Of a stretch of DNA of 64,000 bases, positions 1-64,000 are shown piece after piece. The DNA comes from Bacteroidales bacterium (lineage in GTDB: Bacteria; Bacteroidota; Bacteroidia; Bacteroidales; UBA932). The number at the start of each line of letters is the position of its first letter. Positions within the stretch are counted from its first letter, which is position 1. A program made the translations under genes and the position numbers. Location: NCBI GenBank assembly GCA_045114175.1, contig JBGUJZ010000029.1, positions 24,223 to 88,222 on the forward strand. Reading direction: 5' to 3'. Under the pieces are notes generated by a model, which searched no databases, was not told the DNA's origin, and worked only from the letters and a program-made list of their open reading frames with translations.

Positions 1-730
1 GGTTCTCTTCAGGAGTAGCGCCTACGTGGAACTCCGGGGTGAAGTTGTTGGCGTAGGAAGGATGCTGGTAAGAGAGGCGGAATCCCACGTCGCTGACCGG
101 CACACCGGCGTAAGCGGCCGCATAGCGATCCGGATAGTGCAGGATGTTCATCAAGGCGATCATGCCGCCGTGGCTCCAGCCGACGATACCCACGCGCGTG
201 GAATCGACAATCGAGTAGTTGCGGACCATATAATCGCGAGCCGTCAAGACGTCTTCGTTCTCCAGTCCGCCGTAGTCGATGGCTTCATAGAAAGACTTTC
301 CGTAGCCGGTACTACCGCGATAATCCGGCGCCACGACAATATAGCCCTGCGCCAGCAGTTCCCGGACAATATGGGTGGAGCCGGAAGAGAAGTTCGCGTG
401 GACGCCGCCGTGCGGCATCACCACCAGCGGATACTTCTTATTCTGTTTGGTTTTCTTCGGGAAGAAAATATAGCTGTAGAACTTGTTGGGGATTCCGCGG
501 AGCGAATCCTGGAAGGCGCACTCGGGAACCCGTTTCTGGTAATGCTTCGGCGGACCTGCCAGACGGACGATATCGATGATGGCCACGTCGGAGAGGCGTT
601 CGAAAATCAGCAGCGCCTCCGTTTTCCGGTCCTGCTGCTGGAACTCATGTTTCTGGGCGGAAAGCGGGAGATTGCCCAGAATCAGCAGGACAAATGCTGC
701 CAGAATAGTTCTTGTCAGAATCTGTTTCAT
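1..730 (-). CDS. Secreted alpha/beta hydrolase, S9 prolyl-oligopeptidase/esterase-like; start is present, 3' end runs off the window
   Basis: Absent from the ORF track because it is open at the window edge. Reverse-strand translation from the ATG at 730 gives MKQILTRTILAAFVLLILGNLPLSAQ (signal peptide), then VVMPHGGVH and the nucleophile elbow GWSHGG. Its ATG overlaps the stop of the upstream MFS gene (ATGA). Confidence 0.7.
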   Translation of the reverse strand, partial: MKQILTRTILAAFVLLILGNLPLSAQKHEFQQQDRKTEALLIFERLSDVAIIDIVRLAGPPKHYQKRVPECAFQDSLRGIPNKFYSYIFFPKKTKQNKKYPLVVMPHGGVHANFSSGSTHIVRELLAQGYIVVAPDYRGSTGYGKSFYEAIDYGGLENEDVLTARDYMVRNYSIVDSTRVGIVGWSHGGMIALMNILHYPDRYAAAYAGVPVSDVGFRLSYQHPSYANNFTPEFHVGATPEEN

Positions 731-2160
731 AGGGTTTGTTGTTTGTCGTATTTTCTGCAAATATACGCACTATAGAAGAGAATTACCATGAACGCGATAG
801 CCGGAATCCAATAAGCCGTGGCAATACTGCCCGACTGGTCGGAAACGATACCCTCGATCTGGGTCAGAACGGCTGCACCCGCGATGGCCATGACCATACC
901 TGCGCCGCCAAGTTTCATATCATCTCCCAAGCCTCTGGTACCCAGGCCATAAATGGTAGGGAACATCAGCGACATGCAGCCGGAGATGGCAATCAGGCAA
1001 TAGATGCCGAACGCGCCGTGGCCATAGATGACACCCAGCGTGCAGGCAACAGCCAGCAGCGAGATGGCTGCCAACAGCTTGCGAGGCTTGATGTACTTCA
1101 TCAGGAAGGTGCAGACAAAACGCATGAGCACGAAGAGAACGAGCGAGAGGATGTAATAGGTAGCACCCGCCTGCTCTGCCGTGCGCGGCAGCAGTGCATC
1201 GATTCCCAGCCAGGAACAGAAGGCATAGAAACCGGATCCCAACGGCTCGACCCCGCGCAGGGCATCGATAATCTGGGATGAGGTTGCCTCCGGACCCAAC
1301 GAAGCGATGACTCCGTCGAAGTCGAGGGTATGCATCGCATAGCGGATGACATACGACCAGACAGCAATCTGTGCACCCACATAAAAGAACTGTGCTACAA
1401 CGCCCCAGACATAATTCCGGTTACGGAGCAAACGGCGCGACGAGCCCTTGAAGTCGAGCGCGCCCTCCTCTTTGATGGCTGGCATGCGGGTAAGGGCAAT
1501 GGCCAGCAGCAGCACGGCCATCACGATACCCAGAATCACATAGGCCTTGGTCACGGCATTCAACTCACCGGCCTGAATGATGGAGAGATCTGCCTCCGAC
1601 AGGGAAGCGCGCTCCGAGGCCGACATCGTATTGAGCTGCGAGAGGATGAAAACCTGCGAGACGACGACGCCCGTGATGGCCCCGAAGGGGTTGAACGACT
1701 GGGCGAAATTCAATCGCCTGGTGGCTGTCTCTTCAGGACCTATCGCGCATACGAACGAATTGGTGGATGTTTCCAGAATGGAGAGTCCCGCAAAAAGGAT
1801 AAAGAGTGCGAGCAGGTAGATGAAAAAGCCCACATCTGCATTACCGGCGGAAATCTTCATGGCCGGATAGAAGAGCAGGGCTCCCAGCGCATAGACGCCG
1901 AGGCCCAGCATCACACCGGATTTGTAGGTATGCTTCGTGATAAAGATGGCGCCCGGGATGGCAAAACAGCCGTAGCCAAGCAGATAGCAAACCACCTGGA
2001 TCCACGCCGTCTTGGCATCGGAAAGGCTCATGATCCGCTTGAAGGCGGCCAGCATCGTGTCGGTCATATTGTTGGGGACAGCCCACGCAAAGAAGAGGAC
2101 TGTCAGCAAGGCGAATGGCCAGACGATACCTTTGGGAATGGTTCTTACGTTGTTACTCAT
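727..2160 (-). CDS. MFS sugar:H+ symporter, L-fucose permease (FucP)-like
   Basis: 477-aa polytopic membrane protein. N-terminus FALLTVLFFAWAVPNNMTDTMLAAFKRIMSLSD resembles the FucP/glucose-galactose MFS family. It overlaps the upstream gene by 8 nt (ATGAGTAA). Confidence 0.8.
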   Translation of the reverse strand: MSNNVRTIPKGIVWPFALLTVLFFAWAVPNNMTDTMLAAFKRIMSLSDAKTAWIQVVCYLLGYGCFAIPGAIFITKHTYKSGVMLGLGVYALGALLFYPAMKISAGNADVGFFIYLLALFILFAGLSILETSTNSFVCAIGPEETATRRLNFAQSFNPFGAITGVVVSQVFILSQLNTMSASERASLSEADLSIIQAGELNAVTKAYVILGIVMAVLLLAIALTRMPAIKEEGALDFKGSSRRLLRNRNYVWGVVAQFFYVGAQIAVWSYVIRYAMHTLDFDGVIASLGPEATSSQIIDALRGVEPLGSGFYAFCSWLGIDALLPRTAEQAGATYYILSLVLFVLMRFVCTFLMKYIKPRKLLAAISLLAVACTLGVIYGHGAFGIYCLIAISGCMSLMFPTIYGLGTRGLGDDMKLGGAGMVMAIAGAAVLTQIEGIVSDQSGSIATAYWIPAIAFMVILFYSAYICRKYDKQQTL

Positions 2161-3382
2161 GATCCGGATTGAATTGACGGATAATGCGAGACAGATCGGC
2201 GCCGAACACAGCCTTTACGATTGCGGCAAGGTCAGCCTCCTCCCCTTCAAAATGGAGCGTGTACTGCGTATGGGTCAGCGACTCGCCGGGGGCAAGTTCC
2301 GCACCGGGAGACGAAGTCTCGATTTCGTAGAACGGGCCCTGGACATAGCCGGTCTCGGTGGGACCGTCGTTGTAGGAGTTGATGACATCTCCACAGAAAG
2401 GATCATCCTGCGGGCCCCATTGGCCATTCACGTAACGATGCGTGCCTTCGGGAACCGTATATTTCAGGATGGTGAGCATCTTGCGGGCAAAGTCGTAGCT
2501 GCCGCAGATATCGCGGGCACTCCCGGCGGGAAGACCTATCTTGGAGCGGCACTTTCCATCAATCTTGAAATAGATCATGCCATCTTCTGCAACGAGGCGG
2601 TCAGCGGGCACTTTCCCAAAATACATATCGTTGACCACCTTTCCCGGATACTCTTTGTTGTAAGGGATAAAAACGGTGGTTGTGGGCGTGGGATTGAAGG
2701 TTCCAAGCAGCCAGACGGAAGGCAGACCCGTTTCCGGAGTCCATGCCTCAGCACCTTGGTTGGTAAGCGTATTGTCCGTCTTATAACCGAGCGCCTTCAC
2801 GCCGGCGGGAATCTCCGCGCCGAGCAAATCGCCCAGTGAAGCGCGATCTACCAGGCTCACTTTGCGTCGGATGCCGATCGAGAAGAGATTGCCGGAAGCA
2901 TTCTTCAGCTCGGTATCCTTCACGAAGGTAACCTGACTCTTGTCGCGAGACTCTACGGCAAAAGGCTCCGTATCGATAACGGGCGGAACCACCCAGTTCT
3001 CGTAAACCTGTTCCTTACCCTTTTCAAAATAGTAGGAGAAGGGGCCGCCTTCCGGACCGATCCAGAACCGTTCTTCACCGCCGTAAGGGTTGAAGAAGGT
3101 GCTGACTTCGCCAGCCTCGATGAATTTGTAATTAATCCAGCCGTAGCTTGACCCGTCCTTTCCGGCCGTCGTGGAGGTCATCACGCGGCCCTGGTAGGCG
3201 GGAACCAGCAGCAGGCGGGACGCTCCGCCGTCGCCGACGAGTTCAAGCGTCTCTATCCCCTGCTTCTCGAAAAACGCAAGGTCGTATCCGTAGGTGCCCA
3301 TAGTCTGATTGTTACGCCCGTTCCCGCAGCCCGAAACCATCAGCGCGAGAACGGCAATTATAAAAATATCCTTCAGTCTCAT
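2153..3382 (-). CDS. Lipoprotein of unknown function, partner of the GH172 gene
   Basis: 409 aa with lipoprotein signal MRLKDIFIIAVLALMVSGC. I recognise no catalytic motif. It is coupled to the genes on both sides. Confidence 0.65.
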   Translation of the reverse strand: MRLKDIFIIAVLALMVSGCGNGRNNQTMGTYGYDLAFFEKQGIETLELVGDGGASRLLLVPAYQGRVMTSTTAGKDGSSYGWINYKFIEAGEVSTFFNPYGGEERFWIGPEGGPFSYYFEKGKEQVYENWVVPPVIDTEPFAVESRDKSQVTFVKDTELKNASGNLFSIGIRRKVSLVDRASLGDLLGAEIPAGVKALGYKTDNTLTNQGAEAWTPETGLPSVWLLGTFNPTPTTTVFIPYNKEYPGKVVNDMYFGKVPADRLVAEDGMIYFKIDGKCRSKIGLPAGSARDICGSYDFARKMLTILKYTVPEGTHRYVNGQWGPQDDPFCGDVINSYNDGPTETGYVQGPFYEIETSSPGAELAPGESLTHTQYTLHFEGEEADLAAIVKAVFGADLSRIIRQFNPDHE

Positions 3383-3390
3383 GTCGTTCG

Positions 3391-4560
3391 CTATCTGATT
3401 TCAAGATCATCCCGGGAAGGGAAAGGAGGGAAGGGTGCGTGCGGTTCCGTCTGGTACCAGAAAGCGGTGGTGGCAATCTCGGAATGCTGCGGCAGATAAC
3501 GGCCGTCGCCCCACCAGCCCAGATCCTGGAAGGTGATCCGCAGATCCTTCTTGAACCGGATGGGATCCTGGATGTGCCAGCGATACATGCTGAAGCGCTC
3601 CTGCGTAACTTTGCGGCCATCCGGCATATAGAGCAGGAAGCCGCTGTAAGGGGTGACGAACGGAACATATTTTCCGTTGATGTCAAAGCAGTAGGCACCG
3701 CAGAAATAGTCTTCCAGACCGGTCGTGCAGATGGTCGGGAACTTGGCGTCGCCATCAATGAAGAATTTGGCCTCGCCTTCGCCCCACCAGCCGTCGTTGT
3801 GGACACCCAGCGCCATGTACATACCTACGTAATGCCCCTTGCCCTTCACGCCGTCGAGCACGGTGAAGTCGGATGTTTCATTGTAGCGCGTATGGCGGAA
3901 CTGTGCGTGGAAGTACGCAGCGTCTTTCGGAATCTTGGTCAGCGTATAGTTGATCTGATAATAGACGGTGGCGCGGTTGGCCGGATCGATATTCTCGATG
4001 GTGATGCGGGCTTTTTTCCGGAAGGGCATCGGCCAGTAGCTGTTGAATCCGCCCCGCGTATTGACGCAGATGGCCAGCGAGGAGATCTGTGAATACTGGT
4101 TCCAGCCCATGCAGAAGAAGTCTGCCAGCGGGCACTCTACGGAAGGGGTCTCCTCGTTGTCCCAGTAGATACGGAGAATAAGCCAGCGCCAGACCACTTT
4201 GGAGGTGGTGAACCACATGTGCTGGATGGCACCGGGACCGTCGATTTCGGCCAGCGTAAAAGTCTTGCCCGGTTCGATACGGATCATCGGATTCACTTTC
4301 CAGCCCTGTCCGAGCTCACGGGCCGCCTTGGAGGCGTTGTTGACATTGAGCTTGAGCGGATCCGAGGGAACGGCCATGCCGCCCTTTCCCTTCTCGCCGG
4401 TGTAATTCTCGGCGGAAATCGAGCGGGACTCGGCATTGGAGAGCATATACAGGTTACCAAGGCCCATCTGTAGGCCGTCGTATCCCTCCTGCGCGGCGGC
4501 TGAAAGGCCCAAGGAGAGCAGCACTGCCGCGAAGAGAAGAAGCATTCGGGTAGTTTTCAT
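3391..4560 (-). CDS. DUF2961 / glycoside hydrolase family 172-like protein
   Basis: Motifs DGPGAIQHMWFT and LRIYWDNEETPSVECPLADFFCMGW are typical of DUF2961 (GH172). I trimmed the track ORF (3391..4659) to the internal ATG at 4560, which begins the signal peptide MKTTRMLLLFAAVLLSLGLSAAAQ. Confidence 0.75.
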   Translation of the reverse strand: MKTTRMLLLFAAVLLSLGLSAAAQEGYDGLQMGLGNLYMLSNAESRSISAENYTGEKGKGGMAVPSDPLKLNVNNASKAARELGQGWKVNPMIRIEPGKTFTLAEIDGPGAIQHMWFTTSKVVWRWLILRIYWDNEETPSVECPLADFFCMGWNQYSQISSLAICVNTRGGFNSYWPMPFRKKARITIENIDPANRATVYYQINYTLTKIPKDAAYFHAQFRHTRYNETSDFTVLDGVKGKGHYVGMYMALGVHNDGWWGEGEAKFFIDGDAKFPTICTTGLEDYFCGAYCFDINGKYVPFVTPYSGFLLYMPDGRKVTQERFSMYRWHIQDPIRFKKDLRITFQDLGWWGDGRYLPQHSEIATTAFWYQTEPHAPFPPFPSRDDLEIR

Positions 4561-4607
4561 TGTTTGAATGGGTTGAATGTAAGGGGAAGCACGGTGACTT
4601 CCGCTAC

Positions 4608-4615
4608 CAAAGTTA
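4608..4615 (-). promoter_or_regulatory. Candidate Bacteroidota -7 promoter box (TAACTTTG) upstream of the GH172 gene
   Basis: Perfect TAnnTTTG on the minus strand in the 107-nt gap between SusD and GH172, about 48 nt before the ATG at 4560. Confidence 0.4.
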
Positions 4616-4667
4616 AACTTTTTCTTGAATAATTCCAAGGGTATCAGGGAACTTGGCATAATTTGCC

Positions 4668-6524
4668 TCAGTCTGCCAGGGTGGTCCAGCCGAGATTCTG
4701 GACAAGTTCATGGTTCTGATGCTTGTCTATTTCGGTCTGGTCGATCGGGAAGAGATAGTGCTTCGGGGAGACAAACACTCTCTTTTCCACCTCGATACGC
4801 TGGTAGAAAGCAGGATCGTTGAGCGAGGTTCCGGCATAAATATTCATCGAGTGGATGGGAACGCCCTGGGTCTCCGGGCCGTTCAGCCAGCGCCTGGTAT
4901 CGAAGAAACGGTGCACTTCAAAAGCCAGCTCGATCCGGCGCTCGTGCTTGATCTTGTCTCGCATCTCATCCTTGCTCAAACCGGCAGGAAGGTCAGGAAG
5001 GCCGGCGCGGTTACGGATGGCGTTGACATACGGATAAGCGTTGGTCGGCCCCTCGGATTCATTGATTGCCTCGGCGGCATTCAGATAAATCTCGCCCAGA
5101 CGAATGTAAACCCACATCTGAAGAGGAGTGTACCCCTTGGGGATGCTCGTAGGATTGTGATGCTTGCGCAGGAGATAACCGGTCTTGCAGTAGTCGGACC
5201 CGGCGTGGTTCTTGCCGTCGATGCCGGTAAACCAGAATTCGTTGTAGTGAGGCTGGGTCCATTTGGATGCTTTCGTCGTTTTCCAGAGCTGGCCACAGTA
5301 GTTGATGGTGGCATAAAAACGAGGCTCACGGTTCACGTACATATTGGACACCCCGGCAGGCCAGCGGTTCATGCCGGAATCGTCGGCCGTCGCCACAAAC
5401 CCGGTCTCCGTATATCCGGAAGAGGGATTGATGATCGGATTGAGTCCGTCACCGGTATATCCGGTGATGGGCGTGGAACCGTCCGCCATCTCGTATGCGT
5501 CCACCATTTCCTGCGTGGGATCGAAGATGGCATAACAACCGAAAGAAATCGGATCCGAACACAGCAGACTGTGCCTGTAGGTCCCGATATTCTTGGCCCA
5601 CAGAATCTCCTCATTCCAGTTGTCAAGGAAGATATCCTGGTAGTTCTTTACCGGGTCGGCGGGAAGAGACTTCTGATACAGTCCGTAGCCGGCAGCTTCC
5701 GCCGTCTGGATACATTCTCTGGCTGCATTGGCGGCCCTGACCCATTTTTGGGGATCATACGTCTGCGGAATCAGGTTTGAACCGTCGATAGGGTCCTTGA
5801 GATCTGCGAACAGGGGGTCTCCGTTGTACAGCGGAGAGGCCAGGTAGAGCAGCGCTCTGGATTTGAGGCCGAGGGCGGACAGACGCGTAGCCCGGCCGGT
5901 TTCCGTGCTGGGCCAGCGGTCCATGTCGGACAGATACCAGGCGGCGCTGTCACAGTCGTTGCAAATGAAGTTGACGACGTCATCCACATTGGAGCGGCGG
6001 ATGGCGAGCATGTCTTCATTCGGATCCAACGAATGGTCTACCAGGGGAACGGGGCCGTAAGCGCGGAAAACCAGGAAAAGGTACCATGCGCGCAGGAAGT
6101 AGGCTTCGCCCTTCCAGTGTTGGATTTCAACCGCCTCCGTCGGACAGGCGTCCACATTTTCAAGAAACATATTGACCTTCCGGAGCGCCATGTAAGACTG
6201 GGGCCATATCGTGGTACGGCTGATGTCGGTGGGATTCCAGCCTCCGTTGTTGATCTGATGACCGTACGCTTTGCCGTAGGTACATTCCATCTCGTCGCAA
6301 CCGGCCGTATACGGGTTTCTGTAACTGCCGCCGTCATCTGCCATATTGCCCTCGTTAGGCGTCCAGGAGTAAACATGTGTCAGGTACTTCTTGGTGTATT
6401 CGCGGTTGGCGAATACATCCGGAATGGTCAGGACCTCATCCGGAGACATGTCCAGATAGTCGCTGCAGGAGGCTCCGCAAAAGAGGAGAGCTGCAAAAGA
6501 GAGTATGCTGATTATCTTTTTCAT
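4668..6524 (-). CDS. SusD/RagB-family nutrient-binding outer-membrane lipoprotein (PUL1)
   Basis: 618 aa. Lipoprotein signal MKKIISILSFAALLFCGASCSDYLD is a typical SusD N-terminus. The gene lies directly downstream of a SusC-like gene. Confidence 0.9.
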   Translation of the reverse strand: MKKIISILSFAALLFCGASCSDYLDMSPDEVLTIPDVFANREYTKKYLTHVYSWTPNEGNMADDGGSYRNPYTAGCDEMECTYGKAYGHQINNGGWNPTDISRTTIWPQSYMALRKVNMFLENVDACPTEAVEIQHWKGEAYFLRAWYLFLVFRAYGPVPLVDHSLDPNEDMLAIRRSNVDDVVNFICNDCDSAAWYLSDMDRWPSTETGRATRLSALGLKSRALLYLASPLYNGDPLFADLKDPIDGSNLIPQTYDPQKWVRAANAARECIQTAEAAGYGLYQKSLPADPVKNYQDIFLDNWNEEILWAKNIGTYRHSLLCSDPISFGCYAIFDPTQEMVDAYEMADGSTPITGYTGDGLNPIINPSSGYTETGFVATADDSGMNRWPAGVSNMYVNREPRFYATINYCGQLWKTTKASKWTQPHYNEFWFTGIDGKNHAGSDYCKTGYLLRKHHNPTSIPKGYTPLQMWVYIRLGEIYLNAAEAINESEGPTNAYPYVNAIRNRAGLPDLPAGLSKDEMRDKIKHERRIELAFEVHRFFDTRRWLNGPETQGVPIHSMNIYAGTSLNDPAFYQRIEVEKRVFVSPKHYLFPIDQTEIDKHQNHELVQNLGWTTLAD

Positions 6525-6536
6525 ATCTGTTCGTTG

Positions 6537-9500
6537 TTAGAAACCAAGTTGTAATCCGAGAGAGATACCGCGCTGCGTAGGATAGGTTGCGGAACCCAGG
6601 TTGTTGGATTCGGGATCCATGATCTTCAGCTTGTCCAGGCAGAAGAGATTGTTCCCGTTCATGAAAATGCGCATGGACTGGGCGCCGATTCTCGAATAGT
6701 ACTTCCGGGAGAAGTTGTAGCCAATCTCGGCAGTCTTCAGTTTCAGGTAAGAGGCATCCCGCTGGTAGAGCGTATTGGTCGTGTAGTTGTTCGAAGAGGT
6801 TCCGTTATGCACGACGGGATACTTGGCATTCGTATTGTCTGCGCCGGGGATAAAACGGTTGTCATAGTACTCACGCAGCACGTTGTAACTGGGGTAATCC
6901 AGGGCGAAGGGCCACATGGAACTGGAGCCGAGGTAGATGTAGCACAAGGCGGCTCCGGTGAAATTCAGGGACAGGTCGAAACCTTTCCATGCGAAGGTCA
7001 ATCCGAATCCGTACATCAGTTCAGGGGTGCGATGACCGATCCACTCGCGGTCATACGCATTGATGTATCCGTCTTTATTGGTATCCTTGTACTTGATGTC
7101 GCCTACGGTATAAGAGCCCAGTTCCTGGACGGGACTGTTGTCAATATCGTCCTGGCTCTCGAAAAAGCCGATGGCCGTGTAGCCCAGCCAGCCGCCCGAG
7201 GAATTGCCGCGGGAGTTCTGGTAATCGAAAAGCGCATAGGCCGTGTCATCTTCCACAATCTTGTTGCGGGCATACGTGAAGTTGCCCCGTATGGAGTAAT
7301 GGAGGCCGCCGGACGTGGTATCGGAATACTCGATCTGTCCGTCGACGCCCTGATTGGTCATGATACCGATGTTTGCCCACGGAGTCGTACTCGAAGTGGC
7401 GCCCATGATATCAGGAATGGTCTTTCGCTGCAGAAGGATGCGGTCGCGATACTCGTAGAAGTAATCGGCGCTGACACGGAATTTGCGGTGGAAGAGTTCT
7501 ACGTCGATACCCACGTCCGTCTTCCGGGAGACCTCCCAGGTGGCGGTTGGCGATCCCATCTGTTCCTCCGACATACCGCCGAAAGAGTTCTGCGAGTCAC
7601 CGAAGTAATAACCGTTTGCGCTCTTGTTCACGGTCGACAGGTAGAAGAAGCGGCTGCCGCCGACGTCATCGTTTCCCACCATTCCGTAGGAACCGCGGAT
7701 CTTCAGGTGATCCACCCAGGCGACGTTCCACCACTCCTCAAGCGTCGGCACCCAGCCTGCGGACCATGCGGGGAAGAATCCGTAGCGGTGACCGCGGGCG
7801 AAGTTCTCGGAACCGTTGTATCCGAAGTTGAAGTCGAAGAGGTACTTCTGCTTGTAGTTGTATTGGATGCGGCCCGCCCAGCCCTGATGACGGTGGGGAA
7901 GGTTGGCCGTGGAACTGTCTGCGGTAAGATTCTGGTAGTCGCGACGGTTGAACATCGCCAGGGCACTGATGCTGTGACTGTTGAAAGAACGGTTGTAGTT
8001 GAGTTTCAGATCGGTGTAGTAGGCCCTGTTGGATGAATTGTGGGCGATTTCATAGCCCATCGCGGTTTCCTCCTTGATGACGGTGTAGCGGTCTTCCCCG
8101 GTGGTAGTGTCAGGGCCGAGATACTTCTTGATTTCGGGGACCTTGTGCCGGGTAACCTCATTGTAGTAGTAATGGTCATAGGAGAAATTGCCTTCGAGCT
8201 GAAGGCCGGGGGTGATGAAATACAGGTCCCACTTGGCGCCGAAGGTGCCCTGTGTCGTGGAACGGAACTGCCTGGAGAAGCCGCTGTTGGTCACCAGCAC
8301 GTAGGGACTCACCTGCTCGTAGGAGGTATTGCCGCCGCCGAAAGAACCGTCCGGGTTGCGGAGGGGGTACGCAATCGGGGATATGACGCGCATGGAATTG
8401 AAGATGCTTCCGGAGGAAGTGCCGGGGTAGGTCCTGTTCTGGGTGATCTCCGCGAGACCGAGAGACAGGGAGAGACTCTTCGTCAGATTGATATCCACGT
8501 TGGAGCGGAAGTTGTAGCGCTGCGACAGGGAGTTGGTCCTGTAGTTGTAGCTGGGGTCCTCCTTGAATAGACCGCTCTGTGAAGTGAAGCCCACGCTGAT
8601 GTAGTAACGGACCGTTTCGTTGCCGCCCCTCACGGAAAGGGTATTGATGCTCTGGAAGGCATTCTTCTTCAAAACCTCGTCGGTCCAGTTGACGTTTGGA
8701 TACCGGTAGGGATCGGAGCCGTCGCGGAACTTCTGGATCTCCTCGTCGGACCACGGAATGGCAACTCCGCCCACCGTGCAGGCCTCATTCATGAGGGTTG
8801 CGAATTCCCAGCCTTCAATGTAGTTGGGGAAGCGGAGTCCCTGCAGGTTGGTCTGCTCGGTCCGGAAGGTCACCTTGGGCTTTCCAGCCTGGCCTTTCTT
8901 GGTCGTGATGAGCACGACTCCGTTTGCTCCGCGCATACCGTAGACAGCGGTTGCGGAGGCGTCTTTCAAGATGGAGAAGGATTCGATTTCCTCCGTATTG
9001 ATGAGATTGATGTCACGTTCCACGCCGTCCACGAGGATAAGCGGGGAAGCAGATTCCCAGGTACCCCGGCCACGGATGAGGAGTGTGGCTCCGTCATATC
9101 CCGGTTCGCCGCTGCCCTGACGGGTAATGATGCCGGGCAAGACGCCGCCGATTGCATTGGACAACGAAGGGACGGCGCTCTGGGTCAGCACTTTCGTGTC
9201 GACAGTGGAGAGCGAGCCGGTAATGGTCGCCTTTTTCTGGGTACCATAGCCGATGACGACGGCATCCTCAAGGGATTCCACCTCAAGTTCGAGGACGACA
9301 TTGATGACGGCACGGTTGGCCACATCCACGGATGCGGTCTTGTAACCGACTGCAGAAAATGTCAGGACGCCCTTGGGATCATTGATGGTGATGGAGTAAT
9401 CACCGTTCATATCGGTAATGGTACCGATGTTGGAGGCCTTTAACTGGACACCGACGGCGATAACCGGCTCCTTAGTGTCGGCTGCGGTGACTTTACCTTT

Positions 9501-9599
9501 GACCTGGAAGGTCTTGGTGCCCTGTGCGGACAACCCTGCAGGGCAGACCAGAAAGATCAGCGCGGCCAGCGTTACGGTCAGTTCGCAGATTCTTTTCAT
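6537..9599 (-). CDS. SusC-family TonB-dependent outer-membrane transporter (PUL1)
   Basis: 1020 aa. Signal peptide, then a carboxypeptidase-regulatory-like N-domain (KGKVTAADTKEPVIAVGVQLK...DMNGDYSI), a plug region (VVIGYGTQKK) and a C-terminal aromatic residue (LQLGF). Confidence 0.92.
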   Translation of the reverse strand: MKRICELTVTLAALIFLVCPAGLSAQGTKTFQVKGKVTAADTKEPVIAVGVQLKASNIGTITDMNGDYSITINDPKGVLTFSAVGYKTASVDVANRAVINVVLELEVESLEDAVVIGYGTQKKATITGSLSTVDTKVLTQSAVPSLSNAIGGVLPGIITRQGSGEPGYDGATLLIRGRGTWESASPLILVDGVERDINLINTEEIESFSILKDASATAVYGMRGANGVVLITTKKGQAGKPKVTFRTEQTNLQGLRFPNYIEGWEFATLMNEACTVGGVAIPWSDEEIQKFRDGSDPYRYPNVNWTDEVLKKNAFQSINTLSVRGGNETVRYYISVGFTSQSGLFKEDPSYNYRTNSLSQRYNFRSNVDINLTKSLSLSLGLAEITQNRTYPGTSSGSIFNSMRVISPIAYPLRNPDGSFGGGNTSYEQVSPYVLVTNSGFSRQFRSTTQGTFGAKWDLYFITPGLQLEGNFSYDHYYYNEVTRHKVPEIKKYLGPDTTTGEDRYTVIKEETAMGYEIAHNSSNRAYYTDLKLNYNRSFNSHSISALAMFNRRDYQNLTADSSTANLPHRHQGWAGRIQYNYKQKYLFDFNFGYNGSENFARGHRYGFFPAWSAGWVPTLEEWWNVAWVDHLKIRGSYGMVGNDDVGGSRFFYLSTVNKSANGYYFGDSQNSFGGMSEEQMGSPTATWEVSRKTDVGIDVELFHRKFRVSADYFYEYRDRILLQRKTIPDIMGATSSTTPWANIGIMTNQGVDGQIEYSDTTSGGLHYSIRGNFTYARNKIVEDDTAYALFDYQNSRGNSSGGWLGYTAIGFFESQDDIDNSPVQELGSYTVGDIKYKDTNKDGYINAYDREWIGHRTPELMYGFGLTFAWKGFDLSLNFTGAALCYIYLGSSSMWPFALDYPSYNVLREYYDNRFIPGADNTNAKYPVVHNGTSSNNYTTNTLYQRDASYLKLKTAEIGYNFSRKYYSRIGAQSMRIFMNGNNLFCLDKLKIMDPESNNLGSATYPTQRGISLGLQLGF

Positions 9600-9727
9600 A
9601 TTGAAGTGTGATGATTCATCCCTTCCGCAGGTTAAATCGATTTAGCATCGGCGCACGAAAAAATGGCTGCAGCGGCAGGGAGTTAAGTTCAGGTAGAGTA
9701 ACGATAAGATGGCTATGCCTCATAGGA

Positions 9728-9758
9728 ACAAAAGGGTCCGGACGGACCGCCCGGACCC
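9728..9758 (-). terminator. Rho-independent terminator after the last PUL2 gene
   Basis: On the minus strand, GGGTCCGG-N8-CCGGACCC is followed by TTTTGTT, 14 nt after the stop at 9772. It separates PUL2 from the PUL1 susC. Confidence 0.55.
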
Positions 9759-9771
9759 CTGTTGTTTGCAG

Positions 9772-11628
9772 TTAGTCGGCTTCGACAACGGTAAAACCGC
9801 ACTTTGACACCAGTTCCGCTATCGGGGCAGCGGCTTCGAATTCAGCCTTGCGGCCGACAGGAACGATAATCTTCCTGTTTGCAGCAGGCGTGTTGACGGC
9901 CGTACTGGCGTTGCAGCAAGAGGTGACGCCATCAACGAAAACCGGCGGTGTAGTGTTCTCGAATACAATGGTTTCGAGCCACTTGCTGTTGCTGAACATC
10001 TGGATGTTCATCTTTGAACTGCCCTCGAAGACAACCTTGTTGAGCAATCCGTTCGAGCGGCAGCAATACGGCGAAATTTCCTCTACATCCGGACCGAAGA
10101 CAATAACTTCTTTCTTATTTTCAGGGTTGTTTTCCATCGTAGCGTCATTCTGCGCAAGGATATAGGTGCCTACTGCCTTCGGGGCATTGTAGTACACCGA
10201 ATCGAGGTAGAAGTTCCAGCGGAACGCCTGGTTGCCGATGGTCGTCACAGTATTGGGGACCGAGAATGTCTTCAGGTGGCAATATCTGAATGCATTTGCG
10301 CCGATTTCCTGAATACCGGTCAGATCAACGGATTCAAGGGCATCACAGTACTGGAATGCGGCTTCGGCAATCGAAAGGATATTGGCCGGGAACTTGATGG
10401 ACTTGATGGTGGTATTCCTGGCTCCGTCGGTAGCGCCCACGACTGCGGGGAAAATGGAGGTAGCATACGCGCTCTGGCTGAGGTCGATATCGACCGGAGC
10501 AGCCTGTGCCTTGACAGCCGTCATGATGGCCTCGAGATCGCTTGCCTGAAGCTCTACATCCTTCGCGATGAAAGAGGTAAAGTTGTCGGAGGCCGTCGGC
10601 AGGGTTGCCGACCATGTGTTGCCACCGTCGATCGAATACGGTTCAGCAGAGGCAGCGATGCGCGTATCGAAGGTGGAGAGGTCGATGTTGACCGGGAGAA
10701 CGGTACCCGGCGTATTGAGCGCCGTGGAGGTGTAATTGATGGTCTTGTTGTAGGTAGCCTTGTCGGTCACCACCTTCAGGCCGACGAATGTGGTGTTGCG
10801 CGGCAGAAGCACACCGAACACTTTGATACCGTTGGCCTGGGTCTTGTCGGCGATGGTGCACTCTTCCTGCAGTTCGGTTTCGATGTAGGAAGCAACAGCA
10901 TTGTACACGGCTTTACCCTGGCCGATCTTCCACTCATAGGTGCCGGAGAGGTGCCAGCTGGAGACGCAAGTGATGGTGATGGACTTGAAGATTTCGTTCG
11001 CATTCATCTGAGGGTGCTTTCCGTAGATGTTGTAACGGAACATGGAGCATGCCCACTGGAGCTGCTTGTCTTCGATGGAGTAGGTGTTGCCGTTCACATT
11101 GAAATCAGCAAGCGAAACCTCCGCAAAGACCGGAGCGTATTCGCCGTTAAGCACGTTGTTGTGGAGTTGTATCTGTTTCTCGGAACCCACGCGGCATACG
11201 ATACGGAAGTCGCTGTTGTAGCGGATCCATGCATGCTCGTTGCAAGGGCAGACAATACCCCTGATATCCTCGGTGGTCCAGGAGCCCAGCGTCACATCGC
11301 CTTCAAAGACGCCTTTCCGGCCGGTAACGGTGGCCAGCGGCTGGGTGCTGTAGGTAGCAGCGTCGCCCGTCTTGCTGCTGGAGTTACCGATCATGACACC
11401 GAGGGTTTCATTGCCCTCCCACAGCAGTTGGGTAGAATCTTCCGGGTTGAAGAGCACGCGGGTCGCAGCATTGTTAAGATTACCCATAACAGTACTGACG
11501 CTCAGGTGAATAGGATTCTCGGCCGACAGTTTCTGATCGTCCGTCATCAGTTCGCATCCTGCAACAAATGTCATTGCAAGGGACAATGCAATAATAGAAT
11601 AAAATCTCGTTTTCATAGTTCCGTTCAT
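9772..11628 (-). CDS. Surface lipoprotein with a fimbrillin-like N-terminal region and C-terminal BspA-type leucine-rich repeats
   Basis: 618 aa. Lipoprotein signal MKTRFYSIIALSLAMTFVAGC; the start may be the internal ATG at 11616. The C-terminal repeats IKFPANILSIAEAAFQYCDALESVDL, IQEIGANAFRYC and VTTIGNQAFRWN match the LRR_5/BspA pattern. Confidence 0.75.
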   Translation of the reverse strand: MNGTMKTRFYSIIALSLAMTFVAGCELMTDDQKLSAENPIHLSVSTVMGNLNNAATRVLFNPEDSTQLLWEGNETLGVMIGNSSSKTGDAATYSTQPLATVTGRKGVFEGDVTLGSWTTEDIRGIVCPCNEHAWIRYNSDFRIVCRVGSEKQIQLHNNVLNGEYAPVFAEVSLADFNVNGNTYSIEDKQLQWACSMFRYNIYGKHPQMNANEIFKSITITCVSSWHLSGTYEWKIGQGKAVYNAVASYIETELQEECTIADKTQANGIKVFGVLLPRNTTFVGLKVVTDKATYNKTINYTSTALNTPGTVLPVNIDLSTFDTRIAASAEPYSIDGGNTWSATLPTASDNFTSFIAKDVELQASDLEAIMTAVKAQAAPVDIDLSQSAYATSIFPAVVGATDGARNTTIKSIKFPANILSIAEAAFQYCDALESVDLTGIQEIGANAFRYCHLKTFSVPNTVTTIGNQAFRWNFYLDSVYYNAPKAVGTYILAQNDATMENNPENKKEVIVFGPDVEEISPYCCRSNGLLNKVVFEGSSKMNIQMFSNSKWLETIVFENTTPPVFVDGVTSCCNASTAVNTPAANRKIIVPVGRKAEFEAAAPIAELVSKCGFTVVEAD

Positions 11629-11630
11629 TT

Positions 11631-11756
11631 TTACCAGTTAACAGGATCCGTCCAGTTCGGAGCGGGAAGCGTCAGCCCGGACGTAGCAAACACCTGCTCC
11701 GTCATCGTCTCGCAAAACTCTGCGAGAGGGGCCACATAGACTTTTTTTGTTTTCAT
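11631..11756 (-). CDS. Possible 41-aa small protein between the FISUMP and LRR genes
   Basis: Absent from the ORF track (<60 aa). Sequence MKTKKVYVAPLAEFCETMTEQVFATSGLTLPAPNWTDPVNW. The ATG lies 11 nt after the upstream stop, and its TAA lies 2 nt before the next ATG. Third-position GC looks coding-like. No homology is known to me. Confidence 0.3.
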   Translation of the reverse strand: MKTKKVYVAPLAEFCETMTEQVFATSGLTLPAPNWTDPVNW

Positions 11757-11767
11757 AAGTATAGAGA

Positions 11768-13498
11768 TTATTGGGATTTGCGAATCAGTCGCAGGTAGGT
11801 GCCGCCGGCGGAAGTCAGCGTGCAGATCATGGAGTTCGGGGCGTTCAGGCGGAGTTGATAAACCAAATGAGATGCTTCATAGGAGTAATCCATGGTCATG
11901 TAGTACAGGACGCTGTTGTACTTGCCCGTGTATCCGCGCTGACGCGTACCGGCAGCGGAGAATCCGGAAACGTTACTTCCGTTGCGCATCAACTTGGGAA
12001 TGATGTCGTTGACCTCTTCCTTGGTGGATGCGTACTCTTTCTGCTTCATGTACGAATAGAGCTGCTGCATGTCGCTCAGGCTCGGGACGGCCCATCCGTT
12101 CGGGGAGATCTTGTCTTCCTTGACGAAGGTGGCCGCCTTGTTGCCGGAAACGTCGATTTCCTGCTGTACCATGCAGGCATAGGTGTAGAGACAGCCTACA
12201 TCGTTGCGGACGCTCTGGGCGGCCGGATCGTTGGCATCGATATAGGTTCCGCCTTCACCTGCGGTCAGGCACATCGGCTTGAGGACCGGAGTGGTGTTCT
12301 TCACCCAATCCTCGACGGAGACGTTGGTCATGATGGGCGTACCGTCTGCGAAGCGGGTGGATTTGAAATTCTCCCGCATCCAGTACTGCGAACCCAGCTT
12401 GAGCACGGTGTATTTGTAAGTCTCGGTCGTTCCGCCGTGGTTGTCGGCAGCGCCCGTGCGGGTTACCGTGACGGTGACCGGATTGCAGACAGCGGTGATG
12501 ACGCCCGTCTCGCCCGGATCGAGCGGAGCAAGGCGCATCTGGGTGGAGCCGGCCGGCATATAGACATTTCCGTCACAAGTTCCCGTCCCGGCCGTATAGT
12601 TCGAGATGAAATCTCCGTCCCATACGACCTGGCCGCCGTTGTTCACCACGAGGCCCTTGCTGTAGTCCACTTCGCCCATCTTCATCGGATAAACGACCGT
12701 GAAGGAGCCCTCCACGATGGTCTTCTTTTCAATATCATCGTACTTGTAGAGGTACTCCTTGCAGATCTCGCCGATCTTCTTGTTGTTGACATTGTCGAAG
12801 ATTTCGTAGACCGGGTAGGTGTTCAGGTTGGTGGAGGTAGGCATCGGGATGATGTACGGCAGTCCGCTCAGCGCAATCTGTTCGATATTGGCCACATCGC
12901 GCATCGCACCGGAGGAGATGGTCACCTTGGTGCGGCGCGTGTCGGTGGTGGATTCGTTGCGCAGGGCCGTAAGCGTCAGGATGCCCTTGTTCACCACAGC
13001 GGCCGTGATCCAGGTACAACCCTCTTCCAGTTCCACCGTGATTTCGGCATCCGGGAGGTTGGTCTTAATGGGGATGTTGTAGTCACCCGCAGCGGCGTCG
13101 ATCTGGTTTTCAGTCTTGACGAAGGCGAGGGTCTTCATGTAGTCCTGCCAGACCGTGACGTTCTGGTTCTTTTCGCCGCAGCTCACATAGATGTAGGACG
13201 AACGCGGAGAACCGGTGGTGTTCTGGCCTACGCTGAGCATCCAGTTGCCGTCCTCATCCTGGTAACAGGTGCACCATTGCTGGTCGCAGGGGGCTGCAAT
13301 CGTGCAATGCGCCCTGGAAATGGCGGTTTCAAGAATCACAGGAACCTGCTGGCGGTTGCCGGTCAGGAGGAACTCCCCGTTAACGAAGGTTCCGTCCGGG
13401 CCGCTCACCGTGAAGTCGCTGGTGATGTTTTCGGGAACGCAGGCAACGCTCAACAACGCTGCCGCCAATAATAGTATCGTTCTTTTCATTGCTTTCAT
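11768..13498 (-). CDS. Surface lipoprotein with BACON-like N-terminal modules and a C-terminal FISUMP (Fibrobacter succinogenes major paralogous) domain
   Basis: 576 aa. Lipoprotein signal MKRTILLLAAALLSVAC. BACON-like segment CTWITAAVVNKGILTLTALRNESTTDTRRTKVTISSG. FISUMP hallmarks: YTVLKLGSQYWMRENF, NGWAVPSLSDMQQLYSYM and SGFSAAGTRQRGYTGKY. Confidence 0.8.
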   Translation of the reverse strand: MKAMKRTILLLAAALLSVACVPENITSDFTVSGPDGTFVNGEFLLTGNRQQVPVILETAISRAHCTIAAPCDQQWCTCYQDEDGNWMLSVGQNTTGSPRSSYIYVSCGEKNQNVTVWQDYMKTLAFVKTENQIDAAAGDYNIPIKTNLPDAEITVELEEGCTWITAAVVNKGILTLTALRNESTTDTRRTKVTISSGAMRDVANIEQIALSGLPYIIPMPTSTNLNTYPVYEIFDNVNNKKIGEICKEYLYKYDDIEKKTIVEGSFTVVYPMKMGEVDYSKGLVVNNGGQVVWDGDFISNYTAGTGTCDGNVYMPAGSTQMRLAPLDPGETGVITAVCNPVTVTVTRTGAADNHGGTTETYKYTVLKLGSQYWMRENFKSTRFADGTPIMTNVSVEDWVKNTTPVLKPMCLTAGEGGTYIDANDPAAQSVRNDVGCLYTYACMVQQEIDVSGNKAATFVKEDKISPNGWAVPSLSDMQQLYSYMKQKEYASTKEEVNDIIPKLMRNGSNVSGFSAAGTRQRGYTGKYNSVLYYMTMDYSYEASHLVYQLRLNAPNSMICTLTSAGGTYLRLIRKSQ

Positions 13499-13504
13499 AA
13501 TCGA

Positions 13505-14209
13505 TTACAAATCAATGATGGGAACCCAGATCGGGGTAGGAAGAATCAGCGGATCCGGGGCCTTGCCGAACATATCCTGGAAGACCACCAGGGTGTCCTT
13601 GAGGTTTTCCGCTTCGATGGCAATCTTGGCAACGCGGTCTTCCGCGATGTCGTTGGCCGCCACGTCGAAACTGATGCGAGAACGGGAAAGTTTCAGGTTT
13701 TGCACCCAGTTCTGGTCGCAGGAACAGGTGATCAGGTTGTCCTTGATGTTGGTCTTGATGAGGGCCACGATAGCGGACTCGCCCATATATTTGACAAAGA
13801 CCGTATCCTGTTCGAAGTCCATGGCAGGAATGTACTCCTGCAGGATATTGATCTTCTGGGCGTTGTCGCCAATCACCACATAGAATAGGGACTCCCGCTC
13901 GCCGCCGGTATTCTCACCGACTTTGACGGTAAAGGTCTCCACGGACTTGGTAAACTTGACCCAATTCTCGTCCAGGCTGCACTTCATGCCCCATGCAAGG
14001 CTGGTGGCGGAAGGAATGACGCGGAACTGGACCGATCCGCCGGCTACCGGGAAGGTAATCAGGCTGTCGGTCGGATTAAACATCGGCGAGTCACACTCCA
14101 GCGTGAAGGAGTTGTCATTGACTATGCGGTTCGGCAGCGGCTGCTGTGAACAGCAGGAGAGTACCAGAACGGCCGAGCAAAATATGAGGGATATAAGTAT
14201 CTTTTTCAT
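13505..14209 (-). CDS. Small surface lipoprotein, BACON-like repeats (SGBP-like position after SusD)
   Basis: I trimmed track ORF 13505..14272 to the ATG at 14209, which begins MKKILISLIFCSAVLVLSCC. Two Ig-like/BACON-like halves (NWVKFTKSVETFTVKVGENTGGERE and NWVQNLKLSRSRISFDVAANDIAEDR). Confidence 0.7.
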   Translation of the reverse strand: MKKILISLIFCSAVLVLSCCSQQPLPNRIVNDNSFTLECDSPMFNPTDSLITFPVAGGSVQFRVIPSATSLAWGMKCSLDENWVKFTKSVETFTVKVGENTGGERESLFYVVIGDNAQKINILQEYIPAMDFEQDTVFVKYMGESAIVALIKTNIKDNLITCSCDQNWVQNLKLSRSRISFDVAANDIAEDRVAKIAIEAENLKDTLVVFQDMFGKAPDPLILPTPIWVPIIDL

Positions 14210-14213
14210 GGCA

Positions 14214-15779
14214 TCATACGTCATCTTCAACACCGGGCTTCCAAGGAGCGTAACCGGGGTTCTGCTGGTCACGGATAGCGGGGTTTGCGTTTAGTTCAGA
14301 CAGCGGAATCGGATAGACGACCCGGTAACTGATTCCAGAAGGATTACCGAAAGAAATCGTAGCGGAACTGCCGATACTCTCAATAATGGGGCGGCCCGTA
14401 ATATTTCGGCCGTTGCGGAAGAAATCCCAGTAGGTGTGACCTTCCAGAATATACTCGCGCCGGCTTTCGTCCAGGATATCATTCACCTTGGAGACCGTAA
14501 CATTGGTCTTACGGCGGGCAATGGTAATGCGGGTCAGATACTCGGAAGCTTCCGTCGTCTTTCCCAACTTGAAATAGGCCTCAGACATCGCCAAGTAGAT
14601 TTCAGGCAAACGGATGACCGTGATATTGTGGAGGAAATGGTACGGAGAACCGATATAGCGCCGGATAGTATTGTAATTCTTTCCGGGAATACCCAGATTG
14701 CAAATCAGGTAGCGACGCACATCGTTCGCATAAGCGCGCATCGTTTCATAGCCGTTGTTGCTATCCCCAAAAGTAAGGCCCAGCTTTGCGTAGCCGATGT
14801 TCGCACTCACCTTGCCGTCCATATCGCTGTCGGGAATATCATACGTCGGGTGACGGACCCAGTAGTTGATGGAGTTACCTCCCAGATTGTCCGCCTCGGT
14901 GAATTTCACTTCCCAGATGGACTCGCTGTTGAAGGGTTTGTAGAACTGGGTCGTATACTGGTCGTAACTGAGCAGTGCATAATTCGATTCGTACTTGTCG
15001 AGCCAGTCGGTACCGGTCTCCACCACGCGGTCGTTCTGCTCCATGTAAAGGAACGTGCGCATCAGTAGGCCCAGCACGGCGGCCGGCCCCACATGTCCCT
15101 CGTCTACCATCCTGTCTTCGAGCAGGTTATAGGATTTCTCGAACTGTTCTACGATATAGTTCCAGCATTCATCGGCCGTTGCACGGCGGATATTGTGGTC
15201 CAGAATGTTGAAACTGACCGTCGCGTCCGGGATGATGGGGACGCCCCATTTGAACTGGCTGTTATACGCCGATCCCCAGGTACAGGAATAACGGGGTGGA
15301 TAGGCATAGAGACGGCACAGGTCGAAATAGCAGAGGCCGCGAAGGGCATATGCCTCCCCCTTGATCTGACGGAGTTCTTCGATATCGCCCGGAACTTCAT
15401 CAATATTGTCAATCAGAAGGGATGTCGCACGGATCGTATTGTAAATCTTTTCCCAGAGGGAACGGGCATTCGCATTGAGGGTCGAACTTTCCGAATAGTG
15501 GCTTTCCACGTAGAAGGCGTAACCTCCGCCTACATTGCGAACGAAGAAATCAGGTCCTTTTGCCGCTTCATACAGATAGAGCAGCCCACCATAGTACGAA
15601 GTGTGCTGAAGGTTGTGATAAGCGCCTGAAAGCAGCATCTTCATACCATCCTGTGTCTTGATCACGGTTTCTCCGGAGAGGGCGCTCATCGACTCTTTGT
15701 CGAGGAAGGTCTTTTCGCATCCCGCCGCCAGAATCAGCACGGCCAGGAGCATCGTAACAGGAGTAAACTTTTTCATCAT
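14214..15779 (-). CDS. SusD/RagB-family lipoprotein (PUL2)
   Basis: 521 aa. Lipoprotein signal MMKKFTPVTMLLAVLILAAGCEKTFLD. ATGA overlap with the upstream SusC stop. Confidence 0.9.
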   Translation of the reverse strand: MMKKFTPVTMLLAVLILAAGCEKTFLDKESMSALSGETVIKTQDGMKMLLSGAYHNLQHTSYYGGLLYLYEAAKGPDFFVRNVGGGYAFYVESHYSESSTLNANARSLWEKIYNTIRATSLLIDNIDEVPGDIEELRQIKGEAYALRGLCYFDLCRLYAYPPRYSCTWGSAYNSQFKWGVPIIPDATVSFNILDHNIRRATADECWNYIVEQFEKSYNLLEDRMVDEGHVGPAAVLGLLMRTFLYMEQNDRVVETGTDWLDKYESNYALLSYDQYTTQFYKPFNSESIWEVKFTEADNLGGNSINYWVRHPTYDIPDSDMDGKVSANIGYAKLGLTFGDSNNGYETMRAYANDVRRYLICNLGIPGKNYNTIRRYIGSPYHFLHNITVIRLPEIYLAMSEAYFKLGKTTEASEYLTRITIARRKTNVTVSKVNDILDESRREYILEGHTYWDFFRNGRNITGRPIIESIGSSATISFGNPSGISYRVVYPIPLSELNANPAIRDQQNPGYAPWKPGVEDDV

Positions 15780-18700
15780 TTGAAACGGATATTAATGCCC
15801 AACGTATAAATGGAAGAGGTCGGATAGAGATCAGCGAAACGGTAACCGGAGATGGACATCTCAGGATCGTAGTCGCCGAAGGGGCCCCAGACGAGCGGAT
15901 TCTCGGCCTGCAGGAATGCAGACAGGTGGTCCATGCCGAGCTTCCCGGCGACTTTCTGCGGGAAGCGGTAGGAAAGCTTGATGTTTTTCAGTTTCAAGTA
16001 GTCTCCTTTCTTCAGGAAGCGGGTGCTTCGGGTCGTGAGGCCTACATTGTTCACACGCAGCGGGTTCTCGGCAAAGATATGGTCGGGCGTCCAGCGGTCG
16101 AACTGGCTGCGGGCAATGGTGTAGTCCGTACCGCCGTCGGTACTGATCAGAGCCGCACCCAGGCGGTCGTAGATATAGTGACCGAGGCCGTAAACGCCGA
16201 GGACATCCAACTGCCATCCCTTGTAGGAAAGCGCCGTGGTAATACCGCCGAGCACCTTGGGAACGCCCTGTTTGTCGTAGGTATAGGGCGACTCGCCGGA
16301 AGAGGTGGTCATGTACTTGTTGCCGTATTCGTCATAAGCATAATACATGCAGAGACCGGTGTCTTCGTCAACTTTCGCATATTCACGCAGATACCAGGTG
16401 TGGACATTGACCCCGTTGGCGATAATCTGACGCTGGTAGCCGTCCAGGTACTCGCTTGTAAGACCGTAGTAAATGGAAGACATCTTGGAGATGTTGAATC
16501 CGAAGTCCCAGTTGAACTCACCTCTTTTGATCAGGTTGGCATTCAAACTGAACTCGATACCGGTATTGCGGATTCCGGCATCGGTATTCATCAACATGGT
16601 CCGGTAACCGGAGGTCATTGAAACCTGGACATCCTGGAGCAGGTTTTCGGAAACGCGCCTGTAATATTCCAGCGTAAGGTCCAGACGGTTTCTGAAGAGC
16701 GTGGCGTCCAAACCTACGTTGAAGACCCGGTTGCCTTCCCAGGTCAGTTCAGGACGGTAACGGTAGTTGGTGATGACGCCCAACTCGTTGTTGTAGCGGA
16801 CGGTGGGGTAACGGTCCTGCCAGTAATAATACTCGGTAGGCAGCGTACCGTTGACGCCGTAGCTGGCTTTGAGTTTCAACTGGCTGATTTCCCTGCGCCA
16901 GGGCCGCATAAAGTTCTCCTTGGCGATGTCGTAACCGCCGGACACGGACCAGAAGTTGCCGGCCCTGTGCTCCGGAGAGAAGAGCGAGGAGTAGTCGCGA
17001 CGGTATGAAGCGCCGAGCAGCAGTTTGGAGCGGTAGGCGTAGTCAGCGCGGGTGATGAGCGAGAAGATGCTGTAGGCATATCCGTCACCCGCATAGCCCG
17101 AGGCGTTGGAGCTGTTGGTCAGATACGGAGACTCGTCGGTACCGAATCCCTGGGCCGTGATGGTCTGGTAACGATACTCCAGGTTCTCCAGTTCGATACC
17201 GGCCGATGCGCTCAGGTGATGGCGCTTCTTTCCCCAGTTCTTGTCGAACTGGAGCATCGTGGAGTTGGAGAGCTTGGTACGCTGGACGTTCCGATCGGTC
17301 AGTTCGCCATTGGCGGAGTAACCTGCGCCGAAACGGCTGTCCAGATAGGTCATTCGACGGAAACCGTAGAAATAGACGGCAGCGCGGGAAGTAAGCTTCA
17401 AATCTTTGGAGAAATTGAGCGCCACATCGCCCACCACGTTCACGTTCAATGCGGGACGGTCGTTCTTGTTCTCATAGGCGCTGGCAATCGGGTTGTTGTT
17501 CGAGTTCAGCAGGTTGTCCGGGAAGAGGAAGTTGTAGGAACCGTCTTCCAGGTACGGAGGCACAACCGGAGGAATCACGTTGGCAGCGTATTGCGGGGAA
17601 CGGTAGAAACCGCCGCCTGCCAGCGGGCCGCTCTGCATCGTGTAGGCCACATAATTGTTGATACCCCAGGTCACGAACTGTTTTGAACCCGAATTCAAAC
17701 GCATACGCAGGGAGTAACGCTGCAACTGGGAGTTGATAATGGTACCCTGCTGGTTAAACACTTCAAGCGAAGAGTAGTAATTGATAGAGTTGCTACCACC
17801 CCGGAATGAAAGGCTGGTCTTGGTGAAAGGAGCCACGCGCGAAACCACCTTGAACCAGTCTGTGGATGGCAGTTTGTCGGCATCTTCACAGAAGAAGTCG
17901 TAATTCCGGTAGCCGCCATTGGCCGTTGGAATCTGGTATTTGATATTGAACTCGTTGCGGGCCAATTGCTGCCATTCGTAGAAGTTCTTTCCTTTGTAGG
18001 TGTAATTGGCCTTGTCGGCATAGAGTTGCTTCAACTCGCGGATGAGGCTGTTGCGGATGGCCAGTGAAGAGGTCTGCGATTCCGCCACCGCCTGCTCGAG
18101 CATGAAGTTCATCTCGCCCTCCACCCATAGCTCCGCATATTCCTGACCGTTGACCAGGTCCGGCTGGCCGGTCATGTAGGAGAAACCGTTGACCGTGGCC
18201 AGACTGATCTGGACCTTCTCGGACTGCATACCTTTCTTGGTGGTAATGACCACCACACCGTTTGCACCACGGGAACCATAGAGCGAAGCGGAAGCCGCAT
18301 CCTTGAGGACCGTCAGCGACGCAATATCGGAGGGGTTCAAGGCATTGAGCGGGTTGGCTGCGGCATAATCGGTACCGGAAACGTTCGTCTGGTCCCAGAC
18401 CACACCATCCACCACGAACAGCGGCTGGTTGGAAGCGTTCATCGAACCGAAGCCGCGGAGAATGATGGAGCCGCTCTCACCGGGCTGACCGGAAGATGTG
18501 GAGAGCGCTCCGGCCACATTTCCACGGAAAGCCTCTTCAAGCGAAGCGATCGCACGGTCTTCCAGTTTCTTGGAGGTAACGGTCACGGCCGAACCGGTAT
18601 ATGACTCTTTGGACATACTGCTGTAGCCTGTGACCACCACCTGGTCCAAGGCCACGGTTTCCTCCTTCATCGTCACATTCACCACGGCACGTCCCTCGAT

Positions 18701-18961
18701 GGGAACCGTGATCGTTTCCATACCCAGGAGAATAAAGTCAAGCTTGGCGGTCTTGGGTGAGGCCACCGTAATGACATAGTCTCCGGAAGCATCCGTCAAA
18801 GCCATGTTCTGCGTACCTGTCTCCAGGACGATAACGCCCACTTGAGCCAGGCCCGAAACATCTTGAACATGACCCTTGACCTTGACCTTGCCCTGCGCCG
18901 AAAGAGTCGGGATAGGCGCCAGAATCAAGAGCAGGAAAGCGAATAATCGGGCTGCTTTCAT
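15776..18961 (-). CDS. SusC-family TonB-dependent transporter (PUL2)
   Basis: 1061 aa. Signal peptide ending LSAQG, a CarbopepD_reg-like domain, a plug (VVVTGYSSMSKESYTGS) and a terminal F (GINIRFK). Confidence 0.92.
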   Translation of the reverse strand: MKAARLFAFLLLILAPIPTLSAQGKVKVKGHVQDVSGLAQVGVIVLETGTQNMALTDASGDYVITVASPKTAKLDFILLGMETITVPIEGRAVVNVTMKEETVALDQVVVTGYSSMSKESYTGSAVTVTSKKLEDRAIASLEEAFRGNVAGALSTSSGQPGESGSIILRGFGSMNASNQPLFVVDGVVWDQTNVSGTDYAAANPLNALNPSDIASLTVLKDAASASLYGSRGANGVVVITTKKGMQSEKVQISLATVNGFSYMTGQPDLVNGQEYAELWVEGEMNFMLEQAVAESQTSSLAIRNSLIRELKQLYADKANYTYKGKNFYEWQQLARNEFNIKYQIPTANGGYRNYDFFCEDADKLPSTDWFKVVSRVAPFTKTSLSFRGGSNSINYYSSLEVFNQQGTIINSQLQRYSLRMRLNSGSKQFVTWGINNYVAYTMQSGPLAGGGFYRSPQYAANVIPPVVPPYLEDGSYNFLFPDNLLNSNNNPIASAYENKNDRPALNVNVVGDVALNFSKDLKLTSRAAVYFYGFRRMTYLDSRFGAGYSANGELTDRNVQRTKLSNSTMLQFDKNWGKKRHHLSASAGIELENLEYRYQTITAQGFGTDESPYLTNSSNASGYAGDGYAYSIFSLITRADYAYRSKLLLGASYRRDYSSLFSPEHRAGNFWSVSGGYDIAKENFMRPWRREISQLKLKASYGVNGTLPTEYYYWQDRYPTVRYNNELGVITNYRYRPELTWEGNRVFNVGLDATLFRNRLDLTLEYYRRVSENLLQDVQVSMTSGYRTMLMNTDAGIRNTGIEFSLNANLIKRGEFNWDFGFNISKMSSIYYGLTSEYLDGYQRQIIANGVNVHTWYLREYAKVDEDTGLCMYYAYDEYGNKYMTTSSGESPYTYDKQGVPKVLGGITTALSYKGWQLDVLGVYGLGHYIYDRLGAALISTDGGTDYTIARSQFDRWTPDHIFAENPLRVNNVGLTTRSTRFLKKGDYLKLKNIKLSYRFPQKVAGKLGMDHLSAFLQAENPLVWGPFGDYDPEMSISGYRFADLYPTSSIYTLGINIRFK

Positions 18962-18991
18962 AGATAATCAGGTTATTGTTATAAAAAGAGA

Positions 18992-19957
18992 TTATTCAGA
19001 ATAATACATCAGAATTCCCGCCCCATAGAGAGCATGGTTCACCATCCGGTTGGAGTTGTGCCCCACACCGGGAACTTCCACGATGCGCCAGTTGAACGGA
19101 AGGCCCAGGCTGTCCGCCACGCGCTTAGCCCGGTTATAGAAGAAGTGGCCACGCTCAAAGCGGCACCTGCCTTCCGCCATGGAACCGGCATCATCCGGAA
19201 AATAGGAATCCACCGCCCGCGAAGATGCCGTATCAAGCGTTCCCACATGGACGATCATATCCCGGGCGAAATAGGCTGCCAAATGATCCCGGGTAATCAC
19301 ATCGACATCCCGGATGGAGTAAGGGAATCCGAACCAGTTGGTTCCGTCCGTGATGCCGTTCGGATCGGGCACGGTATAATTGCCGGCATTCTGCTCCACC
19401 GCTCTGCGCACGCGCGCGTTCTTCATAAATAAAAGGTACCGGTGCACCCACTGACCGCCGGCTGAATGGCCCGACATATCGTAGGTTTTGCTGACATTGC
19501 CCGTTTTTTCCTTGATATAGGAGAAGATCGGTTCCACAATCTGGTAGGTCCAGGTTTCTTCCGGCTTGGCCTTGTAGGTTACGCTAGAATAGGAAACACC
19601 GCCGAACTGGTAATCGATTGACGGATAGAGTTCAGAAGTAAAATTCGGCGCCACCAGAATGATCTTGCGGTCTTCTGCGATGGACTTCCAGTTCGAAATG
19701 GCAATCCGGCCATTTCTCTCCGCACCATGAAACAGGAAGAGAATGGGAAGTTCTTTTACGTTATCGACGAAGGGGATGTAATAAAAGACTTTTACCGGCT
19801 TGCTCACCAGCGGCTTGTATCCCGTATATACCAAAGAATCATAGCCGAAAGAGAGTTGCATCTCTTTTTTGGGAACTGGCGGCTCATCACCTCCACAACT
19901 CGAGAAAAGAATAGCGGAGAGTCCTAGTAGAAGCAACAACTTACTCGATGATCGCAT
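18992..19957 (-). CDS. Lipoprotein alpha/beta hydrolase (esterase/depolymerase-like), paralog 1
   Basis: 321 aa. Lipobox LSAILFSSCGG. Motifs FLFHGAERNG, nucleophile elbow GHSAGGQWVHRYLL, and later HVGTLD and VGH (putative Ser-Asp-His triad). Confidence 0.72.
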   Translation of the reverse strand: MRSSSKLLLLLGLSAILFSSCGGDEPPVPKKEMQLSFGYDSLVYTGYKPLVSKPVKVFYYIPFVDNVKELPILFLFHGAERNGRIAISNWKSIAEDRKIILVAPNFTSELYPSIDYQFGGVSYSSVTYKAKPEETWTYQIVEPIFSYIKEKTGNVSKTYDMSGHSAGGQWVHRYLLFMKNARVRRAVEQNAGNYTVPDPNGITDGTNWFGFPYSIRDVDVITRDHLAAYFARDMIVHVGTLDTASSRAVDSYFPDDAGSMAEGRCRFERGHFFYNRAKRVADSLGLPFNWRIVEVPGVGHNSNRMVNHALYGAGILMYYSE

Positions 19958-20061
19958 AGAATTGAAATTTGCTTAAACGATTTAGCAACCGAGGCGCAAT
20001 TTAGCACATTCTATTGATATTTGCAAAAAAAAGTGACAAAAAGCCGAGACAGTTCGCTGAA

Positions 20062-21036
20062 TCAGTTCCCGAAAATGAGGCAATATGCCCCGGTCTTCAC
20101 AGGCTTGTCCGCCCGATAGATACGTTTTCCGTTGGCATCCCGGAAAGAGGTACCGTAAACCATACTCCTTCCGCGGTGTCCGACTCCCCCCACAATCGCA
20201 ATATCCCATCTGAAAGGATACTTGTGGGAACGGGCGTATGCCCGCATGTCTTCAAAGTAATTCTTGGCCCTTTCGTGGCGGTTTGCCCCTTCGGCCAGTG
20301 CGACTGCGTCGGTGGGAACATGGGCTCCGGAAGTTTCCGTGTCCATATCGCCCGTATGGACGATCATATAGCGTTTCAGGTAGGCCTTGATGTGACGTTC
20401 GTCATCGAACGGCGTTCCCTTGATCGTGTAAGGCCAAGTGGTCCCCTCTGTATAATCCCGAACGCTTCCGTCATCGGAAAGCCAGGTCCAGGTGCCGGGG
20501 TTTGAAGCAACGGCGATATCCACACGGGCATCCGGTTTGGCCAGCAGATAGCGGTGTACGAACTGACCGCCGGCGGAATGGCCCTGGATACTGTATTTCT
20601 TGACGCGGTTGCCGGTCTCCTTCTGGAAGAAGTCGAACATCGGCTCAATGGCGCTGTAAACCCACTTCTCCTCCGGATTCAATTCCTCACACTTACGAGT
20701 CTTGAAGACATTGCCAAACTGGTACTGGTTCTCGTTATACAACTTTGCGCTAAACTCGGGAGAAAGGATGATAAAACCATCCCGCTCCGCAAACTCCTGC
20801 CAACAGATGATCGGGTTGATGCCCAGACGCTCCGCACCGTGGAACGAAATCAGCACGGGCATGTGGTCCACGTTTCCTGCGGTAGGGATATAGTAGAACA
20901 GCTTGATAGGCTTATCTGCAAGCGGTTCATAGATATAGACAAGCGAATCGAGGCCTCGGTGGAACTGCCCCAAATCCTGAGCCGTTGCCGGAAGCAACAG
21001 CGCCAGAAACGATAAAACCAGAATGAGCCGTTTCAT
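20062..21036 (-). CDS. Secreted alpha/beta hydrolase, paralog 2
   Basis: I trimmed track ORF 20062..21120 to the ATG at 21036 ([20 protein letters not shown]). Motifs ISFHGAERLG, GHSAGGQFVHRYLL, HTGDMD and VGH are collinear with the 18992..19957 product. Confidence 0.72.
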   Translation of the reverse strand: MKRLILVLSFLALLLPATAQDLGQFHRGLDSLVYIYEPLADKPIKLFYYIPTAGNVDHMPVLISFHGAERLGINPIICWQEFAERDGFIILSPEFSAKLYNENQYQFGNVFKTRKCEELNPEEKWVYSAIEPMFDFFQKETGNRVKKYSIQGHSAGGQFVHRYLLAKPDARVDIAVASNPGTWTWLSDDGSVRDYTEGTTWPYTIKGTPFDDERHIKAYLKRYMIVHTGDMDTETSGAHVPTDAVALAEGANRHERAKNYFEDMRAYARSHKYPFRWDIAIVGGVGHRGRSMVYGTSFRDANGKRIYRADKPVKTGAYCLIFGN

Positions 21037-21794
21037 TATCCTCTCGCCTTTGCAATTGCCAGGAAGTCGTCTGCCTTGAGGGCGGCGCCGCCGATCAGGC
21101 CGCCGTCGATGTCGGGGCATGCAAAGAGTTCAGCAGCATTGGAAGGTTTGCAGCTGCCGCCGTAGAGAATGGTGGTTGCCTCAGCCTCGGCAATACCGAA
21201 GCGGTCGGCAAGGAAGTGACGGATGAAAGCGTGGATTTCCTGCGCCTGCTCGGCCGTAGCGGTCACACCGGTACCGATAGCCCACACCGGTTCGTAAGCC
21301 ACGATGATGCGGCGGAACTCTTCCGGAGTCAGGTCAAAGAGGACATCCTGGATCTGGGTGCCCACCACCACGAAGTGCTCGCCGGCATTGCGCTGGTCCA
21401 GGTTCTCGCCCACGCAGTAGATGACATCGAGTCCTTCTGCCAGGGCAAGACGAATCTTCTTGATGAGTTTCTCCGCCGTCTCGCCGTAGTACTGGCGACG
21501 CTCGGAGTGGCCGAGAATCGTGTAGCGGCAACCGGCGCTGCGCAGCATGGCAGCCGAAACTTCTCCCGTATAGGCACCCTTGGGTTCATCGGCACAGTTC
21601 TGTGCAGAGAGGGCGATGGGCGAGCCCTTGAGGGCATCCGCCACCGGTACGAGGTGGGTAAAAGGAGGAGCAACAATCAGTTTGACCCCTGCAGGAATCT
21701 CTGCTTTGCGTTCTACCAACTCTTTGGCCAGGGCCACGCCTTCAGCCACGTTGGTATTCATCTTCCAGTTTCCGGCTACTATCTTCTTTCTCAT
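21036..21794 (-). CDS. tpiA: Triosephosphate isomerase
   Basis: 252 aa. [23 protein letters not shown] and [11 protein letters not shown] are canonical TIM motifs. Confidence 0.96.
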
Positions 21795-21812
21795 GGATAT
21801 ATGTTTTAAATG

Positions 21813-23498
21813 TTAGAAAATCAAAGCGATACCACCGCCGAAGTTGAATCCCGGCTCCACATAGAACGGCACATACTGGTTGCGGTGGTTAAAGAGATTG
21901 CCCAGCTTGCCGTAGAGGGTGAAATGGCGGTTCACCACGTAATCTACCGTCAGGCCGAGATTGTGGATCCACGGGGCGTTCCAGGCGCCGAAGGTGCTGC
22001 CGCTGACGGAACTGCGGAAATCGTAGTCGAGCGATCCGATCAGACGCTCCCGCCAGTTGTAGCGGAAATAGAGCCGTCCGGTCGCAGTCGGCAGCTGGGT
22101 GATGGCAGCCCCGCCGGCCATCGGGAAATAGTGGTAGAAGCGCAATTCGCCACCCGTCGTGACAGTGGAAGATTTCCAGAAGGCATCCAGACCGCCCATC
22201 AGCGTGTTGGCATTCAGGAAGCCCAGTTGAATCTCGGCGGGCGCACCAGTGGTATTGATGACCGGTTCAAAGATGGGGCGTCCGCGCTCCATCACGAATC
22301 CGCCGGTCAGGTTCATCGCGAATCGGCCAAAGACCACGCCCTCCAGGGCGAGGGTGACATCCAGCGGGCGGGAACCCATCAGCATCGGGGTATTGGGCGA
22401 AAGCAGCGGCACCTGGGAAGCCAGGAAACCGTAGCCGTTCATATCGAATCCGCCACCGATGATGGTATGGATCCAGAGTGCGCGGCGCACCACCTCAACG
22501 CGGGCATCCACATCGGGGAAGACGCTGCTCAACGCATTCAGGTTGTTGCCGTCCGGCGCCTTGGCCGCCTGGCTTTCCTGCAGGCCGAAGCGGTTGCCGA
22601 ACTTCACGCCAAACCGCCCTTCGAAACGGCCGCTGTTATACTCGTAGATGGGCGAGAAGGCCACCACTGCGGTGGTATAATCCTTGGCGCCCGTATAGCT
22701 GGCAAAGCGCAGCGACATGTCAATGTAAATGCGGTGGATATCAAAGGTCGTACCCACCCAGCCATCCAACGAGAAGGCATTTTCACGCACCCCGAGCCGG
22801 TCCGCCATGGCACTGGTCAGGTAGGTGGAGTTGCCGGCGTCGTATTTGAACTTGAAGTCGTAGTAGAGATTGTTCTCATTTTGAGCCGTGGAGCGCAGGC
22901 CTGCCCGTACGCCCAGGTTGCCGTAACCATTGCTGGCGGTCTGCCCGGCGGAAGCCACGCTGTAGCGGCTGTCATAGTTGTAGATTACGCCCAACCCCGC
23001 TTCACCGGTTGCCCAGACGAACTTCATGTGCGCACTGACGTCGTTGTCCGAGTTGTTCAGGGAGAGGTTTCCTCCGCCCCCGCCCACTTCCGGCACACTG
23101 CCAAAGAAGGAGTTATGGTGGAGCGCCAGGTTGAAGTAGGTGCCGCCCTTGGTAGCCTTCTGCAGATGGAGATCCACCAGCGGCGCTACGGGCATCTGGA
23201 GGCCCAAACGTGCGTAAAACAGCGGCAAACGGATGGGATCCAGCGGTTTGATGCGCAGGGCATCGTAGGGGGTGAACTCGTAGAGGTTGGCGTAGGGTTT
23301 CTCAAAAATGGAATAATCGGTGGTATGTCCGAAACGGGCCAGCGTATCGGAGACCTCGAGCGGCAGCACCGGCTTGTGGATTTCGCCCAGCCGGACATCG
23401 TAGGATCGGCTGACCTCAACCGTCGGGTCGAAGCCCTGCGCGCAGAGCGGGCCGGCGATGGCCAGCAACAGTCCCAGTATCATCATCGCTCTTTTCAT
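21813..23498 (-). CDS. Outer-membrane beta-barrel protein (putative porin), function unknown
   Basis: 561 aa. Signal peptide MKRAMMILGLLLAIAGPLCAQG, alternating aromatic/Gly-rich beta-strand pattern, C-terminal IALIF. ATGA overlap with the upstream TPR gene. Confidence 0.7.
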   Translation of the reverse strand: MKRAMMILGLLLAIAGPLCAQGFDPTVEVSRSYDVRLGEIHKPVLPLEVSDTLARFGHTTDYSIFEKPYANLYEFTPYDALRIKPLDPIRLPLFYARLGLQMPVAPLVDLHLQKATKGGTYFNLALHHNSFFGSVPEVGGGGGNLSLNNSDNDVSAHMKFVWATGEAGLGVIYNYDSRYSVASAGQTASNGYGNLGVRAGLRSTAQNENNLYYDFKFKYDAGNSTYLTSAMADRLGVRENAFSLDGWVGTTFDIHRIYIDMSLRFASYTGAKDYTTAVVAFSPIYEYNSGRFEGRFGVKFGNRFGLQESQAAKAPDGNNLNALSSVFPDVDARVEVVRRALWIHTIIGGGFDMNGYGFLASQVPLLSPNTPMLMGSRPLDVTLALEGVVFGRFAMNLTGGFVMERGRPIFEPVINTTGAPAEIQLGFLNANTLMGGLDAFWKSSTVTTGGELRFYHYFPMAGGAAITQLPTATGRLYFRYNWRERLIGSLDYDFRSSVSGSTFGAWNAPWIHNLGLTVDYVVNRHFTLYGKLGNLFNHRNQYVPFYVEPGFNFGGGIALIF

Positions 23499-26400
23499 CC
23501 CTTCACCTCCTGTTTGATCAGTTTTTCAATGCGGTCGCGGACCTGATCCAGCACATCGTCGTCATCCCCGGTGGGGGTATAGCCGTCGAGCACGCTCCGC
23601 CAGGTAGCCTCCGCCTGTTCTATGTCTTCACGGGCCGCAAACGCATCGCCCAGAATGATAAAACTCTTGGCCAGCCAGTAGAGCTGGGATGTGCCGGAAT
23701 CGGAGAAGGCATAGACGCGGTTCTCCACCTCCACGAAGTCGCCGGCATTGTAGGCATCCAGCACCTGCAGGTAGTTGGCCTCGGCGCCGTAAGCATCCGA
23801 AGCATCGGTAGCCAGGGCCTCCAGCAGCGGTTTGGCCTGCATGCGGTCGCCCTTCACCCGATAGCTCTTGGCCAGCGTGTAACGGGTCTCGCGCTGCGCA
23901 GCCTCGGGCAGGGTTTCATCCTCAAGCAGCATCTGGCCATCCTTGATGGCATCGTCGTATTTCTTGGAGCAGAAGTACGCCCGCATCCGGCCGAGCCGGG
24001 CATTCTGGCGCAGGTGGTCGTTCTCCGTATTGGCTATCAATGCACTGTAGGCCGCAGCGGCACGGCTGTAGCGCTCCAGCTCCATGGAAATCTTGGCATA
24101 AGCAACATTGGCCGCTTCCGTGATCTCTTTGTTGTCCCCGCGCTTCATCACCTTCAGGTAGGCATCCGTCGCGGCCTCCTTGCGGTTGGTGGCGCGCAGC
24201 GATTCGGCCAGCAGGAACCAGGCCTTGGTGGTATAAGGACCATCCGGATAGGTGGCCAGGAAGGACTGCAGGGCCGACATGGCCGAAGTGTGGCGCCCAT
24301 TCTGATGCAGCTGTTCTGCCGATGCAAAGAGCATCTGCTCGCGCTCATCGTCGCTCTTGATGTTGGACATGCCGATTTCATCCAGCCAGGAGAGGAAGAC
24401 CTCCGGCTTGTTCAGGGTCTGATAGATGCTCTCCATACCGGAGATGGCATCCTGGGCCTCCTGCGTACGCGGGCATTCGGAAACCACCGTCTTGTAGTAA
24501 TCGATGGCCTTGTCGAACTTGCCGGCGTTGGAGTTGATCATAGCCAGCTCCAGCAGCGACTTGGCATAGAAGGAGCTGTCTGTCTTCATGCCGAGCAGCG
24601 TATAGAAGCACTCGCTGGCATCCTCATTCTCACCGCGTTGCACATAGGTGCGGCCCAGCTCGAAGAGGGCCTGCGGATAGAGGGTGGCGTTGCGGTGGCG
24701 GCGGATCACACTGCGCAGAATGGCAATCTTCTTGGCATCATTGCCCGTTAGGCCATAGGCCACGGCGCTCTGGTAAGCCGGATAGATATCGCTGGAGGTG
24801 CTGTATTTGGTGTAAACCGATTCATAGGCCCCGGCCGCAGCGGCATAGTTGTTCTGCATGTAATAGGAATCGCCCAACCGGATGCGGGCATCGCGGTCAA
24901 AGAGCTGGGATTCCGGGGTCTCGAGATACTCTGCAAAACGCTTCTGCGCATCCGCGAACTTGCCGGCCTTGAAGTGGCAGTATGCCAGGTTGTAGAGGCT
25001 CAAGCCACCTTGTTGGGTCCGGCGGAAATCCGCACGGTCCAGCAACTGCGAATAGATGTTCGCCGCATCCTGGAAACGGCCGTTGCGATAGAAGCACTCC
25101 GCCATCCAGTAGGAGGCCTGGTTGCCCAGGGCGGCATCGTACTTGGAGTTGGCGAGCGAGGTCTCGAGCATCGGAATGGCGGACCGGTAGGCGCCCGCCT
25201 GAATGTGCTGCATCGCGCGCAGGTAGGAGGCGCGCTGCAGGTTGACCATCGTCTCAGAGTCTTTCTTGCTCACTTTGCCCAGCGCCTCCACGGCCGAACC
25301 GTAATCCTTGGCGCGCAGATAGGAGGCGGCGATATAGTTGTTGATGATATCGTCGCGACCGCTCTTGGGATAGCGCTGCATGTATTGGTCGAACTGCGAA
25401 ATGTCCGCATTGACATCGAAGGAAAGCTTGGCATAGTTGAAGAGCGCATCTTCCTGGATGACAGGATCAAAGTCGAGCGTAGCGGCCGACTGGAACGCGG
25501 TCATCGCGGCAATCTGGTTGCGCTGGTTCAAGTAACAGTTGGCCAGATGGTACCAAGCATTCTGCGAGAGGGAATCCGGCGCGGTAACCACCTTCTCAAA
25601 CGATTCGGCGGCAGCCTTGTAGGACTTGAGGTCGTACGAAAGGATGCCCGAGAAGTAATAGTCCTTGCGGGAGAGCTTCGCGCCCGAGTTGCGGTAAACC
25701 TCCAGGTAGTGGCTCGCCTCCTCGTTTCGGTTCAGCGCGAAGAGCGCCTCGGCCACGATGCGTGCCAGGTTCGGCTTCAGGTCCGCCCCCACTTCATCAA
25801 TGATGGTCGGCCCCACCTCGGCCACATAGGCGTTGTCGCCCCGCATGAACTTGGACTCCACGCAGTAGTAGGTGGACATCACGCGGAAGCGCGAATCGCC
25901 CGCCGCCTGGCGGAAGAGGTCGAAGGCCGCATCAAACTCCTTGTCCATATAGCGGACATAGGCCAGATAGTAGATGCTCGGGTAGGTATAGATGGAGAGC
26001 GGCTCCTTGATGATGCTTTCGTAGCCCTTGGCGGCCTTGTCGTTGTGGCCGGTCCGCATGTCGCAGAAGGAGCGCTTGAATTCGAATTCGGTGCGCCAGT
26101 CACTGTAGAGATAGCGCTTGTTGATGTCCTCAAAGTATTCGTGGGCCTTTTCGTACTCCCCGCGGTCAAAGTAGCGGGAAGCGAGCGCATAGCGGACCAT
26201 CGAGAGCTCGGGGGCGGTGGGATAGTTCAGCGCGAAGACCTTCACCATCCACTCCGCATTCACGCGATCCATGGCGATGGCGCAGAGCACGCGGTAGGCC
26301 TCCAGCTCGGAGCGGCGCAGCGCATAGGTATCGCCGATTGCCACGGCCAGCTCGTTAAACGCCTGTTCCGCAGCCGCATACGCGCCGCTGTTGTAGAGCA

Positions 26401-26518
26401 TGCGCGCCGACTCGAGCCGCTCCCGGAATTCCGCTCCGTCAGGTTCGCCCGCACGGAGGGGCGCTGCTGCCAGCAACAGCAGGAAAAGCGGAAGGAGATA
26501 TCTCTGAAGGCGCTTCAT
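23495..26518 (-). CDS. Large secreted tetratricopeptide-repeat protein
   Basis: I trimmed track ORF 23495..26665 to the ATG at 26518 (MKRLQRYLLPLFLLLLAAAPLRAGE). Many TPR-like A/Y/F-rich 34-aa repeats run through the rest of the ~1007-aa product. Confidence 0.85.
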   Translation of the reverse strand: MKRLQRYLLPLFLLLLAAAPLRAGEPDGAEFRERLESARMLYNSGAYAAAEQAFNELAVAIGDTYALRRSELEAYRVLCAIAMDRVNAEWMVKVFALNYPTAPELSMVRYALASRYFDRGEYEKAHEYFEDINKRYLYSDWRTEFEFKRSFCDMRTGHNDKAAKGYESIIKEPLSIYTYPSIYYLAYVRYMDKEFDAAFDLFRQAAGDSRFRVMSTYYCVESKFMRGDNAYVAEVGPTIIDEVGADLKPNLARIVAEALFALNRNEEASHYLEVYRNSGAKLSRKDYYFSGILSYDLKSYKAAAESFEKVVTAPDSLSQNAWYHLANCYLNQRNQIAAMTAFQSAATLDFDPVIQEDALFNYAKLSFDVNADISQFDQYMQRYPKSGRDDIINNYIAASYLRAKDYGSAVEALGKVSKKDSETMVNLQRASYLRAMQHIQAGAYRSAIPMLETSLANSKYDAALGNQASYWMAECFYRNGRFQDAANIYSQLLDRADFRRTQQGGLSLYNLAYCHFKAGKFADAQKRFAEYLETPESQLFDRDARIRLGDSYYMQNNYAAAAGAYESVYTKYSTSSDIYPAYQSAVAYGLTGNDAKKIAILRSVIRRHRNATLYPQALFELGRTYVQRGENEDASECFYTLLGMKTDSSFYAKSLLELAMINSNAGKFDKAIDYYKTVVSECPRTQEAQDAISGMESIYQTLNKPEVFLSWLDEIGMSNIKSDDEREQMLFASAEQLHQNGRHTSAMSALQSFLATYPDGPYTTKAWFLLAESLRATNRKEAATDAYLKVMKRGDNKEITEAANVAYAKISMELERYSRAAAAYSALIANTENDHLRQNARLGRMRAYFCSKKYDDAIKDGQMLLEDETLPEAAQRETRYTLAKSYRVKGDRMQAKPLLEALATDASDAYGAEANYLQVLDAYNAGDFVEVENRVYAFSDSGTSQLYWLAKSFIILGDAFAAREDIEQAEATWRSVLDGYTPTGDDDDVLDQVRDRIEKLIKQEVKG

Positions 26519-26539
26519 GGTCCGGAATAATCTAAAAAA

Positions 26540-26547
26540 CAAATATA
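26540..26547 (-). promoter_or_regulatory. Candidate -7 box TATATTTG for the TPR/OMP/tpiA transcription unit
   Basis: Perfect TAnnTTTG on the minus strand, 21 nt upstream of the ATG at 26518. Confidence 0.5.
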
Positions 26548-26561
26548 CGAAATTATTTTCG

Positions 26562-26569
26562 TAAATTTG
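26562..26569 (+). promoter_or_regulatory. Candidate -7 box TAAATTTG for ftsE-nth
   Basis: Perfect TAnnTTTG, 19 nt upstream of the ATG at 26589. It sits back-to-back with the minus-strand box. Confidence 0.5.
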
Positions 26570-26588
26570 TGCATCAAACCCGCCGCTT

Positions 26589-27287
26589 ATGGAAAATGCA
26601 AACGCCCCCCAGCCGATTATCGAATTCGAAGAGGTCGATATCTCCAATGGAGAACTGACTGTCATCGAATCGCTTTCCCTTACGGTTCAGGAGGGTGAGT
26701 TCCTCTATATCACCGGCAAAGTGGGCAGCGGCAAGACCTCGATCATCCGCTCGCTAATCGGTGAGAATCCCGTTACGGGCAAACGGGCGGAGGTGGCGGG
26801 ATTCGACCTGCTGCACCTGCGCAAGCGGCAGATTCCCTACCTGCGCCGCGAGATCGGTATCGTCTTCCAGGATTTCCAGCTGCTGATGGACCGCAGCGTG
26901 GAGGAGAACCTCCGGTTCGTGCTGGAGGCCACCGGCTGGCGCAACAAGGCCGCCGTAGATGCCCGCATTGAGGAGGTGCTCCATGCCGTGGGGCTCACCA
27001 ACAAGGCGCACAAAATGCCGCACCAGCTCTCGGGTGGCGAGCAGCAGCGCGTGGCTATTGCCCGAGCGCTCCTCAACCGCCCGCGCATCCTGCTGGCCGA
27101 CGAACCCACCGGCAATCTGGATACCGACACCACCCACAGCATCATGGATCTGCTCTGGTCCATCAATGCCAAAGAGGGCACCGCAGTGCTGATGGTCACC
27201 CATAACCGCACCATTCTCAGCGAGTATCCCAGCAAGGTGCTGGTCTGCGAAGACACGGTCTGCCGCGAGATTTTCCATGAAGAATAA
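26589..27287 (+). CDS. ftsE: Cell-division ABC ATPase FtsE-like
   Basis: 232 aa. Walker A GKVGSGKTS, signature LSGGEQQRVAIARAL, Walker B ILLADEPTGNLD. Size and layout are typical of FtsE. Confidence 0.82.
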   Translation: MENANAPQPIIEFEEVDISNGELTVIESLSLTVQEGEFLYITGKVGSGKTSIIRSLIGENPVTGKRAEVAGFDLLHLRKRQIPYLRREIGIVFQDFQLLMDRSVEENLRFVLEATGWRNKAAVDARIEEVLHAVGLTNKAHKMPHQLSGGEQQRVAIARALLNRPRILLADEPTGNLDTDTTHSIMDLLWSINAKEGTAVLMVTHNRTILSEYPSKVLVCEDTVCREIFHEE

Positions 27288-27909
27288 AAAGTACGCAGCC
27301 ATCCTGGACTGGTTCAGCGAGAACCGGCCCATTGCGGAGAGCGAACTACGCTTTCGCAACCCCTATGAACTGCTGGTCTGCGTAATGCTCTCCGCCCAGT
27401 GCACCGACAAACGGATCAACCTGGTCACCCCTGCCCTCTTCGAGCGGTTTCCTTCGCCTGAATCGATGGCTGAGGCCTCTGTAGAGGAGATTTTGGGTTA
27501 TATCAAATCGGTCTCCTACCCCAACAGCAAAGCCGCGCACCTCAAGGGGATGGCGGAGAAACTGGTGGCGGATTTCGGAGGCTGCGTGCCGGACGACCGG
27601 GAAGCGCTCCAGACCCTGCCTGGCGTGGGACGGAAGACCGCCAACGTGGTCACTTCGGTACTCTGGGATGCACCGGTCATTGCCGTGGATACCCACGTCT
27701 TCCGTGTGGCACGGCGGCTCGGGCTTTCCAAGGGCAAGGATGTTCGCGCAGTGGAAGAAGATTTGACGGCGGGCATCCCGCCGGAGATCCGCCCCAAGGC
27801 GCACCACTGGTTGCTGCTGCACGGCCGCTACATCTGCACCGCCCAGCGGCCCAAATGCACAGAGTGTGGTCTCACACCCTGGTGCGAGACTTTCCGAAAG
27901 GAGAAATAA
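27277..27909 (+). CDS. nth: Endonuclease III
   Basis: 210 aa. HhH-GPD motif LPGVGRKTANVV and C-terminal 4Fe-4S cluster C-x6-C-x2-C-x5-C (CTAQRPKCTECGLTPWC). Confidence 0.93.
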   Translation: MKNKKYAAILDWFSENRPIAESELRFRNPYELLVCVMLSAQCTDKRINLVTPALFERFPSPESMAEASVEEILGYIKSVSYPNSKAAHLKGMAEKLVADFGGCVPDDREALQTLPGVGRKTANVVTSVLWDAPVIAVDTHVFRVARRLGLSKGKDVRAVEEDLTAGIPPEIRPKAHHWLLLHGRYICTAQRPKCTECGLTPWCETFRKEK

Positions 27910-27914
27910 CGGAT

Positions 27915-29207
27915 TTACAGGGCTGCTTTCACCGCGCGCGCCTCATCGGTCAGATTCTGGAAGATGGGCAGGAACTGCTTGAGTTTCAGCTTGCCGTAGA
28001 GCACCTCCGGATGGAACTGGACGCAGAGGATCTTGTCGCCCTCCAGCGCCTCCACCACGCCGTCATCGGCCCGTGCCGTCACTTTGAGGCTGGAGGAGAT
28101 CTTGACCGATGAATAATTATGGCTGGTGTTGACCGTCACCACCGTATCCTTGAGCAGTGCCGCCAACCGGGAATCCTTGTCAATGTGGATGGTGTGGAAA
28201 TAGGTTTCCACGTTGAGACCCAGATTCTCTTTGGTGTCCGGATCAACTGTCTTGTGGGCGACCGTAGAATTCGGATAGGTATCCGTCACCAACAGGGTCG
28301 TGCCACCCAGCACTTTGTTGATGCTTTGATGCCCCTGGCAGATACCCAGCAGCGGTTTGCCGGCGGCAATGGCGGCCCGGATGACTTTGTAATCGTAGGT
28401 GCCGCGACTCGTGGTATCGCCCGAGAAAGAGCCGGGGATAATGATGGCATCCACCTCATCCACATACGCTTTTGCAAGCGCGTCGGTGGTGGTATACTGC
28501 GGAAAGACTTTGCACTTGGCGCCGGCGGCGGCCAGACACCTTATGTAATAGCCATGGGTGGTCTCACCCATTCCCGAGCGGGTAATGCCCACCGTGACAT
28601 CCTTCACGACCGTCGGCGGCGTATCGGGATCCGTTCCGGGATCGGGCTCGGGCACGCCATCGCACCTGACCATCAGCAGCACGAGCGCAAGTAACGCCAG
28701 CGTCTGCTTTGCCTTGCGGGCGAATTCAAATAAAGCCTTCGGGAGATGGCAGTAGCCGGTCGGATTCTTGTCCAGGTAATCCTGGTGGTAATCTTCTGCC
28801 CGATAGAAGTTTTGCAGGGGGAGCTTCTCCACGGCCAGCGGCGCATCGAGCTTCTGCTGCTCAGCGGCAAAAACCTCCTCTATCTGCGGCAGGTCGGCCG
28901 GATCGGTGTAATAGACGCCGGTGCGGTAGCGCGTGCCGGTATCCTCGCCCTGCTTGTTCAGGCTGGTCGGATCGATGGCCTTGAAAAAGAGCTCCAGCAG
29001 GAACTTCAGCGACACCTGGGCCGGATCGTAGGTCACGTGCACCGTCTCCGCATGGCCGGTGGTATCGGTATAGACCTGCTTGTAGGTCGGATTCTCCAGG
29101 TGGCCATTGGCAAAGCCGACTTCGGTGGAGACCACCCCCTGAATCTGCTTCAGGTAATGCTCTGCGCCCCAGAAGCAACCGCCAGCCAGATAGATTTCGC
29201 GCGTCAT
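27915..29207 (-). CDS. msrA: Fusion ORF: MsrA (peptide-Met-S-oxide reductase), a hydrophobic/lipobox-like segment, and a class-I glutamine amidotransferase (peptidase C26, PuuD-like) domain
   Basis: 430 aa. N-terminus MTREIYLAGGCFWGAEHY...GYCHL is a complete MsrA. Next comes RKAKQTLALLALVLLMVRC. The rest carries GICQGHQ and VQFHPE, the GATase Cys/His/Glu triad. There is no stop and no in-frame ATG/GTG/TTG at the junction. Confidence 0.8.
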   Translation of the reverse strand: MTREIYLAGGCFWGAEHYLKQIQGVVSTEVGFANGHLENPTYKQVYTDTTGHAETVHVTYDPAQVSLKFLLELFFKAIDPTSLNKQGEDTGTRYRTGVYYTDPADLPQIEEVFAAEQQKLDAPLAVEKLPLQNFYRAEDYHQDYLDKNPTGYCHLPKALFEFARKAKQTLALLALVLLMVRCDGVPEPDPGTDPDTPPTVVKDVTVGITRSGMGETTHGYYIRCLAAAGAKCKVFPQYTTTDALAKAYVDEVDAIIIPGSFSGDTTSRGTYDYKVIRAAIAAGKPLLGICQGHQSINKVLGGTTLLVTDTYPNSTVAHKTVDPDTKENLGLNVETYFHTIHIDKDSRLAALLKDTVVTVNTSHNYSSVKISSSLKVTARADDGVVEALEGDKILCVQFHPEVLYGKLKLKQFLPIFQNLTDEARAVKAAL

Positions 29208-29210
29208 AGA

Positions 29211-30344
29211 TTAGAGTTTGAAAGGAACCGTGGTATCGTAGTCGTACCAACTGCGCAGGGACAGCGTAAGATTCTGCTGGTCATAGACATTGCTAAACTG
29301 CGTGTCTTCCACCGTGCCGTCCTCCCAGATGAGGTCTTTCCAGTGGACCAGCGCCAGGCACTCCTGCGCCTGTTCAAAGGTCAGCGTGCCATTGTGCTCA
29401 TTCAGGTATGCACCGGCCGTTTCGTAGCGCCACCAGCTGCGGCTGTGCGGGTTGCCGACGGCCGGATCGGGCGTGGTGGTGTAGTATTTGGGCGAAAGGA
29501 GATGGTTGGTCACGAGCATCGCGTTCTCCCCTTCCGGCTTGTTGACAATCATCGTCTTCCAGCCGTCTTCCTTATCAAATTCAATGACAGCCACATCGCC
29601 GTAGGCATCGGCCACCATGTAGTGATAGCCCGAACCGACGGTCGCATCGTGGCAGACGTCGAGCATGGAGAGCAGGTCCAAGGCCTCGGACACCGTAGCG
29701 CAGCGATCCAGGAAGAGGCGCATAATGACAGTCGTGCCCACCTTGTGCAGGCCGCTCTCCTGCTGTGCAGCCTGATGCGGCAGGGCCATGATGGAGGTGC
29801 AGAGTCCCTTCTCGTTGATACCGTCCACCGGCGCATAGATGGCCGCCAGGCAGTTCACCTTTTTCAACAGTTTGGTGGGGAGCTTATCCAGTCCGTAGCC
29901 AAAGTGCGACATATCGCTGACCGAGATGGAGGCATACCCCTTCTTGGGATGGCAAATGGTCACCATGGACGGATTCTTGAAGTAGTCATAGTTGCGGCCG
30001 AACCAGTATCCGCCGCCCTCCGCTTTCGTGGCCTGGAAGCTGGTGCAGTTGAAAACCGTCACGTCCTGGCCTTCCTCTATCACCTGCGCGCTCTTGAGCT
30101 TGATAGGCAGCCCTTTGCCTACGCGTTTCACCACGTAGTCGAGCAATTTGGCGTTGCTGTCAATGTCCTTGGAAATGAGGTCGTCCAGATCGTAGGATGC
30201 CTTGTATTGCATTTGATAGAGATAGGGGTTGTCCCCTACCTGCTTGACCGTGCAGAGCGTGCGGATCTCGCCACCCCAGATGCATGCCACAGCCACGCAA
30301 AGCGCCGCCAGCACGCCAACAATCCAAAGGAGAACTTTCTTCAT
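29211..30344 (-). CDS. Membrane-anchored/secreted Ntn hydrolase, C45 (isopenicillin-N acyltransferase/carcinine hydrolase)-like or choloylglycine-hydrolase-like
   Basis: 377 aa. N-terminal hydrophobic segment MKKVLLWIVGVLAALCVAVAC. Candidate nucleophile Cys100 (VFNC|TSF) is followed by WFGRNYDY, a GRNxD-type motif. Confidence 0.65.
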   Translation of the reverse strand: MKKVLLWIVGVLAALCVAVACIWGGEIRTLCTVKQVGDNPYLYQMQYKASYDLDDLISKDIDSNAKLLDYVVKRVGKGLPIKLKSAQVIEEGQDVTVFNCTSFQATKAEGGGYWFGRNYDYFKNPSMVTICHPKKGYASISVSDMSHFGYGLDKLPTKLLKKVNCLAAIYAPVDGINEKGLCTSIMALPHQAAQQESGLHKVGTTVIMRLFLDRCATVSEALDLLSMLDVCHDATVGSGYHYMVADAYGDVAVIEFDKEDGWKTMIVNKPEGENAMLVTNHLLSPKYYTTTPDPAVGNPHSRSWWRYETAGAYLNEHNGTLTFEQAQECLALVHWKDLIWEDGTVEDTQFSNVYDQQNLTLSLRSWYDYDTTVPFKL

Positions 30345-30406
30345 GGCACTGTTACTATTTGGTTAACAGTGCGAAGATAGAAATTATTTCCGAATGAGCC
30401 CAAAGC

Positions 30407-30441
30407 GTGGCAGGTGGTCCAAATGCTGGACCACCTGCTAC
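30407..30441. repeat. REP-like palindromic element, copy 1
   Basis: GTGGCAGGTGGTCCA-AATGC-TGGACCACCTGCTAC: 12 perfect bp plus 3 further pairs, 5-nt loop. Near-identical to the elements at 35101..35135 and 35151..35185. Lies 5 nt downstream of the stop at 30447, so it may also act as a terminator. Confidence 0.8.
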
Positions 30442-30446
30442 ACTAT

Positions 30447-32921
30447 TTATTTTCCGGCGCCGATTCCGCTTCCGCCACCGGCGCGGGAAGCCTCTTCCAG
30501 TTCGCCGACGTTGCGGCGGCGGGTTGAGCTGGCTTTACCGAAACTCCAGGTAAGACCGACTGTCACCCTCTGCGAGAGGTATTTCTGCTGGAGAACGGAG
30601 ACCACTTTTCCGGTATTGGTATCGAGAATGTCGATATTCTGCTGGCTGGTACGGAAGATGTCCTGGAGTCCTGCATTGAGCGAGAGCGCTCCGTCGAAGA
30701 AGGTCTTGCGGAAGGCAATGTCCGAGGAGAAATTGGGGTGGATTCTGAGATAGGTGTAAACCATCGGCGTCTGCCCGTAAGCGTCCCACTCAATCTTCCA
30801 GTCAGCAGGCAGCGAAAAGGCGAGCGAAGTTTGGAAGAATCCGGAGTAACTACTTTGACTATAGGCGGTTGCGTCAGAGATATTCTGCATCCATACACCG
30901 GTGATAGAAACTGTCCAGTCAAGCCAGGAGGTCACGGGGAGAGCCGTCATGTTGGCGGATAGCCCTGCCTGATAGGTGCGTCCGAAGTTGCCCCACTCAA
31001 GCCGCTGGTTGCCGCTGGCGTCGTATGTAGGAATCTGTGTGGTAACCTGAGTCGAATACTGTCCGTGGGCAGCGAGCGAAAAATGCTGTCCGAAGCCAGC
31101 CTGGAGCCCTACCGAATTGGTAAACTCCGGCAGCAAGTCAGGATTACCCACCGTACTGGTGTGCGCATCTACATACTCCTCTACCGGGTTGAGGCTCCAG
31201 TAGCCGGGACGGTGCACACGACGGGTAAGCGAAAAGGCATAGTTCTGCTTTTCGGTGGGCCGCCAACCCACGAAGATCGTCGGGAACCAGTTCAGGTAGT
31301 GGCGGTGCGTTTCGGTGCCTGCCGTAATCCAGTCACCAAAGGTCCAGGTATATTCGGCTCTCAAACCGGCCTTGACACTCCACTTGGCACCCAGTTGACG
31401 GGCAAAGTTGAAGTAGGCTGCTCCGATATGCTCCAGATAGGTAAAGGAAGTCGTCATATCCATCGGCGAGAGACCTGTTTCAATGCGGCGCGTATCGTTG
31501 GCCGTTGAAGAGCGGGCCCACTTGGCGCCGGCTTCGAACATCGTAGAACCCCACAGAACGCGCTGGTAATCAGCCTTCGCTGAAAGGATGTTCAACACAC
31601 CGTCTCCGACAATCTGTCTGCCCGATTCATCCCAATTGGTAGCGCCTGCCGTCTGGGTCCAGATGTCCTGCTTGTTGTCGGAGAATTGTCCGTTGCGATA
31701 GGCGTCAAGGTTCACGGTAAGTTCCGCACCGCGCGCCTCGTCGAAGATATGCGTATAGTTGAGGTTGGCCGAAATCTGTGTATAACGGGAAGCGTTGGTG
31801 ATGGCAGACTCATCTTTCTGGAGTTCAGTCCCATCCAGCATCAGACGTGAAACGTTTTCGGGACGGCTGCTCTCGGTGCTCTCTGAATGCCAGGGGAGTC
31901 GGACAATGAATCCCAGTGTATTACGCTTGTCAACGAACCAGTCGTTACCCAGGGTGATACGGTTGCTGTAGTATCCGGTCTTATGGAAAGACTGCGAAAG
32001 CTGCTCCATCACTCCGGCCAGTGACTCGGTTTTTGTATCTACATCCAGATCCACATCCCAGCAATAGTCTCCATGGGAGAGATTCAGGAAGGTGTTGGTT
32101 TTATTTGTGCGCCAGGAGAGGTTTGCCCAGTCGTTGTCTTCCCAGGCGAAACGGTTGTGGGAACCAAAATACATTGCGCCGATCTCAGTGCCGATGCTAC
32201 CGTGCAGACCCGAAAGCATATTGCGCTTTGTGCGGATGTTGATGATACCGCCCGAGCCCTCTGCATCATATTTGGAAGAGGGGTGTTCGATGAGTTCAAT
32301 CTTGTCAATACTGCTACCCTCAGTTCCGCGCAGAAAAGCCTGCAGGGCCTTACCGTCCATGTGAGAGGGGCGGCCATCCATCCAGATAGCCACAGACTTT
32401 CCGTTCAGGGTGATATTGCCATCCTTGTCAATCACCACGCCCGGGGCTTTCTTGAGAATATCCAGGCCGTTGGACTGCTGTGCGATGGCGCTCTGGGCTA
32501 CATTCATCACCACCTTGTCAATCTTGACCTCCATAATGGGCGCTTTGGCTGTAATGCGCGCGCTTTCAAGCATCTGGGCGTCCTCTTCCAGCGCGACGGG
32601 CTGAAGCTCTGTACGGGGTGCCTGCACGGTAATGGTGAGGCTGCGGTCGCTATAGCCGATCAGCGAAACGCTGAGGATCCATTCTCCTTCGGGAGCGTTC
32701 AATTTGTAGCGGCCGTTTTCATCGGTGGATGTGCCGCCTATCAGCGTGCTGTCAGCCGCCATCAGGGCTACCGTAGCAAAGCCGAGCGGGGTGCCCGAAA
32801 CTTCCGTGACAGTTCCCTCCACGGGAATTAGAGTCTGCCGTGCGGCGAAGGCCGGCGTATAAGCCGAAGCGGCCGTGAAAAGCGCAAGCGCTGTAATAAA
32901 ATATAGGAGTCGAGTTTTCAT
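30447..32921 (-). CDS. TonB-dependent receptor-like outer-membrane beta-barrel protein (no SusD partner)
   Basis: I trimmed track ORF 30447..32984 to the ATG at 32921 (MKTRLLYFITALALFTAASAYT). Has a CarbopepD_reg-like domain (GTVTEVSGTPLGFATVALMAADSTLIGGTSTDENGRYKL), then plug and barrel. Confidence 0.8.
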   Translation of the reverse strand: MKTRLLYFITALALFTAASAYTPAFAARQTLIPVEGTVTEVSGTPLGFATVALMAADSTLIGGTSTDENGRYKLNAPEGEWILSVSLIGYSDRSLTITVQAPRTELQPVALEEDAQMLESARITAKAPIMEVKIDKVVMNVAQSAIAQQSNGLDILKKAPGVVIDKDGNITLNGKSVAIWMDGRPSHMDGKALQAFLRGTEGSSIDKIELIEHPSSKYDAEGSGGIINIRTKRNMLSGLHGSIGTEIGAMYFGSHNRFAWEDNDWANLSWRTNKTNTFLNLSHGDYCWDVDLDVDTKTESLAGVMEQLSQSFHKTGYYSNRITLGNDWFVDKRNTLGFIVRLPWHSESTESSRPENVSRLMLDGTELQKDESAITNASRYTQISANLNYTHIFDEARGAELTVNLDAYRNGQFSDNKQDIWTQTAGATNWDESGRQIVGDGVLNILSAKADYQRVLWGSTMFEAGAKWARSSTANDTRRIETGLSPMDMTTSFTYLEHIGAAYFNFARQLGAKWSVKAGLRAEYTWTFGDWITAGTETHRHYLNWFPTIFVGWRPTEKQNYAFSLTRRVHRPGYWSLNPVEEYVDAHTSTVGNPDLLPEFTNSVGLQAGFGQHFSLAAHGQYSTQVTTQIPTYDASGNQRLEWGNFGRTYQAGLSANMTALPVTSWLDWTVSITGVWMQNISDATAYSQSSYSGFFQTSLAFSLPADWKIEWDAYGQTPMVYTYLRIHPNFSSDIAFRKTFFDGALSLNAGLQDIFRTSQQNIDILDTNTGKVVSVLQQKYLSQRVTVGLTWSFGKASSTRRRNVGELEEASRAGGGSGIGAGK

Positions 32922-33024
32922 CTTAAAATGTTTTGCGTCCGTTAGACTGATAGCGGCTGCAAAAGGTTGCAAAGATTCGGCCAAGTTTTGCTAAATTCGC
33001 ACAGTTAACCTCACGGAACCGCCC

Positions 33025-34089
33025 TTGAAGATTCGGAAACTGCTCATATTGACGGTCTTTCTCTCCCTGCTGACAAGTTGCGGCGGGGGTGGAGGCGGCA
33101 TTGAGCCGGAAGCGCCGCCTTCGGGTGGCACCAATCCCTGGGATGCCAACCGCGGCAAGGTGGTCACCCCTTCCGGCGACGGATGGACCTCCAAGACCAT
33201 CGACGAGGGCGTGGTCTATTACGCCTATTCCGGGACGGATGCCGCCACGGGCCTGAAGGAAGAGGTTTTTGCCGTGGACCTGGATCTGTCCCGACCGCAG
33301 TATCGGGTGAAACTGCTTTATACGGCACCCCGTGTAACCGTGTCCGAGGCCTTCAAGCGGGATGCCAATACCGTTGCGGCGATGAACGCCAACTACGAGG
33401 TCAGCTCCATCTTCGTCCAGACAGAGGGCATCACCCGCTACCAGATCCCGAAAAATGTAATCGGCAACACGGATGTGCCCAACTGGAAGAGCGAGGCGGC
33501 TTTCACCTCCGACGGCGGGCGGAACCTTTCCATCTTCTTCGCCGGTTCACCCCAGCGCAACGGAAAACTTCCTGACAGCAAAGGGAAAACATATGACGAG
33601 GTCATTTCCCTCCAGCGGAACTATTATGCAAGTATCGCCGCAAGTTGTCCGCACCTGATTTCGAGTGCTCCGATGCTGATTGACGATTTCGAGCCCGTGG
33701 GGGAATCTTTCTGCGATTATACCTTGACCGATGCGCAGGCAAATGCCCTGAACGGGGAAGATCCGAACCGGCATCAGCGTGCGCTGCACCCCCGAACCGC
33801 CATCGCCCTGACGGAGAACAACCACTTCATCATGCTGGTGGTCGACGGCCGTACCAATTACAGCTCTGGAATGTCGGCGCGTGACCTCACCCGTTTTCTG
33901 GTCAAGTATTTCAACCCGCAGTACGCCCTCAATATGGACGGCGGCGGCTCCTCTACGCTGTGCGTCAAAGGGGAAGGCGATCCCGATACGCATGTGGTCA
34001 ACTATCCCTGCGACAATATCCCCGACAAGAACAGCCACGACCACTCCCACGAGCGCGCCCGGGATGTCCATTTCGTAATCTTGAAATAG
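33025..34089 (+). CDS. Lipoprotein, phosphodiester glycosidase (DUF2233/NAGPA-like) family
   Basis: 354 aa. Lipobox LSLLTSCGGGGGG. Motifs AAMNANY and ALNMDGGGSSTL are typical of the family. The ORF begins with TTG, and no in-frame ATG precedes the signal peptide. Confidence 0.72.
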   Translation: MKIRKLLILTVFLSLLTSCGGGGGGIEPEAPPSGGTNPWDANRGKVVTPSGDGWTSKTIDEGVVYYAYSGTDAATGLKEEVFAVDLDLSRPQYRVKLLYTAPRVTVSEAFKRDANTVAAMNANYEVSSIFVQTEGITRYQIPKNVIGNTDVPNWKSEAAFTSDGGRNLSIFFAGSPQRNGKLPDSKGKTYDEVISLQRNYYASIAASCPHLISSAPMLIDDFEPVGESFCDYTLTDAQANALNGEDPNRHQRALHPRTAIALTENNHFIMLVVDGRTNYSSGMSARDLTRFLVKYFNPQYALNMDGGGSSTLCVKGEGDPDTHVVNYPCDNIPDKNSHDHSHERARDVHFVILK

Positions 34090-34092
34090 GGG

Positions 34093-34965
34093 TTAATACC
34101 TGTCCAACAAATCGAATGTCTCCTCGCAGGAGATGCCGCATACCCGGGCTATCTGAACGAGGTTTGACGAAAAGCGGTAGCGCAATTGCCGGAGCAGTTC
34201 TCCCTTCTGGGCGTCGCTCAATTCACTGACGCCGGCGCGATGAAAAGTGGAATAGCACAGGTCCTGGACAGCGGCGCTCAACACCTGATCCCGAAATGCA
34301 GGGATATCCTTTTCACCGAACTCCGACTGACGCTTTGCCTTGGAAGAATTCTGGAGAAAATAGTTCATCCGCTTGGGTGTACGAAATCGTGACTCGACAA
34401 ATGAAACCTGGACATAGGATGCAGGCGAGATGAAGCCATCTGACAGGACCTTATACTTTGACGGGACTTCAAAATGGCTACGCAGTAGTTCACGCCTCGC
34501 TCTGAGAGAGAGACTCCCGACAGGCTCTCCCTTGTCATTAGACGGGTTGAAGAAGACATTGCCGGTCCCCCATGGATAAGCGTTAGCGTTAAGACAGATG
34601 TTGGCTGCCACACTATTCATCTGAACGTATGCGATTGCTCTTTCAAGGGCTTCGTTGCCGAGCGGAATCTCGCGCAAGTCAACATCGTTTCTCCGAAGCA
34701 ACTCTCTGGAGCCATACTTGTGACTGAAATACTGACCGTACAACTTCTTGAATCGAGTGATGAACAGCAGGCACTCTTCATACGTTCCCTGCAAGACAAA
34801 ATGCACGTGGTTGGACATCAGGATAAACGCAATGATAATCGCCCGCGAGGTGGCGGCTACGACGGCAACGTGGTTCATCCCCACTTTATAATCCGAGTCA
34901 TCTCTAAACCAGAGACTGTTCAAAAGATGGGCTGTGGTAACCAGCCAGAATTCCAAACTCTCCAT
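34093..34965 (-). CDS. REP-associated tyrosine transposase (RAYT, IS200-like Y1/HUH) with a C-terminal DnaA-C-like HTH tail
   Basis: HUH motif MSNHVHFVL. Catalytic-Tyr region AIAYVQMNSVAANICLNANAYPWG resembles Y-x2-x-N-P-V...YPWSS of RAYTs. I moved the start from the track's TTG at 35025 to the ATG at 34965 (MESLEF). Confidence 0.75.
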   Translation of the reverse strand: MESLEFWLVTTAHLLNSLWFRDDSDYKVGMNHVAVVAATSRAIIIAFILMSNHVHFVLQGTYEECLLFITRFKKLYGQYFSHKYGSRELLRRNDVDLREIPLGNEALERAIAYVQMNSVAANICLNANAYPWGTGNVFFNPSNDKGEPVGSLSLRARRELLRSHFEVPSKYKVLSDGFISPASYVQVSFVESRFRTPKRMNYFLQNSSKAKRQSEFGEKDIPAFRDQVLSAAVQDLCYSTFHRAGVSELSDAQKGELLRQLRYRFSSNLVQIARVCGISCEETFDLLDRY

Positions 34966-35100
34966 AATCTCTAAACAAACTGGCTGAAAACAAGACCGTC
35001 GCCAATCCTCCAGCCAAATAAACAATCTACATTACTGCGGCGACAGCCCAACAAAGGTAAGAAAAAAAGGTAGCCTTCGGAAAAAATGATAGACGTATGC

Positions 35101-35135
35101 GCCAGGTGGTCCATTCGTTGGACCACCTGCTACAC
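35101..35135. repeat. REP-like palindromic element, copy 2 (same orientation as copy 1)
   Basis: CAGGTGGTCCA-TTCGT-TGGACCACCTG followed by CTACAC, the same 3' flank as copy 1. 11-bp stem, 5-nt loop. Confidence 0.8.
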
Positions 35136-35150
35136 TTTTAGGGGGAAAAC

Positions 35151-35185
35151 GTAGCAGGTGGTCCAGCATTTGGACCACCTGCTAC
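35151..35185. repeat. REP-like palindromic element, copy 3 (inverted relative to copy 1)
   Basis: GTAGCAGGTGGTCCA-GCATT-TGGACCACCTGCTAC: perfect 15-bp stem. Loop GCATT is the reverse complement of copy 1's loop AATGC, and the flanks match copy 1 only when inverted. Confidence 0.85.
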
Positions 35186-35196
35186 GCTGCTAAAAA

Positions 35197-35228
35197 TTTG
35201 GTACGTCCCGAGCGATTTTCTATCTTTG
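35197..35228 (+). promoter_or_regulatory. Bacteroidota-type promoter for tRNA-Ser (-33 TTTG, -7 TATCTTTG)
   Basis: TTTG at 35197..35200 and a perfect TAnnTTTG at 35221..35228, 20 nt apart. The tRNA starts 13 nt downstream. Confidence 0.6.
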
Positions 35229-35240
35229 CCCTCCCAATCC

Positions 35241-35325
35241 GGAAGGTTGGCCGAGTGGTCTATGGCGGCAGTCTTGAAAACTGTTAGTCCGCAAGGGCTC
35301 AGGGGTTCGAATCCCTTACCTTCCG
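35241..35325 (+). tRNA. tRNA-Ser, anticodon UGA
   Basis: Hand-folded cloverleaf: acceptor GGAAGGT/ACCTTCC, anticodon loop CU-UGA-AA, 16-nt variable arm, T-loop TTCGAAT, discriminator G. CCA is not encoded. Confidence 0.9.
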
Positions 35326-35344
35326 CAAATGAAGTACTGAAAGC

Positions 35345-35372
35345 CGCGCGACCCTGTCGCGCGCTTTTTTTT
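35345..35372 (+). terminator. Rho-independent terminator after tRNA-Ser
   Basis: CGCGCGA-CCCTG-TCGCGCG followed by C and T8. Confidence 0.75.
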
Positions 35373-35420
35373 GAGAGTTGAAGCCGCTCGGAAAACTTGC
35401 TTTCCAGACGGCTTCAGTTC

Positions 35421-35443
35421 TCAAAACCCGACCGCAGGTCGGG
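35421..35443 (-). terminator. Rho-independent terminator after lspA
   Basis: On the minus strand, CCCGACC-TGC-GGTCGGG is followed by TTTTGAG, 15 nt after the lspA stop. Confidence 0.55.
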
Positions 35444-35458
35444 CAAATCCCGGAAGGA

Positions 35459-36091
35459 TTAAACCTCCGCCTCGGCGGGCTTCTTGCCGAAGAAGCGCCA
35501 GTGGAAGATCAGCAGGTAGAAGGCGCCGACCGTGATGCAGGAGTCGGCGAAGTTGAAAATCGGACGGAAGAAGATGACGTGCTTGCCGCCCCAGATGGGG
35601 AACCATGCGGGCAGGTCGGTGTCGATAATGGGGAAGTAGAACATATCCACCACCTTGCCGAAGAGAAAGCCCGCATAACCGCCGTCGGGGAACATCGTGG
35701 CCACCTGCGTGAGAGTGCTCTCCGAAAAGATGAGACCGTAGAACAGCGAATCGATGATGTTGCCCAGGGCACCGCAGAGAATGGCGGAGAGTCCGATCAA
35801 CACGCCCATCGGGGTGGTGGGACGCTTCAGCAGTTTGCGGATGTACAGGAAGATCACCACCACCAGCGCAACGCGGAAAATGCTGAGCAGCAACTTGCCG
35901 ACCGTGGCGCCGAGCTGCATGCCAAACGCCATGCCGTTGTTTTCGACAAAGTAGATCTGGAACCAGTTTCCGAATACATGAATGCTCTGCCCGAGCGTCA
36001 TATTGGTCTTGACCAGAATCTTGATGACCTGATCAATGACCAGCAGAAGGACGACAAGCAGAGTAATCTTCGTTCCGCGGGAGAGCTTCAT
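35459..36091 (-). CDS. lspA: Lipoprotein signal peptidase II
   Basis: 210 aa. Four TM segments, FVENNGMAFG and NFADSCITVG motifs. Confidence 0.93.
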   Translation of the reverse strand: MKLSRGTKITLLVVLLLVIDQVIKILVKTNMTLGQSIHVFGNWFQIYFVENNGMAFGMQLGATVGKLLLSIFRVALVVVIFLYIRKLLKRPTTPMGVLIGLSAILCGALGNIIDSLFYGLIFSESTLTQVATMFPDGGYAGFLFGKVVDMFYFPIIDTDLPAWFPIWGGKHVIFFRPIFNFADSCITVGAFYLLIFHWRFFGKKPAEAEV

Positions 36092-36101
36092 CGGCGGGAG
36101 T

Positions 36102-36500
36102 CTATTTGTATCCCTTTTCCTTGGCCTCTACGCTGAGAGTAGCGTGCGGCACCAGGCGGAGACGCTCTTTGGGAATCAGTTTACCGGTGGCGCGGCAGAT
36201 GCCGTAAGTCTTGTTCTCGATGCGGCCCAGTGCAGCCTCGAGGTTCTGGATCAGCTTGTACTGACGGGAAGCCAGTTGGCCGATCTCCTCTTTGGAAAGC
36301 GAGGATGCGCCCTCTTCCAGCACTTTAAAGGTGGGAGAGGTATCCTCGGTGTCATTACTGGTGCTATGGTTAACCATCCCCTTGAGCATGTCATACTCTT
36401 TGCGGGCGGCTTCGAGCTTTTCAAGAATCAGGGCCTTGAACTCCTGGAGTTCCTCATCGCTGTAGCGAACCTTCTCGGCGGTAGTAACTTTCTTTGCCAT
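36102..36500 (-). CDS. DksA/TraR-family regulator
   Basis: 132 aa. Coiled-coil N-terminus and C-terminal YGICRATGKLIPKERLRLVPHATLS, a TraR/DksA-like but Cys-poor finger. Conserved position between ileS and lspA. Confidence 0.8.
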   Translation of the reverse strand: MAKKVTTAEKVRYSDEELQEFKALILEKLEAARKEYDMLKGMVNHSTSNDTEDTSPTFKVLEEGASSLSKEEIGQLASRQYKLIQNLEAALGRIENKTYGICRATGKLIPKERLRLVPHATLSVEAKEKGYK

Positions 36501-36551
36501 AATTCTTTGTCGTTTATTTTTTACAAAGCTAATAATTAATTCTCGAACAAC

Positions 36552-39500
36552 CTATACCCTCGCAACGGAAATCTTGAGGGTGGCTTCGTCCCACTCTACC
36601 TCGGTGCCGTCAAAATCGGCTGCTGGAGCGAACGAGAGCGATTCGGTGAGCGTCTGCTCGCAGAGATATTTTCCGAAGGAGGCAAGCGCCTCTTCAATCT
36701 CCGCAGACTGGGCAATCACCACGCGGATGCGGTCGGTTACCTCGAAACCACTCTCCTTGCGGAGATTCTGGATACGGTTGATCAGCTCGCGGGTGATACC
36801 TTCGCGACGCAGGTCGTCGGTGAGGGTCACGTCGAGGGCAACGGTCAGGCGGCCTTCGGATGCCACGAGCCAGCCCGGCATATCCTCGGAGTGGATCTCG
36901 TAGTCAGCGGTTTCCAATGTCACAGGGCCGGAGGGCAGATCCAGGGTGTACTCCCCTGCCCGCTCAATCGCGCCGATCGTAGGCTGATCCATCGTAGCGA
37001 AAGCAGCTGCAATCTCTTTCATCTGCTTGCCGTAACGCTTGCCGAGGGTCTTGAAGTTGGGCTTGATCTTCTTGGTAATCAGACCGGTGGTATCGTGGAT
37101 AAACTCAGCCTCCTTGACGTTGACTTCCGTCAGGATCAGCTGCTTCACCTTCTCAATCTGCTCCTGCAGCGACGGGTCGATCACCGGGATGATGATCTTG
37201 GCCAGCGGCTGGCGAACCTTGATGTTGACCTTGCGGCGGAGCGCCAAGATCATCGAGGTAGCCTGCTGTGCGAGGGCCATCCGCTCTTCGAGCGCCGTGT
37301 CGATCTCATCTTCGCAGCATTCGAGCATTATCTCAAAGTGCACGGACTCTGCACCCGGGACGAGGTCGCACCAGAGGCGATCCATGTAGAAGGGAGCGAT
37401 AGGAGCCGCAAGTTCAGCAACCGTCTGAAGAGCGATGTAAAGCACCTGGTATGCAACCAACTTGTCTTCCGTAAGGCCACCGCCCCAGAAGCGCTTGCGG
37501 TTCAGGCGGACATACCAGTTGGAGAGGTCGTCGCAGACAAAATCCTGAATGAGACGGCCGGCCGTGGTAATGTCGTAATCGGCATAGGCCGCATCAACCT
37601 TCTTCATGAGGGTGTTCAGCACAGACATCAACCAACGGTCGATCTCTTGCCAGCGTGACCTATCTACCATAGGAATATCGCCCCTGAATCCGTCCACATT
37701 CGCATAGAGCGCGAAGAAGGAGTAGGTATTGTAGAGCGTGCCGAAGAACTTACGCTGGACCTCCGCCACGCCTGCCTCGTCGAACTTCAGGTTGTCCCAA
37801 GGCTGGGCGTTGGTGAGCATATACCAGCGGAGCGCGTCGGCGCCGTAGGTGTCGATAATCTTGAAGGGATCTACCGCGTTGCCCAGGCGCTTGGACATCT
37901 TGTTGCCATCCTTGTCGAGCACCAGGCCGTTGGAAATCACTGTCTTGTAAGCGCAAGTGTCGGAGACCATCGTGTGGACGGCGTGAAGCGTGTAGAACCA
38001 GCCACGGGTCTGGTCAACGCCTTCGGCGATGAAGTCGGCCGTCTGGCCGAAGTTGGGTTTGCCCAGTTCGGCGAGTCCCTCCTGGGCGTACGGCATGGCG
38101 CCGGAATCGAACCAGACATCAATCAGGTCGCTCTCGCGGACCATCTTCTTGCCGTCTTCGGAGACCAGGTAGATGTTGTCCATGTAGGGACGGTGCAGAT
38201 CCACGCGGTCGTAATTCTCTTTGGAGTAGTCGCCCGGGACGAAACCGGCCTTGCGAAGCGGGTTCTCCGGCATGATGCCGGCAGCCACGGAGCGCTCCAG
38301 CTCGTTGTAGAGCTCTTCCAGCGATCCGATGCACTTCTCCTGCTTGCCGTCTTCCGTGCGCCAGATGGGCAGCGGGGTACCCCAGTAGCGGCTGCGCGAA
38401 AGGTTCCAGTCCTGAATGTTCTCGAGCCATTTGCCGAATCGGCCGGTACCGGTGGATTCGGGCTTCCAGTTGATGGTCTTGTTGAGCGCCACCATCCGAT
38501 CCTGCACTGCAGTGGTGCGGATGAACCAGGAATCCAGCGGATAGTAGAGCACCGGCTTGTCGGTACGCCAACAGTGCGGATAGTTGTGCACGTGTTTCTC
38601 AATGCGGAAAGCGATGCCTGCCTGCTTGAGTTCCATGCAGATATCAATATCGAGCGTGGGAGCGTCGGGAGCGAGGGTATCATCGTAGGCGTTCTTCACG
38701 AAGCGGCCTGCGAAGGGGCTGTAGGCAGCCACATCCACCCGTTCTGCCACGAACTTGGGATCGAGATCCTCGATGCGATAGAGTTTACCGGTACGGTCCA
38801 CCATCGCCTGACGGTTGCCCGCCTTGTCGATCACCTGCATCGGCGGAATGCCGGCAGCCTTGGCCACCTTGTCGTCGTCTGCACCAAAGGTGGGCGCGAT
38901 ATGGACGATACCGGTACCGTCTTCCGTGGTGACATAGTCGCCGGGGATGACGCGGAAAGCGTCTCCGTCGGGCTTCATCCAAGGAATCAGCTGTTTGTAG
39001 CGGATGCCGACCAGTGCGGTACCCTTGACGGGCGCACCGGCCACGGTACCCGGATTCTTATCGTTGAAATGGGCTTCCAGCAGCGGCTTTGCCACGATGT
39101 AGCGAGCCGGAGCCTTGGAATAAGGGTTCACGCTGTCCACCGCCACATATTCGATGTTCGGGCCCACGCAGAGTGCCGTGTTGGAAGGCAGGGTCCAGGG
39201 GGTGGTGGTCCAGGCCAGGATGTAAACTGGACGGTCGGCGCCCTCAAAGAGGAACTCGGAAGCGGCGTCGCGGATCACCTCGAACTGCACGGTGACGGTG
39301 GTATCTTTCACGTCACGGTAGCAGCCCGGCTGGTTCAACTCGTGGGAACTCAAGCCCGTGCCGGCAGCCGGCGAATAGGGCTGGATGGAGTAACCCTTAT
39401 AGAGATAACCCTTGTCGTAAATCTTCTTGAGCAGGTACCAGAGCGTCTCGATGTAGTGGTTGTCGTAGGTAATGTAGGGACGGTCGGTATCAACCCAGTA

Positions 39501-39917
39501 ACCGATCTTTTCCGTCAGCGAGACCCACTCGGAGGTATATTTCATCACCTCTTCGCGGCAGGTCTGGTTGTATTCCTCTACCGAGATCTTCTTGCCGATG
39601 TCCTCTTTGGTGATGCCGAGCTTCTTCTCAACACCCAGTTCCACAGGCAGGCCGTGAGTATCCCAGCCGGCACGACGGTCCACGAAGTAGCCCTTCTGCG
39701 TCTTGTAACGGCAGATGGCGTCTTTGATGGAACGTGCCATCACGTGATGGATGCCCGGCATGCCGTTCGCGGAGGGCGGACCCTCGAAAAATACGAATGA
39801 CGGCGCGCCCTGGCGCAGCTTCATCGACGTGCGGAAGGTATCCTTTTCCTTCCATTTGGCGAGGACCTCACGGTTGATGGTCACGAGATCCAGTTTTTTA
39901 TACTCAGGAAAACTCAT
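36552..39917 (-). CDS. ileS: Isoleucine--tRNA ligase (long, type-2 form)
   Basis: 1121 aa. HIGH-type motif PSANGMPGIHH and KMSKS motif (NKMSKRLGN). Class-Ia editing-domain layout. Confidence 0.97.
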   Translation of the reverse strand: MSFPEYKKLDLVTINREVLAKWKEKDTFRTSMKLRQGAPSFVFFEGPPSANGMPGIHHVMARSIKDAICRYKTQKGYFVDRRAGWDTHGLPVELGVEKKLGITKEDIGKKISVEEYNQTCREEVMKYTSEWVSLTEKIGYWVDTDRPYITYDNHYIETLWYLLKKIYDKGYLYKGYSIQPYSPAAGTGLSSHELNQPGCYRDVKDTTVTVQFEVIRDAASEFLFEGADRPVYILAWTTTPWTLPSNTALCVGPNIEYVAVDSVNPYSKAPARYIVAKPLLEAHFNDKNPGTVAGAPVKGTALVGIRYKQLIPWMKPDGDAFRVIPGDYVTTEDGTGIVHIAPTFGADDDKVAKAAGIPPMQVIDKAGNRQAMVDRTGKLYRIEDLDPKFVAERVDVAAYSPFAGRFVKNAYDDTLAPDAPTLDIDICMELKQAGIAFRIEKHVHNYPHCWRTDKPVLYYPLDSWFIRTTAVQDRMVALNKTINWKPESTGTGRFGKWLENIQDWNLSRSRYWGTPLPIWRTEDGKQEKCIGSLEELYNELERSVAAGIMPENPLRKAGFVPGDYSKENYDRVDLHRPYMDNIYLVSEDGKKMVRESDLIDVWFDSGAMPYAQEGLAELGKPNFGQTADFIAEGVDQTRGWFYTLHAVHTMVSDTCAYKTVISNGLVLDKDGNKMSKRLGNAVDPFKIIDTYGADALRWYMLTNAQPWDNLKFDEAGVAEVQRKFFGTLYNTYSFFALYANVDGFRGDIPMVDRSRWQEIDRWLMSVLNTLMKKVDAAYADYDITTAGRLIQDFVCDDLSNWYVRLNRKRFWGGGLTEDKLVAYQVLYIALQTVAELAAPIAPFYMDRLWCDLVPGAESVHFEIMLECCEDEIDTALEERMALAQQATSMILALRRKVNIKVRQPLAKIIIPVIDPSLQEQIEKVKQLILTEVNVKEAEFIHDTTGLITKKIKPNFKTLGKRYGKQMKEIAAAFATMDQPTIGAIERAGEYTLDLPSGPVTLETADYEIHSEDMPGWLVASEGRLTVALDVTLTDDLRREGITRELINRIQNLRKESGFEVTDRIRVVIAQSAEIEEALASFGKYLCEQTLTESLSFAPAADFDGTEVEWDEATLKISVARV

Positions 39918-39954
39918 TTCGGTCGGGTTTCTGGTTTTTGCAAATAATAACTTG

Positions 39955-39962
39955 CAAAGATA
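39955..39962 (-). promoter_or_regulatory. Candidate -7 box TATCTTTG for ileS-dksA-lspA
   Basis: Perfect TAnnTTTG on the minus strand, 37 nt upstream of the ileS ATG. Confidence 0.5.
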
Positions 39963-40161
39963 GTATTTCTCGCGGTAAACACAAGCCGGATGGCCCCCAT
40001 CATGGGGTCATTTTTTGCGATTTTTCATTTTTCTAAAAAAATGACGCTCTTTTTAAAAAAGCACATTTTGACCAAAAACGGCCGCCCGGTCGTAAATTGT
40101 TCCGGTTGGTCATTACCTTCCAAAAAGTGTGTTTTTCTTTGCGGTGAAAACGCTCGAGACC

Positions 40162-40317
40162 ATGCCTAGCGACCGCAACATCCTCCCCCTCGCCGACCTC
40201 CGCGTCACGGCCGACGGACTCGCCCCCGAGATGGGCGCGCTCCGCAAGGGATGCTACGCCCTGTTGCTGATCCTGCTCGCGCTCTTGGTCGCCCTCGCGT
40301 TCGCCTTTTATTTGTAA
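40162..40317 (+). CDS. 51-aa tail-anchored membrane protein; candidate immunity/accessory factor of the bacteriocin locus
   Basis: MPSDRNILPLADLRVTADGLAPEMGALRKG-CYALLLILLALLVALAFAFYL, a single C-terminal TM helix. The stop lies 5 nt before the PCAT ATG. The track starts it at GTG 40129. I prefer the ATG at 40162, which lies 20 nt after a near-consensus -7 box TTTCTTTG (40134..40141). Confidence 0.4.
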   Translation: MPSDRNILPLADLRVTADGLAPEMGALRKGCYALLLILLALLVALAFAFYL

Positions 40318-40322
40318 TAGCC

Positions 40323-42428
40323 ATGAGAACCGCCATCAAACAACACGACCTTTCGGACTGCGGCGCCGCCGCGCTCTGCTCTGTGGCACGCTATTACGGC
40401 CGGGACATTCCCCTGACCGTGATTCGCGAAGCCTCGGGGACGGACCGTGCCGGCACCACGGTCAAAGGGATGCTGGACGCGTGCCGCGCGATAGGGCTCA
40501 CGGGGCAGGCCTACAAGTCGCCCGACCGTGACGTGGAACCGCTGCGCAAACTGCACGTCCCGGCGATTCTCCACATGGTAGAAAAGAATGGCGACCTGCA
40601 CTACGTGGTGCTCTACAAAGCGGGGGCGAAACGGGTCCGCATCATGGACCCGGCCCTGGGTCGTCACCGCACCCTCTCTTACGATGCGCTCCGCAAGCGC
40701 TGGAGCGGCTTCCTGATTGTCATTTCCCCGGATCCCGGCAGTAAAATATCCCAACGTCCCACTCATCGGGACACTTCTTTCTTACAGTACACCCGCCTTA
40801 TTCTTTGCGTCAAAGAGGACTATCTACGGTCCCTGCCGGGATCCTTCTTATGCGTCATAGCAGGCATCACGACGTCGCTCTTCCTGCAGCACATCGTGGA
40901 TGTCGTCCTACCGGGCGGAAATGTCCGGGAACTGGCAGAAGTCTCGATCCTTCTGGCCTTGATCCTGGTCTGTTCCGCCCTTGTCGGTTACGGCAGTTCC
41001 CTCTTCTCGCTCCGGGCCAGCGTCCGGATGGATGGAACGCTGATTCTCAATTATCTAAGGCACCTGTTCAACCTGCCGGTGGGCTTCTTCCAGCGGCGGG
41101 GTGCGGGCGAACTGAATTCCCGCATCACGGATGCCTTCAAAGTCCGCAGCCTCCTCACCGAGGGGCTCACCGGCATCACGACAGGCTTGCTGCTGCTCGT
41201 CGGCTCCTTTGCCCTGATGTTTACCTTCTGGTGGAAACTGGCCCTGATGACGATGGCCTTCGTGCCGCTCTACATCCTGCTCTATCTGGCCGCCAGCCGC
41301 ATCACCCGGAAACGCAACCGGAAGTTGCTGGAGAGCGCCGCCGAATTCGAACGCAGCTCTGTGGAGAACATCTCCGCCATCCGCACCGTCAAATACTTCG
41401 GACGCGGCAATACGGGATACGGTGACCTGCAGCATGCCTTTGCCAACATGAACTGGAATATGTATCGCTCCGGACTGAGTTTGGGCCGGTTTTCACTCTC
41501 AGCTGACCTGCTGGCCAAGCTGATGACCCTCTCGCTCCTTTCGTTAGGCTCATTCTACGTGTTCCGGGGCGATCTTTCCACCGGCGAACTGGTCTCCTTC
41601 TATGCCCTTTCGGCGTGGTTTGCCACCCCGCTGGGCGAGTTGGTGGCCGTCTGCAACCGGATCAACGAATCCAACATCTCGCTGGAGCGACTGCAGGACA
41701 TCACGTTGCTCGAAGGGGAGCCCGAGGGCGGGCTGGAGACCCCGCTGGGTGAATCGTGGGACCTCACTTTCCGCGACGTCACCTTTGGCTATCCGGGCTG
41801 CAACCCGCTGCTGGAGCACTTCAACGCTACCTTCCCAAAGGGCACACTGACCGCCGTCACGGGCGAGAGCGGATGCGGCAAGAGCACGCTGGCCGCGCTG
41901 CTGATGCGGGACTATTCGCTGGCGGGCGGGCATATCCTGCTGGGCCAGACCGACATCGCGCTGATTGACCTGCAGCGCTGGAGAGAATACATATCGATCG
42001 TACCCCAGGATCCGGGGCTGCTGAGCTGCTCCATCCTGGACAACATAACCGGAGGGGATAAGGAGCCCGATTTGCGGAAAGTCGGGGCTATCCTGGAAGA
42101 ATTGCAGATGGGTGGATTCGTCACCTCGCTTCCCATGGGCATCCTGACCCCTGCCGGTGAACACGGAAGTCTGCTTTCGGGCGGACAAAAACAGCGGATT
42201 GCACTGGCGCGAGCCCTCTACAGGGATCCTCAGATCCTGATTCTCGACGAGGCCACGGCCGCACTCGACGAGGTCTCGCAACAGTGCATCCTGCGCAAGG
42301 CGGCCGCACTGCGGAATGAAGGGAAAACCGTCATCATGATCACCCACCGAAGGGACAATATCGCGATTGCGGACAGGGTGTTGGAGATGAGTCACGGAAC
42401 GAATGAAAAAGTGAGTGCGCGCTCATAG
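40323..42428 (+). CDS. Peptidase-C39-containing ABC transporter (PCAT, bacteriocin/double-glycine peptide exporter)
   Basis: I trimmed track ORF 40251..42428 to the ATG at 40323 (MRTAIKQHDLSDCGAAALCSVARYYG). C39 catalytic Cys (SDCG) and His (LHYVVL) are present. Six TM helices, Walker A GESGCGKST, signature LSGGQKQRIALARAL, Walker B ILILDEAT. Confidence 0.9.
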   Translation: MRTAIKQHDLSDCGAAALCSVARYYGRDIPLTVIREASGTDRAGTTVKGMLDACRAIGLTGQAYKSPDRDVEPLRKLHVPAILHMVEKNGDLHYVVLYKAGAKRVRIMDPALGRHRTLSYDALRKRWSGFLIVISPDPGSKISQRPTHRDTSFLQYTRLILCVKEDYLRSLPGSFLCVIAGITTSLFLQHIVDVVLPGGNVRELAEVSILLALILVCSALVGYGSSLFSLRASVRMDGTLILNYLRHLFNLPVGFFQRRGAGELNSRITDAFKVRSLLTEGLTGITTGLLLLVGSFALMFTFWWKLALMTMAFVPLYILLYLAASRITRKRNRKLLESAAEFERSSVENISAIRTVKYFGRGNTGYGDLQHAFANMNWNMYRSGLSLGRFSLSADLLAKLMTLSLLSLGSFYVFRGDLSTGELVSFYALSAWFATPLGELVAVCNRINESNISLERLQDITLLEGEPEGGLETPLGESWDLTFRDVTFGYPGCNPLLEHFNATFPKGTLTAVTGESGCGKSTLAALLMRDYSLAGGHILLGQTDIALIDLQRWREYISIVPQDPGLLSCSILDNITGGDKEPDLRKVGAILEELQMGGFVTSLPMGILTPAGEHGSLLSGGQKQRIALARALYRDPQILILDEATAALDEVSQQCILRKAAALRNEGKTVIMITHRRDNIAIADRVLEMSHGTNEKVSARS

Positions 42429-42483
42429 GGCCGTTTCCGCACGCCCCTCGATAAGTTGCGGGAAACCTAAAATTAGTCGAATT

Positions 42484-42675
42484 ATGGAAGAAAACTTGTT
42501 GCTGGAAACAGGATTGCGGGAGATGGATTCTTCCGAACTCATCCTGCGCGGAGGCGCATCAGGCGTTTGGGCCGATGTCTTTGCCAAAGCAAAATCGTTG
42601 ATCAACTTCATTGCCGATTACATTCCGAAGCTCGTCAAGGGCTTTCTGGATGGATTCGCACTTAAAATCTTTTAG
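42484..42675 (+). CDS. Double-glycine-leader precursor peptide A (63 aa: 24-aa leader, 39-aa core)
   Basis: MEENLLLETGLREMDSSELILRGG|ASGVWADVFAKAKSLINFIADYIPKLVKGFLDGFALKIF. I trimmed the track ORF (42415..42675), which overlaps the PCAT 3' end, to the ATG at 42484. The core is amphipathic, Cys-free and has net charge about +2, with a GxxxG motif (GFLDG). Confidence 0.7.
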   Translation: MEENLLLETGLREMDSSELILRGGASGVWADVFAKAKSLINFIADYIPKLVKGFLDGFALKIF

Positions 42676-42687
42676 GAGGAGCACGCC

Positions 42688-42861
42688 ATGAAACAGAACG
42701 CTCTCTCGCTCGCACTGGTGCCGATGGGCGCCGACGAGCTGTGCGCCGTTCGCGGCGGCGTGGACAAGCAGGCCCAGGAGGCCCTCTGGATGGTGGGCTA
42801 CGTGGTTGGCATCATCGCCAAGGTCTTCACTTCGCTCTTCTCCCTCATCAAAGGCTTTTAA
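42688..42861 (+). CDS. Double-glycine-leader precursor peptide B (57 aa: 24-aa leader, 33-aa core)
   Basis: Absent from the ORF track (<60 aa). MKQNALSLALVPMGADELCAVRGG|VDKQAQEALWMVGYVVGIIAKVFTSLFSLIKGF. The leader fits the E(-8) L(-7) x x V(-4) x G G consensus. The core has GxxxG (GYVVG). AGGAGGA lies 7 nt upstream of the ATG. Confidence 0.7.
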   Translation: MKQNALSLALVPMGADELCAVRGGVDKQAQEALWMVGYVVGIIAKVFTSLFSLIKGF

Positions 42862-42873
42862 GCATTTACTACC

Positions 42874-44175
42874 ATGACACTGGGAATAGTTCTGGCGGTT
42901 CTGGTGACCGCCGTCCCCGAATGGACGCTGGAAGGCTGCATCGAGCGCGGCCTGCAGGAGGGCGTCAGCCTGCAACGCCAGGAGCTGTTGCTCCGTCAGC
43001 GGCGCAGCGACGAGCGCCTGGCCCTGCTGGACGGTCTGCCGGAAATCAGCCTGCGCACGGGGTGCGACTTTGGTTGGGGCCGCACCGTGGATATGCAGGA
43101 ACTTATGATTGTGGACCATCGGCTCAACTTTTCCAACAGCTGGTCCGTGGGGGCCTCCCTCTCTTCCTCCCGCGTGGTTTCCACCCTGTTGGAGCAGCGT
43201 GAAAAACGCTTTCTCCGCCAGGAGGCGGCCGCCGGGCGGGAGGCGATGGAGACCGGACTGAAAATCGCCATTACCGAAGCCTATCTGGAGCTGTTGCTGG
43301 CCGACAAAAACTATGAAAACGCCTGCACCGGTTACGAGAGCATTTTGGCCCAGCGGGAACGGACCGAAAAAGAGGTTCGCTCCGGGCGGCTCTCCTACCG
43401 GTCGCTGGCGGAAATCGAGGCCCAGAGCGCCACGGAAAAGGCTGCAGTGGCCAGCGCCCGCGGAAACCGACGCACCGCCGCCATGAACTTATCCCGTTAC
43501 CTGAATCTGCCGCCGGAGGAGGAGCTTACGGTTGCTCCTCCGGCCGAAGATTCGCTGCCGGAACCCTGGCCGATGCCCTCTACCGGCGATATTGCCCGCT
43601 ACGTGGCCACCCATCCGCGCATCCGGCAGGCGGAAGCCTCGCTGGGGAACGGACAGGTCGGCCTGCGGAAGGAGCGGGCCTCCCTCCTGCCCGATCTGAC
43701 GGTGGCCGGAGGCTACGGCACCTACTACAGCAACGCCAGCCGGGTGACCTGGTACAACCAGCTGACCGGCAACGGCAACCCGTCGCTCGGCGTCACCCTC
43801 ACCATTCCGCTGCCCAGCGGGAACTCTTTCACGCGAATGCGGCAACGCGCCTCCGAGGTTTCGCAACAACAGTGCGAGATTGAGGAACTCCGCCAGGAGC
43901 TTGAATCCGAGATGCTTACCTCGCTGTTGAACGCCATCAACTGTTACGAAAGCTGTCTAGCCGCAGAGGAGAATATGAAAGCGCTGGGTACCGCATTCCG
44001 AGCCAATGAGGCACGCTTTGAAAACGGGGCCATCTCCAGTAGCGAGTACCTGATTTCCCGAACCAACTGGCAGAAGGCGGTCGGGGCCTACTGGCAAGCC
44101 CGCTACCGCTATCTGTTCCAGCTGAAAATCATCAGCCTGCGCAAGATTCCCGTGCAGGAAGGAGGTTCGCAATGA
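42874..44175 (+). CDS. TolC-family outer-membrane efflux protein
   Basis: 433 aa. N-terminal WTLEGCIERGLQEGVSLQ resembles the conserved start of Bacteroidota TolC-like OMPs. Two coiled-coil/beta repeat halves. Confidence 0.85.
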   Translation: MTLGIVLAVLVTAVPEWTLEGCIERGLQEGVSLQRQELLLRQRRSDERLALLDGLPEISLRTGCDFGWGRTVDMQELMIVDHRLNFSNSWSVGASLSSSRVVSTLLEQREKRFLRQEAAAGREAMETGLKIAITEAYLELLLADKNYENACTGYESILAQRERTEKEVRSGRLSYRSLAEIEAQSATEKAAVASARGNRRTAAMNLSRYLNLPPEEELTVAPPAEDSLPEPWPMPSTGDIARYVATHPRIRQAEASLGNGQVGLRKERASLLPDLTVAGGYGTYYSNASRVTWYNQLTGNGNPSLGVTLTIPLPSGNSFTRMRQRASEVSQQQCEIEELRQELESEMLTSLLNAINCYESCLAAEENMKALGTAFRANEARFENGAISSSEYLISRTNWQKAVGAYWQARYRYLFQLKIISLRKIPVQEGGSQ

Positions 44176-45374
44176 ATCCCAAATCCAAAAAGTGGATCCG
44201 CCGGGGGCTCATTGCCGGCGGCGTGTTGATCCTGTTTCTGCTCCTTGGCGGCCGCAAGCACAGCAAACTCCCCGAGGTGGAGGTGATGACGGTCACCTCC
44301 GGTGATCTGGTGGAGACCATTCCGGCCAGCGGCAAACTACGGCCCGTCACCGAGATTGCCGTTTCCCCGGATGTGTCGGGCGAGATTGTGGAGCTCAATT
44401 TCCGCGAGGGCGACCGGGTTCGCAAGGGCGACATTCTGCTGAAAATCAAGCAGGATCTCTATCTTTCAATGGTAGAGAAGGCCGAGGCGGCACTGGGGTC
44501 GCTCCGGGCGGAACTCAACCGCCAGCAGGCGGCAGCCAAGCAGGCCGCCACCGCCCTCACGCGGGCCAAATCGCTCTTTGCCCAACAGGCCATCTCCGCC
44601 TCCGAACTGGAGGCCGCACAGGCGGAATATGAGATGATGAACGGGCAGCTGAATGCCGCCCGGTGGAACGTGCGGAGCGGGGAAGCCTCCCTGAAGGAGG
44701 CGCGGGAGAACCTTACCAAAACCGTGATCCGCGCCCCGATGGACGGCACCGTTTCGCGCATGAATGTGGCCCTTGGGGAACGGGTGGTGGGCACCTCTCA
44801 GATGGCCGGCACCGAACTGCTGCGGATTGCCGATTTCAGCCAGATGGAGGTGGTGACCGACGTGGGGGAGAACGACGTGGTCCGGATTGCGCCGGGCGAC
44901 AGTGTTTCGCTCTCGCTGGATGCCTATCCGCGCCTGACTTTCAGCGGATTGGTGACACAAATCGCAAATTCATCGAAATTCGTTGCTGCAGGAATCGGGC
45001 AAGTTGCTAACTTTGAAGTCCGGATAGCGGTGCAGCCGGCCTCCTACCAGGCGCTGCTGCAAGACGATCCGACCCCGCTCAAACCCGGGATGTCGGCCGT
45101 TGCCTCGATCATCACGCGCTCCCGACGGGATGTCATTACCATCCCCCTCCAGAGCGTCTTTCTCCGAGGCAGACGGGAAGCCGTCTGGAGCGTCAGCGAA
45201 GCTGGCACCGTCACCGCCAAGGAGATTGAAACCGGCATTCAGGACCTCACCCGCATAGAAGTCCGCTCCGGGCTGGCCATCGGCGAAAGCATTGTCTGCG
45301 CCCCCTATCAGGCCATCACCCAAACGCTGACCGAGGGTTGCCGGGTCAAGATCCTGTCCGCAGAGAAACGCTAA
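44172..45374 (+). CDS. HlyD-family periplasmic adaptor (membrane fusion protein)
   Basis: 400 aa. N-terminal TM anchor, lipoyl/barrel-sandwich motifs (VSGEIVELNFREGDRVRKGDILLKI), a long coiled coil, and IRAPMDGTVS. ATGA overlap with the TolC-like gene. Confidence 0.88.
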   Translation: MNPKSKKWIRRGLIAGGVLILFLLLGGRKHSKLPEVEVMTVTSGDLVETIPASGKLRPVTEIAVSPDVSGEIVELNFREGDRVRKGDILLKIKQDLYLSMVEKAEAALGSLRAELNRQQAAAKQAATALTRAKSLFAQQAISASELEAAQAEYEMMNGQLNAARWNVRSGEASLKEARENLTKTVIRAPMDGTVSRMNVALGERVVGTSQMAGTELLRIADFSQMEVVTDVGENDVVRIAPGDSVSLSLDAYPRLTFSGLVTQIANSSKFVAAGIGQVANFEVRIAVQPASYQALLQDDPTPLKPGMSAVASIITRSRRDVITIPLQSVFLRGRREAVWSVSEAGTVTAKEIETGIQDLTRIEVRSGLAIGESIVCAPYQAITQTLTEGCRVKILSAEKR

Positions 45375-45384
45375 ACGAAAGACG

Positions 45385-46068
45385 ATGGAAAAACCTCGCA
45401 TCCTGATGATTGAAACGAGCACCGACAACTGCTCGGTGGCCCTTTGCCAAGGGACCGGCATCCTGGCCGAACGCCATACCGACGCCCCCAAAAGCCAGTC
45501 TTCCCTGCTCGCCCCCTTCGTGGAGGAGGTGCTGAAAGAGGCCGGCCTGAAGGCCAGCGAGTGTGACGCCGTGGCTGTCAGTGAGGGTCCGGGTTCCTAC
45601 ACGGGACTCCGCGTGGGCGTCTCCACCGCCAAGGGTGTCTGCTTCGGCGCGGGCATTCCGTTGCTGGCCGTGGGCACGCTGCGGATTCTGGCCGAGATGG
45701 GCCGCGGAAAGGCCGATTTCATTGTCCCGATGCTCGACGCCCGCCGCATGGAGGTTTACAGCGCGATATTCGACGGCAAGACGCTGGAACAGCAGACGGA
45801 GACGGAAGCCATCATCCTGGATGCGAACAGCTACGCCGACCTGCTCTCGCGCGGCACGGTGCTCTTCATTGGCAACGGAGTGGAAAAGTTTGCGCCGCTG
45901 GTCACTTCGCCCAACGCCACCTTCCAATCCTGCTGTCCGGAGGCATCCGCCATGGTCACCCCCGCCCTGGCGGGATGGCAAAAAAAAGAGTTCAAAGACG
46001 TTGCGTACTTTGAACCCTTCTATCTCAAGGAGTTTGTGGCCGGAATCAGCAAGAAAGCCGTTCTCTAG
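45385..46068 (+). CDS. tsaB: tRNA t6A37 biosynthesis protein TsaB
   Basis: 227 aa. ILMIETSTDNCSVAL and VSEGPGSYTGLRVG are YeaZ/TsaB motifs. Confidence 0.9.
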   Translation: MEKPRILMIETSTDNCSVALCQGTGILAERHTDAPKSQSSLLAPFVEEVLKEAGLKASECDAVAVSEGPGSYTGLRVGVSTAKGVCFGAGIPLLAVGTLRILAEMGRGKADFIVPMLDARRMEVYSAIFDGKTLEQQTETEAIILDANSYADLLSRGTVLFIGNGVEKFAPLVTSPNATFQSCCPEASAMVTPALAGWQKKEFKDVAYFEPFYLKEFVAGISKKAVL

Positions 46069-47201
46069 AGGCTCTTGCGAACCAGTGCTTCGAGCGCTGC
46101 GGCGTCGAAGAGATCCTTTCCAACGATATCTCCCTTACGGTCAATCACGAAGAGCGTAGGCAGCTGCGTGATGTTGTAGGCGGAAATGGCGCGGGAGTTC
46201 CGGCCATTGCCATCGTTGACGCTGATCCAGGGAATCTCCTGGTTGCGAACCACCGTTGCCCAGACCGCCTTGTCCACGTCCAGCGAAACCTGGTAGATCT
46301 CCAGGCCGCGGCTGTGGTACTTGGCGTAGAGGTCAGCCAGCGTATGGTTGAACATCTTGGGACCGTCCAGCGATACGCTCCAGAAGGAGAGGATAATCAC
46401 CGAGCCGGTCAGGTCGGAGAGCTTGCGCTCCTGACCCTCCAGATCGGGCATCGCCAGATCCGGGAAGGAGATGGTCTCCACGGCGTTCAGCTTGTTGTTG
46501 AAATCCAGCAGACTCTCACGCGACTTGATCTCTTCCGGCAGGGCCAGGACGTATTCCGAATTGGGATAAACCGGCTGGATGGAATCGTACACCTGCTTGA
46601 TAACCAGCACGTCCGTCAGTTCGCCGAAGACCGGCAGGTTCTCGTTGAACTTCTGGAAGAAGAGGGCTGCGGAGGTGATGGACTTGGGATGGGTAAGCAC
46701 GTGGCCCAGCGCAAAACGCTTGTAATCCACATAGACCCGGCCGATATCGGCGCGCAGTTCCTTGGCGGTGCGCTCGTCGGCAGCCAGGTTCAGGGCATCC
46801 GCACAGACGCCCATCTTGTAGCCGGCCAGACGGAACTCGTCGTTGACCTGCTTGAGCAGGGTGGATTCTTCGGAACCCTCCACGGTGTAGTCACCGTCGG
46901 ACTGCAGATTCACGCGAACCGCATCGCCCGGCAAGAGCACCAGCGAAGCCAGCGTCAGGCTGCCGTCGGAGAGGTGGCAGAAGACGGGGGCGCCCTTTTT
47001 CACCGCCACTTTGCCGCTGAAGTCACCCTTGGCGTCAACCTTCAGGGTATCCAGCGTAGTGAGCTGATTGGCAATCACTTTCTGCAGCAGCAGGGTGGTA
47101 TCGGAAAGATCCTCGCTGTGGCCTTCAATGCGGGCCGGATGGGTCTGGCTGCAGGCCGCAAAGGCGAGCAGCGCGAGGAGCAACAGTGCACTCTTTTTCA
47201 T
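46065..47201 (-). CDS. TlpA/thioredoxin-fold lipoprotein lacking the CxxC active site
   Basis: 378 aa. Lipobox LLAFAACS. The C-terminal thioredoxin-like domain reads ILSFWSVSLDGPKMF where TlpA proteins have FWASWCGPC. Confidence 0.8.
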   Translation of the reverse strand: MKKSALLLLALLAFAACSQTHPARIEGHSEDLSDTTLLLQKVIANQLTTLDTLKVDAKGDFSGKVAVKKGAPVFCHLSDGSLTLASLVLLPGDAVRVNLQSDGDYTVEGSEESTLLKQVNDEFRLAGYKMGVCADALNLAADERTAKELRADIGRVYVDYKRFALGHVLTHPKSITSAALFFQKFNENLPVFGELTDVLVIKQVYDSIQPVYPNSEYVLALPEEIKSRESLLDFNNKLNAVETISFPDLAMPDLEGQERKLSDLTGSVIILSFWSVSLDGPKMFNHTLADLYAKYHSRGLEIYQVSLDVDKAVWATVVRNQEIPWISVNDGNGRNSRAISAYNITQLPTLFVIDRKGDIVGKDLFDAAALEALVRKSL

Positions 47202-47206
47202 AATGG

Positions 47207-47608
47207 TTAGGCTTTGTCAAATTCCCGTGCGATGGCGGCTGCGATTTCAGCGAAGCGCTCGCTGGAAAGCTGCAGCTTCTCCTTGCGGAAATCCAGGTCT
47301 GATTCGCTCTGCAGGGGAACCAGGTGGATATGTGCGTGGGGCACCTCCATTCCGAGGACGGCTACGCCGATTCGCTTGCAGGGCAGCGCGGCCTTCTGGG
47401 CGCGAGCCACCTTGGCTGCGAATTCCCAGAGACCTTTGTAGGTATCTGCATCGAGATCAAAGAGATAGTCAACCTCCTGCTTGGGGATGACCAGGGTGTG
47501 TCCTTCCGCCAGCGGGGCGATATCGAGGAACGCATAGTAGCGATCGCTCTCCGCCACTTTGTACGAAGGAATCTCGCCGGCGACGATGCGGGAAAAGATG
47601 GATGCCAT
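47207..47608 (-). CDS. HIT-family (histidine triad) nucleotide hydrolase
   Basis: 133 aa. IFSRIVAGEIPSYKV and the histidine triad HAHIHLVP. Confidence 0.92.
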   Translation of the reverse strand: MASIFSRIVAGEIPSYKVAESDRYYAFLDIAPLAEGHTLVIPKQEVDYLFDLDADTYKGLWEFAAKVARAQKAALPCKRIGVAVLGMEVPHAHIHLVPLQSESDLDFRKEKLQLSSERFAEIAAAIAREFDKA

Positions 47609-47614
47609 AGCGGT

Positions 47615-48085
47615 TTAGATGGAAATATTGAGAATTTCGAATTTCAGCAGTCCGGAGGGAACCTGCACCTCGACGACATCACCCTTCTTGCGGCCCAGCA
47701 GCGCCTTGCCGATAGGGGTGGCAGCGGCCAGCTTGCCCTCTTTGAAGTTGGCTTCGCTTTCGCCAACCAGGGTGTATTCTACCACAGAGCCGTTGGCCAG
47801 ATTCTTGATCTTGACCTTGTTGAGCATCTGTACGCAGTCGGTATTGATCTTGGATTCGTCGATGACACGGGCGTTGGCGACCATGTCCTGCAGTTTTGCG
47901 ATTTTAAGTTCAAGAAGGCCCTGGGCCTCACGGGCAGCGTCGTATTCCGCATTTTCGGAGAGGTCACCCTTGTCGCGTGCCTCTGCAATCTGTGCGGAGA
48001 TAATGGGCCGCTGAGCGGTCAGTTTTGCCAGTTCGTCCCGCAGGTTGTCGAGACCTTCCTGTGTCACATAATGGATATCAGCCAT
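47615..48085 (-). CDS. greA: Transcription elongation factor GreA
   Basis: 156 aa. REAxxxGDLSENAEYDAAREAQ-type N-terminal coiled coil and a C-terminal FKBP-like domain. Confidence 0.95.
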   Translation of the reverse strand: MADIHYVTQEGLDNLRDELAKLTAQRPIISAQIAEARDKGDLSENAEYDAAREAQGLLELKIAKLQDMVANARVIDESKINTDCVQMLNKVKIKNLANGSVVEYTLVGESEANFKEGKLAAATPIGKALLGRKKGDVVEVQVPSGLLKFEILNISI

Positions 48086-48166
48086 ATCTATTTTTAAATA
48101 AACGGATAAAAGTAGAAAGAATCCCGCAGGGGGACCCTTTCATCTATTCCAAACTAATTTCTGCGA

Positions 48167-48174
48167 CAAAGGTA
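48167..48174 (-). promoter_or_regulatory. Candidate -7 box TACCTTTG upstream of greA
   Basis: Perfect TAnnTTTG on the minus strand, about 80 nt upstream of the greA ATG. Confidence 0.4.
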
Positions 48175-48179
48175 CGCAT

Positions 48180-48821
48180 TTATTTTGATTGTCGCAACCG
48201 GATTATGTTCAATCCGTCCCGCAGGGGCAGGATGAAACTCTCCAGACGCGGGTCAGCCGCCACGGCCGCATTGAATTCCAGGATGCCGCGAGTCTGGCAC
48301 TTCTCCTTGGAGCTGTCGTCACAGACTTTGCCACCCCAGAGCACATTGTCGGCCACCAGCCAGCCCCCTTCGCGCAGGCAGCGCACGATGAGCGGCAGGA
48401 ACTCGGGATAGGCCCGTTTGTTGGCATCCAGATAGACCAGGTCGTAGCTCCGCTCGGGCAGCGTGGGCAGCATCTGCAGCGCGTCGCAGAAGTGGAGGCG
48501 GATGCGGTCGCTCACCCCGGCACGGTCGAACCCTTCGCGGATGAGATCCTCGAGCTCATCGTTGATTTCCAGCGCGTCCAGCGTTCCCCCTTCCGGCAGG
48601 CCCGCAGCCAGGCAGATGGCCGAATAGCCGGTGAAGGTGCCGATCTCCAGCACCCGTTGCGGGCGGAGCATCTGCACCATCATGGTGAGCAGGCGTCCCA
48701 CCTCCGGACCGCAGAGCATGTGCGGGTAATTGGTGCGCAGATGGGTCTGCCGCTCCAGCCAGCCGAGCGCTTCGGGCAGCGGTGCGGAAAAATCTTCGAT
48801 ATATTTTTCGAGATTGTTCAT
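48180..48821 (-). CDS. Class I SAM-dependent O-methyltransferase (family 3, YrrM/caffeoyl-CoA OMT-like)
   Basis: 213 aa. SAM motif VLEIGTFTGYS, plus DLVYLDANK and GGWLVADNVLWGG. Confidence 0.85.
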   Translation of the reverse strand: MNNLEKYIEDFSAPLPEALGWLERQTHLRTNYPHMLCGPEVGRLLTMMVQMLRPQRVLEIGTFTGYSAICLAAGLPEGGTLDALEINDELEDLIREGFDRAGVSDRIRLHFCDALQMLPTLPERSYDLVYLDANKRAYPEFLPLIVRCLREGGWLVADNVLWGGKVCDDSSKEKCQTRGILEFNAAVAADPRLESFILPLRDGLNIIRLRQSK

Positions 48822-48831
48822 AAGTCCACCG

Positions 48832-48839
48832 CAAAGTTA
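48832..48839 (-). promoter_or_regulatory. Candidate -7 box TAACTTTG for the O-methyltransferase gene
   Basis: Perfect TAnnTTTG on the minus strand, only 10 nt before the ATG at 48821, so the leader is very short or absent. Confidence 0.45.
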
Positions 48840-48850
48840 GAGATTTTTCC

Positions 48851-48858
48851 TACTTTTG
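48851..48858 (+). promoter_or_regulatory. Candidate -7 box TACTTTTG for dnaX-lptB
   Basis: Perfect TAnnTTTG, 21 nt before the dnaX ATG and 11 nt from the divergent box. Confidence 0.5.
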
Positions 48859-48879
48859 TATGCTTAAGGTAGCATCACT

Positions 48880-50595
48880 ATGGCACAGTTCATCGTCTCC
48901 GCACGCAAATACCGGCCGAACAGTTTCGGCTCCCTGATCGGACAGGAAAATATTGCAACCACGCTCAAGAACGCCATTCTCCGCGAACAGTTGGCGCACG
49001 CCTACCTTTTCTGCGGACCGCGCGGCGTGGGCAAGACCAGTGCCGCCCGCATCTTTGCCAAGATCATCAACTGCGCCAACCCTTCTGCCGACATGGAACC
49101 CTGCGGGGAGTGCGAAAGCTGCCGCGCCTTTGCCGAGGGCCGTTCCTACAACATCCACGAGCTGGATGCCGCCTCCAACAACTCGGTAGATGACATCCGC
49201 GCGCTGACGGACAAGGTGCGCATCCCGCCCCAGATCGGCCACTACAGCGTCTATATCATCGACGAGGTCCACATGCTTTCGGCCTCCGCTTTCAACGCCT
49301 TCCTCAAGACGTTGGAGGAGCCGCCGGCATACGCCATCTTTATCCTGGCCACCACGGAGAAACACAAGATTCTCCCCACCATCCTTTCGCGCTGCCAGAC
49401 CTACGACTTCAACCGCATCACCATTGCGGGCATCGTGCAGAATCTCCGGCATATCGCTCAGTGCGAAGGGATTACCATTAGCGAAGACGCCATGCATATC
49501 ATCGCGCAGAAGGCGGACGGTGCCATGCGCGACGCCCTCACGCTCTTCGATCAGATGGTGGCCTTCTGCGGCAACGACATTACCTACGAGCAGGTGGTGA
49601 AGAACCTCAACGTGCTCGATTACGAATACTACTTCCGCCTGACGGATGCCTTCCGCCAGGGCGACAGCGCTACGGCCCTGAAGATCTTCGACGAGATCCT
49701 CTCGGCGGGCTTCAACTCCCAGCATTTCATCGGCGGGCTCTGCTCGCACTTCCGCGACCTGATTGTCTGCGCCCGCGGCGCCTCCGACACGCTGCTCGAA
49801 CTGGCCCCGTCGGTGGCCGAACGCTACAAAGCCTGCGCGGCCTCCTGCGCCCCGGAATTCCTCTTCCAGGCCCTGGATATCGCCACCACGGCGGATGCAC
49901 AGTACAAGCAGAGCGGCAATCCGCGCCTGCTGATTGAATTCGCACTGATGAAGATTTGCCGCCTGAACGAACCGGTGGCCGCCCCGCTCCGTCAGGAGCC
50001 GGCACGCCCCACCGCCGCTCCGGCACCAACACCCGCACCGAAACCGGTGGAAGCACCGGCTCCCGCACCGCAGCCTGCGCCCGTGCCCGAAGCTGCGCCT
50101 GCACCCGCCCCCGCACCGGCACCCAAGCCCGCAGAAGCCCCGCGGAAGCCTACCGGCCTCTCCATCAAGGATATGCTGCAGCAGGCCGTGGCCAACAAAG
50201 CGCCGGTTACCAAGGCTGAGGCCAAACCGCTCGTAGAGGAAGAGGTCAACGCCGCTTGGCAGAAGATGGCCTCCAACCAGCCGCAGCCTCGTCTCTCCGC
50301 CGTGCTGAGCGCCAAGAACCCGGTCATCCACGCCGACGACCACCTGCTGGTCTTCAGCGTAGCCAGCGAGGCCCAGAAAGATTGGATTGAGCACACCTGC
50401 CGCCAGAAACTGGAAGCTTTCCTGCGCGGAGAGCTCGGCGACAAGGCCCTCCAACTGCGGTTCGAAGTGGACGAGAAGGCGGCTGTCCACGAAGAGAAGG
50501 TCCCCTACATGCAGTCGGACAAAGACCGCTACCTCCGCCAAACCTCCCCTGAATTCGTTGAGCTTCGCAAGGAGTTCGAACTCGAAGTAAAATAA
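48880..50595 (+). CDS. dnaX: DNA polymerase III subunit gamma/tau
   Basis: 571 aa. AAA+ Walker A GPRGVGKTS, Zn module CGECESC, a sensor region, and a Pro/Ala-rich linker at about 49975..50150. Confidence 0.94.
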   Translation: MAQFIVSARKYRPNSFGSLIGQENIATTLKNAILREQLAHAYLFCGPRGVGKTSAARIFAKIINCANPSADMEPCGECESCRAFAEGRSYNIHELDAASNNSVDDIRALTDKVRIPPQIGHYSVYIIDEVHMLSASAFNAFLKTLEEPPAYAIFILATTEKHKILPTILSRCQTYDFNRITIAGIVQNLRHIAQCEGITISEDAMHIIAQKADGAMRDALTLFDQMVAFCGNDITYEQVVKNLNVLDYEYYFRLTDAFRQGDSATALKIFDEILSAGFNSQHFIGGLCSHFRDLIVCARGASDTLLELAPSVAERYKACAASCAPEFLFQALDIATTADAQYKQSGNPRLLIEFALMKICRLNEPVAAPLRQEPARPTAAPAPTPAPKPVEAPAPAPQPAPVPEAAPAPAPAPAPKPAEAPRKPTGLSIKDMLQQAVANKAPVTKAEAKPLVEEEVNAAWQKMASNQPQPRLSAVLSAKNPVIHADDHLLVFSVASEAQKDWIEHTCRQKLEAFLRGELGDKALQLRFEVDEKAAVHEEKVPYMQSDKDRYLRQTSPEFVELRKEFELEVK

Positions 50596-50601
50596 TCAGT
50601 T

Positions 50602-51354
50602 ATGAAACTCAGCTGCAAAGACCTGGTCAAGAAATACGGAAAACGCACCGTTGTAAGGGGCGTCTCCATTGAAGTTGAACAAGGCGAAATCGTGGGCCTG
50701 CTCGGGCCGAACGGCGCCGGAAAGACCACCTCTTTCTATATGATCACCGGCCTGATCAAACCCAACGACGGACAGATCTTCCTGGACGACGAAGAGATCA
50801 CCAAACTGCCGATGTACCGCCGTGCCCAGAAGGGCGTGGGATACCTGGCGCAGGAGGCGTCGGTCTTCCGCACGATGAGCGTGCAAGACAACATCCTCTC
50901 CGTGATGGAAATGGCTGGTTTTGAGAAGAATTACCGCCTGGAGCGGCTCGAGTCACTGATTGAGGAGTTCGGTCTGCACAAGGTCCGCAAGAGTCTGGGT
51001 ATCCAGCTCTCCGGTGGTGAGCGCCGCCGCTGCGAGATTGCCCGCGCGCTGGCCATCAACCCCAAGTTCATCCTGCTTGACGAGCCGTTTGCCGGTGTGG
51101 ACCCGATTGCCGTGGAGGATATTCAGCACATCATCGCTAAGCTGAAAACCAAGAACATCGGTATCATCATCACCGACCACAACGTCCACGAGACCCTGGC
51201 CATCACCGACCGGGCCTACCTGCTCTACGAGGGCAGCATTCTGGAGAGCGGCACCGCAGAACAGCTGGCCGCAAACCCGGAGGTCCGCAAGAAATACCTG
51301 GGACAGAACTTCGAGCTCCGCAAAGCCGTCCTGCACGAACGGGTGGAGCAATAA
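50602..51354 (+). CDS. lptB: LPS export ABC transporter ATPase LptB
   Basis: 250 aa. GPNGAGKTT, LSGGERRRCEIARAL and ILLDEPFAGVDP. The C-terminal extension is typical of LptB. Confidence 0.9.
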   Translation: MKLSCKDLVKKYGKRTVVRGVSIEVEQGEIVGLLGPNGAGKTTSFYMITGLIKPNDGQIFLDDEEITKLPMYRRAQKGVGYLAQEASVFRTMSVQDNILSVMEMAGFEKNYRLERLESLIEEFGLHKVRKSLGIQLSGGERRRCEIARALAINPKFILLDEPFAGVDPIAVEDIQHIIAKLKTKNIGIIITDHNVHETLAITDRAYLLYEGSILESGTAEQLAANPEVRKKYLGQNFELRKAVLHERVEQ

Positions 51355-51363
51355 ATCCTTAAA

Positions 51364-52206
51364 TTAGAGACACTTATCCACAGGGACCAGCGGGTGCTCG
51401 CCGACCGTAAGCACCGGCGGCAGCTGTGCTGCCTTGAAGGCGGCGCCAGCCTTGACGCGGACAATGCGGTCCACCAAAGCGGGATCCGCGCCGGAGGCAA
51501 TCACCTCGTCGGCCGGAAGGCCCTCTTCGTGAAGCGCGTGGAGCACCGGGTCCAACACACCGTAAGGCGGCAGCGAATCGGTATCCTTCTGGTTCGGCTT
51601 CAGCTCGGCGGAAGGCTCCTTGGAGATGGAGTGCTCAGGGATGATGCGCTTGCTGCCCGAATTGATGTGGTTGGCCAATTCGTAAACCTGCAGCTTGTAG
51701 AGGTCTGCCAGCACCATCATGGCACCGCACAAATCGCCGTAGAGCGTGCCGTAGCCCATAAAGAGCTCACTCTTGTTGGAGGTGTTGAGCAGCAGCGCGT
51801 CGTAGCGGTTGGCGTAGGTCATCACGATGGTTCCGCGGATGCGGGCCTGCAGGTTCTCCTGCGCCACGAACCACTCGCCGATCGAGAAGTAACCCGTCAT
51901 TTCACGCATGAAGGCGGCGTAGATCTTCTCGATGGGGATGATGTCGTAGCGGCCGCCCACGTTGTTCACCAGCTCCACGGAGTCGGAGACCGAGTGGATG
52001 GAGGAGTACTCGGAGGGCATCAGGATGCCGCGGACATTGTCCACGCCCAGCGCCTCAACCGCCAGGGCATAGACCACGGCGGAGTCGATACCGCCGGAGA
52101 GGCCCAGGACTGCCTTGGTCTTGTTGCAGGAGGCGAAATACTTGGCGATCTTGTCCACAAGGGTCTTGTGGACCTTCTCGATGGGAATGGAGGGTTCGAG
52201 AATCAT
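51364..52206 (-). CDS. nadE: NH3-dependent NAD+ synthetase
   Basis: 280 aa. PP-loop SGGIDS and a family-typical C-terminus. Confidence 0.88.
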   Translation of the reverse strand: MILEPSIPIEKVHKTLVDKIAKYFASCNKTKAVLGLSGGIDSAVVYALAVEALGVDNVRGILMPSEYSSIHSVSDSVELVNNVGGRYDIIPIEKIYAAFMREMTGYFSIGEWFVAQENLQARIRGTIVMTYANRYDALLLNTSNKSELFMGYGTLYGDLCGAMMVLADLYKLQVYELANHINSGSKRIIPEHSISKEPSAELKPNQKDTDSLPPYGVLDPVLHALHEEGLPADEVIASGADPALVDRIVRVKAGAAFKAAQLPPVLTVGEHPLVPVDKCL

Positions 52207-52208
52207 AA

Positions 52209-53180
52209 CTAGCTGCGAATGAAGAGGTCGCTGACCGGTTCGTTATGGTAAATGCGGTCGATGACGGCGGCGAAGAGGCCGGTCATGGAGAGCACGGTAA
52301 ACTTGGAATTGTCCTTGTCCGGCTGGAGAGGAACGGTGTCCGCCACGATGAACTCCTTGATGCAGGAGGCGTTGATGCGGTCGTAGGCCGGGCCCGAGAG
52401 GATGGCGTGGGTGCAGACGGCGCGCACGCTGCGGGCACCGCGGGATATCAGCACGTCGGCGCACTTGGTGATGGTGCCGGCGGTATCCACCATATCATCT
52501 ACGATCACCACATCCTTGCCCTCGATGTCGCCGATCGCGGTCATGCTGCCCACCACGTTGGCCTTCGTACGGTCTTTGTGGCAGATGATGAGGGAGGCAT
52601 TGAGGTTGCGGGCATAGACGTTGGCCTTCTTGGCACCGCCCATATCCGGCGATGCGATGGCCAGATCCTGGAGGTTCAAGCTCTTGATGTAGGGAATGAA
52701 GATGGAGCTGGCCCAGAGGTGATCTACCGGAATGTCAAAGAAACCCTGGATCTGTGCAGCATGGAGCTCGCAGGTCATCACGCGGTCGCATCCGGCAGCG
52801 GTCAACATGTTGGCCACCAGTTTGGAAGCGATGGAGACGCGCGGACGGTCCTTGCGGTCCTGGCGTGCCCAGCCGAAGTACGGAATCACAGCAATCACCT
52901 TGTAGGCGGAAGCACGGCGGGCTGCATCGATCATCAGCAGCAGTTCAAAGAGATTGTCGGCCGGCGGATTGGTGCCCTGGACAATGAACACGGTAGCACC
53001 GCGAACGCTCTCGATGTACTGGGGCTGGAATTCCCCGTCACTGAAAACGGTCAGTTCGGATTCGCCTACCTTCACGCCAAGTTTTTCTGCGATTTTCTCT
53101 GCGAAGGGACGTGCGCCCCGGCAGGCAAAGATCTTCAATCGATGATCGTACTGTTCCAAACGATGATGATTCTGTTCCAT
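52209..53180 (-). CDS. prs: Ribose-phosphate pyrophosphokinase
   Basis: 323 aa. DGEFQPQYIESVRG and the PRPP-binding loop VVIVDDMVDTAGT. Confidence 0.95.
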   Translation of the reverse strand: MEQNHHRLEQYDHRLKIFACRGARPFAEKIAEKLGVKVGESELTVFSDGEFQPQYIESVRGATVFIVQGTNPPADNLFELLLMIDAARRASAYKVIAVIPYFGWARQDRKDRPRVSIASKLVANMLTAAGCDRVMTCELHAAQIQGFFDIPVDHLWASSIFIPYIKSLNLQDLAIASPDMGGAKKANVYARNLNASLIICHKDRTKANVVGSMTAIGDIEGKDVVIVDDMVDTAGTITKCADVLISRGARSVRAVCTHAILSGPAYDRINASCIKEFIVADTVPLQPDKDNSKFTVLSMTGLFAAVIDRIYHNEPVSDLFIRS

Positions 53181-53194
53181 AGGTTTTTATAGGG

Positions 53195-53794
53195 TTATAG
53201 TGTTTTTAGAATGGTTCCGATGTAACTCAGGATCTCCTCCCTGCCCGTCTTCTCTTTGGACGAGGAGCGGAAAACCGGCGGCAGCTCCTCCCACTCTTCC
53301 AGCAGGGCGGCGTTGTTCTCCGAAATCTGCTTTTCCAGCGCGGTGGTGCCGGATTTGTCGCACTTGGTGTAGATGATGGCGAAGGGGATGCCGTTTTCTC
53401 CCAGCATCCGCATGAATTCAAGGTCTATCTTCTGCAGCGGCAGACGGGAATCCAGCAGCACGAAGAGCAGCACCAACTCCTGCGAACCCAGCACGTAGCC
53501 GCGGATCATTTCGGCCAGTTTTTCGCGCCCTTCGCGCCCCATTTTGGCGTAGCCGTAACCCGGCAGGTCCACCAGATACCAGGCGTCGTTGATCAGGAAG
53601 TGATTGACCAGCCGTGTCTTACCCGGTTGCGAGGAGGTGTGCGCCAACTTGCCGTGGGCGCAGAGACAGTTGATCAGGGAAGATTTGCCCACGTTGGAGC
53701 GGCCAATAAAGGCGAATTCGGGGTGGCGGGCAGCGGGCCTCCCGGCGAGCGCTTGGCTGCTTCCGGCAAAGACGGCACTGCGAATTTCCATCAT
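53195..53794 (-). CDS. engB: Ribosome-biogenesis GTPase EngB/YihA
   Basis: 199 aa. G1 GRSNVGKSSLIN, G3 DLPGYG, G4 TKCDK. Confidence 0.92.
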   Translation of the reverse strand: MMEIRSAVFAGSSQALAGRPAARHPEFAFIGRSNVGKSSLINCLCAHGKLAHTSSQPGKTRLVNHFLINDAWYLVDLPGYGYAKMGREGREKLAEMIRGYVLGSQELVLLFVLLDSRLPLQKIDLEFMRMLGENGIPFAIIYTKCDKSGTTALEKQISENNAALLEEWEELPPVFRSSSKEKTGREEILSYIGTILKTL

Positions 53795-53818
53795 TTTGAC
53801 CCCCGTTTTTTATCAGGG

Positions 53819-53826
53819 CAAAGATA
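53819..53826 (-). promoter_or_regulatory. Candidate -7 box TATCTTTG for engB-prs-nadE
   Basis: Perfect TAnnTTTG on the minus strand in the 36-nt ribF-engB gap, 24 nt before the engB ATG. Confidence 0.5.
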
Positions 53827-53830
53827 GAAA

Positions 53831-54721
53831 TTATATCTTGAATTTCCGCGCAGCGGAAAGGTCTTTCTTCAACTGTTTTTTCAGGTCGTCGAGCGAATCG
53901 AATTTCCGCTCGTCGCGGAGGCGGGCGATGAACTCAATCCGGAGGTCCAGGCCGTAGATCTCTTCGTCGAAATCCAGGATGTGGGTCTCCACAATCTGGC
54001 CGCGGCCGTCCGCCAGGGTGGGACGGGTGCCTATGTTGCAGATTCCCAGATGGGTCTTGCCCAGCACGGTGACATTCACCACATAAACGCCGCCCGCCGG
54101 AATCAGCTTCAGCGGCTCGTAGAGCGACAGGTTAGCCGTGGGGAAGCCGATCGTGCGACCAATCCGGTTGCCCGCCACCACCACGCCGTCCAGCGCGTAG
54201 CGATAGCCCAGCAGGCTGCCGCCCAAGACCACATCGCCCTGCGAGAGGATGTCGCGGATCATGGTGGAACTCACGGCGCGGCCGGAGGCGGAGATGCTGT
54301 CGGAGACCGGGACCGGCACGATGCCGCAAAGGCGGACAATCCGGTCACGCTGCTCCACGTCGCGCACATCGTCACTGCCCAGGTGGTGGTCGTAGCCCAG
54401 CACGAGGTGGGTAACGCCGTAGCGGCCAATCAGATAGCGGCTCAGGAACTCGCTAGCGGTCAGGGTGCTGAAATCGCGCGAGAAGGGCAGTACCACGAAT
54501 TCATCCACGCCCAGGGCCAGGCAGCGCTGGCGCTTCTCCTCCAGGGAGGTGAGCAGGCGCAGTTTGTCCGCATCCAGTTGGAGCACATTGCGGGGATGGG
54601 GCCAGAAGGTCACGACCAGGCTCTTGCCACCCGCCTCGCGAGCCATGGCCACGGCCTTGTCGATCACCATGCGGTGTCCGCTGTGGACGCCGTCGAAGAA
54701 ACCGGTTGCTGCTACGATCAT
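53831..54721 (-). CDS. ribF: Bifunctional riboflavin kinase / FMN adenylyltransferase
   Basis: 296 aa. GFFDGVHSGH (FAD synthetase) and GFPTANL...E (riboflavin kinase). Confidence 0.92.
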   Translation of the reverse strand: MIVAATGFFDGVHSGHRMVIDKAVAMAREAGGKSLVVTFWPHPRNVLQLDADKLRLLTSLEEKRQRCLALGVDEFVVLPFSRDFSTLTASEFLSRYLIGRYGVTHLVLGYDHHLGSDDVRDVEQRDRIVRLCGIVPVPVSDSISASGRAVSSTMIRDILSQGDVVLGGSLLGYRYALDGVVVAGNRIGRTIGFPTANLSLYEPLKLIPAGGVYVVNVTVLGKTHLGICNIGTRPTLADGRGQIVETHILDFDEEIYGLDLRIEFIARLRDERKFDSLDDLKKQLKKDLSAARKFKI

Positions 54722-54915
54722 TGCTTGTCCTCCTTCAATAGTTCATCCATCTTTTCACGGTCGCCGCGGAGATACTCCTTGCACCAGGCAATCAGCTCCA
54801 GTGCTTTGCGGACGTCAGCCGCCACGGCGGAGAGGTCCCGCTTGGGATCTTCGATGGCCGTCACCAGCTTCTCCAGCGAGGCGAAGACCTCTTCGTAGGT
54901 TTTCTGCTCTTTCAT
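54718..54915 (-). CDS. xseB: Exodeoxyribonuclease VII small subunit
   Basis: 65-aa helical protein that overlaps xseA (ATGA) and ribF. Confidence 0.85.
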   Translation of the reverse strand: MKEQKTYEEVFASLEKLVTAIEDPKRDLSAVAADVRKALELIAWCKEYLRGDREKMDELLKEDKQ

Positions 54916-56117
54916 ATCTTTTTCGTTTTCAATTCTTTGGATATAACTGTAGCCTCTACCGTGCCGTCGCCGAAGAGGGCGCTCAGGCGGTCGCCGGGCT
55001 GAAAGTCGGCCGCACGGGTGGCACGGACGCCGTCGCGCAGGATGAGCGAGCCGCCGCGGGCGAGCTGCGCTTCAGGATCAGCCGCTGCGATGCGCAGGGC
55101 CAGGGTTTCCAGCCGTTTCTCCTCCATCGCGTAGCGGAGATTCAGGGCACTGCGGATGCGGAGCAACTGGGCCTCCAGCTGGGCCTCGCTGCGCGCCACC
55201 TTGGATTCGAGGGCCAGCCGCAGCCGCTGGGCCAGCGAGGAGAGTTCATAATCGGCCGTGGCGAAGAGCTCGATGATATAATCCGCCAGGGCGGTCGGGG
55301 TCTTGACGCAGGTATGCGCCACGTCGTCTATGATATGGTGGTCGTGGTCGTGTCCGATACCCGTCAGGACCGGCAGCGGGAACTGCGCCACGTTGACCGC
55401 AAGTTCGTAGTCGTCAAAGCAGACCAGATCGGAGGCACCGCCTCCGCCGCGCAGGATCAGCAGTGCATCGAACTCCTGCTCGCGCGCCGCCACGGCATCC
55501 ATCGCCTCAATCATACTGGCGGGGGCGTCACTCCCCTGCATCGTGGCCTGGAAGAGGACGGTCGTAAACTTGAAGCCGTATTCGTTGTCGTGCAGGTGGT
55601 GGCGGAAGTCGCGCCAGCCGGCGGCCGTCTCGCTGGTAATCACCGCAAAACGGCGCGGAAGGGCGGGCAGCGTAAGCTGGGCGTTCAGATCCAGCATCCC
55701 CTCCTTCTCCAGCCGGAGCAGCGTCTGCCGGCGGGCCGCCTCCAGTTCGCCCAGCGTGAAGGTGGGATCGATGTCGGTGATGATCAGGGAGAGGCCGTAG
55801 AGTTCGGAGTACTGCACCTGTGCCTGCACCAGAATCTTCATTCCGGCGGCCAGCGGCGATCCGGTTTCGCGCTCAAAGTATGGCCCAACGAGACGCCATG
55901 ACGAGGCCCAGACGATGGCCGAAGCCTTTGCCTGCAGCGCGCCGTCGCCCTCCGCCTTTTCTATCAGCGTCAGGTAGCAGTGACCGGCCGGGTTGAGCTT
56001 GCACTCGCTCACCTCCGCCCGCACCCAGTACTTTCCGGCGAAATTCTCCGCCAGAGTGCCCTGAATGCGATGCTGCAACTCGTACAGCCCGATGCTTTTA
56101 CGCGCCTCCTGTTCCAT
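54912..56117 (-). CDS. xseA: Exodeoxyribonuclease VII large subunit
   Basis: N-terminal OB fold (YWVRAEVSECKLNPAGHCYLTL), catalytic core and C-terminal coiled coil. The track starts at GTG 56123. I prefer the ATG at 56117 because a -7 box covers 56123..56130. Confidence 0.92.
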   Translation of the reverse strand: MEQEARKSIGLYELQHRIQGTLAENFAGKYWVRAEVSECKLNPAGHCYLTLIEKAEGDGALQAKASAIVWASSWRLVGPYFERETGSPLAAGMKILVQAQVQYSELYGLSLIITDIDPTFTLGELEAARRQTLLRLEKEGMLDLNAQLTLPALPRRFAVITSETAAGWRDFRHHLHDNEYGFKFTTVLFQATMQGSDAPASMIEAMDAVAAREQEFDALLILRGGGGASDLVCFDDYELAVNVAQFPLPVLTGIGHDHDHHIIDDVAHTCVKTPTALADYIIELFATADYELSSLAQRLRLALESKVARSEAQLEAQLLRIRSALNLRYAMEEKRLETLALRIAAADPEAQLARGGSLILRDGVRATRAADFQPGDRLSALFGDGTVEATVISKELKTKKI

Positions 56118-56122
56118 ACCCA

Positions 56123-56130
56123 CAAAAGTA
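56123..56130 (-). promoter_or_regulatory. Candidate -7 box TACTTTTG for xseA-xseB-ribF
   Basis: Perfect TAnnTTTG on the minus strand, ending 5 nt before the ATG at 56117. This implies a leaderless or near-leaderless mRNA. Confidence 0.4.
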
Positions 56131-56157
56131 GCAAAAAATCGCGGTGTTGATAACTGG

Positions 56158-56219
56158 TGGGGAGGCTGTGGATAAAATGTGGAAAGAAATGGAATAAGAT
56201 GGAAGAAAATGGAAGATTA
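56158..56219 (+). promoter_or_regulatory. Array of phased TGGAA-type direct repeats; candidate MraZ operator
   Basis: TGGGG at 56158, TGGAT at 56169, and TGGAA at 56180, 56190, 56200 and 56210. Spacings are 11, 11, 10, 10 and 10 bp. The array ends 5 nt before the mraZ -7 box. Confidence 0.55.
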
Positions 56220-56224
56220 ATCCG

Positions 56225-56232
56225 TACCTTTG
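56225..56232 (+). promoter_or_regulatory. Candidate -7 box TACCTTTG for the dcw operon (Pmra)
   Basis: Perfect TAnnTTTG, 29 nt upstream of the mraZ ATG. Confidence 0.55.
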
Positions 56233-56261
56233 CAGTCGAATAAATTCCGAAAGAATCTACG

Positions 56262-56714
56262 ATGGTTACGTTTATCGGCGAATACAAGGCAAAAGTTGAC
56301 GATCGGGGACGAATCGTGTTCCCGGCCGCCTTCAAGGCAGCCATGGGCCCGGGTGCAGACCTGCGGTTCGTGGTCAAGGCCTCGCTGTTCACCGGTAGCC
56401 TGGAGATGTACTCCTACGCAGAGTGGGAGGTGGAAGCTGCCGCCGTCAAGGCCAAGCTGAACTTCTTCAACCGCGAACACGACCGCTTCTGGCGGGAGTA
56501 CATGCGGGGCACGGCCATCGTGGAACCGGATGACAAACTGGGCCGTATCCTGATCCCGAAGGCGCTTCTGGAGCAGGCTGGCATTACATCCGGAACAGAA
56601 GTAGTATTCTCGGGCAACAATCATAAGATCGAAATCTGGCCGAAGGATCACTACGAGGCCCAGAAAATAGAAAGCAATGCATTCGTCGCCCTTGCCGAGA
56701 AAATTCTCGGATAA
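56262..56714 (+). CDS. mraZ: Transcriptional regulator MraZ
   Basis: 150 aa. Two SpoVT-AbrB halves with DDRGRIVFP and DKLGRILIP (DxxxR motifs). Confidence 0.95.
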   Translation: MVTFIGEYKAKVDDRGRIVFPAAFKAAMGPGADLRFVVKASLFTGSLEMYSYAEWEVEAAAVKAKLNFFNREHDRFWREYMRGTAIVEPDDKLGRILIPKALLEQAGITSGTEVVFSGNNHKIEIWPKDHYEAQKIESNAFVALAEKILG

Positions 56715-56729
56715 CAAAGGGAGGACGAG

Positions 56730-57638
56730 ATGAGCGCATACCATATCCCCGTACTACTGGAAGAGAGCATCGAGGCGCTGGCTATCAAGCCGGACGGCGT
56801 CTATGTGGATGCGACTTTCGGCGGCGGCGGACACAGCCGCGCCATCCTCGGGAAACTGGGACCGGCGGGGCGGCTGATTGCCTTTGATAAAGACGCAGAC
56901 GCGCTCGCCAACGCCCCGCAAGACAAGCGGCTCATCCTTGTGCACAACAACTTCCGTTTTGTGCACAATTTTGTGAAATACCATGGCTATCCGCAGGTGG
57001 ACGGCATCCTGGCCGACCTGGGCGTATCGTCGCACCAGTTCGACACAGGCGAGCGGGGATTCTCCTTCCGGTTTGATGCGCCGCTGGATATGCGGATGAA
57101 CCAGGCCGCCGCCCGGACGGCAGCCGACGTGGTGAATGAAGCCGAAGAGGCCGACTTGGAGCGCATCCTCCGCCTCTACGGAGAAGTGGAAAACAGCCGC
57201 CGCGCCGCCGCACTGATTGTCAAGGCCCGCGAAAGCGCGCCGCTGCGCACCACGGGCGATTTGAGCCGGGCCCTGGAGAGCATCCTCCCCAAGCTGGCCG
57301 AGCACAAATACCTGGCAAAGGTCTTCCAGGCCCTGCGCATCGAGGTGAACGGCGAACTGGACGACCTGGAGGGCTTCCTTCAGGGCGCCATCAAGAGCCT
57401 CAAACCCGAGGGACGGATTGCCGTCATCACCTACCACTCGCTGGAAGACCGGCTGGTCAAAAACTATTTCAAGGCGGGAAACGCCTCGGGCGAGATTGTC
57501 CGCGACCTGATGGGCCGGGGCAGCGCGCCGCTCGATAACGTGGAGCGCAAGCCCATCCTTCCCCGGGAGGAGGAGATTGCCGGCAACACCCGCGCCCGCA
57601 GTGCCAAACTCCGCGTCGCCAGACGCGTCAACGCATAA
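56730..57638 (+). CDS. rsmH: 16S rRNA (cytosine1402-N4)-methyltransferase
   Basis: 302 aa. HIPVLLEE, DATFGGGGHS, DLGVSSHQFD and SLEDRLVK. Confidence 0.95.
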   Translation: MSAYHIPVLLEESIEALAIKPDGVYVDATFGGGGHSRAILGKLGPAGRLIAFDKDADALANAPQDKRLILVHNNFRFVHNFVKYHGYPQVDGILADLGVSSHQFDTGERGFSFRFDAPLDMRMNQAAARTAADVVNEAEEADLERILRLYGEVENSRRAAALIVKARESAPLRTTGDLSRALESILPKLAEHKYLAKVFQALRIEVNGELDDLEGFLQGAIKSLKPEGRIAVITYHSLEDRLVKNYFKAGNASGEIVRDLMGRGSAPLDNVERKPILPREEEIAGNTRARSAKLRVARRVNA

Positions 57639-57649
57639 TCCGCTGAACC

Positions 57650-57994
57650 ATGGGAAAGGCCAGAAACTTCACGAAGAACGTCACGAAGCGGTTTATCAAC
57701 TTCTTCAGCGGAGACTTTATCCTCACGCGCGGACTGGACAAGCACATCTGGTTCGCCGTTTACATCTTCGTGCTCTTCAGCATCCTCATCACCTGGAGCC
57801 TGACGGTAGAAAGCGCCCTGGTCAAGGTTCGCAAGAACGAAAAGACCATCGAGGCCCTCAACATCGCCAAGGACCAGCGGGCCATCGAACTGCTCAGCAT
57901 TGACCGCCGCAGCACGCTCGAGGAGCTCCTGCGCAAGAATCACTCAACCCTGAAGGCGCCCGAGACGCCGGCAACCATTCTGGAAGAAAAGTAA
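57650..57994 (+). CDS. FtsL-like cell-division protein
   Basis: 114-aa bitopic protein with one TM helix (IWFAVYIFVLFSILITWSL) and a coiled coil. Canonical position between rsmH and ftsI. Confidence 0.7.
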   Translation: MGKARNFTKNVTKRFINFFSGDFILTRGLDKHIWFAVYIFVLFSILITWSLTVESALVKVRKNEKTIEALNIAKDQRAIELLSIDRRSTLEELLRKNHSTLKAPETPATILEEK

Positions 57995-58000
57995 CGGACT

Positions 58001-60010
58001 ATGCGGGCGAATATCATCAAAGTCGGAATCTGCTTCGGAATCTTCGTGATCGGGTGTCTCGCCGCGATCATTCGGATTCTGGACTTCCAGCTGATCCACC
58101 GTCCGGATCCCGCCGAGTGGACCGTGCAGACCTCCGGTGAAGAGCCCATCGCCTGCAAGCGCGGCAGCATTCTGGCCACGGACGGCCGCTACCTGGCCTT
58201 CTCCATCCCGGAGTACAAAGTGGTGATGGACTGCTGCCAGAGCGATTCCGCCAAGTTCGCCAAGGGGGTGGACAGCCTGGCCATGGGGTTGGCCGCCATT
58301 CTCAAGGATAAGCCGGCCAAGGAGTACCGCAAGATGCTGGTGGGCGACCGCAAAGCGGGCAAACGCTACACCAAGCTCACCCAGCGCTACGTGACCTATC
58401 AGGAGATGAAGGCCATCTGCGCGCTGCCCATCCTGCGCGAGGGTCGCTTCGGCGGCGGCGTGATGACGGAGAGCTACGACCGGCGCCAGTATCCCTACGG
58501 GGAGCTGGCCTTCCGTACGCTGGGCCACATTCGGGCCAACGAAACCTCGCAGGCCGGCATCGAGGGCAGCTGCGATTCCATCCTCAAGGGCACCGAGGGC
58601 ATCCGCTACACCCGCAAGACCGAGCACAACCAGTGGATAGAAGACACCGAGCGCCCGCGCGTGGAACCGATTGACGGAATCGACGTGCGCTCCACCATCG
58701 ATATTGACATTCAGGATATTGCCGAGCGAGCCCTGCACCGACAGCTGGCCAAGAGCGACGAGCTGGAGGCCGGCACCGTGATCGTGATGGAGACCGCCAC
58801 CGGCCGCATCCGCGCCATGGCCAACCTGCGCAAGGAGGGCAAAGGCAAATACAAAGAGACCTACAACTACGCGATCGGACAGCTCGGCGAACCGGGCTCC
58901 GTCTTCAAGTTGGCCACGCTCACCATCCTACTGGATGAGGGCAAGGTGAAGCTGGAAGATGAGATGCCGGCCACCGTCAGTTTCCAGTGCGGCAAGGGCA
59001 AACCGCTGGTTGACCACTACCTGGACAAGTACCGGACCATCTCCATCCTGCGCGGATTCGAGATCTCCTCCAACAACGTCTTCCGTATCCAGGCCTACAA
59101 GCACTACGGCTCCAACCCCGCCCACTACGTGGACAAGCTCAGCAAGGACCTGCACATCAACTACCGTTACGATTTTGACATCCGCGGCCTGCGCAACGCA
59201 CGCATCAAGCATCCGAACGACGGCACCTACTGGGCCGAGACCGACTTGCCGCAGATTGCGATGGGCTACACCGTGGAGGTCACCCCGCTCCATACCCTCA
59301 ACTTCTACAACGCCATTGCCAACGGCGGCGTGATGGTGGCTCCGCGCCTGCTGGAAGAGTTCAGCAAAGACGGCGAAATCCTCAAGGAATTCCCTGTAGA
59401 GACCATCGGCCGCGTCTGCAAGAAAGAGACGGTCAAGGAGTTACACCGGGCTATGCGCAGCGTGGTGGAGAACGGTACCGGTTACTACCAGTTCCGCGAC
59501 TGCAAGGTGGCGGTGGCCGGCAAGACGGGAACCTCCCGCGTGGTGATGGACAACGGCCGGTATGAAGACAAGCTCGGCCGCCACAAATACCAGGCAACCT
59601 TCGCCGGCTTCTTCCCCTACGAGCATCCGGAATACACCGTAATGGCCGTGATCTACTCCTTCCCTACCCGCGGCTCCTTCTACGGTGCAACCTGGGGCGG
59701 TCCGGTGGTCTGCGAGATTGCCAATGAAATCTATGTGAACCGGCCTGAATGGAAGCAGCCCGTCACCCCCAGCAGCGGCCTGCCCAAGGTGGAAGCCGCT
59801 ACCCTGCCCCCGATGGATTCGGTGGGCTGCGTGCCGGATGTCCGCGGCCTGGGCCTGCGCGAGAGCCTCTCGCTGCTCGAGGCGGCCGGATTCACCGTCA
59901 ATGCCACCGGTCACGGCAAGGTGGTGGGACAAAAACCCGCTCCGGGCACCCACAGCGCGGACGGCACCGTTGAACTGATTCTCTCTACCGATAAAAAGTC
60001 TGACAAATGA
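58001..60010 (+). CDS. ftsI: Penicillin-binding protein 3-type transpeptidase (FtsI) with a C-terminal PASTA-like domain
   Basis: 669 aa. TM anchor, SxxK (GSVFKL), SxN (SSN), KTG (GKTGTS). C-terminal VPDVRGLGLRESLSLLEAAGFTV is PASTA-like. Confidence 0.9.
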   Translation: MRANIIKVGICFGIFVIGCLAAIIRILDFQLIHRPDPAEWTVQTSGEEPIACKRGSILATDGRYLAFSIPEYKVVMDCCQSDSAKFAKGVDSLAMGLAAILKDKPAKEYRKMLVGDRKAGKRYTKLTQRYVTYQEMKAICALPILREGRFGGGVMTESYDRRQYPYGELAFRTLGHIRANETSQAGIEGSCDSILKGTEGIRYTRKTEHNQWIEDTERPRVEPIDGIDVRSTIDIDIQDIAERALHRQLAKSDELEAGTVIVMETATGRIRAMANLRKEGKGKYKETYNYAIGQLGEPGSVFKLATLTILLDEGKVKLEDEMPATVSFQCGKGKPLVDHYLDKYRTISILRGFEISSNNVFRIQAYKHYGSNPAHYVDKLSKDLHINYRYDFDIRGLRNARIKHPNDGTYWAETDLPQIAMGYTVEVTPLHTLNFYNAIANGGVMVAPRLLEEFSKDGEILKEFPVETIGRVCKKETVKELHRAMRSVVENGTGYYQFRDCKVAVAGKTGTSRVVMDNGRYEDKLGRHKYQATFAGFFPYEHPEYTVMAVIYSFPTRGSFYGATWGGPVVCEIANEIYVNRPEWKQPVTPSSGLPKVEAATLPPMDSVGCVPDVRGLGLRESLSLLEAAGFTVNATGHGKVVGQKPAPGTHSADGTVELILSTDKKSDK

Positions 60011-61458
60011 TACTGACCCAAATTCTCCAGAACATTCCTACGGTGGCCGTCAACGGCAGCACCGCCATCGACATCCAGGGACTCTCCTTTGACTCACGTA
60101 CCTGCGCGCCGGGCTGGCTCTTCGTGGCCGTCAACGGCACGGAGGCCGACGGACACCGCTACATCGACGCCGCCATCAAGAACGGCGCCGTGGCTGTGAT
60201 CTATGAAGAGGGCGAAGTGGTCCGCGAAGGCGTGACCACCGTCAAGGTGGCCAACAGCCGCACCGCACTGGGCCTGGCAGCCGACAACTACTACGATCAC
60301 CCCTCTTCCAAGATGGAGGTGGTGGGTATCACCGGCACCAACGGCAAAAGCACGACCGTGACCCTGCTCTGGCAGCTCTTCACCTCGCTGGGATACTGCT
60401 GCGGCCTCTTCTCCACGATTGCCAACTACATTGACCGCGAGAAGCTGCCCTCCGACCACACCACCCCCGACCCGATCAGTGTCCACCGCCTGATGGCCGA
60501 AATGGCCGCACGCGGCTGTCAGTACTGCTTTATGGAGATCAGTTCCCACTCGCTGGCGCAGGACCGCATCGCGGGCATCCGCTTCAAGGGCGGCATCTTC
60601 TCCAACATTACCCACGACCACCTGGACTACCACAAAACCTTTGCGGAGTATCTGCGGTGCAAGAAGCTCTTCTTTGACCACATGCCGCAGGAGGGCTGGG
60701 TGCTGACCAACCTGGACGACAAGAACGGCGAGGTGATGATCCAGAATACCCGCGCCCACATCCATACCTACTCCTGCCGCCGGATGGCCGATTTCCGCGC
60801 CCGCATCATCGAGGAGACCTTGGACGGCATGCAGCTCGAGATTGACGGCCGCCAGCTCTGGTGCAGCTTCATCGGGGCGCACAACGCCTACAACTTGCTG
60901 GCCGTCTATAGCGCAGCCATCCTGCTGGGCGCCGACAAGGAGGAGGTGCTTGTGAAGATGAGCGCCCTGCGGACGGTAGCGGGCCGCTTGGAGTTCTACC
61001 GCAGCAAGACGCGCGACCTGACCGCCTTTGTGGATTATGCCCACACCCCCGACGGCCTGGAGAATGTGCTCAAGACGCTGCGCGAAACGGCGCAGGACCG
61101 CCAGCTGATCTGCGTGTTCGGCTGCGGCGGCGACCGCGACAAGACCAAACGTCCGGAGATGGGCGAGATTGCCGGCAAGTATGCCGACCGCCTGGTCGTG
61201 ACGAGCGACAACCCGCGCACCGAGGATCCGCTGGCCATCATCGAGGATATCAAGAAGGGCCTGGACCACGCCGCTATGCGCAAATCCATCTTCATCCCGG
61301 AGCGCAAGGAGGCTATCCGCACCGCCCTGATGACGGCCGATGAAGGTGCCGTTATCCTGATTGCCGGCAAGGGCCACGAAGATTACCAGATCATTGGAAC
61401 CACCAAGATCGACTACGACGAGCGCAAGTACGTAGGCGACCTGATGGCTGAAATATAA
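60007..61458 (+). CDS. murE: UDP-N-acetylmuramoyl-L-alanyl-D-glutamate--2,6-diaminopimelate ligase
   Basis: 483 aa. GITGTNGKST, plus DNPR and the downstream meso-DAP-type motif region. Confidence 0.94.
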   Translation: MILTQILQNIPTVAVNGSTAIDIQGLSFDSRTCAPGWLFVAVNGTEADGHRYIDAAIKNGAVAVIYEEGEVVREGVTTVKVANSRTALGLAADNYYDHPSSKMEVVGITGTNGKSTTVTLLWQLFTSLGYCCGLFSTIANYIDREKLPSDHTTPDPISVHRLMAEMAARGCQYCFMEISSHSLAQDRIAGIRFKGGIFSNITHDHLDYHKTFAEYLRCKKLFFDHMPQEGWVLTNLDDKNGEVMIQNTRAHIHTYSCRRMADFRARIIEETLDGMQLEIDGRQLWCSFIGAHNAYNLLAVYSAAILLGADKEEVLVKMSALRTVAGRLEFYRSKTRDLTAFVDYAHTPDGLENVLKTLRETAQDRQLICVFGCGGDRDKTKRPEMGEIAGKYADRLVVTSDNPRTEDPLAIIEDIKKGLDHAAMRKSIFIPERKEAIRTALMTADEGAVILIAGKGHEDYQIIGTTKIDYDERKYVGDLMAEI

Positions 61459-61475
61459 TATAGGAATATAGGACT

Positions 61476-62666
61476 ATGCTCTACCATCTGTTTGACTATT
61501 TCCAAAGAGCCGGCATCGATTTCCCCGGTGTGGGTCTGATGCAATATATCTCGTTCCGCGCCATCGCCGGCAGTGTGGTCGCCATCCTGACGGCGCTGAT
61601 CTTCGGCCGCCGCACGATCGGCTGGCTGCAGAAGAAGCAAATCGGCGAAACCATCCGCGACCTGGGTCTGGAAGGACAGCTCCAGAAGAAGGGAACCCCC
61701 ACCATGGGCGGCCTCATCATTCTGATGTCCATTCTGGTACCGGTGTTGCTCTTCGGCAACCTGACCAACATCAACACCATCCTGCTGGTCGTGACCACCA
61801 TTTGGCTGGGCGGACTCGGCTTCCTGGATGACTATATCAAGGTTTTCAAGCACAACAAAGAGGGACTGAGCGGCAAATACAAGATTGCCGGACAGGTTCT
61901 GCTGGGACTGGCCGTGGGCCTGACCCTCTACCTGACGGCCGACCAGGGGGTGAGCTACAGCCGCACCACCATCCCCTTCTTCAAGGGCAACGAGTTCGAC
62001 TATAAGTGGCTGATTCCCTTCTCCGGACAGTTTGTCCGCGCACTGCAGGGCGGCCTCTACGTGCTGGTCATCACCTTCATCATCACCGCCTGCTCCAACG
62101 GTACCAACCTGACCGACGGCATGGACGGTCTGGCAGCCGGCGTCTCGGCCATCGTGGGCGCGACCCTCGGTATCCTGGCCTACGTCTCCGGCCACAGCGG
62201 ATTCGCAGAGTACCTCAACATCATGCACCTGCCGCAAGCCGGTGAGATCACAGTCTATATCAGCTGCTTCATTGGCGCACTGCTGGGCTTCCTCTGGTAC
62301 AACGCCTACCCCGCCCAGGTCTTCATGGGCGACACGGGCAGCCTGGCGCTGGGCGGCATCATCGGTGTCTGCGCGGTGCTCATCCGCAAGGAGCTGCTGC
62401 TCCCCATCCTCTGCGGTATCTTCTTCATGGAGAGCCTCTCGGTGATTATCCAGCGCTGGTATTTCAAGCGCACCAAGAAGAAAACCGGCGTGGGCGTGCG
62501 CGTCTTCCGCATGTCGCCGCTCCACCACCACTACCAGAAAGAGAATCCGGATGCGCTCTGGCAGCATCCGAAGGGCGTACTGCCTGAAAATAAAATCGTT
62601 GCACGCTTCTGGATCATTTCTATCCTGCTGGCTGTGCTGAGCATTGTAACCCTGAAAATCCGATAG
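61476..62666 (+). CDS. mraY: Phospho-N-acetylmuramoyl-pentapeptide transferase
   Basis: 396 aa, polytopic. [30 protein letters not shown] and PLHHH. Confidence 0.96.
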
Positions 62667-62674
62667 AATCAGAT

Positions 62675-64000
62675 ATGAAAAGAATCGTCATATTGGGCGG
62701 CGGAGAGAGCGGCGTAGGTGCCGCCGTGCTGGCCAAAGTCAAGCAGTTCGATGTGTTCCTCTCCGACAGCGGCATGCTGAAGGAGAGCTACAAGGAGACC
62801 CTGCTGCAGTACGAGATTCCCTTTGAGGAGGGACACCACACCGCGGAGCTGATCCTCAACGCCGACGAGGTGGTCAAGAGCCCGGGCATTCCGGAGACCG
62901 CCCCGATGGTGGTGGCCCTGCGGGAGCGCGGCATCAACATCATCTCCGAGATTGAGTTCGCGGGTCGCTACGACACGGCCAAGAAGATCTGCATCACCGG
63001 CAGCAACGGCAAGACCACGACCACTTCGCTGATCTACTACCTGCTCAAGAACGCCGGTCTGGACGTGGGTCTGGGCGGCAACATCGGCAAGAGCTACGCG
63101 ATGCAGGTGGCACTGGAAAAACACGATATCTACGTCCTGGAAATCAGCAGCTTCCAGCTGGATGGCATGTACGATTTCAAGGCCGATATCGCCGTGCTGC
63201 TCAACATCACGCCGGATCATCTGGACCGTTACGACCACAAGATGCAGAACTACATCAACGCCAAGTTCCGCATCACCCGCAACATGAGCAAAGACGACTG
63301 CTTCATCTTCTGCTCGGACGACGCCATCACGATGGGCGAGCTGGACAAGATCGTGCTCCAGGCCAAGAAACTCCCCTTCACCCAGGAGGGCAAGGTGGAG
63401 GAAGGTGCCTACACGGAGAACGGCAACATGGTGGTCTCTTACGAAGGAGAGAAGTTCCAGATGCCAATCGAAGAGATCAACATCAAGGGCCGCCACAACG
63501 TCTATAACTCCATGGCGGCAGCCATCGCCGGTAAGGTGATGCACATCACCGACCACTCCATCCGCGATTCGCTGATGAGCTTCCAGGGAGTGGAGCACCG
63601 CATGGAAAAGGTGCTCTCCATTGGCGGCGTGCTCTATATCAACGACTCCAAGGCCACCAACGTGAACTCCACCTGGTACGCGCTGGAGAGCGTCCACGCT
63701 CCCATCATCCTGATCTTGGGCGGCAAGGACAAGGGCAACGACTACGAGCCCATCTACGACCTGGTGCGCGAAAAGGTGCGCGCCATCGTCTGCCTGGGCG
63801 TGGACAACAAGAAGATTCACGAATGCTTTGAAGACAAGGTGGAAGCCATCTACGACACCCTCTCCGCCGAGGAGTGCGTGCGCCAGTGCGCCGAGATCGC
63901 GGAGCCGGGCGACACGGTGCTGCTCTCCCCCTGCTGCGCAAGCTTCGACCTGTTCAAGAACTATGAAGACCGTGGCCGCCAGTTCAAAGAGGCGGTCCGC
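62675..64000 (+). CDS. murD: UDP-N-acetylmuramoylalanine--D-glutamate ligase; 3' end truncated by the window
   Basis: Absent from the ORF track because it is open at the window edge. MKRIVILGGGESGVGAAVLA..., ATP loop ITGSNGKTTT, and an open frame to base 64000 (442 codons). murF is absent between murE and mraY, which I believe is common in Bacteroidota. Confidence 0.93.
   Translation, partial: MKRIVILGGGESGVGAAVLAKVKQFDVFLSDSGMLKESYKETLLQYEIPFEEGHHTAELILNADEVVKSPGIPETAPMVVALRERGINIISEIEFAGRYDTAKKICITGSNGKTTTTSLIYYLLKNAGLDVGLGGNIGKSYAMQVALEKHDIYVLEISSFQLDGMYDFKADIAVLLNITPDHLDRYDHKMQNYINAKFRITRNMSKDDCFIFCSDDAITMGELDKIVLQAKKLPFTQEGKVEEGAYTENGNMVVSYEGEKFQMPIEEINIKGRHNVYNSMAAAIAGKVMHITDHSIRDSLMSFQGVEHRMEKVLSIGGVLYINDSKATNVNSTWYALESVHAPIILILGGKDKGNDYEPIYDLVREKVRAIVCLGVDNKKIHECFEDKVEAIYDTLSAEECVRQCAEIAEPGDTVLLSPCCASFDLFKNYEDRGRQFKEAVR

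Follow-up and report, generated by a model that had tools for sequence, protein, structure and literature searches.

Does a rumen Bacteroidales genome hold a RAYT-type transposase together with REP-like repeats of its own? The question is raised by one locus in a 64-kb stretch of DNA (the window), where a gene with transposase motifs lies beside a pair of palindromes. To our knowledge, work on REP/RAYT systems has been confined almost entirely to Proteobacteria, with a minimal enzyme and repeats in the hundreds. The core of the reading, that a RAYT-type Y1 HUH protein is functionally tied to a REP-like hairpin doublet, is well supported by the comparisons below. Judged from sequence, the locus as a whole is probably REPtron-like: a gene present once and passed on vertically, encoding a RAYT-like Y1 HUH single-stranded DNA (ssDNA) nuclease/ligase, together with its cognate palindromes.

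The gene occupies 34096..34965 on the minus strand and encodes 290 aa, with its stop codon at 34093..34095. All homologues in the alignment begin with M-x4-[FY]WLVTT, so the true start is the ATG at 34965 rather than the TTG that opens the listed ORF (34093..35025, minus strand). Both motifs that had drawn the sequence-only reading to this ORF, the HUH motif and a Tyr motif region (AIAYVQMNSVAANI...YPWG), are present. H53 and H55 (34801..34809, in SNHVHFVL), the predicted catalytic Y113 (34627..34629) and N117 of the Y113-x3-N117 motif (34615..34617), all on the minus strand, are invariant in the alignment of 51 homologues. They fall within a Y1 HUH catalytic core of residues 1-135 (34561..34965, minus strand), delimited with Foldseek, NCBIfam and the alignment. 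The AF2 model of the 290-aa protein has a mean pLDDT of 86.8, and its best Foldseek match in the PDB is 4ER8, E. coli TnpA-REP with a REP hairpin (E 1.4e-5, TM 0.63 on the target), followed by ISDra2 and ISHp608 TnpA structures; the entries listed after 4ER8 are 2XM3, 2A6M, 2F4F and 2EC2, and all have probability 1.00.

Profile searches give a more graded picture of family membership. Against Pfam Y1_Tnp (PF01797) the window protein scores 13.5 bits versus a gathering score of 23; every one of the 51 relatives is matched at E <= 1, the best at 5e-7, and among the 7873 matches of a homologue search there are distant full-length relatives that clear the cut-off with 25-31 bits. The NCBIfam profile NF047646 (REP_Tyr_transpos) is matched over positions 11-145 of its 146 at 30.4 bits (E 3.1e-7) versus a cut-off of 80. 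The W[QE] motif of strand beta4 is absent from the 51-homologue alignment, where an invariant L90-R91 stands at the aligned position; W[QE] is given for RAYT subclasses in Table 1 of Quentin 2018 (class 2, with an FQ variant in subclass 2.1; PMC6006769). The designation as a RAYT-type Y1 transposase therefore holds for the fold (4ER8) and the catalytic residues and fails on the curated RAYT and Y1_Tnp cut-offs and the W motif. By sequence comparison, the protein is a RAYT-like relative rather than a canonical RAYT.

The core is followed by a family-specific middle domain (residues 136-215; 34321..34560, minus strand), delimited by conserved alignment columns. It is strongly conserved (for example FVE..R..R and SSKA), is modelled with pLDDT 85-96, and has no match in a Pfam scan. 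After a linker that AF2 renders as disordered (residues 211-224) comes a C-terminal domain of four predicted helices (residues 226-290; 34096..34290, minus strand; helices 226-241, 251-265, 269-276 and 280-289) with an HTH-like motif, QIARVCGIS. This tail had been described as DnaA-C-like. A helical tail does exist in the model; its connection to Bac_DnaA_C (PF08299) found no backing in any test. PF08299 is matched neither by the 51 members (E <= 1) nor by 10 distant ones (E <= 0.1), a C-terminal profile finds no DnaA among all PDB sequences, and hhalign against E. coli DnaA domain IV gives a probability of 0.9 %; Foldseek with a single-sequence AF2 model of residues 185-290, a poor model (pLDDT 64), returned no match. 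DnaA-C homology is rejected on the Pfam, PDB-profile and hhalign results. Only generic, weak HTH signals appear in this region (Sigma70_r4_2 at E 0.07; MobC, HTH_26 and MarR in single members), and the model suggests a helical or HTH domain of a generic kind. The family counts >2144 homologues of ~287 aa, with every named match in Bacteroidales, and comprises >2000 clusters at 90 % identity and 279 at 50 % identity (E <= 1e-30). Some homologues carry the JGI name RayT.

Two palindromes had been noticed ~135 nt upstream of the gene, and they are indeed there. The gene-proximal hairpin (35099..35133; GCGCCAGGTGGTCCA-TTCGT-TGGACCACCTGCTAC) begins 137 nt upstream of the ATG and has a chimeric, mismatched outer stem; the gene-distal hairpin (35151..35185; GTAGCAGGTGGTCCA-GCATT-TGGACCACCTGCTAC) has a 'double foot', GTAG...CTAC, and a stem that extends over 35148..35188. 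The starts of these 35-nt hairpins lie 52 nt from each other, and the 17-nt spacer between them (35134..35150; ACTTTTAGGGGGAAAAC, or GTTTTCCCCCTAAAAGT on the gene's sense strand) sets the polarity of the doublet. The 21-nt spacer reported earlier is a miscount, the quoted 12-mers being 23 nt apart. Where the 12-mer has GCAGG, the proximal hairpin has CCAGG in its left arm, a difference of one base. A third, single hairpin, an exact copy of the motif, had been overlooked (30407..30441; GTGGCAGGTGGTCCA-AATGC-TGGACCACCTGCTAC), 5 nt beyond the stop codon of an outer-membrane protein (OMP) gene and 62 nt ahead of the start codon of CBAH. With it, the motif CAGGTGGTCCA-N5-TGGACCACCTG, found at 35103 and 35155, has three copies in the window versus 0.00 expected from shuffles. 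Nor can loop and flank asymmetry be read as opposite orientation of the pair: the loops TTCGT and GCATT are unrelated, the loop differs in every copy, the stems extend to palindromes, and a repeat search matches the two hairpins at 85 % as direct and 83 % as inverted copies. As ssDNA the doublet folds at -36.3 kcal/mol (z = -9.1), with two separate hairpins in the minimum free energy (MFE) structure. In Rfam at E <= 1 the hairpins match no RNA family, and the tRNA alone is detected. That tRNA-Ser(TGA) (35241..35326, plus strand) does adjoin the doublet, as noted earlier; it is a neighbour outside the system, and its adjacency is clade-specific and incidental.

Family statistics are based on 71 distinct doublets, drawn from metagenomes and from the genomes of relatives. 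The element measures ~87 nt and consists of two 35-nt hairpins around a polar T-run/C-run/T-run spacer (consensus gTTTTaCCCCcttTTTt in the 71 doublets), and 66 of 72 neighbouring hairpins lie exactly 52 nt apart. Each hairpin has an invariant 8-bp inner stem (GTGGTCCA), a free 5-nt loop and a variable, base-paired outer stem, often with a GT[AG]G...C[TC]AC 'double foot'; many copies have GTAG or GTGC ... GCAC or CTAC, and others GC[N]G...C[N]GC. Across 41 copies, 93.2 % of cells are paired versus 81.2 ± 1.0 in shuffles, and 7 of the 15 pairs vary on both sides (78 cells versus 32.5 ± 4.3). Compensatory swaps occur at orthologous sites in different MAGs, and many hairpins combine arms of two different subtypes. 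Outer stems pair better within local hairpins (86.5 % and 81.1 %) than across the doublet (82.7 % and 75.1 %), which, with the MFE fold, contradicts a single long hairpin. Of the 71 doublets, 65 and 58 have canonical outer arms, and 51 and 33 canonical inner arms; this mirrored conservation weakly suggests an inverted orientation of the two hairpins, whereas at one locus (L162) the 52-nt unit is repeated head to tail. Of the REPIN traits, what stands is the doublet with its strict register; a single long hairpin and high copy number do not, and the inversion keeps this weak hint.

Two simpler descriptions of the repeats were tried and rejected. Copies in GTDB genomes first appear as single hairpins with a GGGGTAAAACG tag; when 2-3 mismatches are allowed, nearly all prove to be doublets whose second hairpin has degenerated. 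Hairpin type does not co-vary cleanly with protein clade, as L034 has both ATAGTGGTCCA and GGTGGTG-N9-CACCACC types. Proteins with only about half of their residues in common are found with the GGTGGTCCA core (tblastn identity to the best reference homologue, 48-70 %), and the most distant homologue loci (L039, L041) have different structures or none recognisable.

Gene and doublet go together in position. The window and all four close lineages (L030, L031-33, L034-35 and L036-38) have a doublet upstream of the gene. Among the matches listed in a metagenome scan, the gene is present at 19 of 120 hairpin loci and at 16 of 53 doublet-containing loci; at these 16, doublets flank it directly, commonly on both sides. 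The placement of REP-like repeats next to the gene, claimed from the window, thus recurs in at least 16 independent metagenome contigs as well as in the close lineages. Upstream doublets have their C-run on the gene's sense strand, as do downstream ones except in L064, and in the window and every gene-bearing 20-kb locus all hairpin copies lie within ~5 kb of the gene. The neighbourhood of the gene is syntenic across relatives of 68-90 % identity, and a second clade shares flanking genes of its own around it. Orthologous doublets persist across species, and presence/absence polymorphism of doublets was not found among the relatives compared.

Doublets also occur away from the gene. Seven rumen Bacteroidales MAGs from GTDB have doublets at 15 loci (no more than 4 in any one MAG) with no gene nearby, at sites non-orthologous to the window, and tblastn for the gene in 8-kb loci of dispersed doublets found nothing. 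Among the metagenome matches listed, 37 doublet loci without the gene represent at least 24 distinct contexts (12 with at least 1.4 kb visible on both sides). Copy number is low, with a few doublets per genome, not hundreds: by exact match, a MAG has at most 7 hairpins at 4 loci. The REPIN hallmark of tens to hundreds of copies, with a master sequence and its mutant cloud, was not found; no two loops are alike and the outer stems are divergent. The sequence-only reading was to be given up if the palindrome proved confined to these sites or the protein lacked Y1 homology. The motif is found well beyond these sites and Y1 homology is present, so the reading stands on both points.

New here is a link between the hairpins and genome rearrangement. 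A hairpin-bounded 4.7-kb segment of the window (30442..35150, to 35188) contains an OMP_b-brl_3 gene (30447..32984, minus strand) and a NAGPA gene (33025..34089, plus strand), both assigned with Pfam, the RAYT-like gene and the proximal hairpin. This segment is wholly inverted in a 90 %-identical relative, L030. In blastn, L030 385-9813 aligns with window 21036-30441 (plus) and L030 9776-14508 with window 35188-30460 (minus); the overlap of the two alignments is a hairpin, and the inversion junctions are inside hairpins, one in the gene-distal hairpin and the other in the single hairpin at 30407..30441. Nested inversions in L031, L034 and L036 also end at hairpins, being bounded by doublets, and a 230-nt tRNA module (35215..35444) is inverted relative to these three. 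Five related lineages each have a different arrangement of the 5-kb region, with flanks collinear for 9-10 kb on either side. Compared with the window, L036 has the gene and its doublet on the opposite side of the OMP gene, a local relocation that, as far as the aligned sequences tell, is explained by two nested inversions. Arrangements are identical across samples for the same protein (L031-33, L034-35, L036-38). Fast phase variation is rejected on this ground, and the inversions are evolutionary events. No Pfam recombinase occurs within ±10 kb in annotated relatives.

What, then, inverts these segments? The chances are about even that the gene-hairpin link is real and the inversions are nonetheless independent of the enzyme, arising when short palindromic repeats recombine through RecA or by template switching. 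Two copies of a palindrome always form inverted repeats with one another, the invariant core and spacer supply 35-90 nt of identity, and arrangements that are stable within lineages, and so not switching fast, agree with such a process, as does an inversion between L006 and L020 that has a doublet at only one breakpoint. Against it, five arrangements in five lineages make a high event density for 35-nt repeats, and the chimeric arms put crossovers inside the hairpin. At the other extreme, the protein could be an HUH-type DNA invertase or shuffler that cuts and rejoins strands at two doublets, thereby inverting or re-ordering the cassettes between them: its own gene, an outer-membrane beta-barrel gene and a cargo that varies (NAGPA, patatin or nothing). 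We consider this quite unlikely, and know of no such role described for Y1 HUH proteins; if it were true, the hairpin-bounded region would be a recombination module diversifying the arrangement of surface-protein genes in rumen Bacteroidales. A rival account of the whole locus has it move as a unit. An autonomous IS200/IS605-type insertion sequence would make the compact layout of many contigs (doublet, 130-190 nt, gene, 35-50 nt, doublet; ~1.25 kb) the transposon itself, and the lone doublets its footprints or MITE-like derivatives. Like IS608 and ISDra2, the locus has a Y1 HUH fold, which also matches ISDra2 and ISHp608 TnpA, and presumably strand-specific ssDNA chemistry; the hairpins on both sides of the gene are usually of the same polarity, like the subterminal hairpins of IS608, and the shift across the OMP gene in L036 would suit a mobile unit. 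We nevertheless judge it quite unlikely. The gene keeps the same chromosomal site across the 68-90 %-identical relatives and in the other clade with shared flanks, occurs once in the 64-kb window and once per contig with no paralogue, and is not accompanied by tnpB; the shift in L036 is accounted for by the nested inversions. Both ends are the same doublet, and lone doublets are about twice as frequent as gene-linked ones among the matches listed. The hallmark of near-identical copies in unrelated sites with distinct left and right ends (LE and RE) was not found in the loci compared, and there is no evidence of multiple identical copies.

The hairpins could also belong to the host rather than to the enzyme, as gene-independent bidirectional terminators, mRNA-stabilising stem-loops or protein-binding palindromes, with the protein a domesticated, non-cutting regulator; taken jointly with the variant in which its C-terminal HTH would sit on the palindrome upstream of its own gene, this is unlikely. 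Dispersed copies do lie 20-60 nt past ORF 3' ends, often between convergent genes, the copy at 30407 was scored terminator-like, and compensatory change keeps the stems at orthologous sites. The core GGTGGTCCA-N5-TGGACCACC resembles a dimeric operator, and the helical C-terminal domain is conserved. The invariance of the HUH and Tyr residues in 51 homologues, together with the Y1_Tnp scores of distant relatives above the cut-off, would however be unexpected for a pure DNA binder, and the symmetric variation of outer stems within one genome indicates base pairing rather than half-site recognition. A strict 52-nt doublet with a polar spacer on both sides of a gene does not have the traits of a terminator, and most copies have no T-run on at least one strand. 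Simple terminators are rejected: the terminator pattern is passed by a single copy, the one at 30407, and there on a strand with no gene upstream.

Set against known systems, the locus has several features of the E. coli TnpA-REP REPtron (Nunvar 2010; Ton-Hoang 2012; Messing 2012, PDB 4ER8; Bertels & Rainey 2011). Both have the Y1 HUH fold with HUH and Y-x3-N motifs and a gene, apparently single-copy here, that keeps its locus and has its own palindromes on its flanks, and here, as in E. coli REPs, BIMEs and REPINs, the elements are paired, intergenic and near gene 3' ends, many with a GTAG foot. Unlike the 165-aa E. coli enzyme, the 290-aa window protein has added middle and C-terminal helical domains, no W[QE] and a score under the curated RAYT cut-off. 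Its hairpins differ from E. coli REPs: the palindromes are perfect or nearly so, the inner stem does not vary, the register is a strict 52 nt and the spacer has a C-run. The gene-flanking doublets are mostly of one polarity rather than inverted, and there are a few copies per genome versus hundreds.

Bacteroidetes REPtrons with 'double-foot' GT[AG]G...C[TC]AC hairpins are already documented (Quentin 2018, PMC6006769). Subclass 2.4 of that study (Cyanobacteria and Bacteroidetes) resembles the present locus in phylum, in NH[IFV]H and in long hairpins with both feet (in the window, 35151..35185). Its members, however, are ~194 aa long with WQ and YIxNNP, often with REPs within the gene (PMC6006769), whereas here we find YVQMN[SCP], a 155-aa C-terminal extension, no W motif and no intragenic REP, and set the two apart by description. 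Subclass 2.1/Bertels group 1 and the TIRYT/TIRtron systems (PMC3733652; PMC6006769) share NHVH, Y[IV]xxN and a long HTH-like C-terminal extension with the window protein. TIRYTs also have flanking repeats of moderate or low copy number, sometimes self-complementary and dimeric (Di Nocera et al. 2013, PMC3733652); their G-run GGGGWSAS matches the GGGGG[TA]AAAAC beside our repeat only partially. Subclass 2.1 is reported to lack REPs near the gene, and its HTH matches Bac_DnaA_C, HTH_23 or HTH_28 (Quentin 2018, PMC6006769), whereas here doublets flank the gene and none of these three profiles matched.

In the REPtron-like reading that we favour, the hairpins would extrude on ssDNA, for example on the lagging-strand template, where the N-terminal HUH core may bind them as E. 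coli TnpA-REP binds REPs. Cleavage would fall near the hairpin foot or in the spacer, through Tyr113 and a metal held by H53/H55, and be followed by rejoining. Doublets may thus occasionally be copied or moved to new intergenic sites, and where two copies are engaged, strand exchange could yield both inversions and chimeric-arm hairpins. The middle and C-terminal HTH-like domains probably contribute contacts with DNA or a partner.

In the published classification, long C-terminal (HTH-type) extensions mark subclasses without REPs (Quentin 2018, PMC6006769). The present family breaks that rule and is therefore a good test case for the role of the extra domains. The locus represents a large unstudied Bacteroidales family in which a Y1 HUH core is joined to two extra conserved domains and the cognate palindromes are hairpin doublets of strict spacing, present in low numbers. 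In rumen MAGs, the doublets are likely to break contigs and to give rise to structural variation. Why genomes retain RAYTs has long been asked, and recurrent inversion breakpoints at hairpins, together with arms of mixed subtype, offer a concrete, testable link from a RAYT-like enzyme to genome rearrangement.

The RAYT-like gene of the window lies on the minus strand and was listed as an ORF at 34093..35025 with a TTG start. The N-terminus of every homologue, M-x4-[FY]WLVTT, aligns to an ATG at 34965, and because all homologues begin at that point we take this ATG as the true start, giving a gene at 34096..34965 (minus strand) that encodes 290 aa. Both motifs picked out in a sequence-only reading of this DNA, SNHVHFVL (HUH) and AIAYVQMNSVAANI...YPWG, are present in the 290-aa protein. 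No second copy of the gene occurs in the 64-kb window, which has a G+C content of 57.3 %.

Sequence models are weak for the window protein, which scores 13.5 bits with Pfam Y1_Tnp (cut-off 23) and 30.4 bits with NCBIfam REP_Tyr_transpos (cut-off 80; E 3.1e-7, whole profile spanned). The homology is settled by family context. More than 2144 homologues of ~287 aa were found, some named RayT by JGI, and every organism-named match comes from Bacteroidales; a profile run against 1.84 billion representatives yielded 7873 matches, 279 of them with E ≤ 1e-30. In the Y1_Tnp search, proposed as a check on the sequence-only reading, 51/51 aligned members give at least a weak match (E ≤ 1) and distant full-length members pass the cut-off; the window protein itself is below it. 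H53, H55, Y113 and N117 are invariant in the family alignment. In the AlphaFold model (pLDDT 86.8), residues 1-135 form a beta-alpha-beta-beta-alpha-beta-alpha core, and the best PDB fold match is E. coli TnpA-REP with a REP hairpin (4ER8; E 1.4e-5, rmsd 2.8 A, 133 columns), followed by the TnpA proteins of ISDra2, ISHp608 and IS200. Where a W[QE] motif is listed for the RAYT subclasses (Quentin et al. 2018), the present family has an invariant Leu-Arg at the aligned position.

Beyond the core lie a family-specific middle domain (residues 136-215) that is well predicted in the model, a disordered linker (211-224) and a C-terminal domain of four helices (226-290). The suggestion that this tail resembles the C-terminal domain of DnaA found no support: Bac_DnaA_C matched none of 61 family members, DnaA was absent from the PDB sequence matches of the C-terminal profile, a fold search with the poor C-terminal model gave zero matches, and an hhalign comparison with domain IV of E. 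coli DnaA gave a probability of 0.9 %. The tail is best regarded as a helical domain, probably of HTH type.

The two palindromes noted upstream of the gene are 35-nt hairpins at 35099..35133 and 35151..35185, separated by a 17-nt spacer, ACTTTTAGGGGGAAAAC; they form a doublet with their starts 52 nt apart. The gene-proximal hairpin begins 137 nt from the ATG, and the neighbouring tRNA-Ser(TGA), also correctly noted, is at 35241..35326 (plus strand). A third hairpin, at 30407..30441, had been overlooked. The pattern CAGGTGGTCCA-N5-TGGACCACCTG matches three times in the window (30411, 35103, 35155), against 0.00 expected from shuffles. In the fold predicted for the doublet as single-stranded DNA (-36.3 kcal/mol, z = -9.1), each palindrome forms a hairpin of its own. 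The hairpins match no Rfam family.

The motif is not confined to these sites. Scanning one genome per species located the core at 15 loci in 7 rumen Bacteroidales MAGs, with scattered chance matches in other phyla; at a tolerance of 2-3 mismatches, nearly all copies prove to have a second one at a distance of exactly 52 nt. These 15 loci are not orthologous to the window, and none has a homologue of the gene within reach. Searching metagenome contigs by hairpin motif yielded at least 120 loci, and among the 120 listed, 53 carry doublets, with a spacing of 52 nt in 66 of 72 neighbouring hairpins. Dispersed copies sit 20-60 nt beyond ORF ends, often between convergent genes. Several doublets at GTDB loci (L001, L005, L007, L018, L022, L025) lie within 160-700 nt of MAG contig ends, which may reflect assembly breaks from these repeats or structural heterogeneity near them.

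A comparison of 41 distinct hairpins shows an inner stem of 8 bp (GTGGTCCA/TGGACCAC) with little or no variation, a free 5-nt loop, and outer 6-7 bp that are variable yet paired. Paired cells make up 93.2 % versus 81.2 +/- 1.0 in shuffles (the observed value was reached in 0/500), and both-sided change affects 7/15 pairs, with 78 cells versus 32.5 +/- 4.3, figures not to be read as probabilities because the copies are related. Two further observations agree with this: slid controls reach 25-48 % pairing, and orthologous sites of different species show compensatory swaps. GT[AG]G at the 5' foot together with C[TC]AC at the 3' foot is frequent among the copies, as in the 'double-foot' REPs of Quentin et al. 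2018 (PMC6006769). The spacer consensus, gTTTTaCCCCcttTTTt, gives the doublet polarity.

The orientation of the two hairpins is less clear. Loop and flank asymmetry had been read as evidence for opposite orientation. That argument fails: loop sequences vary from copy to copy, and the flanks simply prolong the palindrome (AAAGTGTAG...CTACACTTT). Among 71 doublets, the outer arms are canonical in 65 and 58, the inner arms in 51 and 33, the mirror symmetry that an inverted, REPIN-like pair would show. Outer-stem pairing is 86.5 % and 81.1 % locally versus 82.7 % and 75.1 % across hairpins. This slightly better local pairing, the two-hairpin MFE structure and a 7.4-copy head-to-tail array speak against a long hairpin. 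The array, at L162 (6901..7285), consists of the 52-nt unit, a hairpin with its C-run spacer, in at least 7.4 tandem copies and runs into the end of a contig that lacks the RAYT-like gene; it demonstrates that head-to-tail amplification of the unit can occur. We therefore call the doublet REPIN-like in organization without fixing its orientation.

Gene and doublet are closely linked. In all close relatives (identities of 90 % at L030, 75 % at L034, 71 % at L031-33 and 68 % at L036-38) a doublet lies 135-250 nt upstream of the gene, usually with a further copy downstream; the hairpin core is CAGGTGGTCCA, ATAGTGGTCCA or GGTGGTG-N9-CACCACC, and L034 has two hairpin types together. The listed metagenome loci were chosen by hairpin motif alone, and 19 of 120 encode a family member, far beyond chance given ~1 gene per genome. 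Where the gene is present at doublet loci (16/53 listed), doublets flank it directly, usually as doublet - 130-190 nt - gene - 35-50 nt - doublet, with the C-run on the gene's sense strand upstream and likewise downstream (L064 excepted). The other 37 listed doublet loci lack the gene and represent 24 different contexts; in 12 of them 1.4 kb or more can be seen to either side. At the most distant homologue loci the upstream hairpins are of other kinds; L041 has a similar ~51-nt repeat with a GCTTTCACCCCC motif, and nothing recognisable lies upstream at L039. At L100 and L126 a divergent family member (41-48 % identity) has long degenerate G-rich repeats around it (ggatggaggcgggg..., gaaggaagggtgattccgg...), in place of the upstream doublet. 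Members resembling the protein P0066 share a conserved leader, gtgagatttgtgttctggagg[at]tt[gc]t, directly 5' of the ATG (L056, L061, L069, L074, L107, L127, L143, L155); the window clade has a different, also conserved one, ttcagccagtttgtttagagatt.

Within each clade the gene occupies one chromosomal site, flanked in the window clade by IleRS-DksA-LspA-tRNA-Ser and OMP/CBAH and in another clade by that clade's own common genes. At the loci compared, the gene thus appears to follow RAYTs, which are single-copy and vertically inherited (Bertels et al. 2017), and not insertion sequences.

The hairpins also coincide with rearrangement breakpoints. By blastn, L030 is collinear with the window to 30441 and then follows window 35188 to 30460 on the opposite strand, with a 38-nt overlap at the switch that is the hairpin. 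The strand switch indicates that the segment OMP_b-brl_3 - NAGPA - RAYT-like gene - proximal hairpin is inverted between the two, with junctions at the single hairpin and the distal hairpin of the doublet. At L034 the OMP gene alone is inverted and NAGPA is absent; L036 has the L034 arrangement with [gene-OMP] inverted and inverted doublets at both ends. Which cargo gene lies between the RAYT-like and OMP genes (window 33025..34089, plus strand) is variable: the window and L030 carry NAGPA (phosphodiester glycosidase, Pfam E 5e-20), L031-32 a patatin gene, and L034 and L036 none. The tRNA-Ser module spans 230 nt (35215..35444) and holds a promoter, the tRNA, a terminator hairpin (35345..35363) and a second inverted repeat of 26 nt (35369..35426). 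Compared with L031, L034 and L036, where the tRNA is co-oriented with lspA, the window has this module turned round with respect to its flanks. To either side of the rearranged region, the flanks keep their collinearity over 9-10 kb. Many hairpins have left and right arms of different subtypes (GCGCCA...TGCTAC in the window), exactly what crossovers inside the hairpin would produce. In an inversion at an unrelated locus (L006 versus L020), a doublet marks one of the two ends and the other is without one. At L030, the 3' end of the OMP gene (14525..14575) has three tandem 13-nt units (gtagaagcaagag) directly before the hairpin, absent from the window, and the contig ends inside the spacer of the doublet that follows.

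Other repeats occur nearby. A 32-nt near-perfect palindrome at 26539..26570, ACAAATATACGAAATTATTTTCGTAAATTTGT, between divergent TPR-protein (minus) and ABC_tran (plus) genes recurs at this position in L030, L031, L034 and L036-38; it probably serves as an operator of the divergent promoters. A second repeat family (about TTAGCCCGCCGAAATCCCGGAAGGTCC, GC-rich hairpins) occupies the lspA/tRNA-Ser-to-RAYT intergenic space in relatives (L034 9700..9850; L036 13560..13800, with two occurrences); the window has only a 'aaatcccggaagg' remnant at about 35440..35455, beside the lspA stop. A hairpin scan also found an unrelated palindrome at 56938..56968, TTGTGCACAA-N11-TTGTGCACAA-like, with an 11-bp stem and 7-nt loop.

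Other readings were weighed against a REPtron. An autonomous IS200/IS605-type element would account for the compact doublet-flanked unit and is at odds with the synteny, single copy and identical ends, which makes it very improbable. Hairpins that serve the host as terminators or regulatory sites, along with a domesticated binder protein, would fit where the copies lie; this is marginally less improbable, still unlikely, and conflicts with the invariant catalytic residues and the polar doublet of 52-nt register. As to the inversions by themselves, the chances are about even that ordinary recombination between palindromes suffices. As the same protein goes with the same arrangement across samples, the inversions are evolutionary events and not rapid switching.

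Our literature search found no publication on this family. Among REPtrons known from Bacteroidetes, those of subclass 2.4 have double-foot REPs and those of subclass 2.6 atypical structures; for subclass 2.1, which has NHVH, Y[IV]xLNP and C-terminal Bac_DnaA_C/HTH-like domains, no REPs were found (Quentin et al. 2018, PMC6006769). In TIRtrons, GGGGWSAS is common to the repeats, which can also form self-complementary dimers (Di Nocera et al. 2013, PMC3733652). The present family mixes traits of these groups: double-foot hairpins, a G-run motif, a long C-terminal extension, absence of the W motif and a strict 52-nt doublet. The proposed tie between a RAYT and REP-like hairpins is supported by the Y1 fold, the gene-doublet linkage and the dispersal; the protein falls short of a canonical RAYT in the curated cut-offs and the W motif. 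A REPtron-like system is the best-supported reading of a locus that combines Y1 homology, an invariant active site, structured repeats, conserved polar gene-repeat linkage, dispersal and breakpoints at repeats. In such a system the RAYT-like Y1 HUH enzyme would bind and cleave its own hairpin doublets in single-stranded DNA, would now and then spread them, and may mediate strand exchange between doublet copies, and so have a part in the inversions.

What the first reader, a model, noticed from the sequence alone, without database searches (positions are those of the whole stretch)
40162..45374. Two-peptide, double-glycine-leader bacteriocin/microcin locus with its own PCAT-TolC-HlyD exporter
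Seen in the sequence: a catalytically intact C39-peptidase ABC transporter (Cys in SDCG, His in HYVVL) is followed within 56 nt by two tandem small ORFs. Each ORF has a 24-aa leader ending in RGG and a Cys-free, cationic, amphipathic core (39 and 33 aa) carrying a GxxxG motif (GFLDG, GYVVG), and both cores carry a C-proximal KGF motif that is terminal only in peptide B. TolC-family and HlyD-family genes follow directly, with a 4-nt overlap between them. No rSAM, LanM or other modification enzyme is present, and no integrase. The flanking genes are ileS and tsaB. Established knowledge: GG leaders are cut by C39 PCATs (ComA, LagD, CvaB). Unmodified two-peptide (class IIb) bacteriocins of Firmicutes rely on GxxxG helix-helix motifs. 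Diderms need an MFP plus TolC for such export, as for colicin V. As I recall the literature, the GG-leader toxins described in Bacteroidota (bacteroidetocins) are single, disulfide-containing peptides. Inference: this is a class-IIb-like two-peptide antimicrobial, or a signalling peptide pair, exported by a dedicated tripartite system. I am not aware of this architecture being characterised in Bacteroidota.
Basis: partly seen in the sequence, partly recalled or inferred. Interest (0 to 1): 0.85.

Follow-up and report, generated by a model that had tools for sequence, protein, structure and literature searches.

The report
Conserved two-peptide export operon, Bacteroidales
An uncultured rumen Bacteroidales bacterium carries a real operon that should cut and export two small helical peptides resembling two-peptide bacteriocins, but the operon is fixed at one housekeeping locus across a whole clade and contains an undescribed conserved RNA pseudoknot, so its role may not be simple warfare.

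Summary
A catalytically intact C39 ABC transporter (40323-42428) is followed by two double-glycine-leader peptide genes (pepA 42484-42675, pepB 42688-42861). A TolC-like gene and a membrane-fusion gene follow, between ileS and tsaB.

Both peptides are real genes. They have dN/dS of 0.10-0.27 and 39 unique variants each. Every related locus that is long enough carries the pair (about 60 contigs, all from uncultured Bacteroidales).

The class-IIb-like reading is plausible. The GxxxG motifs are invariant. Family profiles hit the GxxxG regions of plantaricin J (pepA) and plantaricin K (pepB) better than shuffled controls do. No activity has been tested.

- A conserved 51-aa membrane protein gene (ORF0, 40162-40317) heads the operon.
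- The module is vertically inherited at one core-genome site and appears to be co-transcribed with tsaB.
- A palindrome plus H-type pseudoknot (42412-42464), with strong covariation and no Rfam match, sits just upstream of pepA in every lineage.

Verdict: a new variant of a known kind, namely an unmodified GG-leader two-peptide system with type I secretion. It has unusual evolutionary stability and a candidate new cis-RNA. Function is inferred, not shown.

The parts
40134..40141 (+). Candidate Bacteroidetes -7-like promoter box (TTTCTTTG), about 20 nt upstream of ORF0
   Evidence: The box is conserved as (T/C)TTCCTTTG in L009 and L001 at the same distance from the ORF0 ATG. It is a weak consensus match only. 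No sigma-70-type promoter lies on the + strand in the operon, and the terminator-like matches are no more frequent than in shuffled sequence.
40162..40317 (+). ORF0: conserved 51-aa single-pass membrane protein, first gene of the operon. It is a candidate immunity or accessory protein.
   Evidence: It is called as a 45-54 aa gene in most related loci examined. About 40 unique sequences share [ST][DE]L[DE]xTVxxLLP followed by a TM helix. dN/dS is 0.18-0.54. It ends 5 nt before the PCAT ATG. It has no match in Pfam or NCBIfam. No candidate ORF was found in the L023/L027 clade and a few other loci.
40323..42428 (+). PCAT: C39 peptidase-containing ABC exporter, 701 aa
   Evidence: Pfam finds C39, ABC_membrane and ABC_tran. 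The best NCBIfam match is TIGR01193 bacteriocin_ABC at 367 bits, below its cutoff. It matches PCAT1 and ComA structures over their full length. The catalytic Gln/Cys/His/Asp are aligned and conserved.
42412..42425 (+). Palindrome or hairpin TGAGTGCGCGCTCA with an invariant GCGC centre. In this window it overlaps the last PCAT codons.
   Evidence: The arms co-vary between lineages: GAGTGC/GCACTC, CCGTGC/GCACGG, GGATGC/GCATCC, GAGCGC/GCGCTC. Of 55 GTGCGC[AG]C octamers in 715 kb of loci, 53 lie 60-75 nt upstream of pepA. The PCAT stop falls before, inside or after the element in different lineages.
42428..42464 (+). H-type pseudoknot. P1 is 42428-42431 paired with 42443-42446 (GGGC/GCCC). P2 is 42434-42441 paired with 42457-42464 (TTTCCGCA/TGCGGGAA). 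An A/C-rich unstructured tail runs from there to the pepA ATG.
   Evidence: On the hand alignment, 99.6% of cells pair and 13 of 17 pairs show compensatory double changes. The covariation score is 0.439 against 0.153 in shuffles (0 of 500 reach it), and slid controls pair at 25-48% (the alignment was fitted to the structure). RNAalifold finds P1 on a structure-blind MAFFT alignment, with AU:16/GC:8 and UA:14/CG:6. Per-sequence dinucleotide shuffles give p<=0.06 in all 19 lineages tested and p<=0.003 in 12 of them. There is no Rfam match at E<=10.
42484..42675 (+). pepA precursor, 63 aa. The leader is 42484-42555 (MEENLLLETGLREMDSSELILRGG). The 39-aa core is an amphipathic helix with an invariant DYxP...GxxxG signature.
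   Evidence: 18 homologue clusters were found. A profile search of 1.84e9 representative proteins finds only 29 clusters. There are 39 unique sequences, always directly after the PCAT. dN/dS is 0.10-0.27. Y22, G29 and G33 of the core are invariant. AF2 predicts a helix at 26-62.
42688..42861 (+). pepB precursor, 57 aa. The leader is 42688-42759 (…MGADELCAVRGG). The 33-aa core has a polar N-cap VDKQAQEAL followed by a TM-like helix carrying GYVVG.
   Evidence: 10 close clusters were found. A profile search finds 48 clusters, all annotated as 'hypothetical protein [Bacteroidales bacterium]'. dN/dS is 0.14-0.21. Conservation has 100-degree helical periodicity (p=0.006). AF2 predicts a helix at 15-56 with pLDDT above 90 in the core.
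42874..44175 (+). TolC-family outer-membrane channel, 433 aa
   Evidence: It matches PF02321 OEP (2.8e-35) and TIGR01844 weakly. It is present in most lineages but absent in L023/L027 and L058.
44172..45374 (+). Periplasmic adaptor (MFP), 400 aa, MacA/RND-adaptor-like
   Evidence: It matches TIGR01730 at 199 bits, above the cutoff, and MacA at 4e-43. It overlaps the OMP gene by 4 nt.
45385..46068 (+). tsaB (t6A synthesis). It is a housekeeping gene and very probably co-transcribed with the module.
   Evidence: It matches TIGR03725 at 173.9 bits. The gap after the MFP gene is 10 nt here, and the two genes overlap by 8 nt in L015 and L021. The terminator-like matches in the region are no more than chance (8 found, shuffled mean 7.5) and none lies between the MFP gene and tsaB.

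Best explanation
This is a seven-gene operon: ORF0, PCAT, pepA, pepB, OMP, MFP and tsaB. It makes two unmodified helical peptides.

Proposed mechanism:
1. The cytoplasmic C39 domain of the PCAT binds each leader and cuts after Gly-Gly.
2. The ABC core, coupled to the adaptor and the TolC-like channel, passes both cores across the envelope in one step.
3. Outside the cell, amphipathic pepA (helix, DYxP hinge, GxxxG helix) and hydrophobic pepB (polar cap plus GxxxG TM helix) pack through their conserved small-residue faces. Together they form a membrane-inserting heterodimer, as in class IIb bacteriocins or Caulobacter CdzC/D.
4. The most likely use is antagonism of neighbouring bacteria, either as a free complex or retained on the producer surface.
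5. ORF0 is the candidate immunity or accessory protein.
6. The hairpin plus pseudoknot upstream of pepA sets peptide output after transcription, through mRNA stability, processing or translation, independently of the transporter.

What is shown here: the gene content, the intact catalytic residues, conservation, purifying selection, the pairing of the two genes, and the covariation of the RNA.

What is inferred: cleavage, export, heterodimer formation, the target, immunity, and the role of the RNA.
For: - PCAT domains and catalytic residues are present and conserved.
- GG leaders are present, with Glu at -8 invariant in pepB.
- pepA and pepB always occur together, once each, directly after the PCAT in every locus long enough.
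- Purifying selection is as strong as on the PCAT and tsaB.
- The GxxxG glycines are invariant, and pepB has a conserved helix face.
- Both cores are predicted to be helical.
- pepA has high amphipathicity and pepB has TM-like hydrophobicity.
- There is a specific, pair-wise motif resemblance to PlnJ/PlnK and LcnG.
- The OMP and MFP genes lie in the same operon.
- A small TM protein is conserved in the operon, as CdzI is in the Cdz system.
- The RNA structure is conserved.
Against: - No activity, cleavage or export data exist, and no cultured host is known.
- The peptides match no bacteriocin model in Pfam or NCBIfam at E<=1 and no solved bacteriocin.
- The plantaricin resemblance rests on 7-17 residues and 6-11 bits, and I looked for it after noticing it by eye.
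- Net charge is only +1 and +2.
- The module is fixed at one core-genome site and vertically inherited. It shows no diversifying selection, no paralogue expansion and no nearby regulator. It is probably co-transcribed with an essential gene. This is unlike most bacteriocin loci.
- The pepA leader is off-register by one residue.
- Some lineages lack the OMP and MFP genes in cis.
Confidence: 0.5

Rival explanations
1. The peptides serve the producer itself. They could be a conserved envelope, outer-membrane-vesicle or stress factor, or a self-signalling pair, rather than a weapon. In this reading the PCAT system is a housekeeping exporter whose products are retained in, or act on, the cell's own envelope.
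For: - The module sits in the same place (ileS, then cvpA in most lineages, module, tsaB) across lineages whose IleS is only 67-69% identical. Identity of every component falls in step with IleS.
- All 46 metagenome loci recovered through CvpA carry the module wherever the contig extends far enough.
- dN/dS equals that of neighbouring housekeeping genes.
- The MFP gene and tsaB are separated by 10 nt or overlap by 8 nt.
- There is one copy of each peptide and no obvious multi-TM immunity gene.
- In most lineages the gene next door is cvpA. Its E. coli homologue is needed for colicin V production and is linked to envelope stress (bioRxiv 10.1101/2020.09.25.314492).
Against: - No receptor kinase or regulator lies nearby.
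- Peptides of 33-39 aa with GxxxG helices look like membrane-active toxins, not pheromones.
- Species-wide conserved two-peptide bacteriocins are known (from my own knowledge: pneumococcal CibAB).
- The window's own lineage has lost cvpA from this site while keeping the module.
Confidence: 0.27
2. The locus encodes two independent one-peptide bacteriocins or microcins that happen to share an exporter. There is no obligate two-peptide synergy.
For: - Class II microcin and class IId loci often carry several GG peptides.
- pepA and pepB may be distant paralogues (hhalign probability 86%, driven mostly by the leader).
Against: - The strict 1:1 pairing and gene order are kept over deep divergence, and the two genes overlap in some lineages.
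- The two peptides have complementary physico-chemistry.
- Both have invariant GxxxG motifs.
- The resemblance to PlnJ and PlnK is pair-specific.
Confidence: 0.13
3. The small ORFs are not genes. The PCAT-OMP-MFP set would then be an efflux pump with chance ORFs in a spacer.
For: There are no database family hits. pepA is absent from many automatic annotations.
Against: - 39 unique variants of each peptide keep the reading frame, length, GG site and motifs.
- Synonymous changes far outnumber replacements. For example, W against L009 gives 10 synonymous to 4 non-synonymous differences in pepA and 8 to 4 in pepB. Strain-level pairs differ only at synonymous sites.
Confidence: 0.01

Closest known systems
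Class IIb (unmodified two-peptide) bacteriocins of Firmicutes, especially plantaricin JK and lactococcin G
   Same: - Two adjacent genes.
- GG leaders and a PCAT.
- Helical cores of 25-40 aa with GxxxG motifs.
- Local motif match: pepA KGFxDG to PlnJ KGFYDG, and pepB IGYxIG to PlnK IGYAIG.
   Different: - The host is a diderm, with an OMP and an MFP in the operon.
- The peptides are barely cationic.
- There is no family-level homology.
- There is no quorum-sensing regulator.
- The locus is fixed in the core genome rather than variable between strains.
- The candidate immunity gene lies upstream of the transporter.
Caulobacter crescentus Cdz system (CdzAB type I secretion, CdzC/CdzD, CdzI; PMC5380434)
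   Same: - A diderm host.
- Two small hydrophobic GxxxG proteins exported by type I secretion.
- A small transmembrane protein in the cluster.
- No modification enzymes.
   Different: - The Cdz proteins are 84-86 aa with extended glycine zippers. [quoted passage not shown]
- The Cdz system is induced in stationary phase.
- The present peptides carry a single GxxxG each and classical GG leaders cut by a C39 domain.
- The phylum is different, and no sequence similarity was tested or seen.
Class II microcins (colicin V/MccV type: CvaB PCAT, CvaA MFP, TolC)
   Same: - GG leader, PCAT plus MFP plus TolC export, and an unmodified peptide under 10 kDa (PMC12219008).
- In most lineages a cvpA homologue lies next to the module.
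   Different: - Microcins are single peptides with an adjacent immunity gene, usually on plasmids or genomic islands.
- Their tolC is elsewhere in the genome.
- The MFP here is MacA/RND-like, not CvaA/HlyD-like.
- Whether the cvpA adjacency is functional or coincidental was not testable.
Bacteroidetocins (class IIf; PMC6671954)
   Same: The same phylum, a GG leader and a PCAT-dependent unmodified peptide.
   Different: - Bacteroidetocins are single 42-aa peptides with 4 Cys, and a thiol oxidoreductase and a 5-TM protein are required.
- Their leader is 15-16 aa.
- They are horizontally mobile.
- Their cluster has no OMP or MFP.
- The present cores lack Cys and are vertically inherited.
Small H-type pseudoknot cis-regulatory RNAs (for example preQ1-I, SAM-II, guanidine-III riboswitches)
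   Same: A compact H-type pseudoknot of about 37 nt in a 5' leader, just upstream of the regulated ORF.
   Different: - There is no Rfam match even at E<=10.
- The loops are variable in sequence and length, which argues against a ligand pocket.
- P2 ends 15-30 nt before the AUG and does not cover the start site.
- It is preceded by an invariant-centre palindrome.

Membership tests
PCAT (C39 peptidase-containing ABC transporter) | N-terminal C39 domain with catalytic Cys/His/Asp and oxyanion Gln, fused to ABC TMD and NBD | tested here: met
   Pfam finds C39, ABC_membrane and ABC_tran. The residues align to PCAT1 and are conserved in every one of the 56 orthologous N-domains that covers them.
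PCAT (C39 peptidase-containing ABC transporter) | Cleaves GG leaders of its cargo during export | not testable with these tools
   Needs biochemistry or mass spectrometry.
Class IIb two-peptide bacteriocins | Two different GG-leader peptides encoded side by side in one operon | tested here: met
   The gap between the two genes is 12 nt here. The pair is always present in related loci.
Class IIb two-peptide bacteriocins | GxxxG-type helix-helix motifs in both peptides | tested here: met
   G29/G33 of the pepA core and G17 of the pepB core are invariant, and G13 of pepB is 92% conserved. There is a motif-level match to PlnJ and PlnK.
Class IIb two-peptide bacteriocins | Cationic peptides | tested here: inconclusive
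   Net charge is +2 and +1 here, and ranges from -1 to +6 in relatives.
Class IIb two-peptide bacteriocins | Dedicated immunity gene next to the structural genes | tested here: inconclusive
   The only candidate is ORF0, a 51-aa single-TM protein upstream of the PCAT. It is conserved but its function is untested.
Class IIb two-peptide bacteriocins | Antimicrobial activity that needs both peptides in about equal amounts | not testable with these tools
   Needs synthetic peptides and assays.
Class IIb two-peptide bacteriocins | Sequence homology to a described family (Pfam or NCBIfam bacteriocin models, solved structures) | tested here: not met
   There is no hit at E<=1 in Pfam or NCBIfam and no bacteriocin among PDB matches at E<=10.
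Class II microcins | GG-leader peptide under 10 kDa exported by PCAT plus MFP plus TolC in a Gram-negative host | tested here: met
   Met by gene content only. Export itself is untested.
Class II microcins | Single active peptide with a cognate immunity protein, taken up through an outer-membrane receptor | not testable with these tools
   The two-peptide organisation argues against a simple fit.
Bacteroidetocins | Peptide of about 42 aa with conserved cysteines, plus a thiol oxidoreductase and a 5-TM protein in the cluster | tested here: not met
   The cores are Cys-free. The operon has no oxidoreductase or 5-TM gene. The TlpA-like gene at 46065-47201 is on the other strand and is a conserved housekeeping neighbour.
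Cdz-like contact-dependent two-protein bacteriocins | Extended glycine-zipper (GxxxGxxxG) proteins retained on the producer surface | tested here: not met
   Each core has a single GxxxG. Surface retention cannot be tested here.
Any Rfam RNA family (for the pseudoknot element) | Covariance-model match | tested here: not met
   There is no hit at the gathering threshold or at E<=10 on 42380-42500.

The most novel reading that the evidence does not exclude
The module is not a weapon. It is an ancient, lineage-defining peptide-export system of an uncultured Bacteroidales clade. Its two helical peptides, together with the small membrane protein ORF0, act on the producer's own envelope or vesicles, or as a self-signal. 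Their output is governed by a previously undescribed class of cis-regulatory RNA, a GCGC-centred hairpin plus an H-type pseudoknot. The module's persistent adjacency to cvpA would reflect a functional link between CvpA and PCAT-dependent peptide export, which has remained unexplained since the colicin V genetics of 1989.
Probability: 0.2. Interest if true: 0.8.

Novelty: new variant of a known kind. Interest (0 to 1): 0.55.

Why it matters
If the peptides are active, this would be the first two-peptide, class-IIb-like system described in Bacteroidota. It would also be a source of new membrane-active peptides from abundant uncultured rumen and digester bacteria.

More interesting is that the module breaks the usual pattern for bacteriocin loci:
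- It is fixed at one housekeeping site.
- It is vertically inherited over family-level divergence.
- It is under plain purifying selection.
- It is wired to tsaB.

That makes it a good test case for whether GG-leader peptide export can have a conserved physiological role in diderms.

The pseudoknot element has abundant compensatory changes and no Rfam match. It is a candidate new regulatory RNA class and can be tested directly with reporters and structure probing. The recurring neighbour cvpA offers a possible handle on a protein whose function is still unknown.

Tried and rejected
1. ORF0 as a non-cleavable leader mimic that docks on the C39 domain. I saw a [ST][DE]L[DE]xTV resemblance by eye, but profile-profile comparison with the leaders gave 1% probability, so I dropped the idea.

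2. Programmed readthrough or frameshifting at the pseudoknot, fusing the PCAT to pepA. Rejected for two reasons. The PCAT stop lies anywhere from 10 nt before the palindrome core to 58 nt after it. The frame offset to pepA also varies between lineages.

3. The intergenic stem-loop as a simple hairpin or terminator. The nested MFE fold is no better than shuffles (z = -0.35), and no T-run follows. The signal appears only when the pseudoknot is allowed.

4. A ligand-binding riboswitch. Unlikely, because the loop sequences and lengths are not conserved. It is not excluded.

5. Homology to solved bacteriocins. None was found.

6. A search of the literature for the peptide motifs found no papers.

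7. Family-level taxonomy of the host. Public records say only 'Bacteroidales bacterium'. The supplement of the RGIG catalogue held no entry for these MAGs.

8. Whether ileS-cvpA adjacency exists in Bacteroidales that lack the module. The first CvpA alignment was too diverse to scan with. The second scan recovered only module-bearing relatives.

9. My first tblastn table used mis-framed ORF0 and PCAT queries. It was corrected.

10. A fold search of the AF2 models was not run, because single helices give meaningless matches.

Full report
WHAT IS THERE

The + strand between ileS (36552-39917, minus strand) and tsaB (45385-46068) carries a tight gene string:
- ORF0, 40162-40317, 51 aa.
- A 5-nt gap.
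- PCAT, 40323-42428, 701 aa.
- A 55-nt gap.
- pepA, 42484-42675, 63 aa.
- A 12-nt gap.
- pepB, 42688-42861, 57 aa.
- A 12-nt gap.
- A TolC-family gene, 42874-44175.
- A 4-nt overlap.
- A membrane-fusion (MFP) gene, 44172-45374.
- A 10-nt gap, then tsaB.

Terminator-like matches in the string are no more frequent than in shuffled sequence, and none sits at a gene boundary on the + strand. A weak Bacteroidetes-type -7 box (TTTCTTTG, 40134) is conserved about 20 nt upstream of ORF0 in the two closest species.

The PCAT has C39, ABC_membrane and ABC_tran domains. It matches PCAT1 and ComA over its full length. Its Gln7, Cys13, His93 and Asp109 align to the catalytic residues of PCAT1. These residues are conserved in every one of the 56 unique orthologous N-domains that covers them; one is truncated.

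The adaptor is best described as MacA/RND-type (TIGR01730 above its cutoff), not as a HlyD type I adaptor.

THE PEPTIDES

pepA is MEENLLLETGLREMDSSELILRGG|ASGVWADVFAKAKSLINFIADYIPKLVKGFLDGFALKIF. pepB is MKQNALSLALVPMGADELCAVRGG|VDKQAQEALWMVGYVVGIIAKVFTSLFSLIKGF.

- The pepB leader is canonical, with Glu at -8, Leu at -7 and Val at -4.
- In pepA the acidic and hydrophobic pattern is shifted by one residue, with Glu at -7.
- The cores are Cys-free.
- pepA is strongly amphipathic (muH 0.60) with net charge +2.
- pepB is a TM-like hydrophobic helix (19-residue Kyte-Doolittle mean 1.95) with net charge +1.
- AlphaFold2 predicts long helices for both cores. The pepB core has pLDDT above 90.
- Neither peptide matches any Pfam or NCBIfam model at E<=1, nor any solved bacteriocin.

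ARE THEY REAL GENES?

Yes. The evidence is as follows.
- Sequence searches found 18 pepA clusters and 10 pepB clusters among 5.8 billion proteins.
- A pepA profile found only 29 clusters among 1.84 billion representatives.
- A broad pepB profile found 48 clusters. All are unnamed or annotated 'hypothetical protein [Bacteroidales bacterium]' from MAGs.
- I extracted 39 unique pepA and 39 unique pepB sequences from about 60 contigs.
- Pairwise dN/dS is 0.10-0.27 for pepA and 0.14-0.21 for pepB. The PCAT gives 0.11-0.20 and tsaB gives 0.09-0.21.
- Strain-level pairs differ only at synonymous sites.
- Invariant or near-invariant features in pepA are the GG site, K11, D21, Y22, P24 and G29xxxG33.
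- In pepB they are the GG site, the (V/I)DKxAQ(D/E)ALY cap and G13xxxG17.
- Conservation in pepB has 100-degree periodicity (p=0.006). That means one helix face is conserved.

DISTRIBUTION AND EVOLUTION

Every relative sits in the same place. The order is ileS (divergent), cvpA (in all lineages except that of the window), ORF0, PCAT, pepA, pepB, OMP, MFP, tsaB, a TlpA-like thioredoxin gene, HIT, then greA.

Only six GTDB species representatives matched the narrow pepA pattern. All are uncultured rumen or horse-faeces Bacteroidales.

Identity to the window falls together for all genes:
- IleS: 95 to 69%.
- TsaB: 92 to 49%.
- PCAT: 94 to 36%.
- pepA: 95 to 35%.

That pattern is what vertical descent predicts.

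A metagenome scan seeded with CvpA returned 46 further loci from rumen, gut and digester samples. Every contig long enough carried the whole module. There are variants. L023 and L027 lack the OMP and MFP genes. L058 lacks the OMP gene. L019 has an unknown 888-aa protein in their place.

In L015 and L021 the MFP gene overlaps tsaB by 8 nt. The module is therefore very probably co-transcribed with an essential t6A gene.

This is not the behaviour of a typical bacteriocin island. There is no integrase, no strain variability, no paralogue expansion, no diversifying selection and no nearby regulator.

ORF0

About 40 unique ORF0 sequences share the same plan: a short polar N-terminus, then [ST][DE]L[DE]xTVxxLLP, then a TM helix. 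dN/dS is 0.18-0.54. No candidate ORF was found in the L023/L027 clade and a few other loci.

ORF0 is the only candidate for an immunity or accessory protein. I tested whether its N-terminus mimics a GG leader and found no support.

A CONSERVED STRUCTURED ELEMENT

Two elements lie between the PCAT 3' end and pepA in every lineage.

The first is a palindrome with an invariant GCGC centre.
- In the window it is TGAGTGCGCGCTCA, 42412-42425.
- Its arms co-vary between lineages: GAGTGC/GCACTC, CCGTGC/GCACGG, GGATGC/GCATCC, GAGCGC/GCGCTC.
- Of the 55 GTGCGC[AG]C octamers in 715 kb of related loci, 53 lie 60-75 nt upstream of the pepA ATG.

The second is an H-type pseudoknot.
- In the window, P1 is GGGC (42428-42431) paired with GCCC (42443-42446).
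- P2 is TTTCCGCA (42434-42441) paired with TGCGGGAA (42457-42464).

Three lines of evidence support the pseudoknot.
- On a hand alignment, held in register with artificial flanks and N padding, 99.6% of cells pair. Of 17 pairs, 13 show changes on both sides. The covariation score is 0.439 against 0.153 in shuffles (0 of 500 reach it). Slid controls pair at only 25-48%. That alignment was fitted to the structure, so two unbiased checks matter.
- RNAalifold recovers P1 on a structure-blind MAFFT alignment, with AU:16/GC:8 and UA:14/CG:6.
- The same pseudoknot search on dinucleotide shuffles of each sequence gives p<=0.06 in all 19 lineages tested and p<=0.003 in 12 of them.

Other properties of the element:
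- P2 sequences are completely different between deep lineages while remaining complementary.
- Rfam has no match, even at E<=10.
- The PCAT stop codon lies before, within or after the element depending on lineage, and the frame to pepA varies. The element is therefore conserved at the nucleic-acid level, and it is not a readthrough or frameshift signal.
- Loop sequences vary, which argues against a ligand pocket.
- The tail leading to the AUG is A/C-rich and unstructured.

My best guess, which is inference only, is a 5' stabiliser, processing site or translational control module. It would let peptide output differ from transporter output.

COMPARISON WITH KNOWN SYSTEMS

Bacteroidetocins are single 42-aa peptides with 4 Cys and a 15-aa leader. 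They need a thiol oxidoreductase, and they sit on mobile elements (PMC6671954). This locus is not one of them.

GG-leader class II peptides are now mined in bulk from Bacteroidota (PMC12648112, PMC12219008). The general kind is therefore known.

A two-peptide, GxxxG, type-I-secreted bacteriocin with a small TM immunity protein is characterised in Caulobacter as Cdz (PMC5380434). It is the closest functional analogue in a diderm.

At motif level the pair resembles plantaricin JK:
- The pepA-core HMM aligns aDYlPkllkGfkDGflg to PlnJ KNFWSSLRKGFYDGEAG (10.8 bits, shuffle p=5e-4).
- The pepB-core HMM aligns IGYviGv to PlnK IGYAIGY (p=0.003), and also matches LcnG-alpha (p=0.002).
- The cross pairs are not significant.

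I recalled the peptide sequences from memory. The PlnJ and PlnK sequences were confirmed in the literature; the other comparison peptides, including lactococcin G alpha, were not checked. These are short, weak matches, found after I had noticed them by eye. They support 'works like', not 'is a member of'.

VERDICT

The most likely mechanism has these steps:
1. PCAT-dependent cleavage of both leaders.
2. One-step export of the two cores.
3. Formation of a membrane-active helical pair.
4. Probable use in antagonism.
5. ORF0 acting as the candidate immunity or accessory factor.

I give this 0.5 confidence.

The main rival, at 0.27, is a conserved physiological or self-directed role. It is suggested by the fixed core-genome position, plain purifying selection, the linkage to tsaB and the recurrent cvpA neighbour. 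CvpA function is still unknown (bioRxiv 10.1101/2020.09.25.314492).

Novelty: a new variant of a known kind, plus a candidate new cis-RNA motif. Interest: 0.55.

Noticed in passing
window 42412-42464 (and the same position in L001-L070): A palindrome with an invariant GCGC centre, followed by an H-type pseudoknot with many compensatory changes, sits 15-30 nt upstream of the pepA ATG in every lineage. It has no Rfam match. It is conserved whether or not the PCAT ORF runs through it.
   Followed up: yes
window 40162-40317: ORF0 is a conserved 51-aa single-pass membrane protein gene heading the operon.
   Followed up: yes
L005-L008, L010-L013, L015-L070, between ileS and ORF0; absent from the whole window: A cvpA homologue (the colicin V production protein family, PF02674) lies directly upstream of the module in every lineage except that of the window. 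No cvpA is detectable anywhere in the 64 kb. I could not test whether ileS-cvpA adjacency is general in Bacteroidales that lack the module.
   Followed up: partly
window 45374-45385; L015 10062-10069; L021 10066-10073: The MFP gene ends 10 nt before tsaB here and overlaps it by 8 nt in distant lineages. This implies co-transcription, and in places translational coupling, of a peptide-export operon with an essential t6A gene.
   Followed up: partly
L023/L024, L027, L058, L019/L020: Some lineages keep PCAT-pepA-pepB but have lost the OMP and MFP genes (L023, L027) or the OMP gene alone (L058). In L019 and L020 an 888-aa protein with no Pfam domain follows pepB instead.
   Followed up: no
L019 7174-7189; L023 7182-7204: pepA and pepB overlap by 16 and 23 nt in two distant lineages, if pepB starts at the first ATG. 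This suggests translational coupling of the two peptides.
   Followed up: no
window 46065-47201 (minus strand): A TlpA/AhpC-TSA-like thioredoxin-fold protein with a DUF4369 domain is a conserved neighbour downstream of tsaB. Bacteroidetocin clusters need a thiol oxidoreductase. Here, however, the window's peptide cores have no Cys and the gene is on the other strand, so it is probably unrelated.
   Followed up: no
window 35197-35326: The only perfect Bacteroidetes promoter consensus in the window (TTTG-N-TAnnTTTG, 35197-35228) sits just upstream of the only tRNA gene, tRNA-Ser(TGA) at 35241-35326.
   Followed up: no
L004 1511-4519: In one metagenome contig ileS appears split. There is a 242-aa C-terminal fragment, and next to it a 662-aa ORF called on the opposite strand with no Pfam hit. 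This could be a rearrangement or a misassembly.
   Followed up: no
rumen-clade loci such as L029-L044: The pepB leader is only 15 aa (MRVLEMxEAALVWGG) in one large subclade, against 24 aa in the window. The cleavage-site context is kept while the N-terminal part of the leader is dispensable.
   Followed up: no

Follow-up and report, generated by a model that had tools for sequence, protein, structure and literature searches.

The locus raises two questions: whether a 57-aa open reading frame (ORF) that lies between the gene for another small peptide and the gene for a TolC-like protein is a gene at all, and what its product might do. The ORF is found on the + strand at 42688..42861 of the stretch of DNA that was analysed, which is 64 kb long and is referred to below as the window. 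It begins with an ATG at 42688, ends with a TAA at 42859-42861 and has the translation MKQNALSLALVPMGADELCAVRGGVDKQAQEALWMVGYVVGIIAKVFTSLFSLIKGF. This ORF, here called peptide B, is a real, translated gene under purifying selection, and the evidence that decides this is comparative. It is encoded in Bacteroidales of the rumen that are uncultured. From our analysis of its sequence and neighbours we consider it likely that peptide B forms one half, the beta-like one, of a class IIb-like two-peptide bacteriocin that is unmodified, with diderm type I one-step export.

Coding status of peptide B

Direct reading of the sequence and the ORF list both bear out the 57-aa frame and the translation quoted for it in the original prediction, together with the claimed spacing, in which 12 nt separate the stop of the peptide A gene (42484..42675) from the ATG and another 12 nt separate the TAA from the start of the OEP gene at 42874. 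The further claim that the gene is easily missed by automated calling does not hold: NCBI, JGI, ENA and Logan data all list it as a called gene, and the argument fits only the ORF track with a 60-aa cut-off that had been supplied. With no Pfam or NCBIfam model to recognise it, the family goes by the name 'hypothetical protein' in all annotations, one entry being 'hypothetical protein IJS91_03235 [Bacteroidales bacterium]'.

The length of the ORF is by itself uninformative, since the ORF list for 18 kb already has 186 entries of 30 aa or more. When ORFs of 35-120 aa in the 64-kb window were screened for a strict GG-leader pattern at the N-terminus (hydrophobic at -12, acidic at -8, hydrophobic at -7/-4, then GG), peptide B was the single match, compared with 0.2 +/- 0.46 matches expected from 40 Markov-1 randomisations; taken alone, this single match is only suggestive. 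In comparisons with orthologues peptide B has a dN/dS of 0.14-0.46, and its GC3 is 0.84 in frame versus 0.63 and 0.37 out of frame. A Shine-Dalgarno-like AGGAGG, read directly from the sequence (42674..42679, + strand), overlaps the stop codon of peptide A and lies 8 nt before the ATG of peptide B; TAGGAGG or GGAGG is kept in the spacer between the two genes (3-19 nt) in 7/10 lineages. A promoter and terminator scan of the locus gave counts no better than those of shuffles, and the Bacteroides-type TAnnTTTG motif was looked for upstream of the operon and not found.

It is extremely improbable that peptide B is a chance frame or a shadow, the real gene being a 186-aa antisense ORF (42559..43119) or none. 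Spurious ORFs are plentiful in this GC-rich window, and the antisense frame is open across peptide B in 9/10 lineages with the second-lowest dN/dS (0.19-0.54), but in each of the four pairs tested it is the sense frame that ranks lowest of the six in dN/dS. The antisense open segment ranges from 31 to 261 aa, has boundaries that shift between lineages and spans two intergenic spacers of variable length. An invariant GG and GYxxG, a family of 259 clusters of constant size and a constant position after PCAT are impossible for a non-coding spacer. The antisense ORF, which we interpret as a wobble-sharing, mirror-frame shadow of a GC3-rich gene, is effectively refuted.

Leader, core and partner peptide

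The leader of peptide B (42688..42759, + strand) is 24 aa long, MKQNALSLALVPMGADELCAVRGG, with a predicted C39 cleavage site after G24, and the remainder of the gene (42760..42861, + strand) encodes a 33-aa core, VDKQAQEALWMVGYVVGIIAKVFTSLFSLIKGF, and the stop. Numbered backwards from the cleavage site, its residues include G-1, G-2, V-4, L-7, E-8, M-12 and L-15, as the original prediction had it, and the profile of 20 non-redundant lineages agrees with its description of these residues as the classical double-glycine consensus. In this profile L, M or F at -15, I, M, V or L at -12 and the GG are present in 20/20 lineages, and E at -8 and V, I or L at -4 are each present in 19/20. Position -7 is A or S in 14/20, the L being confined to this subclade. 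The GG is found in all 56 family members and E17 is nearly invariant; the invariant residues of these 56 sequences are G23, G24, D26, A29, Q30, G37, Y38 and G41. The shortest leaders in the family are 15 aa and start exactly 15 residues before GG (MRVLEIQEAALVWGG), and 15 residues before GG is the minimal PCAT recognition unit.

The core was originally described as a hydrophobic helix with a GxxxG motif; the motif is present and a helix is predicted. The motif is G37-YVV-G41, with a GYxxG that is (nearly) invariant family-wide and a GxxxG in 20/20 cores across lineages. The best 19-mer has a Kyte-Doolittle value of 1.95, and AF2 predicts a short leader helix (residues 15-21), a break at GG and a single core helix of ~30 residues (27-56) with pLDDT >90. 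The predicted mature peptide has a monoisotopic mass of 3657.0 Da, a net charge of +1 and a GRAVY of 0.92. Mean pairwise identity in the family is 68% for core residues 1-17 versus 27% for the leader. That the N-terminal half of the core is best conserved points to a conserved partner and not to arms-race diversification.

The partner, peptide A (42484..42675, + strand), is a 63-aa precursor with a 24-aa leader, MEENLLLETGLREMDSSELILRGG, and a 39-aa core, ASGVWADVFAKAKSLINFIADYIPKLVKGFLDGFALKIF, which contains an invariant GxxxG (G53..G57). Its 18 homologue clusters share invariant S16, S17, R22, G23 and G24 and the motif NFIADY.PK..GF..G, and GxxxG is present in 18/18 lineages; dN/dS is 0.07-0.30. 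AF2 predicts a helical core (residues 26-62, pLDDT about 65-80), for which muH is 0.6 and the predicted mature mass 4272.4 Da. The cores of both peptides are cationic to neutral across the family and lack paired Cys: there is no Cys in either core in the window and at most one in any family B core.

The leader of peptide A has the same pattern as that of peptide B shifted by one residue, with E-7, L-6, M/L-11 and L/W-14. Because of this shift peptide B, which is on consensus, is the better fit, and the original description of it as the best-fitting GG-leader precursor is thus upheld. This does not make peptide B the sole substrate, and peptide A, which is found with it at every locus, is almost certainly also a PCAT substrate. 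An hhalign comparison of the two profiles gave a probability of 34% with similarity in the leader only; this indicates a shared leader type and does not demonstrate homology of the cores, and we rejected the idea that A and B are paralogues. A conserved in-frame readthrough from A to B was also rejected, as the two genes have a common frame in only some lineages.

Database searches placed neither peptide in a described family. A search of NCBIfam with peptide B of the window gave no match at E<=1, and Pfam, NCBIfam and PADLOC searches with both peptides gave none at threshold, including bacteriocin and GG-leader models such as TIGR01847 and PF10439. In a scan of the 56 family members, 3/56 showed a sub-threshold match to PF10439 and 2/56 to NF038167 (E 0.022 for each model). 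When profiles of the two peptide families were searched against PDB sequences, nothing beyond noise was returned (E>=0.2). A Foldseek search of the PDB with the peptide B model returned 0 matches, as is expected for a single helix.

The operon and its chromosomal site

The operon consists of genes for a small TM protein, PCAT, peptide A, peptide B, the OEP and the MFP, in that order, with gaps of 6, 55, 12, 12 and -4 nt. At its head is a small tail-anchored membrane protein (40162..40317, + strand) of 51 aa from the ATG, in which MPSDRNILPLADLRVTADGLAPEMGALRKG is followed by a TM helix and which ends 6 nt before the start of PCAT. It is already a called gene in public data and lies directly 5' of PCAT in 9/10 lineages; of about 38 PCAT-ascertained loci, 30 have it there. 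A PADLOC search with it gave no match. We regard it as a candidate for an immunity or accessory role. NCBIfam, Pfam and PADLOC revealed no immunity gene family in the operon that could be recognised. Neither a regulator in the operon nor a sensor kinase or response regulator in or adjoining it was found.

PCAT (40323..42428, + strand) has 701 aa and ends 260 nt upstream of peptide B; the 725-aa ORF listed for it (start 40251) is over-extended, and the start at 40323 agrees with gene calls in relatives. It matches the Pfam domains Peptidase_C39 (7.7e-28), ABC_membrane (2.7e-47) and ABC_tran (2.9e-27), and full-length PCAT1 (4ry2, E=2.2e-96), also ComA (8hf7); the match to TIGR01193 bacteriocin_ABC (1.8e-109) is below the model's cut-off. 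The residues Q7, C13, H93 and D109 are present and invariant in 10 lineages, and the ABC motifs are intact (Walker A GESGCGKS, signature LSGGQ, Walker B ILDE). With its C39 triad intact, PCAT is predicted to be catalytically competent. The TolC-like OEP (42874..44175, + strand, 433 aa) matches Pfam OEP (2.8e-35, two repeats) and TIGR01844 (2.5e-16) and occurs in all related loci. The MFP, a periplasmic adaptor of 400 aa (44172..45374, + strand), overlaps the OEP stop by 4 nt. Its NCBIfam matches are TIGR01730 RND_mfp (6.5e-59), MacA (4e-43) and type I HlyD (9.4e-23), and those in Pfam are HlyD_D23, HlyD_3 and Biotin_lipoyl_2.

The peptide B family has 13 representatives at 50% identity and at least 259 clusters at 90% identity, with members all of 50-65 aa. 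All clusters come from Bacteroidales MAGs, and none is named or has a Pfam or NCBIfam match. Relatives were sampled through peptide look-ups and a metagenome scan using an N-terminal PCAT alignment; a scan of genome contigs with a single PCAT sequence gave only two true relatives, and three matches to unrelated ABC NBDs. For retention we counted only relatives with the transporter and enough downstream sequence. The original prediction had named interruption or absence of the frame in close relatives that retain the transporter genes as a result that would refute it, and in every relative that could be counted the frame and its GG are kept. Peptide B is intact with its GG in 33/33 PCAT-ascertained loci (PCAT identity down to 31%), in 2/2 named rumen MAGs and in 4/4 GreA-ascertained contigs. 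It always follows directly after a partner of 63-67 aa, peptide A (co-occurrence in 33/33 loci), and peptide A, a PCAT that is catalytically intact, the OEP and the MFP always accompany it in related loci.

The locus occupies the same site, between ileS and tsaB, in every lineage sampled, with constant gene order at IleRS identities from 95% to 76%. Its divergence tracks the flanking housekeeping genes, peptide B identity going from 93 to 33-42% as that of IleRS goes from 95 to 76%. Because the ileS-tsaB site is the same across the whole lineage, we regard the locus as vertically inherited and not as an accessory island. Among the GreA-ascertained contigs no strain without the operon, that is, no presence/absence variation, was found. 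In most relatives the immediate upstream neighbour is cvpA (colicin V production protein family, PF02674), which was looked for in the 64-kb window and is absent. An AhpC/thioredoxin-like gene (46065..47201) lies on the opposite strand beyond tsaB, in the housekeeping flank.

Proposed export route, related systems and competing readings

The scheme that we infer, from cleavage and export to two-peptide cooperation, antibacterial activity and immunity, would run as follows. The 24-residue leader would fold into a short helix of amphipathic character, in which positions -15, -12, -7 and -4 are hydrophobic and position -8 is E, and to which the C39 cysteine-protease domain of PCAT would bind before cutting after G24. 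The 33-residue hydrophobic helical core would then pass through PCAT, the MFP and the outer-membrane channel, crossing both membranes in one step, and peptide A would take the same route. Since the operon has no modifying enzymes, both peptides are predicted to be unmodified. Outside the cell the helical A and B would most likely pair by means of the GxxxG motif that is invariant in each and cooperate as a membrane-active, class IIb-like bacteriocin, with the 51-aa tail-anchored protein as candidate immunity or accessory factor. The parts of this scheme differ in strength. That peptide B is a real PCAT substrate is very probable; that it works jointly with peptide A we favour slightly; and for an antibacterial function we would put the chances at about even.

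By definition, a class IIb bacteriocin has two adjoining genes in a single operon, GG leaders of 15-30 residues, helices with GxxxG and an ABC transporter dedicated to it (PMC2850506). As in lactococcin G and plantaricin EF/JK (PMC2850506), the window has adjacent genes for two different peptides in one operon, with GG leaders (24 aa each), an operon-encoded dedicated C39-ABC transporter and a small membrane protein. The cores, unmodified in class IIb and here predicted to be so, have 30-40 residues and are helical, hydrophobic or amphipathic and mildly cationic, each with a GxxxG. The host, in contrast, is a diderm Bacteroidales, and for export through its two membranes in one step the operon has genes for an MFP and an OEP as well. 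In sequence A and B resemble no IIb family, the candidate immunity protein has just 51 aa and its gene precedes that of the transporter, the locus is conserved vertically throughout the lineage and not strain-variable, and the cooperation of the two peptides is a presumed one.

Class II microcins are exported by a PCAT, an MFP and TolC (PMC12219008). The present locus resembles that of colicin V (CvaAB-TolC; PMC12219008) in its Gram-negative producer, an unmodified GG-leader peptide of <10 kDa and a PCAT, MFP and TolC-type channel, all three encoded in the operon here; the microcin PCAT cleaves during export. The microcin immunity protein is typically a small inner-membrane protein, for which the small TM protein is the candidate here, and cvpA is directly upstream in most relatives of this locus. 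The differences are that there are two precursors here and not one, that the OEP is in the operon whereas E. coli uses a chromosomal tolC, that the MFP scores best as a MacA/RND-type adaptor and not as HlyD/CvaA, that the leader is 24 aa in this subclade versus 15-18 aa, that the core is TM-like and hydrophobic, unlike that of the receptor-hijacking microcins, whose uptake by target cells goes through a specific receptor in the outer membrane, and that the host belongs to the Bacteroidota and not the Enterobacteriaceae, with cvpA absent from this window.

Few Bacteroidales peptide bacteriocins have been characterised, and bacteroidetocins are essentially the sole class II example (PMC10352776, PMC6671954). 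These too are small GG-leader peptides encoded beside a PCAT in Bacteroidales producers; the PCAT is required for production and cleavage after GG has been shown by MS (PMC6671954, PMC8546649). A bacteroidetocin is a single 42-aa mature peptide with four disulfide Cys, a 15-16-aa leader and BamA as target, from a locus of four genes that include a thiol oxidoreductase and a 5-TM protein (PMC6671954, PMC8546649). In contrast, the locus described here has two peptides, OEP and MFP genes, no Cys pairs and no sequence similarity to them, and as the operon also has no oxidoreductase or 5-TM gene we rejected membership in this group. The pairing of PCAT with the GG motif has already been noted in Bacteroidales (PMC10352776, PMC6671954). 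The GG-motif RiPP precursors described there are likewise consistently paired with a PCAT, and some of their clusters have MFP and OMP genes, but these clusters contain modifying enzymes (rSAM, YcaO, others), of which this operon has none (PMC10352776).

Several observations count against reading the pair as a bacteriocin: the operon is core-genome-like, with no presence/absence variation found; it has no regulator and no immunity family that could be recognised; the net charge of the peptide B core is just +1; and the peptides have no bacteriocin-model match at threshold and no similar solved structure by sequence or fold. Bacteriocin loci are usually accessory and variable. A and B might be genuine PCAT substrates that are not a weapon and serve a lineage-wide physiological or signalling role, their export being housekeeping; they could, for instance, act as a pheromone-like cue, be associated with the envelope or with vesicles, or bind a conserved receptor as its ligand. 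The fixed ileS-tsaB position, the divergence parallel to flanking housekeeping genes and the operon's presence in all GreA-ascertained contigs suit this view, as do selection that is purifying and not diversifying, conservation that peaks in peptide B core residues 1-17 and the lack of a recognisable immunity gene family. We nevertheless consider it unlikely. Conserved chromosomal bacteriocin loci exist, the streptococcal blp locus being an example, immunity would suit the conserved small TM protein encoded first in the operon, and genes for a sensor kinase or response regulator are missing from the operon and from its immediate neighbourhood. Strongly hydrophobic or amphipathic GxxxG helices of 33-39 residues are, moreover, the signature of membrane-active two-peptide bacteriocins (PMC2850506) and are unlike known GG-leader pheromones.

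A different proposal would have peptide B stay behind in the membrane, where it would serve peptide A or the transporter as a subunit with an immunity or accessory function, with a structural, uncleaved GG. Its core is hydrophobic enough for a TM helix (KD 1.95), it lies 3' of peptide A, a frequent position for immunity genes, and small TM immunity proteins commonly adjoin bacteriocin genes (PMC12219008). This would leave unaccounted for a full leader signature that is kept over 20 lineages while the residues between vary freely (27% identity), family members that at their shortest start exactly 15 residues before GG, and a profile-profile alignment that connects the leaders of A and B; a separate, conserved small TM protein also fills the immunity-like niche already. 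We judge this proposal very unlikely, and the exported two-peptide bacteriocin is the reading that we prefer.

To our knowledge, two-peptide bacteriocins have been described only in Gram-positive bacteria. We tentatively raise the possibility, about which we have considerable doubt, that this is the first diderm two-peptide (class IIb-type) GG-leader system, a model-less family fixed at ileS/cvpA/small TM/PCAT/A/B/OEP/MFP/tsaB and vertically inherited throughout a family-level lineage. It would then be a core-genome exported pair and not an accessory weapon, and the link to cvpA might inform the role of CvpA, which in colicin V production has long been unexplained. The combination of core-genome behaviour and cvpA linkage is unexpected and invites one to ask whether systems of this kind always serve as weapons. 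If the preferred reading is true, the locus offers a testable case of a GxxxG-paired two-helix toxin with one-step diderm export. The family, with its at least 259 clusters, is also a large natural series for PCAT leader recognition and has a built-in comparison, in which the leaders of two substrates of one transporter are out of register by one residue. Among the Bacteroidales of rumen and hindgut the family is abundant and could influence how these communities are structured; the habitats of the lineage are rumen, horse gut and anaerobic digester.

Coding status and conservation of peptide B

Peptide B, the 57-aa ORF at window 42688..42861 (+), starts with ATG, stops with TAA and has the translation MKQNALSLALVPMGADELCAVRGGVDKQAQEALWMVGYVVGIIAKVFTSLFSLIKGF. 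The original prediction had given it a double-glycine leader with GG at -2/-1, V-4, L-7 and E-8, a core with a GxxxG motif, and 12-nt spacings both from the end of the peptide A gene (42484..42675) to its ATG and from its stop to the start of the TolC-like outer-membrane efflux protein (OEP) gene at 42874. Counted from G24, the leader has G-1, G-2, V-4, L-7, E-8, M-12 and L-15, and the core motif is G37-YVV-G41. Coordinates, leader positions, core motif and spacings all agree with the sequence, and these descriptive statements are therefore all correct. The expectation that automated calling could miss the ORF did not hold, as public data already list it as a called gene: ten clusters match it with identities of 75-100%, and some of them bear the name 'hypothetical protein [Bacteroidales bacterium]'. 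An AGGAGG at 42674-42679 overlaps the stop of peptide A and lies 8 nt 5' of the peptide B ATG, and TAGGAGG or GGAGG is kept in seven of ten lineages.

ORF length is worthless as evidence here because 186 ORFs of at least 30 aa occur within 18 kb. A strict N-terminal GG-leader pattern in ORFs of 35-120 aa occurs once in the whole window, in peptide B, against an expected 0.2 +/- 0.46 in Markov-1 randomisations; this uniqueness is suggestive support only. It is the evolutionary evidence that is decisive in placing peptide B beyond chance. Its dN/dS against orthologues is 0.14 at 93% identity, 0.18-0.21 at 75-78%, 0.39 at 60% and 0.27-0.46 in more distant lineages, and of the six frames the sense frame scores lowest in every one of the four pairs compared. 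The second-lowest value belongs to the antisense frame that shares its wobble positions, which explains why a 186-aa antisense ORF (42559..43119, -), spanning peptide B, part of peptide A and the start of the OEP gene, stays open in 9 of 10 lineages. We reject this ORF as a mirror-frame shadow, its length and boundaries varying by lineage and its dN/dS lying above that of the sense frame; a listing of ORFs from 60 aa upward would show it rather than the real peptide B gene. In-frame GC3 of peptide B, at 0.84, resembles that of the transporter (0.76) and OEP (0.77) genes; out of frame it is 0.63 and 0.37.

Profile searches found 13 relatives among 1.84 billion representatives and 259 clusters in a set of 5.8 billion proteins, all of 50-65 aa and all from Bacteroidales MAGs (goat and sheep rumen, horse-gut 'Candidatus Cacconaster', digesters), none of them with a functional name or Pfam domain. 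Across 56 members there is no variation at G23, G24, D26, A29, Q30, G37, Y38 and G41 and hardly any at E17, K27, A32 and L33, giving the signature [leader]-E-x3-[VI]-x-GG followed by [VIL]DKxAQxAL[YW]x[IV]GYxxG.

Conservation of the frame and its GG site beside homologous transporters had been singled out as a check. We scanned metagenome contigs for loci ascertained via the peptidase-containing ABC transporter (PCAT) only, the query being the N-terminal 480 residues of ten aligned PCATs. This yielded 38 loci at PCAT identities of at least 31%. Of these, 33 extend 1.1 kb or more downstream, and every one of the 33 has A then B, intact and both with GG; the five without peptide B end too early. 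The GG-precursor interpretation is therefore not refuted. The pair is also kept in two named rumen MAGs found by their PCAT and in four contigs found by GreA. PCATs of 24-26% identity belong to other systems, without peptides A and B. We regard peptide B as a solidly established GG-leader precursor, an unsurprising find beside a PCAT.

One much more distant locus (L062, 2393..2753; PCAT 31% identical) shows the same order, an A-like GG peptide followed by a B-like one, the former retaining the A-type C-terminal GxxxG (RGFKKGW) and the latter having AECIG in place of the B-type GYxxG. This suggests that the two-peptide layout predates the family defined here. On one metagenomic contig (cluster member P0152) a sense codon replaces the peptide A stop, so that A and B are fused in frame (A-EEGYA-B, 112 aa) and a second GG site lies inside the product. 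At the corresponding junction in the window (42673..42687) A and B share a frame (204 nt apart), as they do in some lineages only.

Leaders and predicted products of the two peptides

In 20 non-redundant B leaders, position -15 is L/M/F and -12 is I/M/V/L in all, -8 is E in 19, -4 is V/I/L in 19 and GG is universal; at -7 most have A/S, and the window's subclade has L. The intervening residues vary freely (27% mean identity). The peptide A leader (63-aa precursor) has the same pattern one residue nearer GG (E-7, L-6, M/L-11, L/W-14), and hhalign aligned the two leaders with a one-residue gap. Peptide B thus fits the classical register from which A is offset, and was rightly called the best-fitting GG leader. 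Peptide A, its universal companion, is almost certainly a PCAT substrate too. In some A orthologues a one-residue insertion restores the classical E-8/L-7 spacing (SSELINVRGG, SSELQLLRGG). In others the leader ends in GGG (e.g. SSELLLRGGG), which makes their cleavage register ambiguous; such endings or insertions occur in peptide A of loci L037, L046, L050 and L052.

In the AlphaFold2 model of peptide B (56 sequences, pLDDT 79.5) residues 15-21 of the leader form a short helix, helicity breaks at GG, and residues 27-56 make up a single helix (pLDDT above 90); for peptide A (overall pLDDT 65) the core is predicted to be helical at 26-62. The predicted mature B core has 33 aa, charge +1, GRAVY 0.92 and a TM-grade 19-mer (KD 1.95), and the predicted mature A core has 39 aa, charge +2 and an amphipathic character (muH 0.6). 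All 20 B cores and all 18 A cores contain GxxxG, and none has paired Cys. Mature residues 1-17 are the best-conserved segment of B (68% identity; tail 35%).

The operon and a proposed mechanism

Six genes are tightly packed on the + strand: a small tail-anchored TM protein (40162..40317, 51 aa), the PCAT (40323..42428, 701 aa), peptide A, peptide B, the OEP (42874..44175) and a membrane-fusion protein (MFP; 44172..45374) that overlaps the OEP stop by 4 nt, with successive gaps of 6, 55, 12, 12 and -4 nt. The listed 725-aa PCAT ORF (40251..42428, +) reaches too far 5', into the small TM gene; ATG 40323 (MRTAIKQHDLSDCG) is the conserved start and the one called in all relatives. The PCAT has Peptidase_C39, ABC_membrane and ABC_tran domains, aligned full-length to PCAT1 (4ry2, E=2.2e-96) and ComA, and carries Q7, C13, H93, D109, Walker A, LSGGQ and Walker B, invariant across ten lineages. 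The best MFP models are of the RND/MacA type (TIGR01730 6.5e-59, MacA 4e-43), an unusual partner for a PCAT; type I HlyD (9.4e-23) and bacteriocin accessory models (1e-5) were weaker. Peptide A, at GC 47% and GC3 0.58, is markedly richer in AT than the other operon genes (GC 61%, GC3 0.76-0.88). The small TM protein, a candidate for an immunity or accessory role, has no family assignment and, like peptide B, falls under the 60-aa cutoff. It has the motif [ST][DE]L.VT..GL.P before its TM helix and stops 6 nt before the PCAT start; of about 38 related loci, 30 have it.

Two-peptide class IIb bacteriocins are defined (PMC2850506) by adjacent genes in one operon, GG leaders of 15-30 residues, GxxxG helices and an ABC transporter of their own, and the anatomy of the A/B operon, with its predicted helices, matches this definition. 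PCAT, MFP and TolC form the export route of Gram-negative class II microcins (PMC12219008), and in Bacteroidales GG motifs are already known to go with PCATs (PMC10352776; bacteroidetocins, PMC6671954). We propose that the A/B system probably works like a class IIb bacteriocin with microcin-type type I export. The likeness is one of working; membership by homology is supported in neither class. From the observed architecture and its conservation we infer the biochemical steps: the PCAT would cut both precursors after GG, the system would export A and B in one step, their helices would pair via GxxxG in the target membrane outside the cell, and the 51-aa TM protein would act as immunity or accessory factor. 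Cys pairs, an oxidoreductase gene and a 5-TM gene are all missing and there are two peptides, which rules out a bacteroidetocin; nor is the operon a RiPP cluster, because it has no modifying enzymes. No sequence or fold match of the A/B family to characterised bacteriocins was found.

Core-genome behaviour and cvpA linkage

The operon lies between housekeeping genes (upstream lspA, dksA-like and ileS; downstream tsaB, a thioredoxin-like gene, HIT, greA and dnaX). Its chromosomal site is identical in every lineage sampled, with no sign of mobility or presence/absence polymorphism, and it diverges in step with its flanks: from the nearest to the most distant lineage, identity to the window falls from 95 to 76% for IleRS, 94 to 51% for the PCAT, 95 to 48-55% for peptide A and 93 to 33-42% for peptide B. 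This does not fit a routine bacteriocin, and it keeps alive the main rival to the class IIb-like mechanism, a non-antagonistic role of the pair, which we consider unlikely.

What merits follow-up in this system is that a diderm has a two-peptide architecture, that the partner leader is shifted in register, that the locus is fixed throughout the lineage and that it is linked to cvpA (PF02674, 'colicin V production protein'). This gene lies directly upstream on the operon's strand in every lineage whose PCAT is at most 53% identical, for example at related loci L014 (4049..4534), L021 (2967..3467), L023 (2816..3301) and L025 (2780..3265) and at most of L031-L064. It is absent from the 64-kb window, whose subclade has lost it at the site upstream of the operon. 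At another related locus (L005, 1283..4291) ileS is truncated to its C-terminal 242 aa and a 662-aa gene without a Pfam match lies between ileS and the operon, an arrangement that could be an insertion or an assembly chimera.
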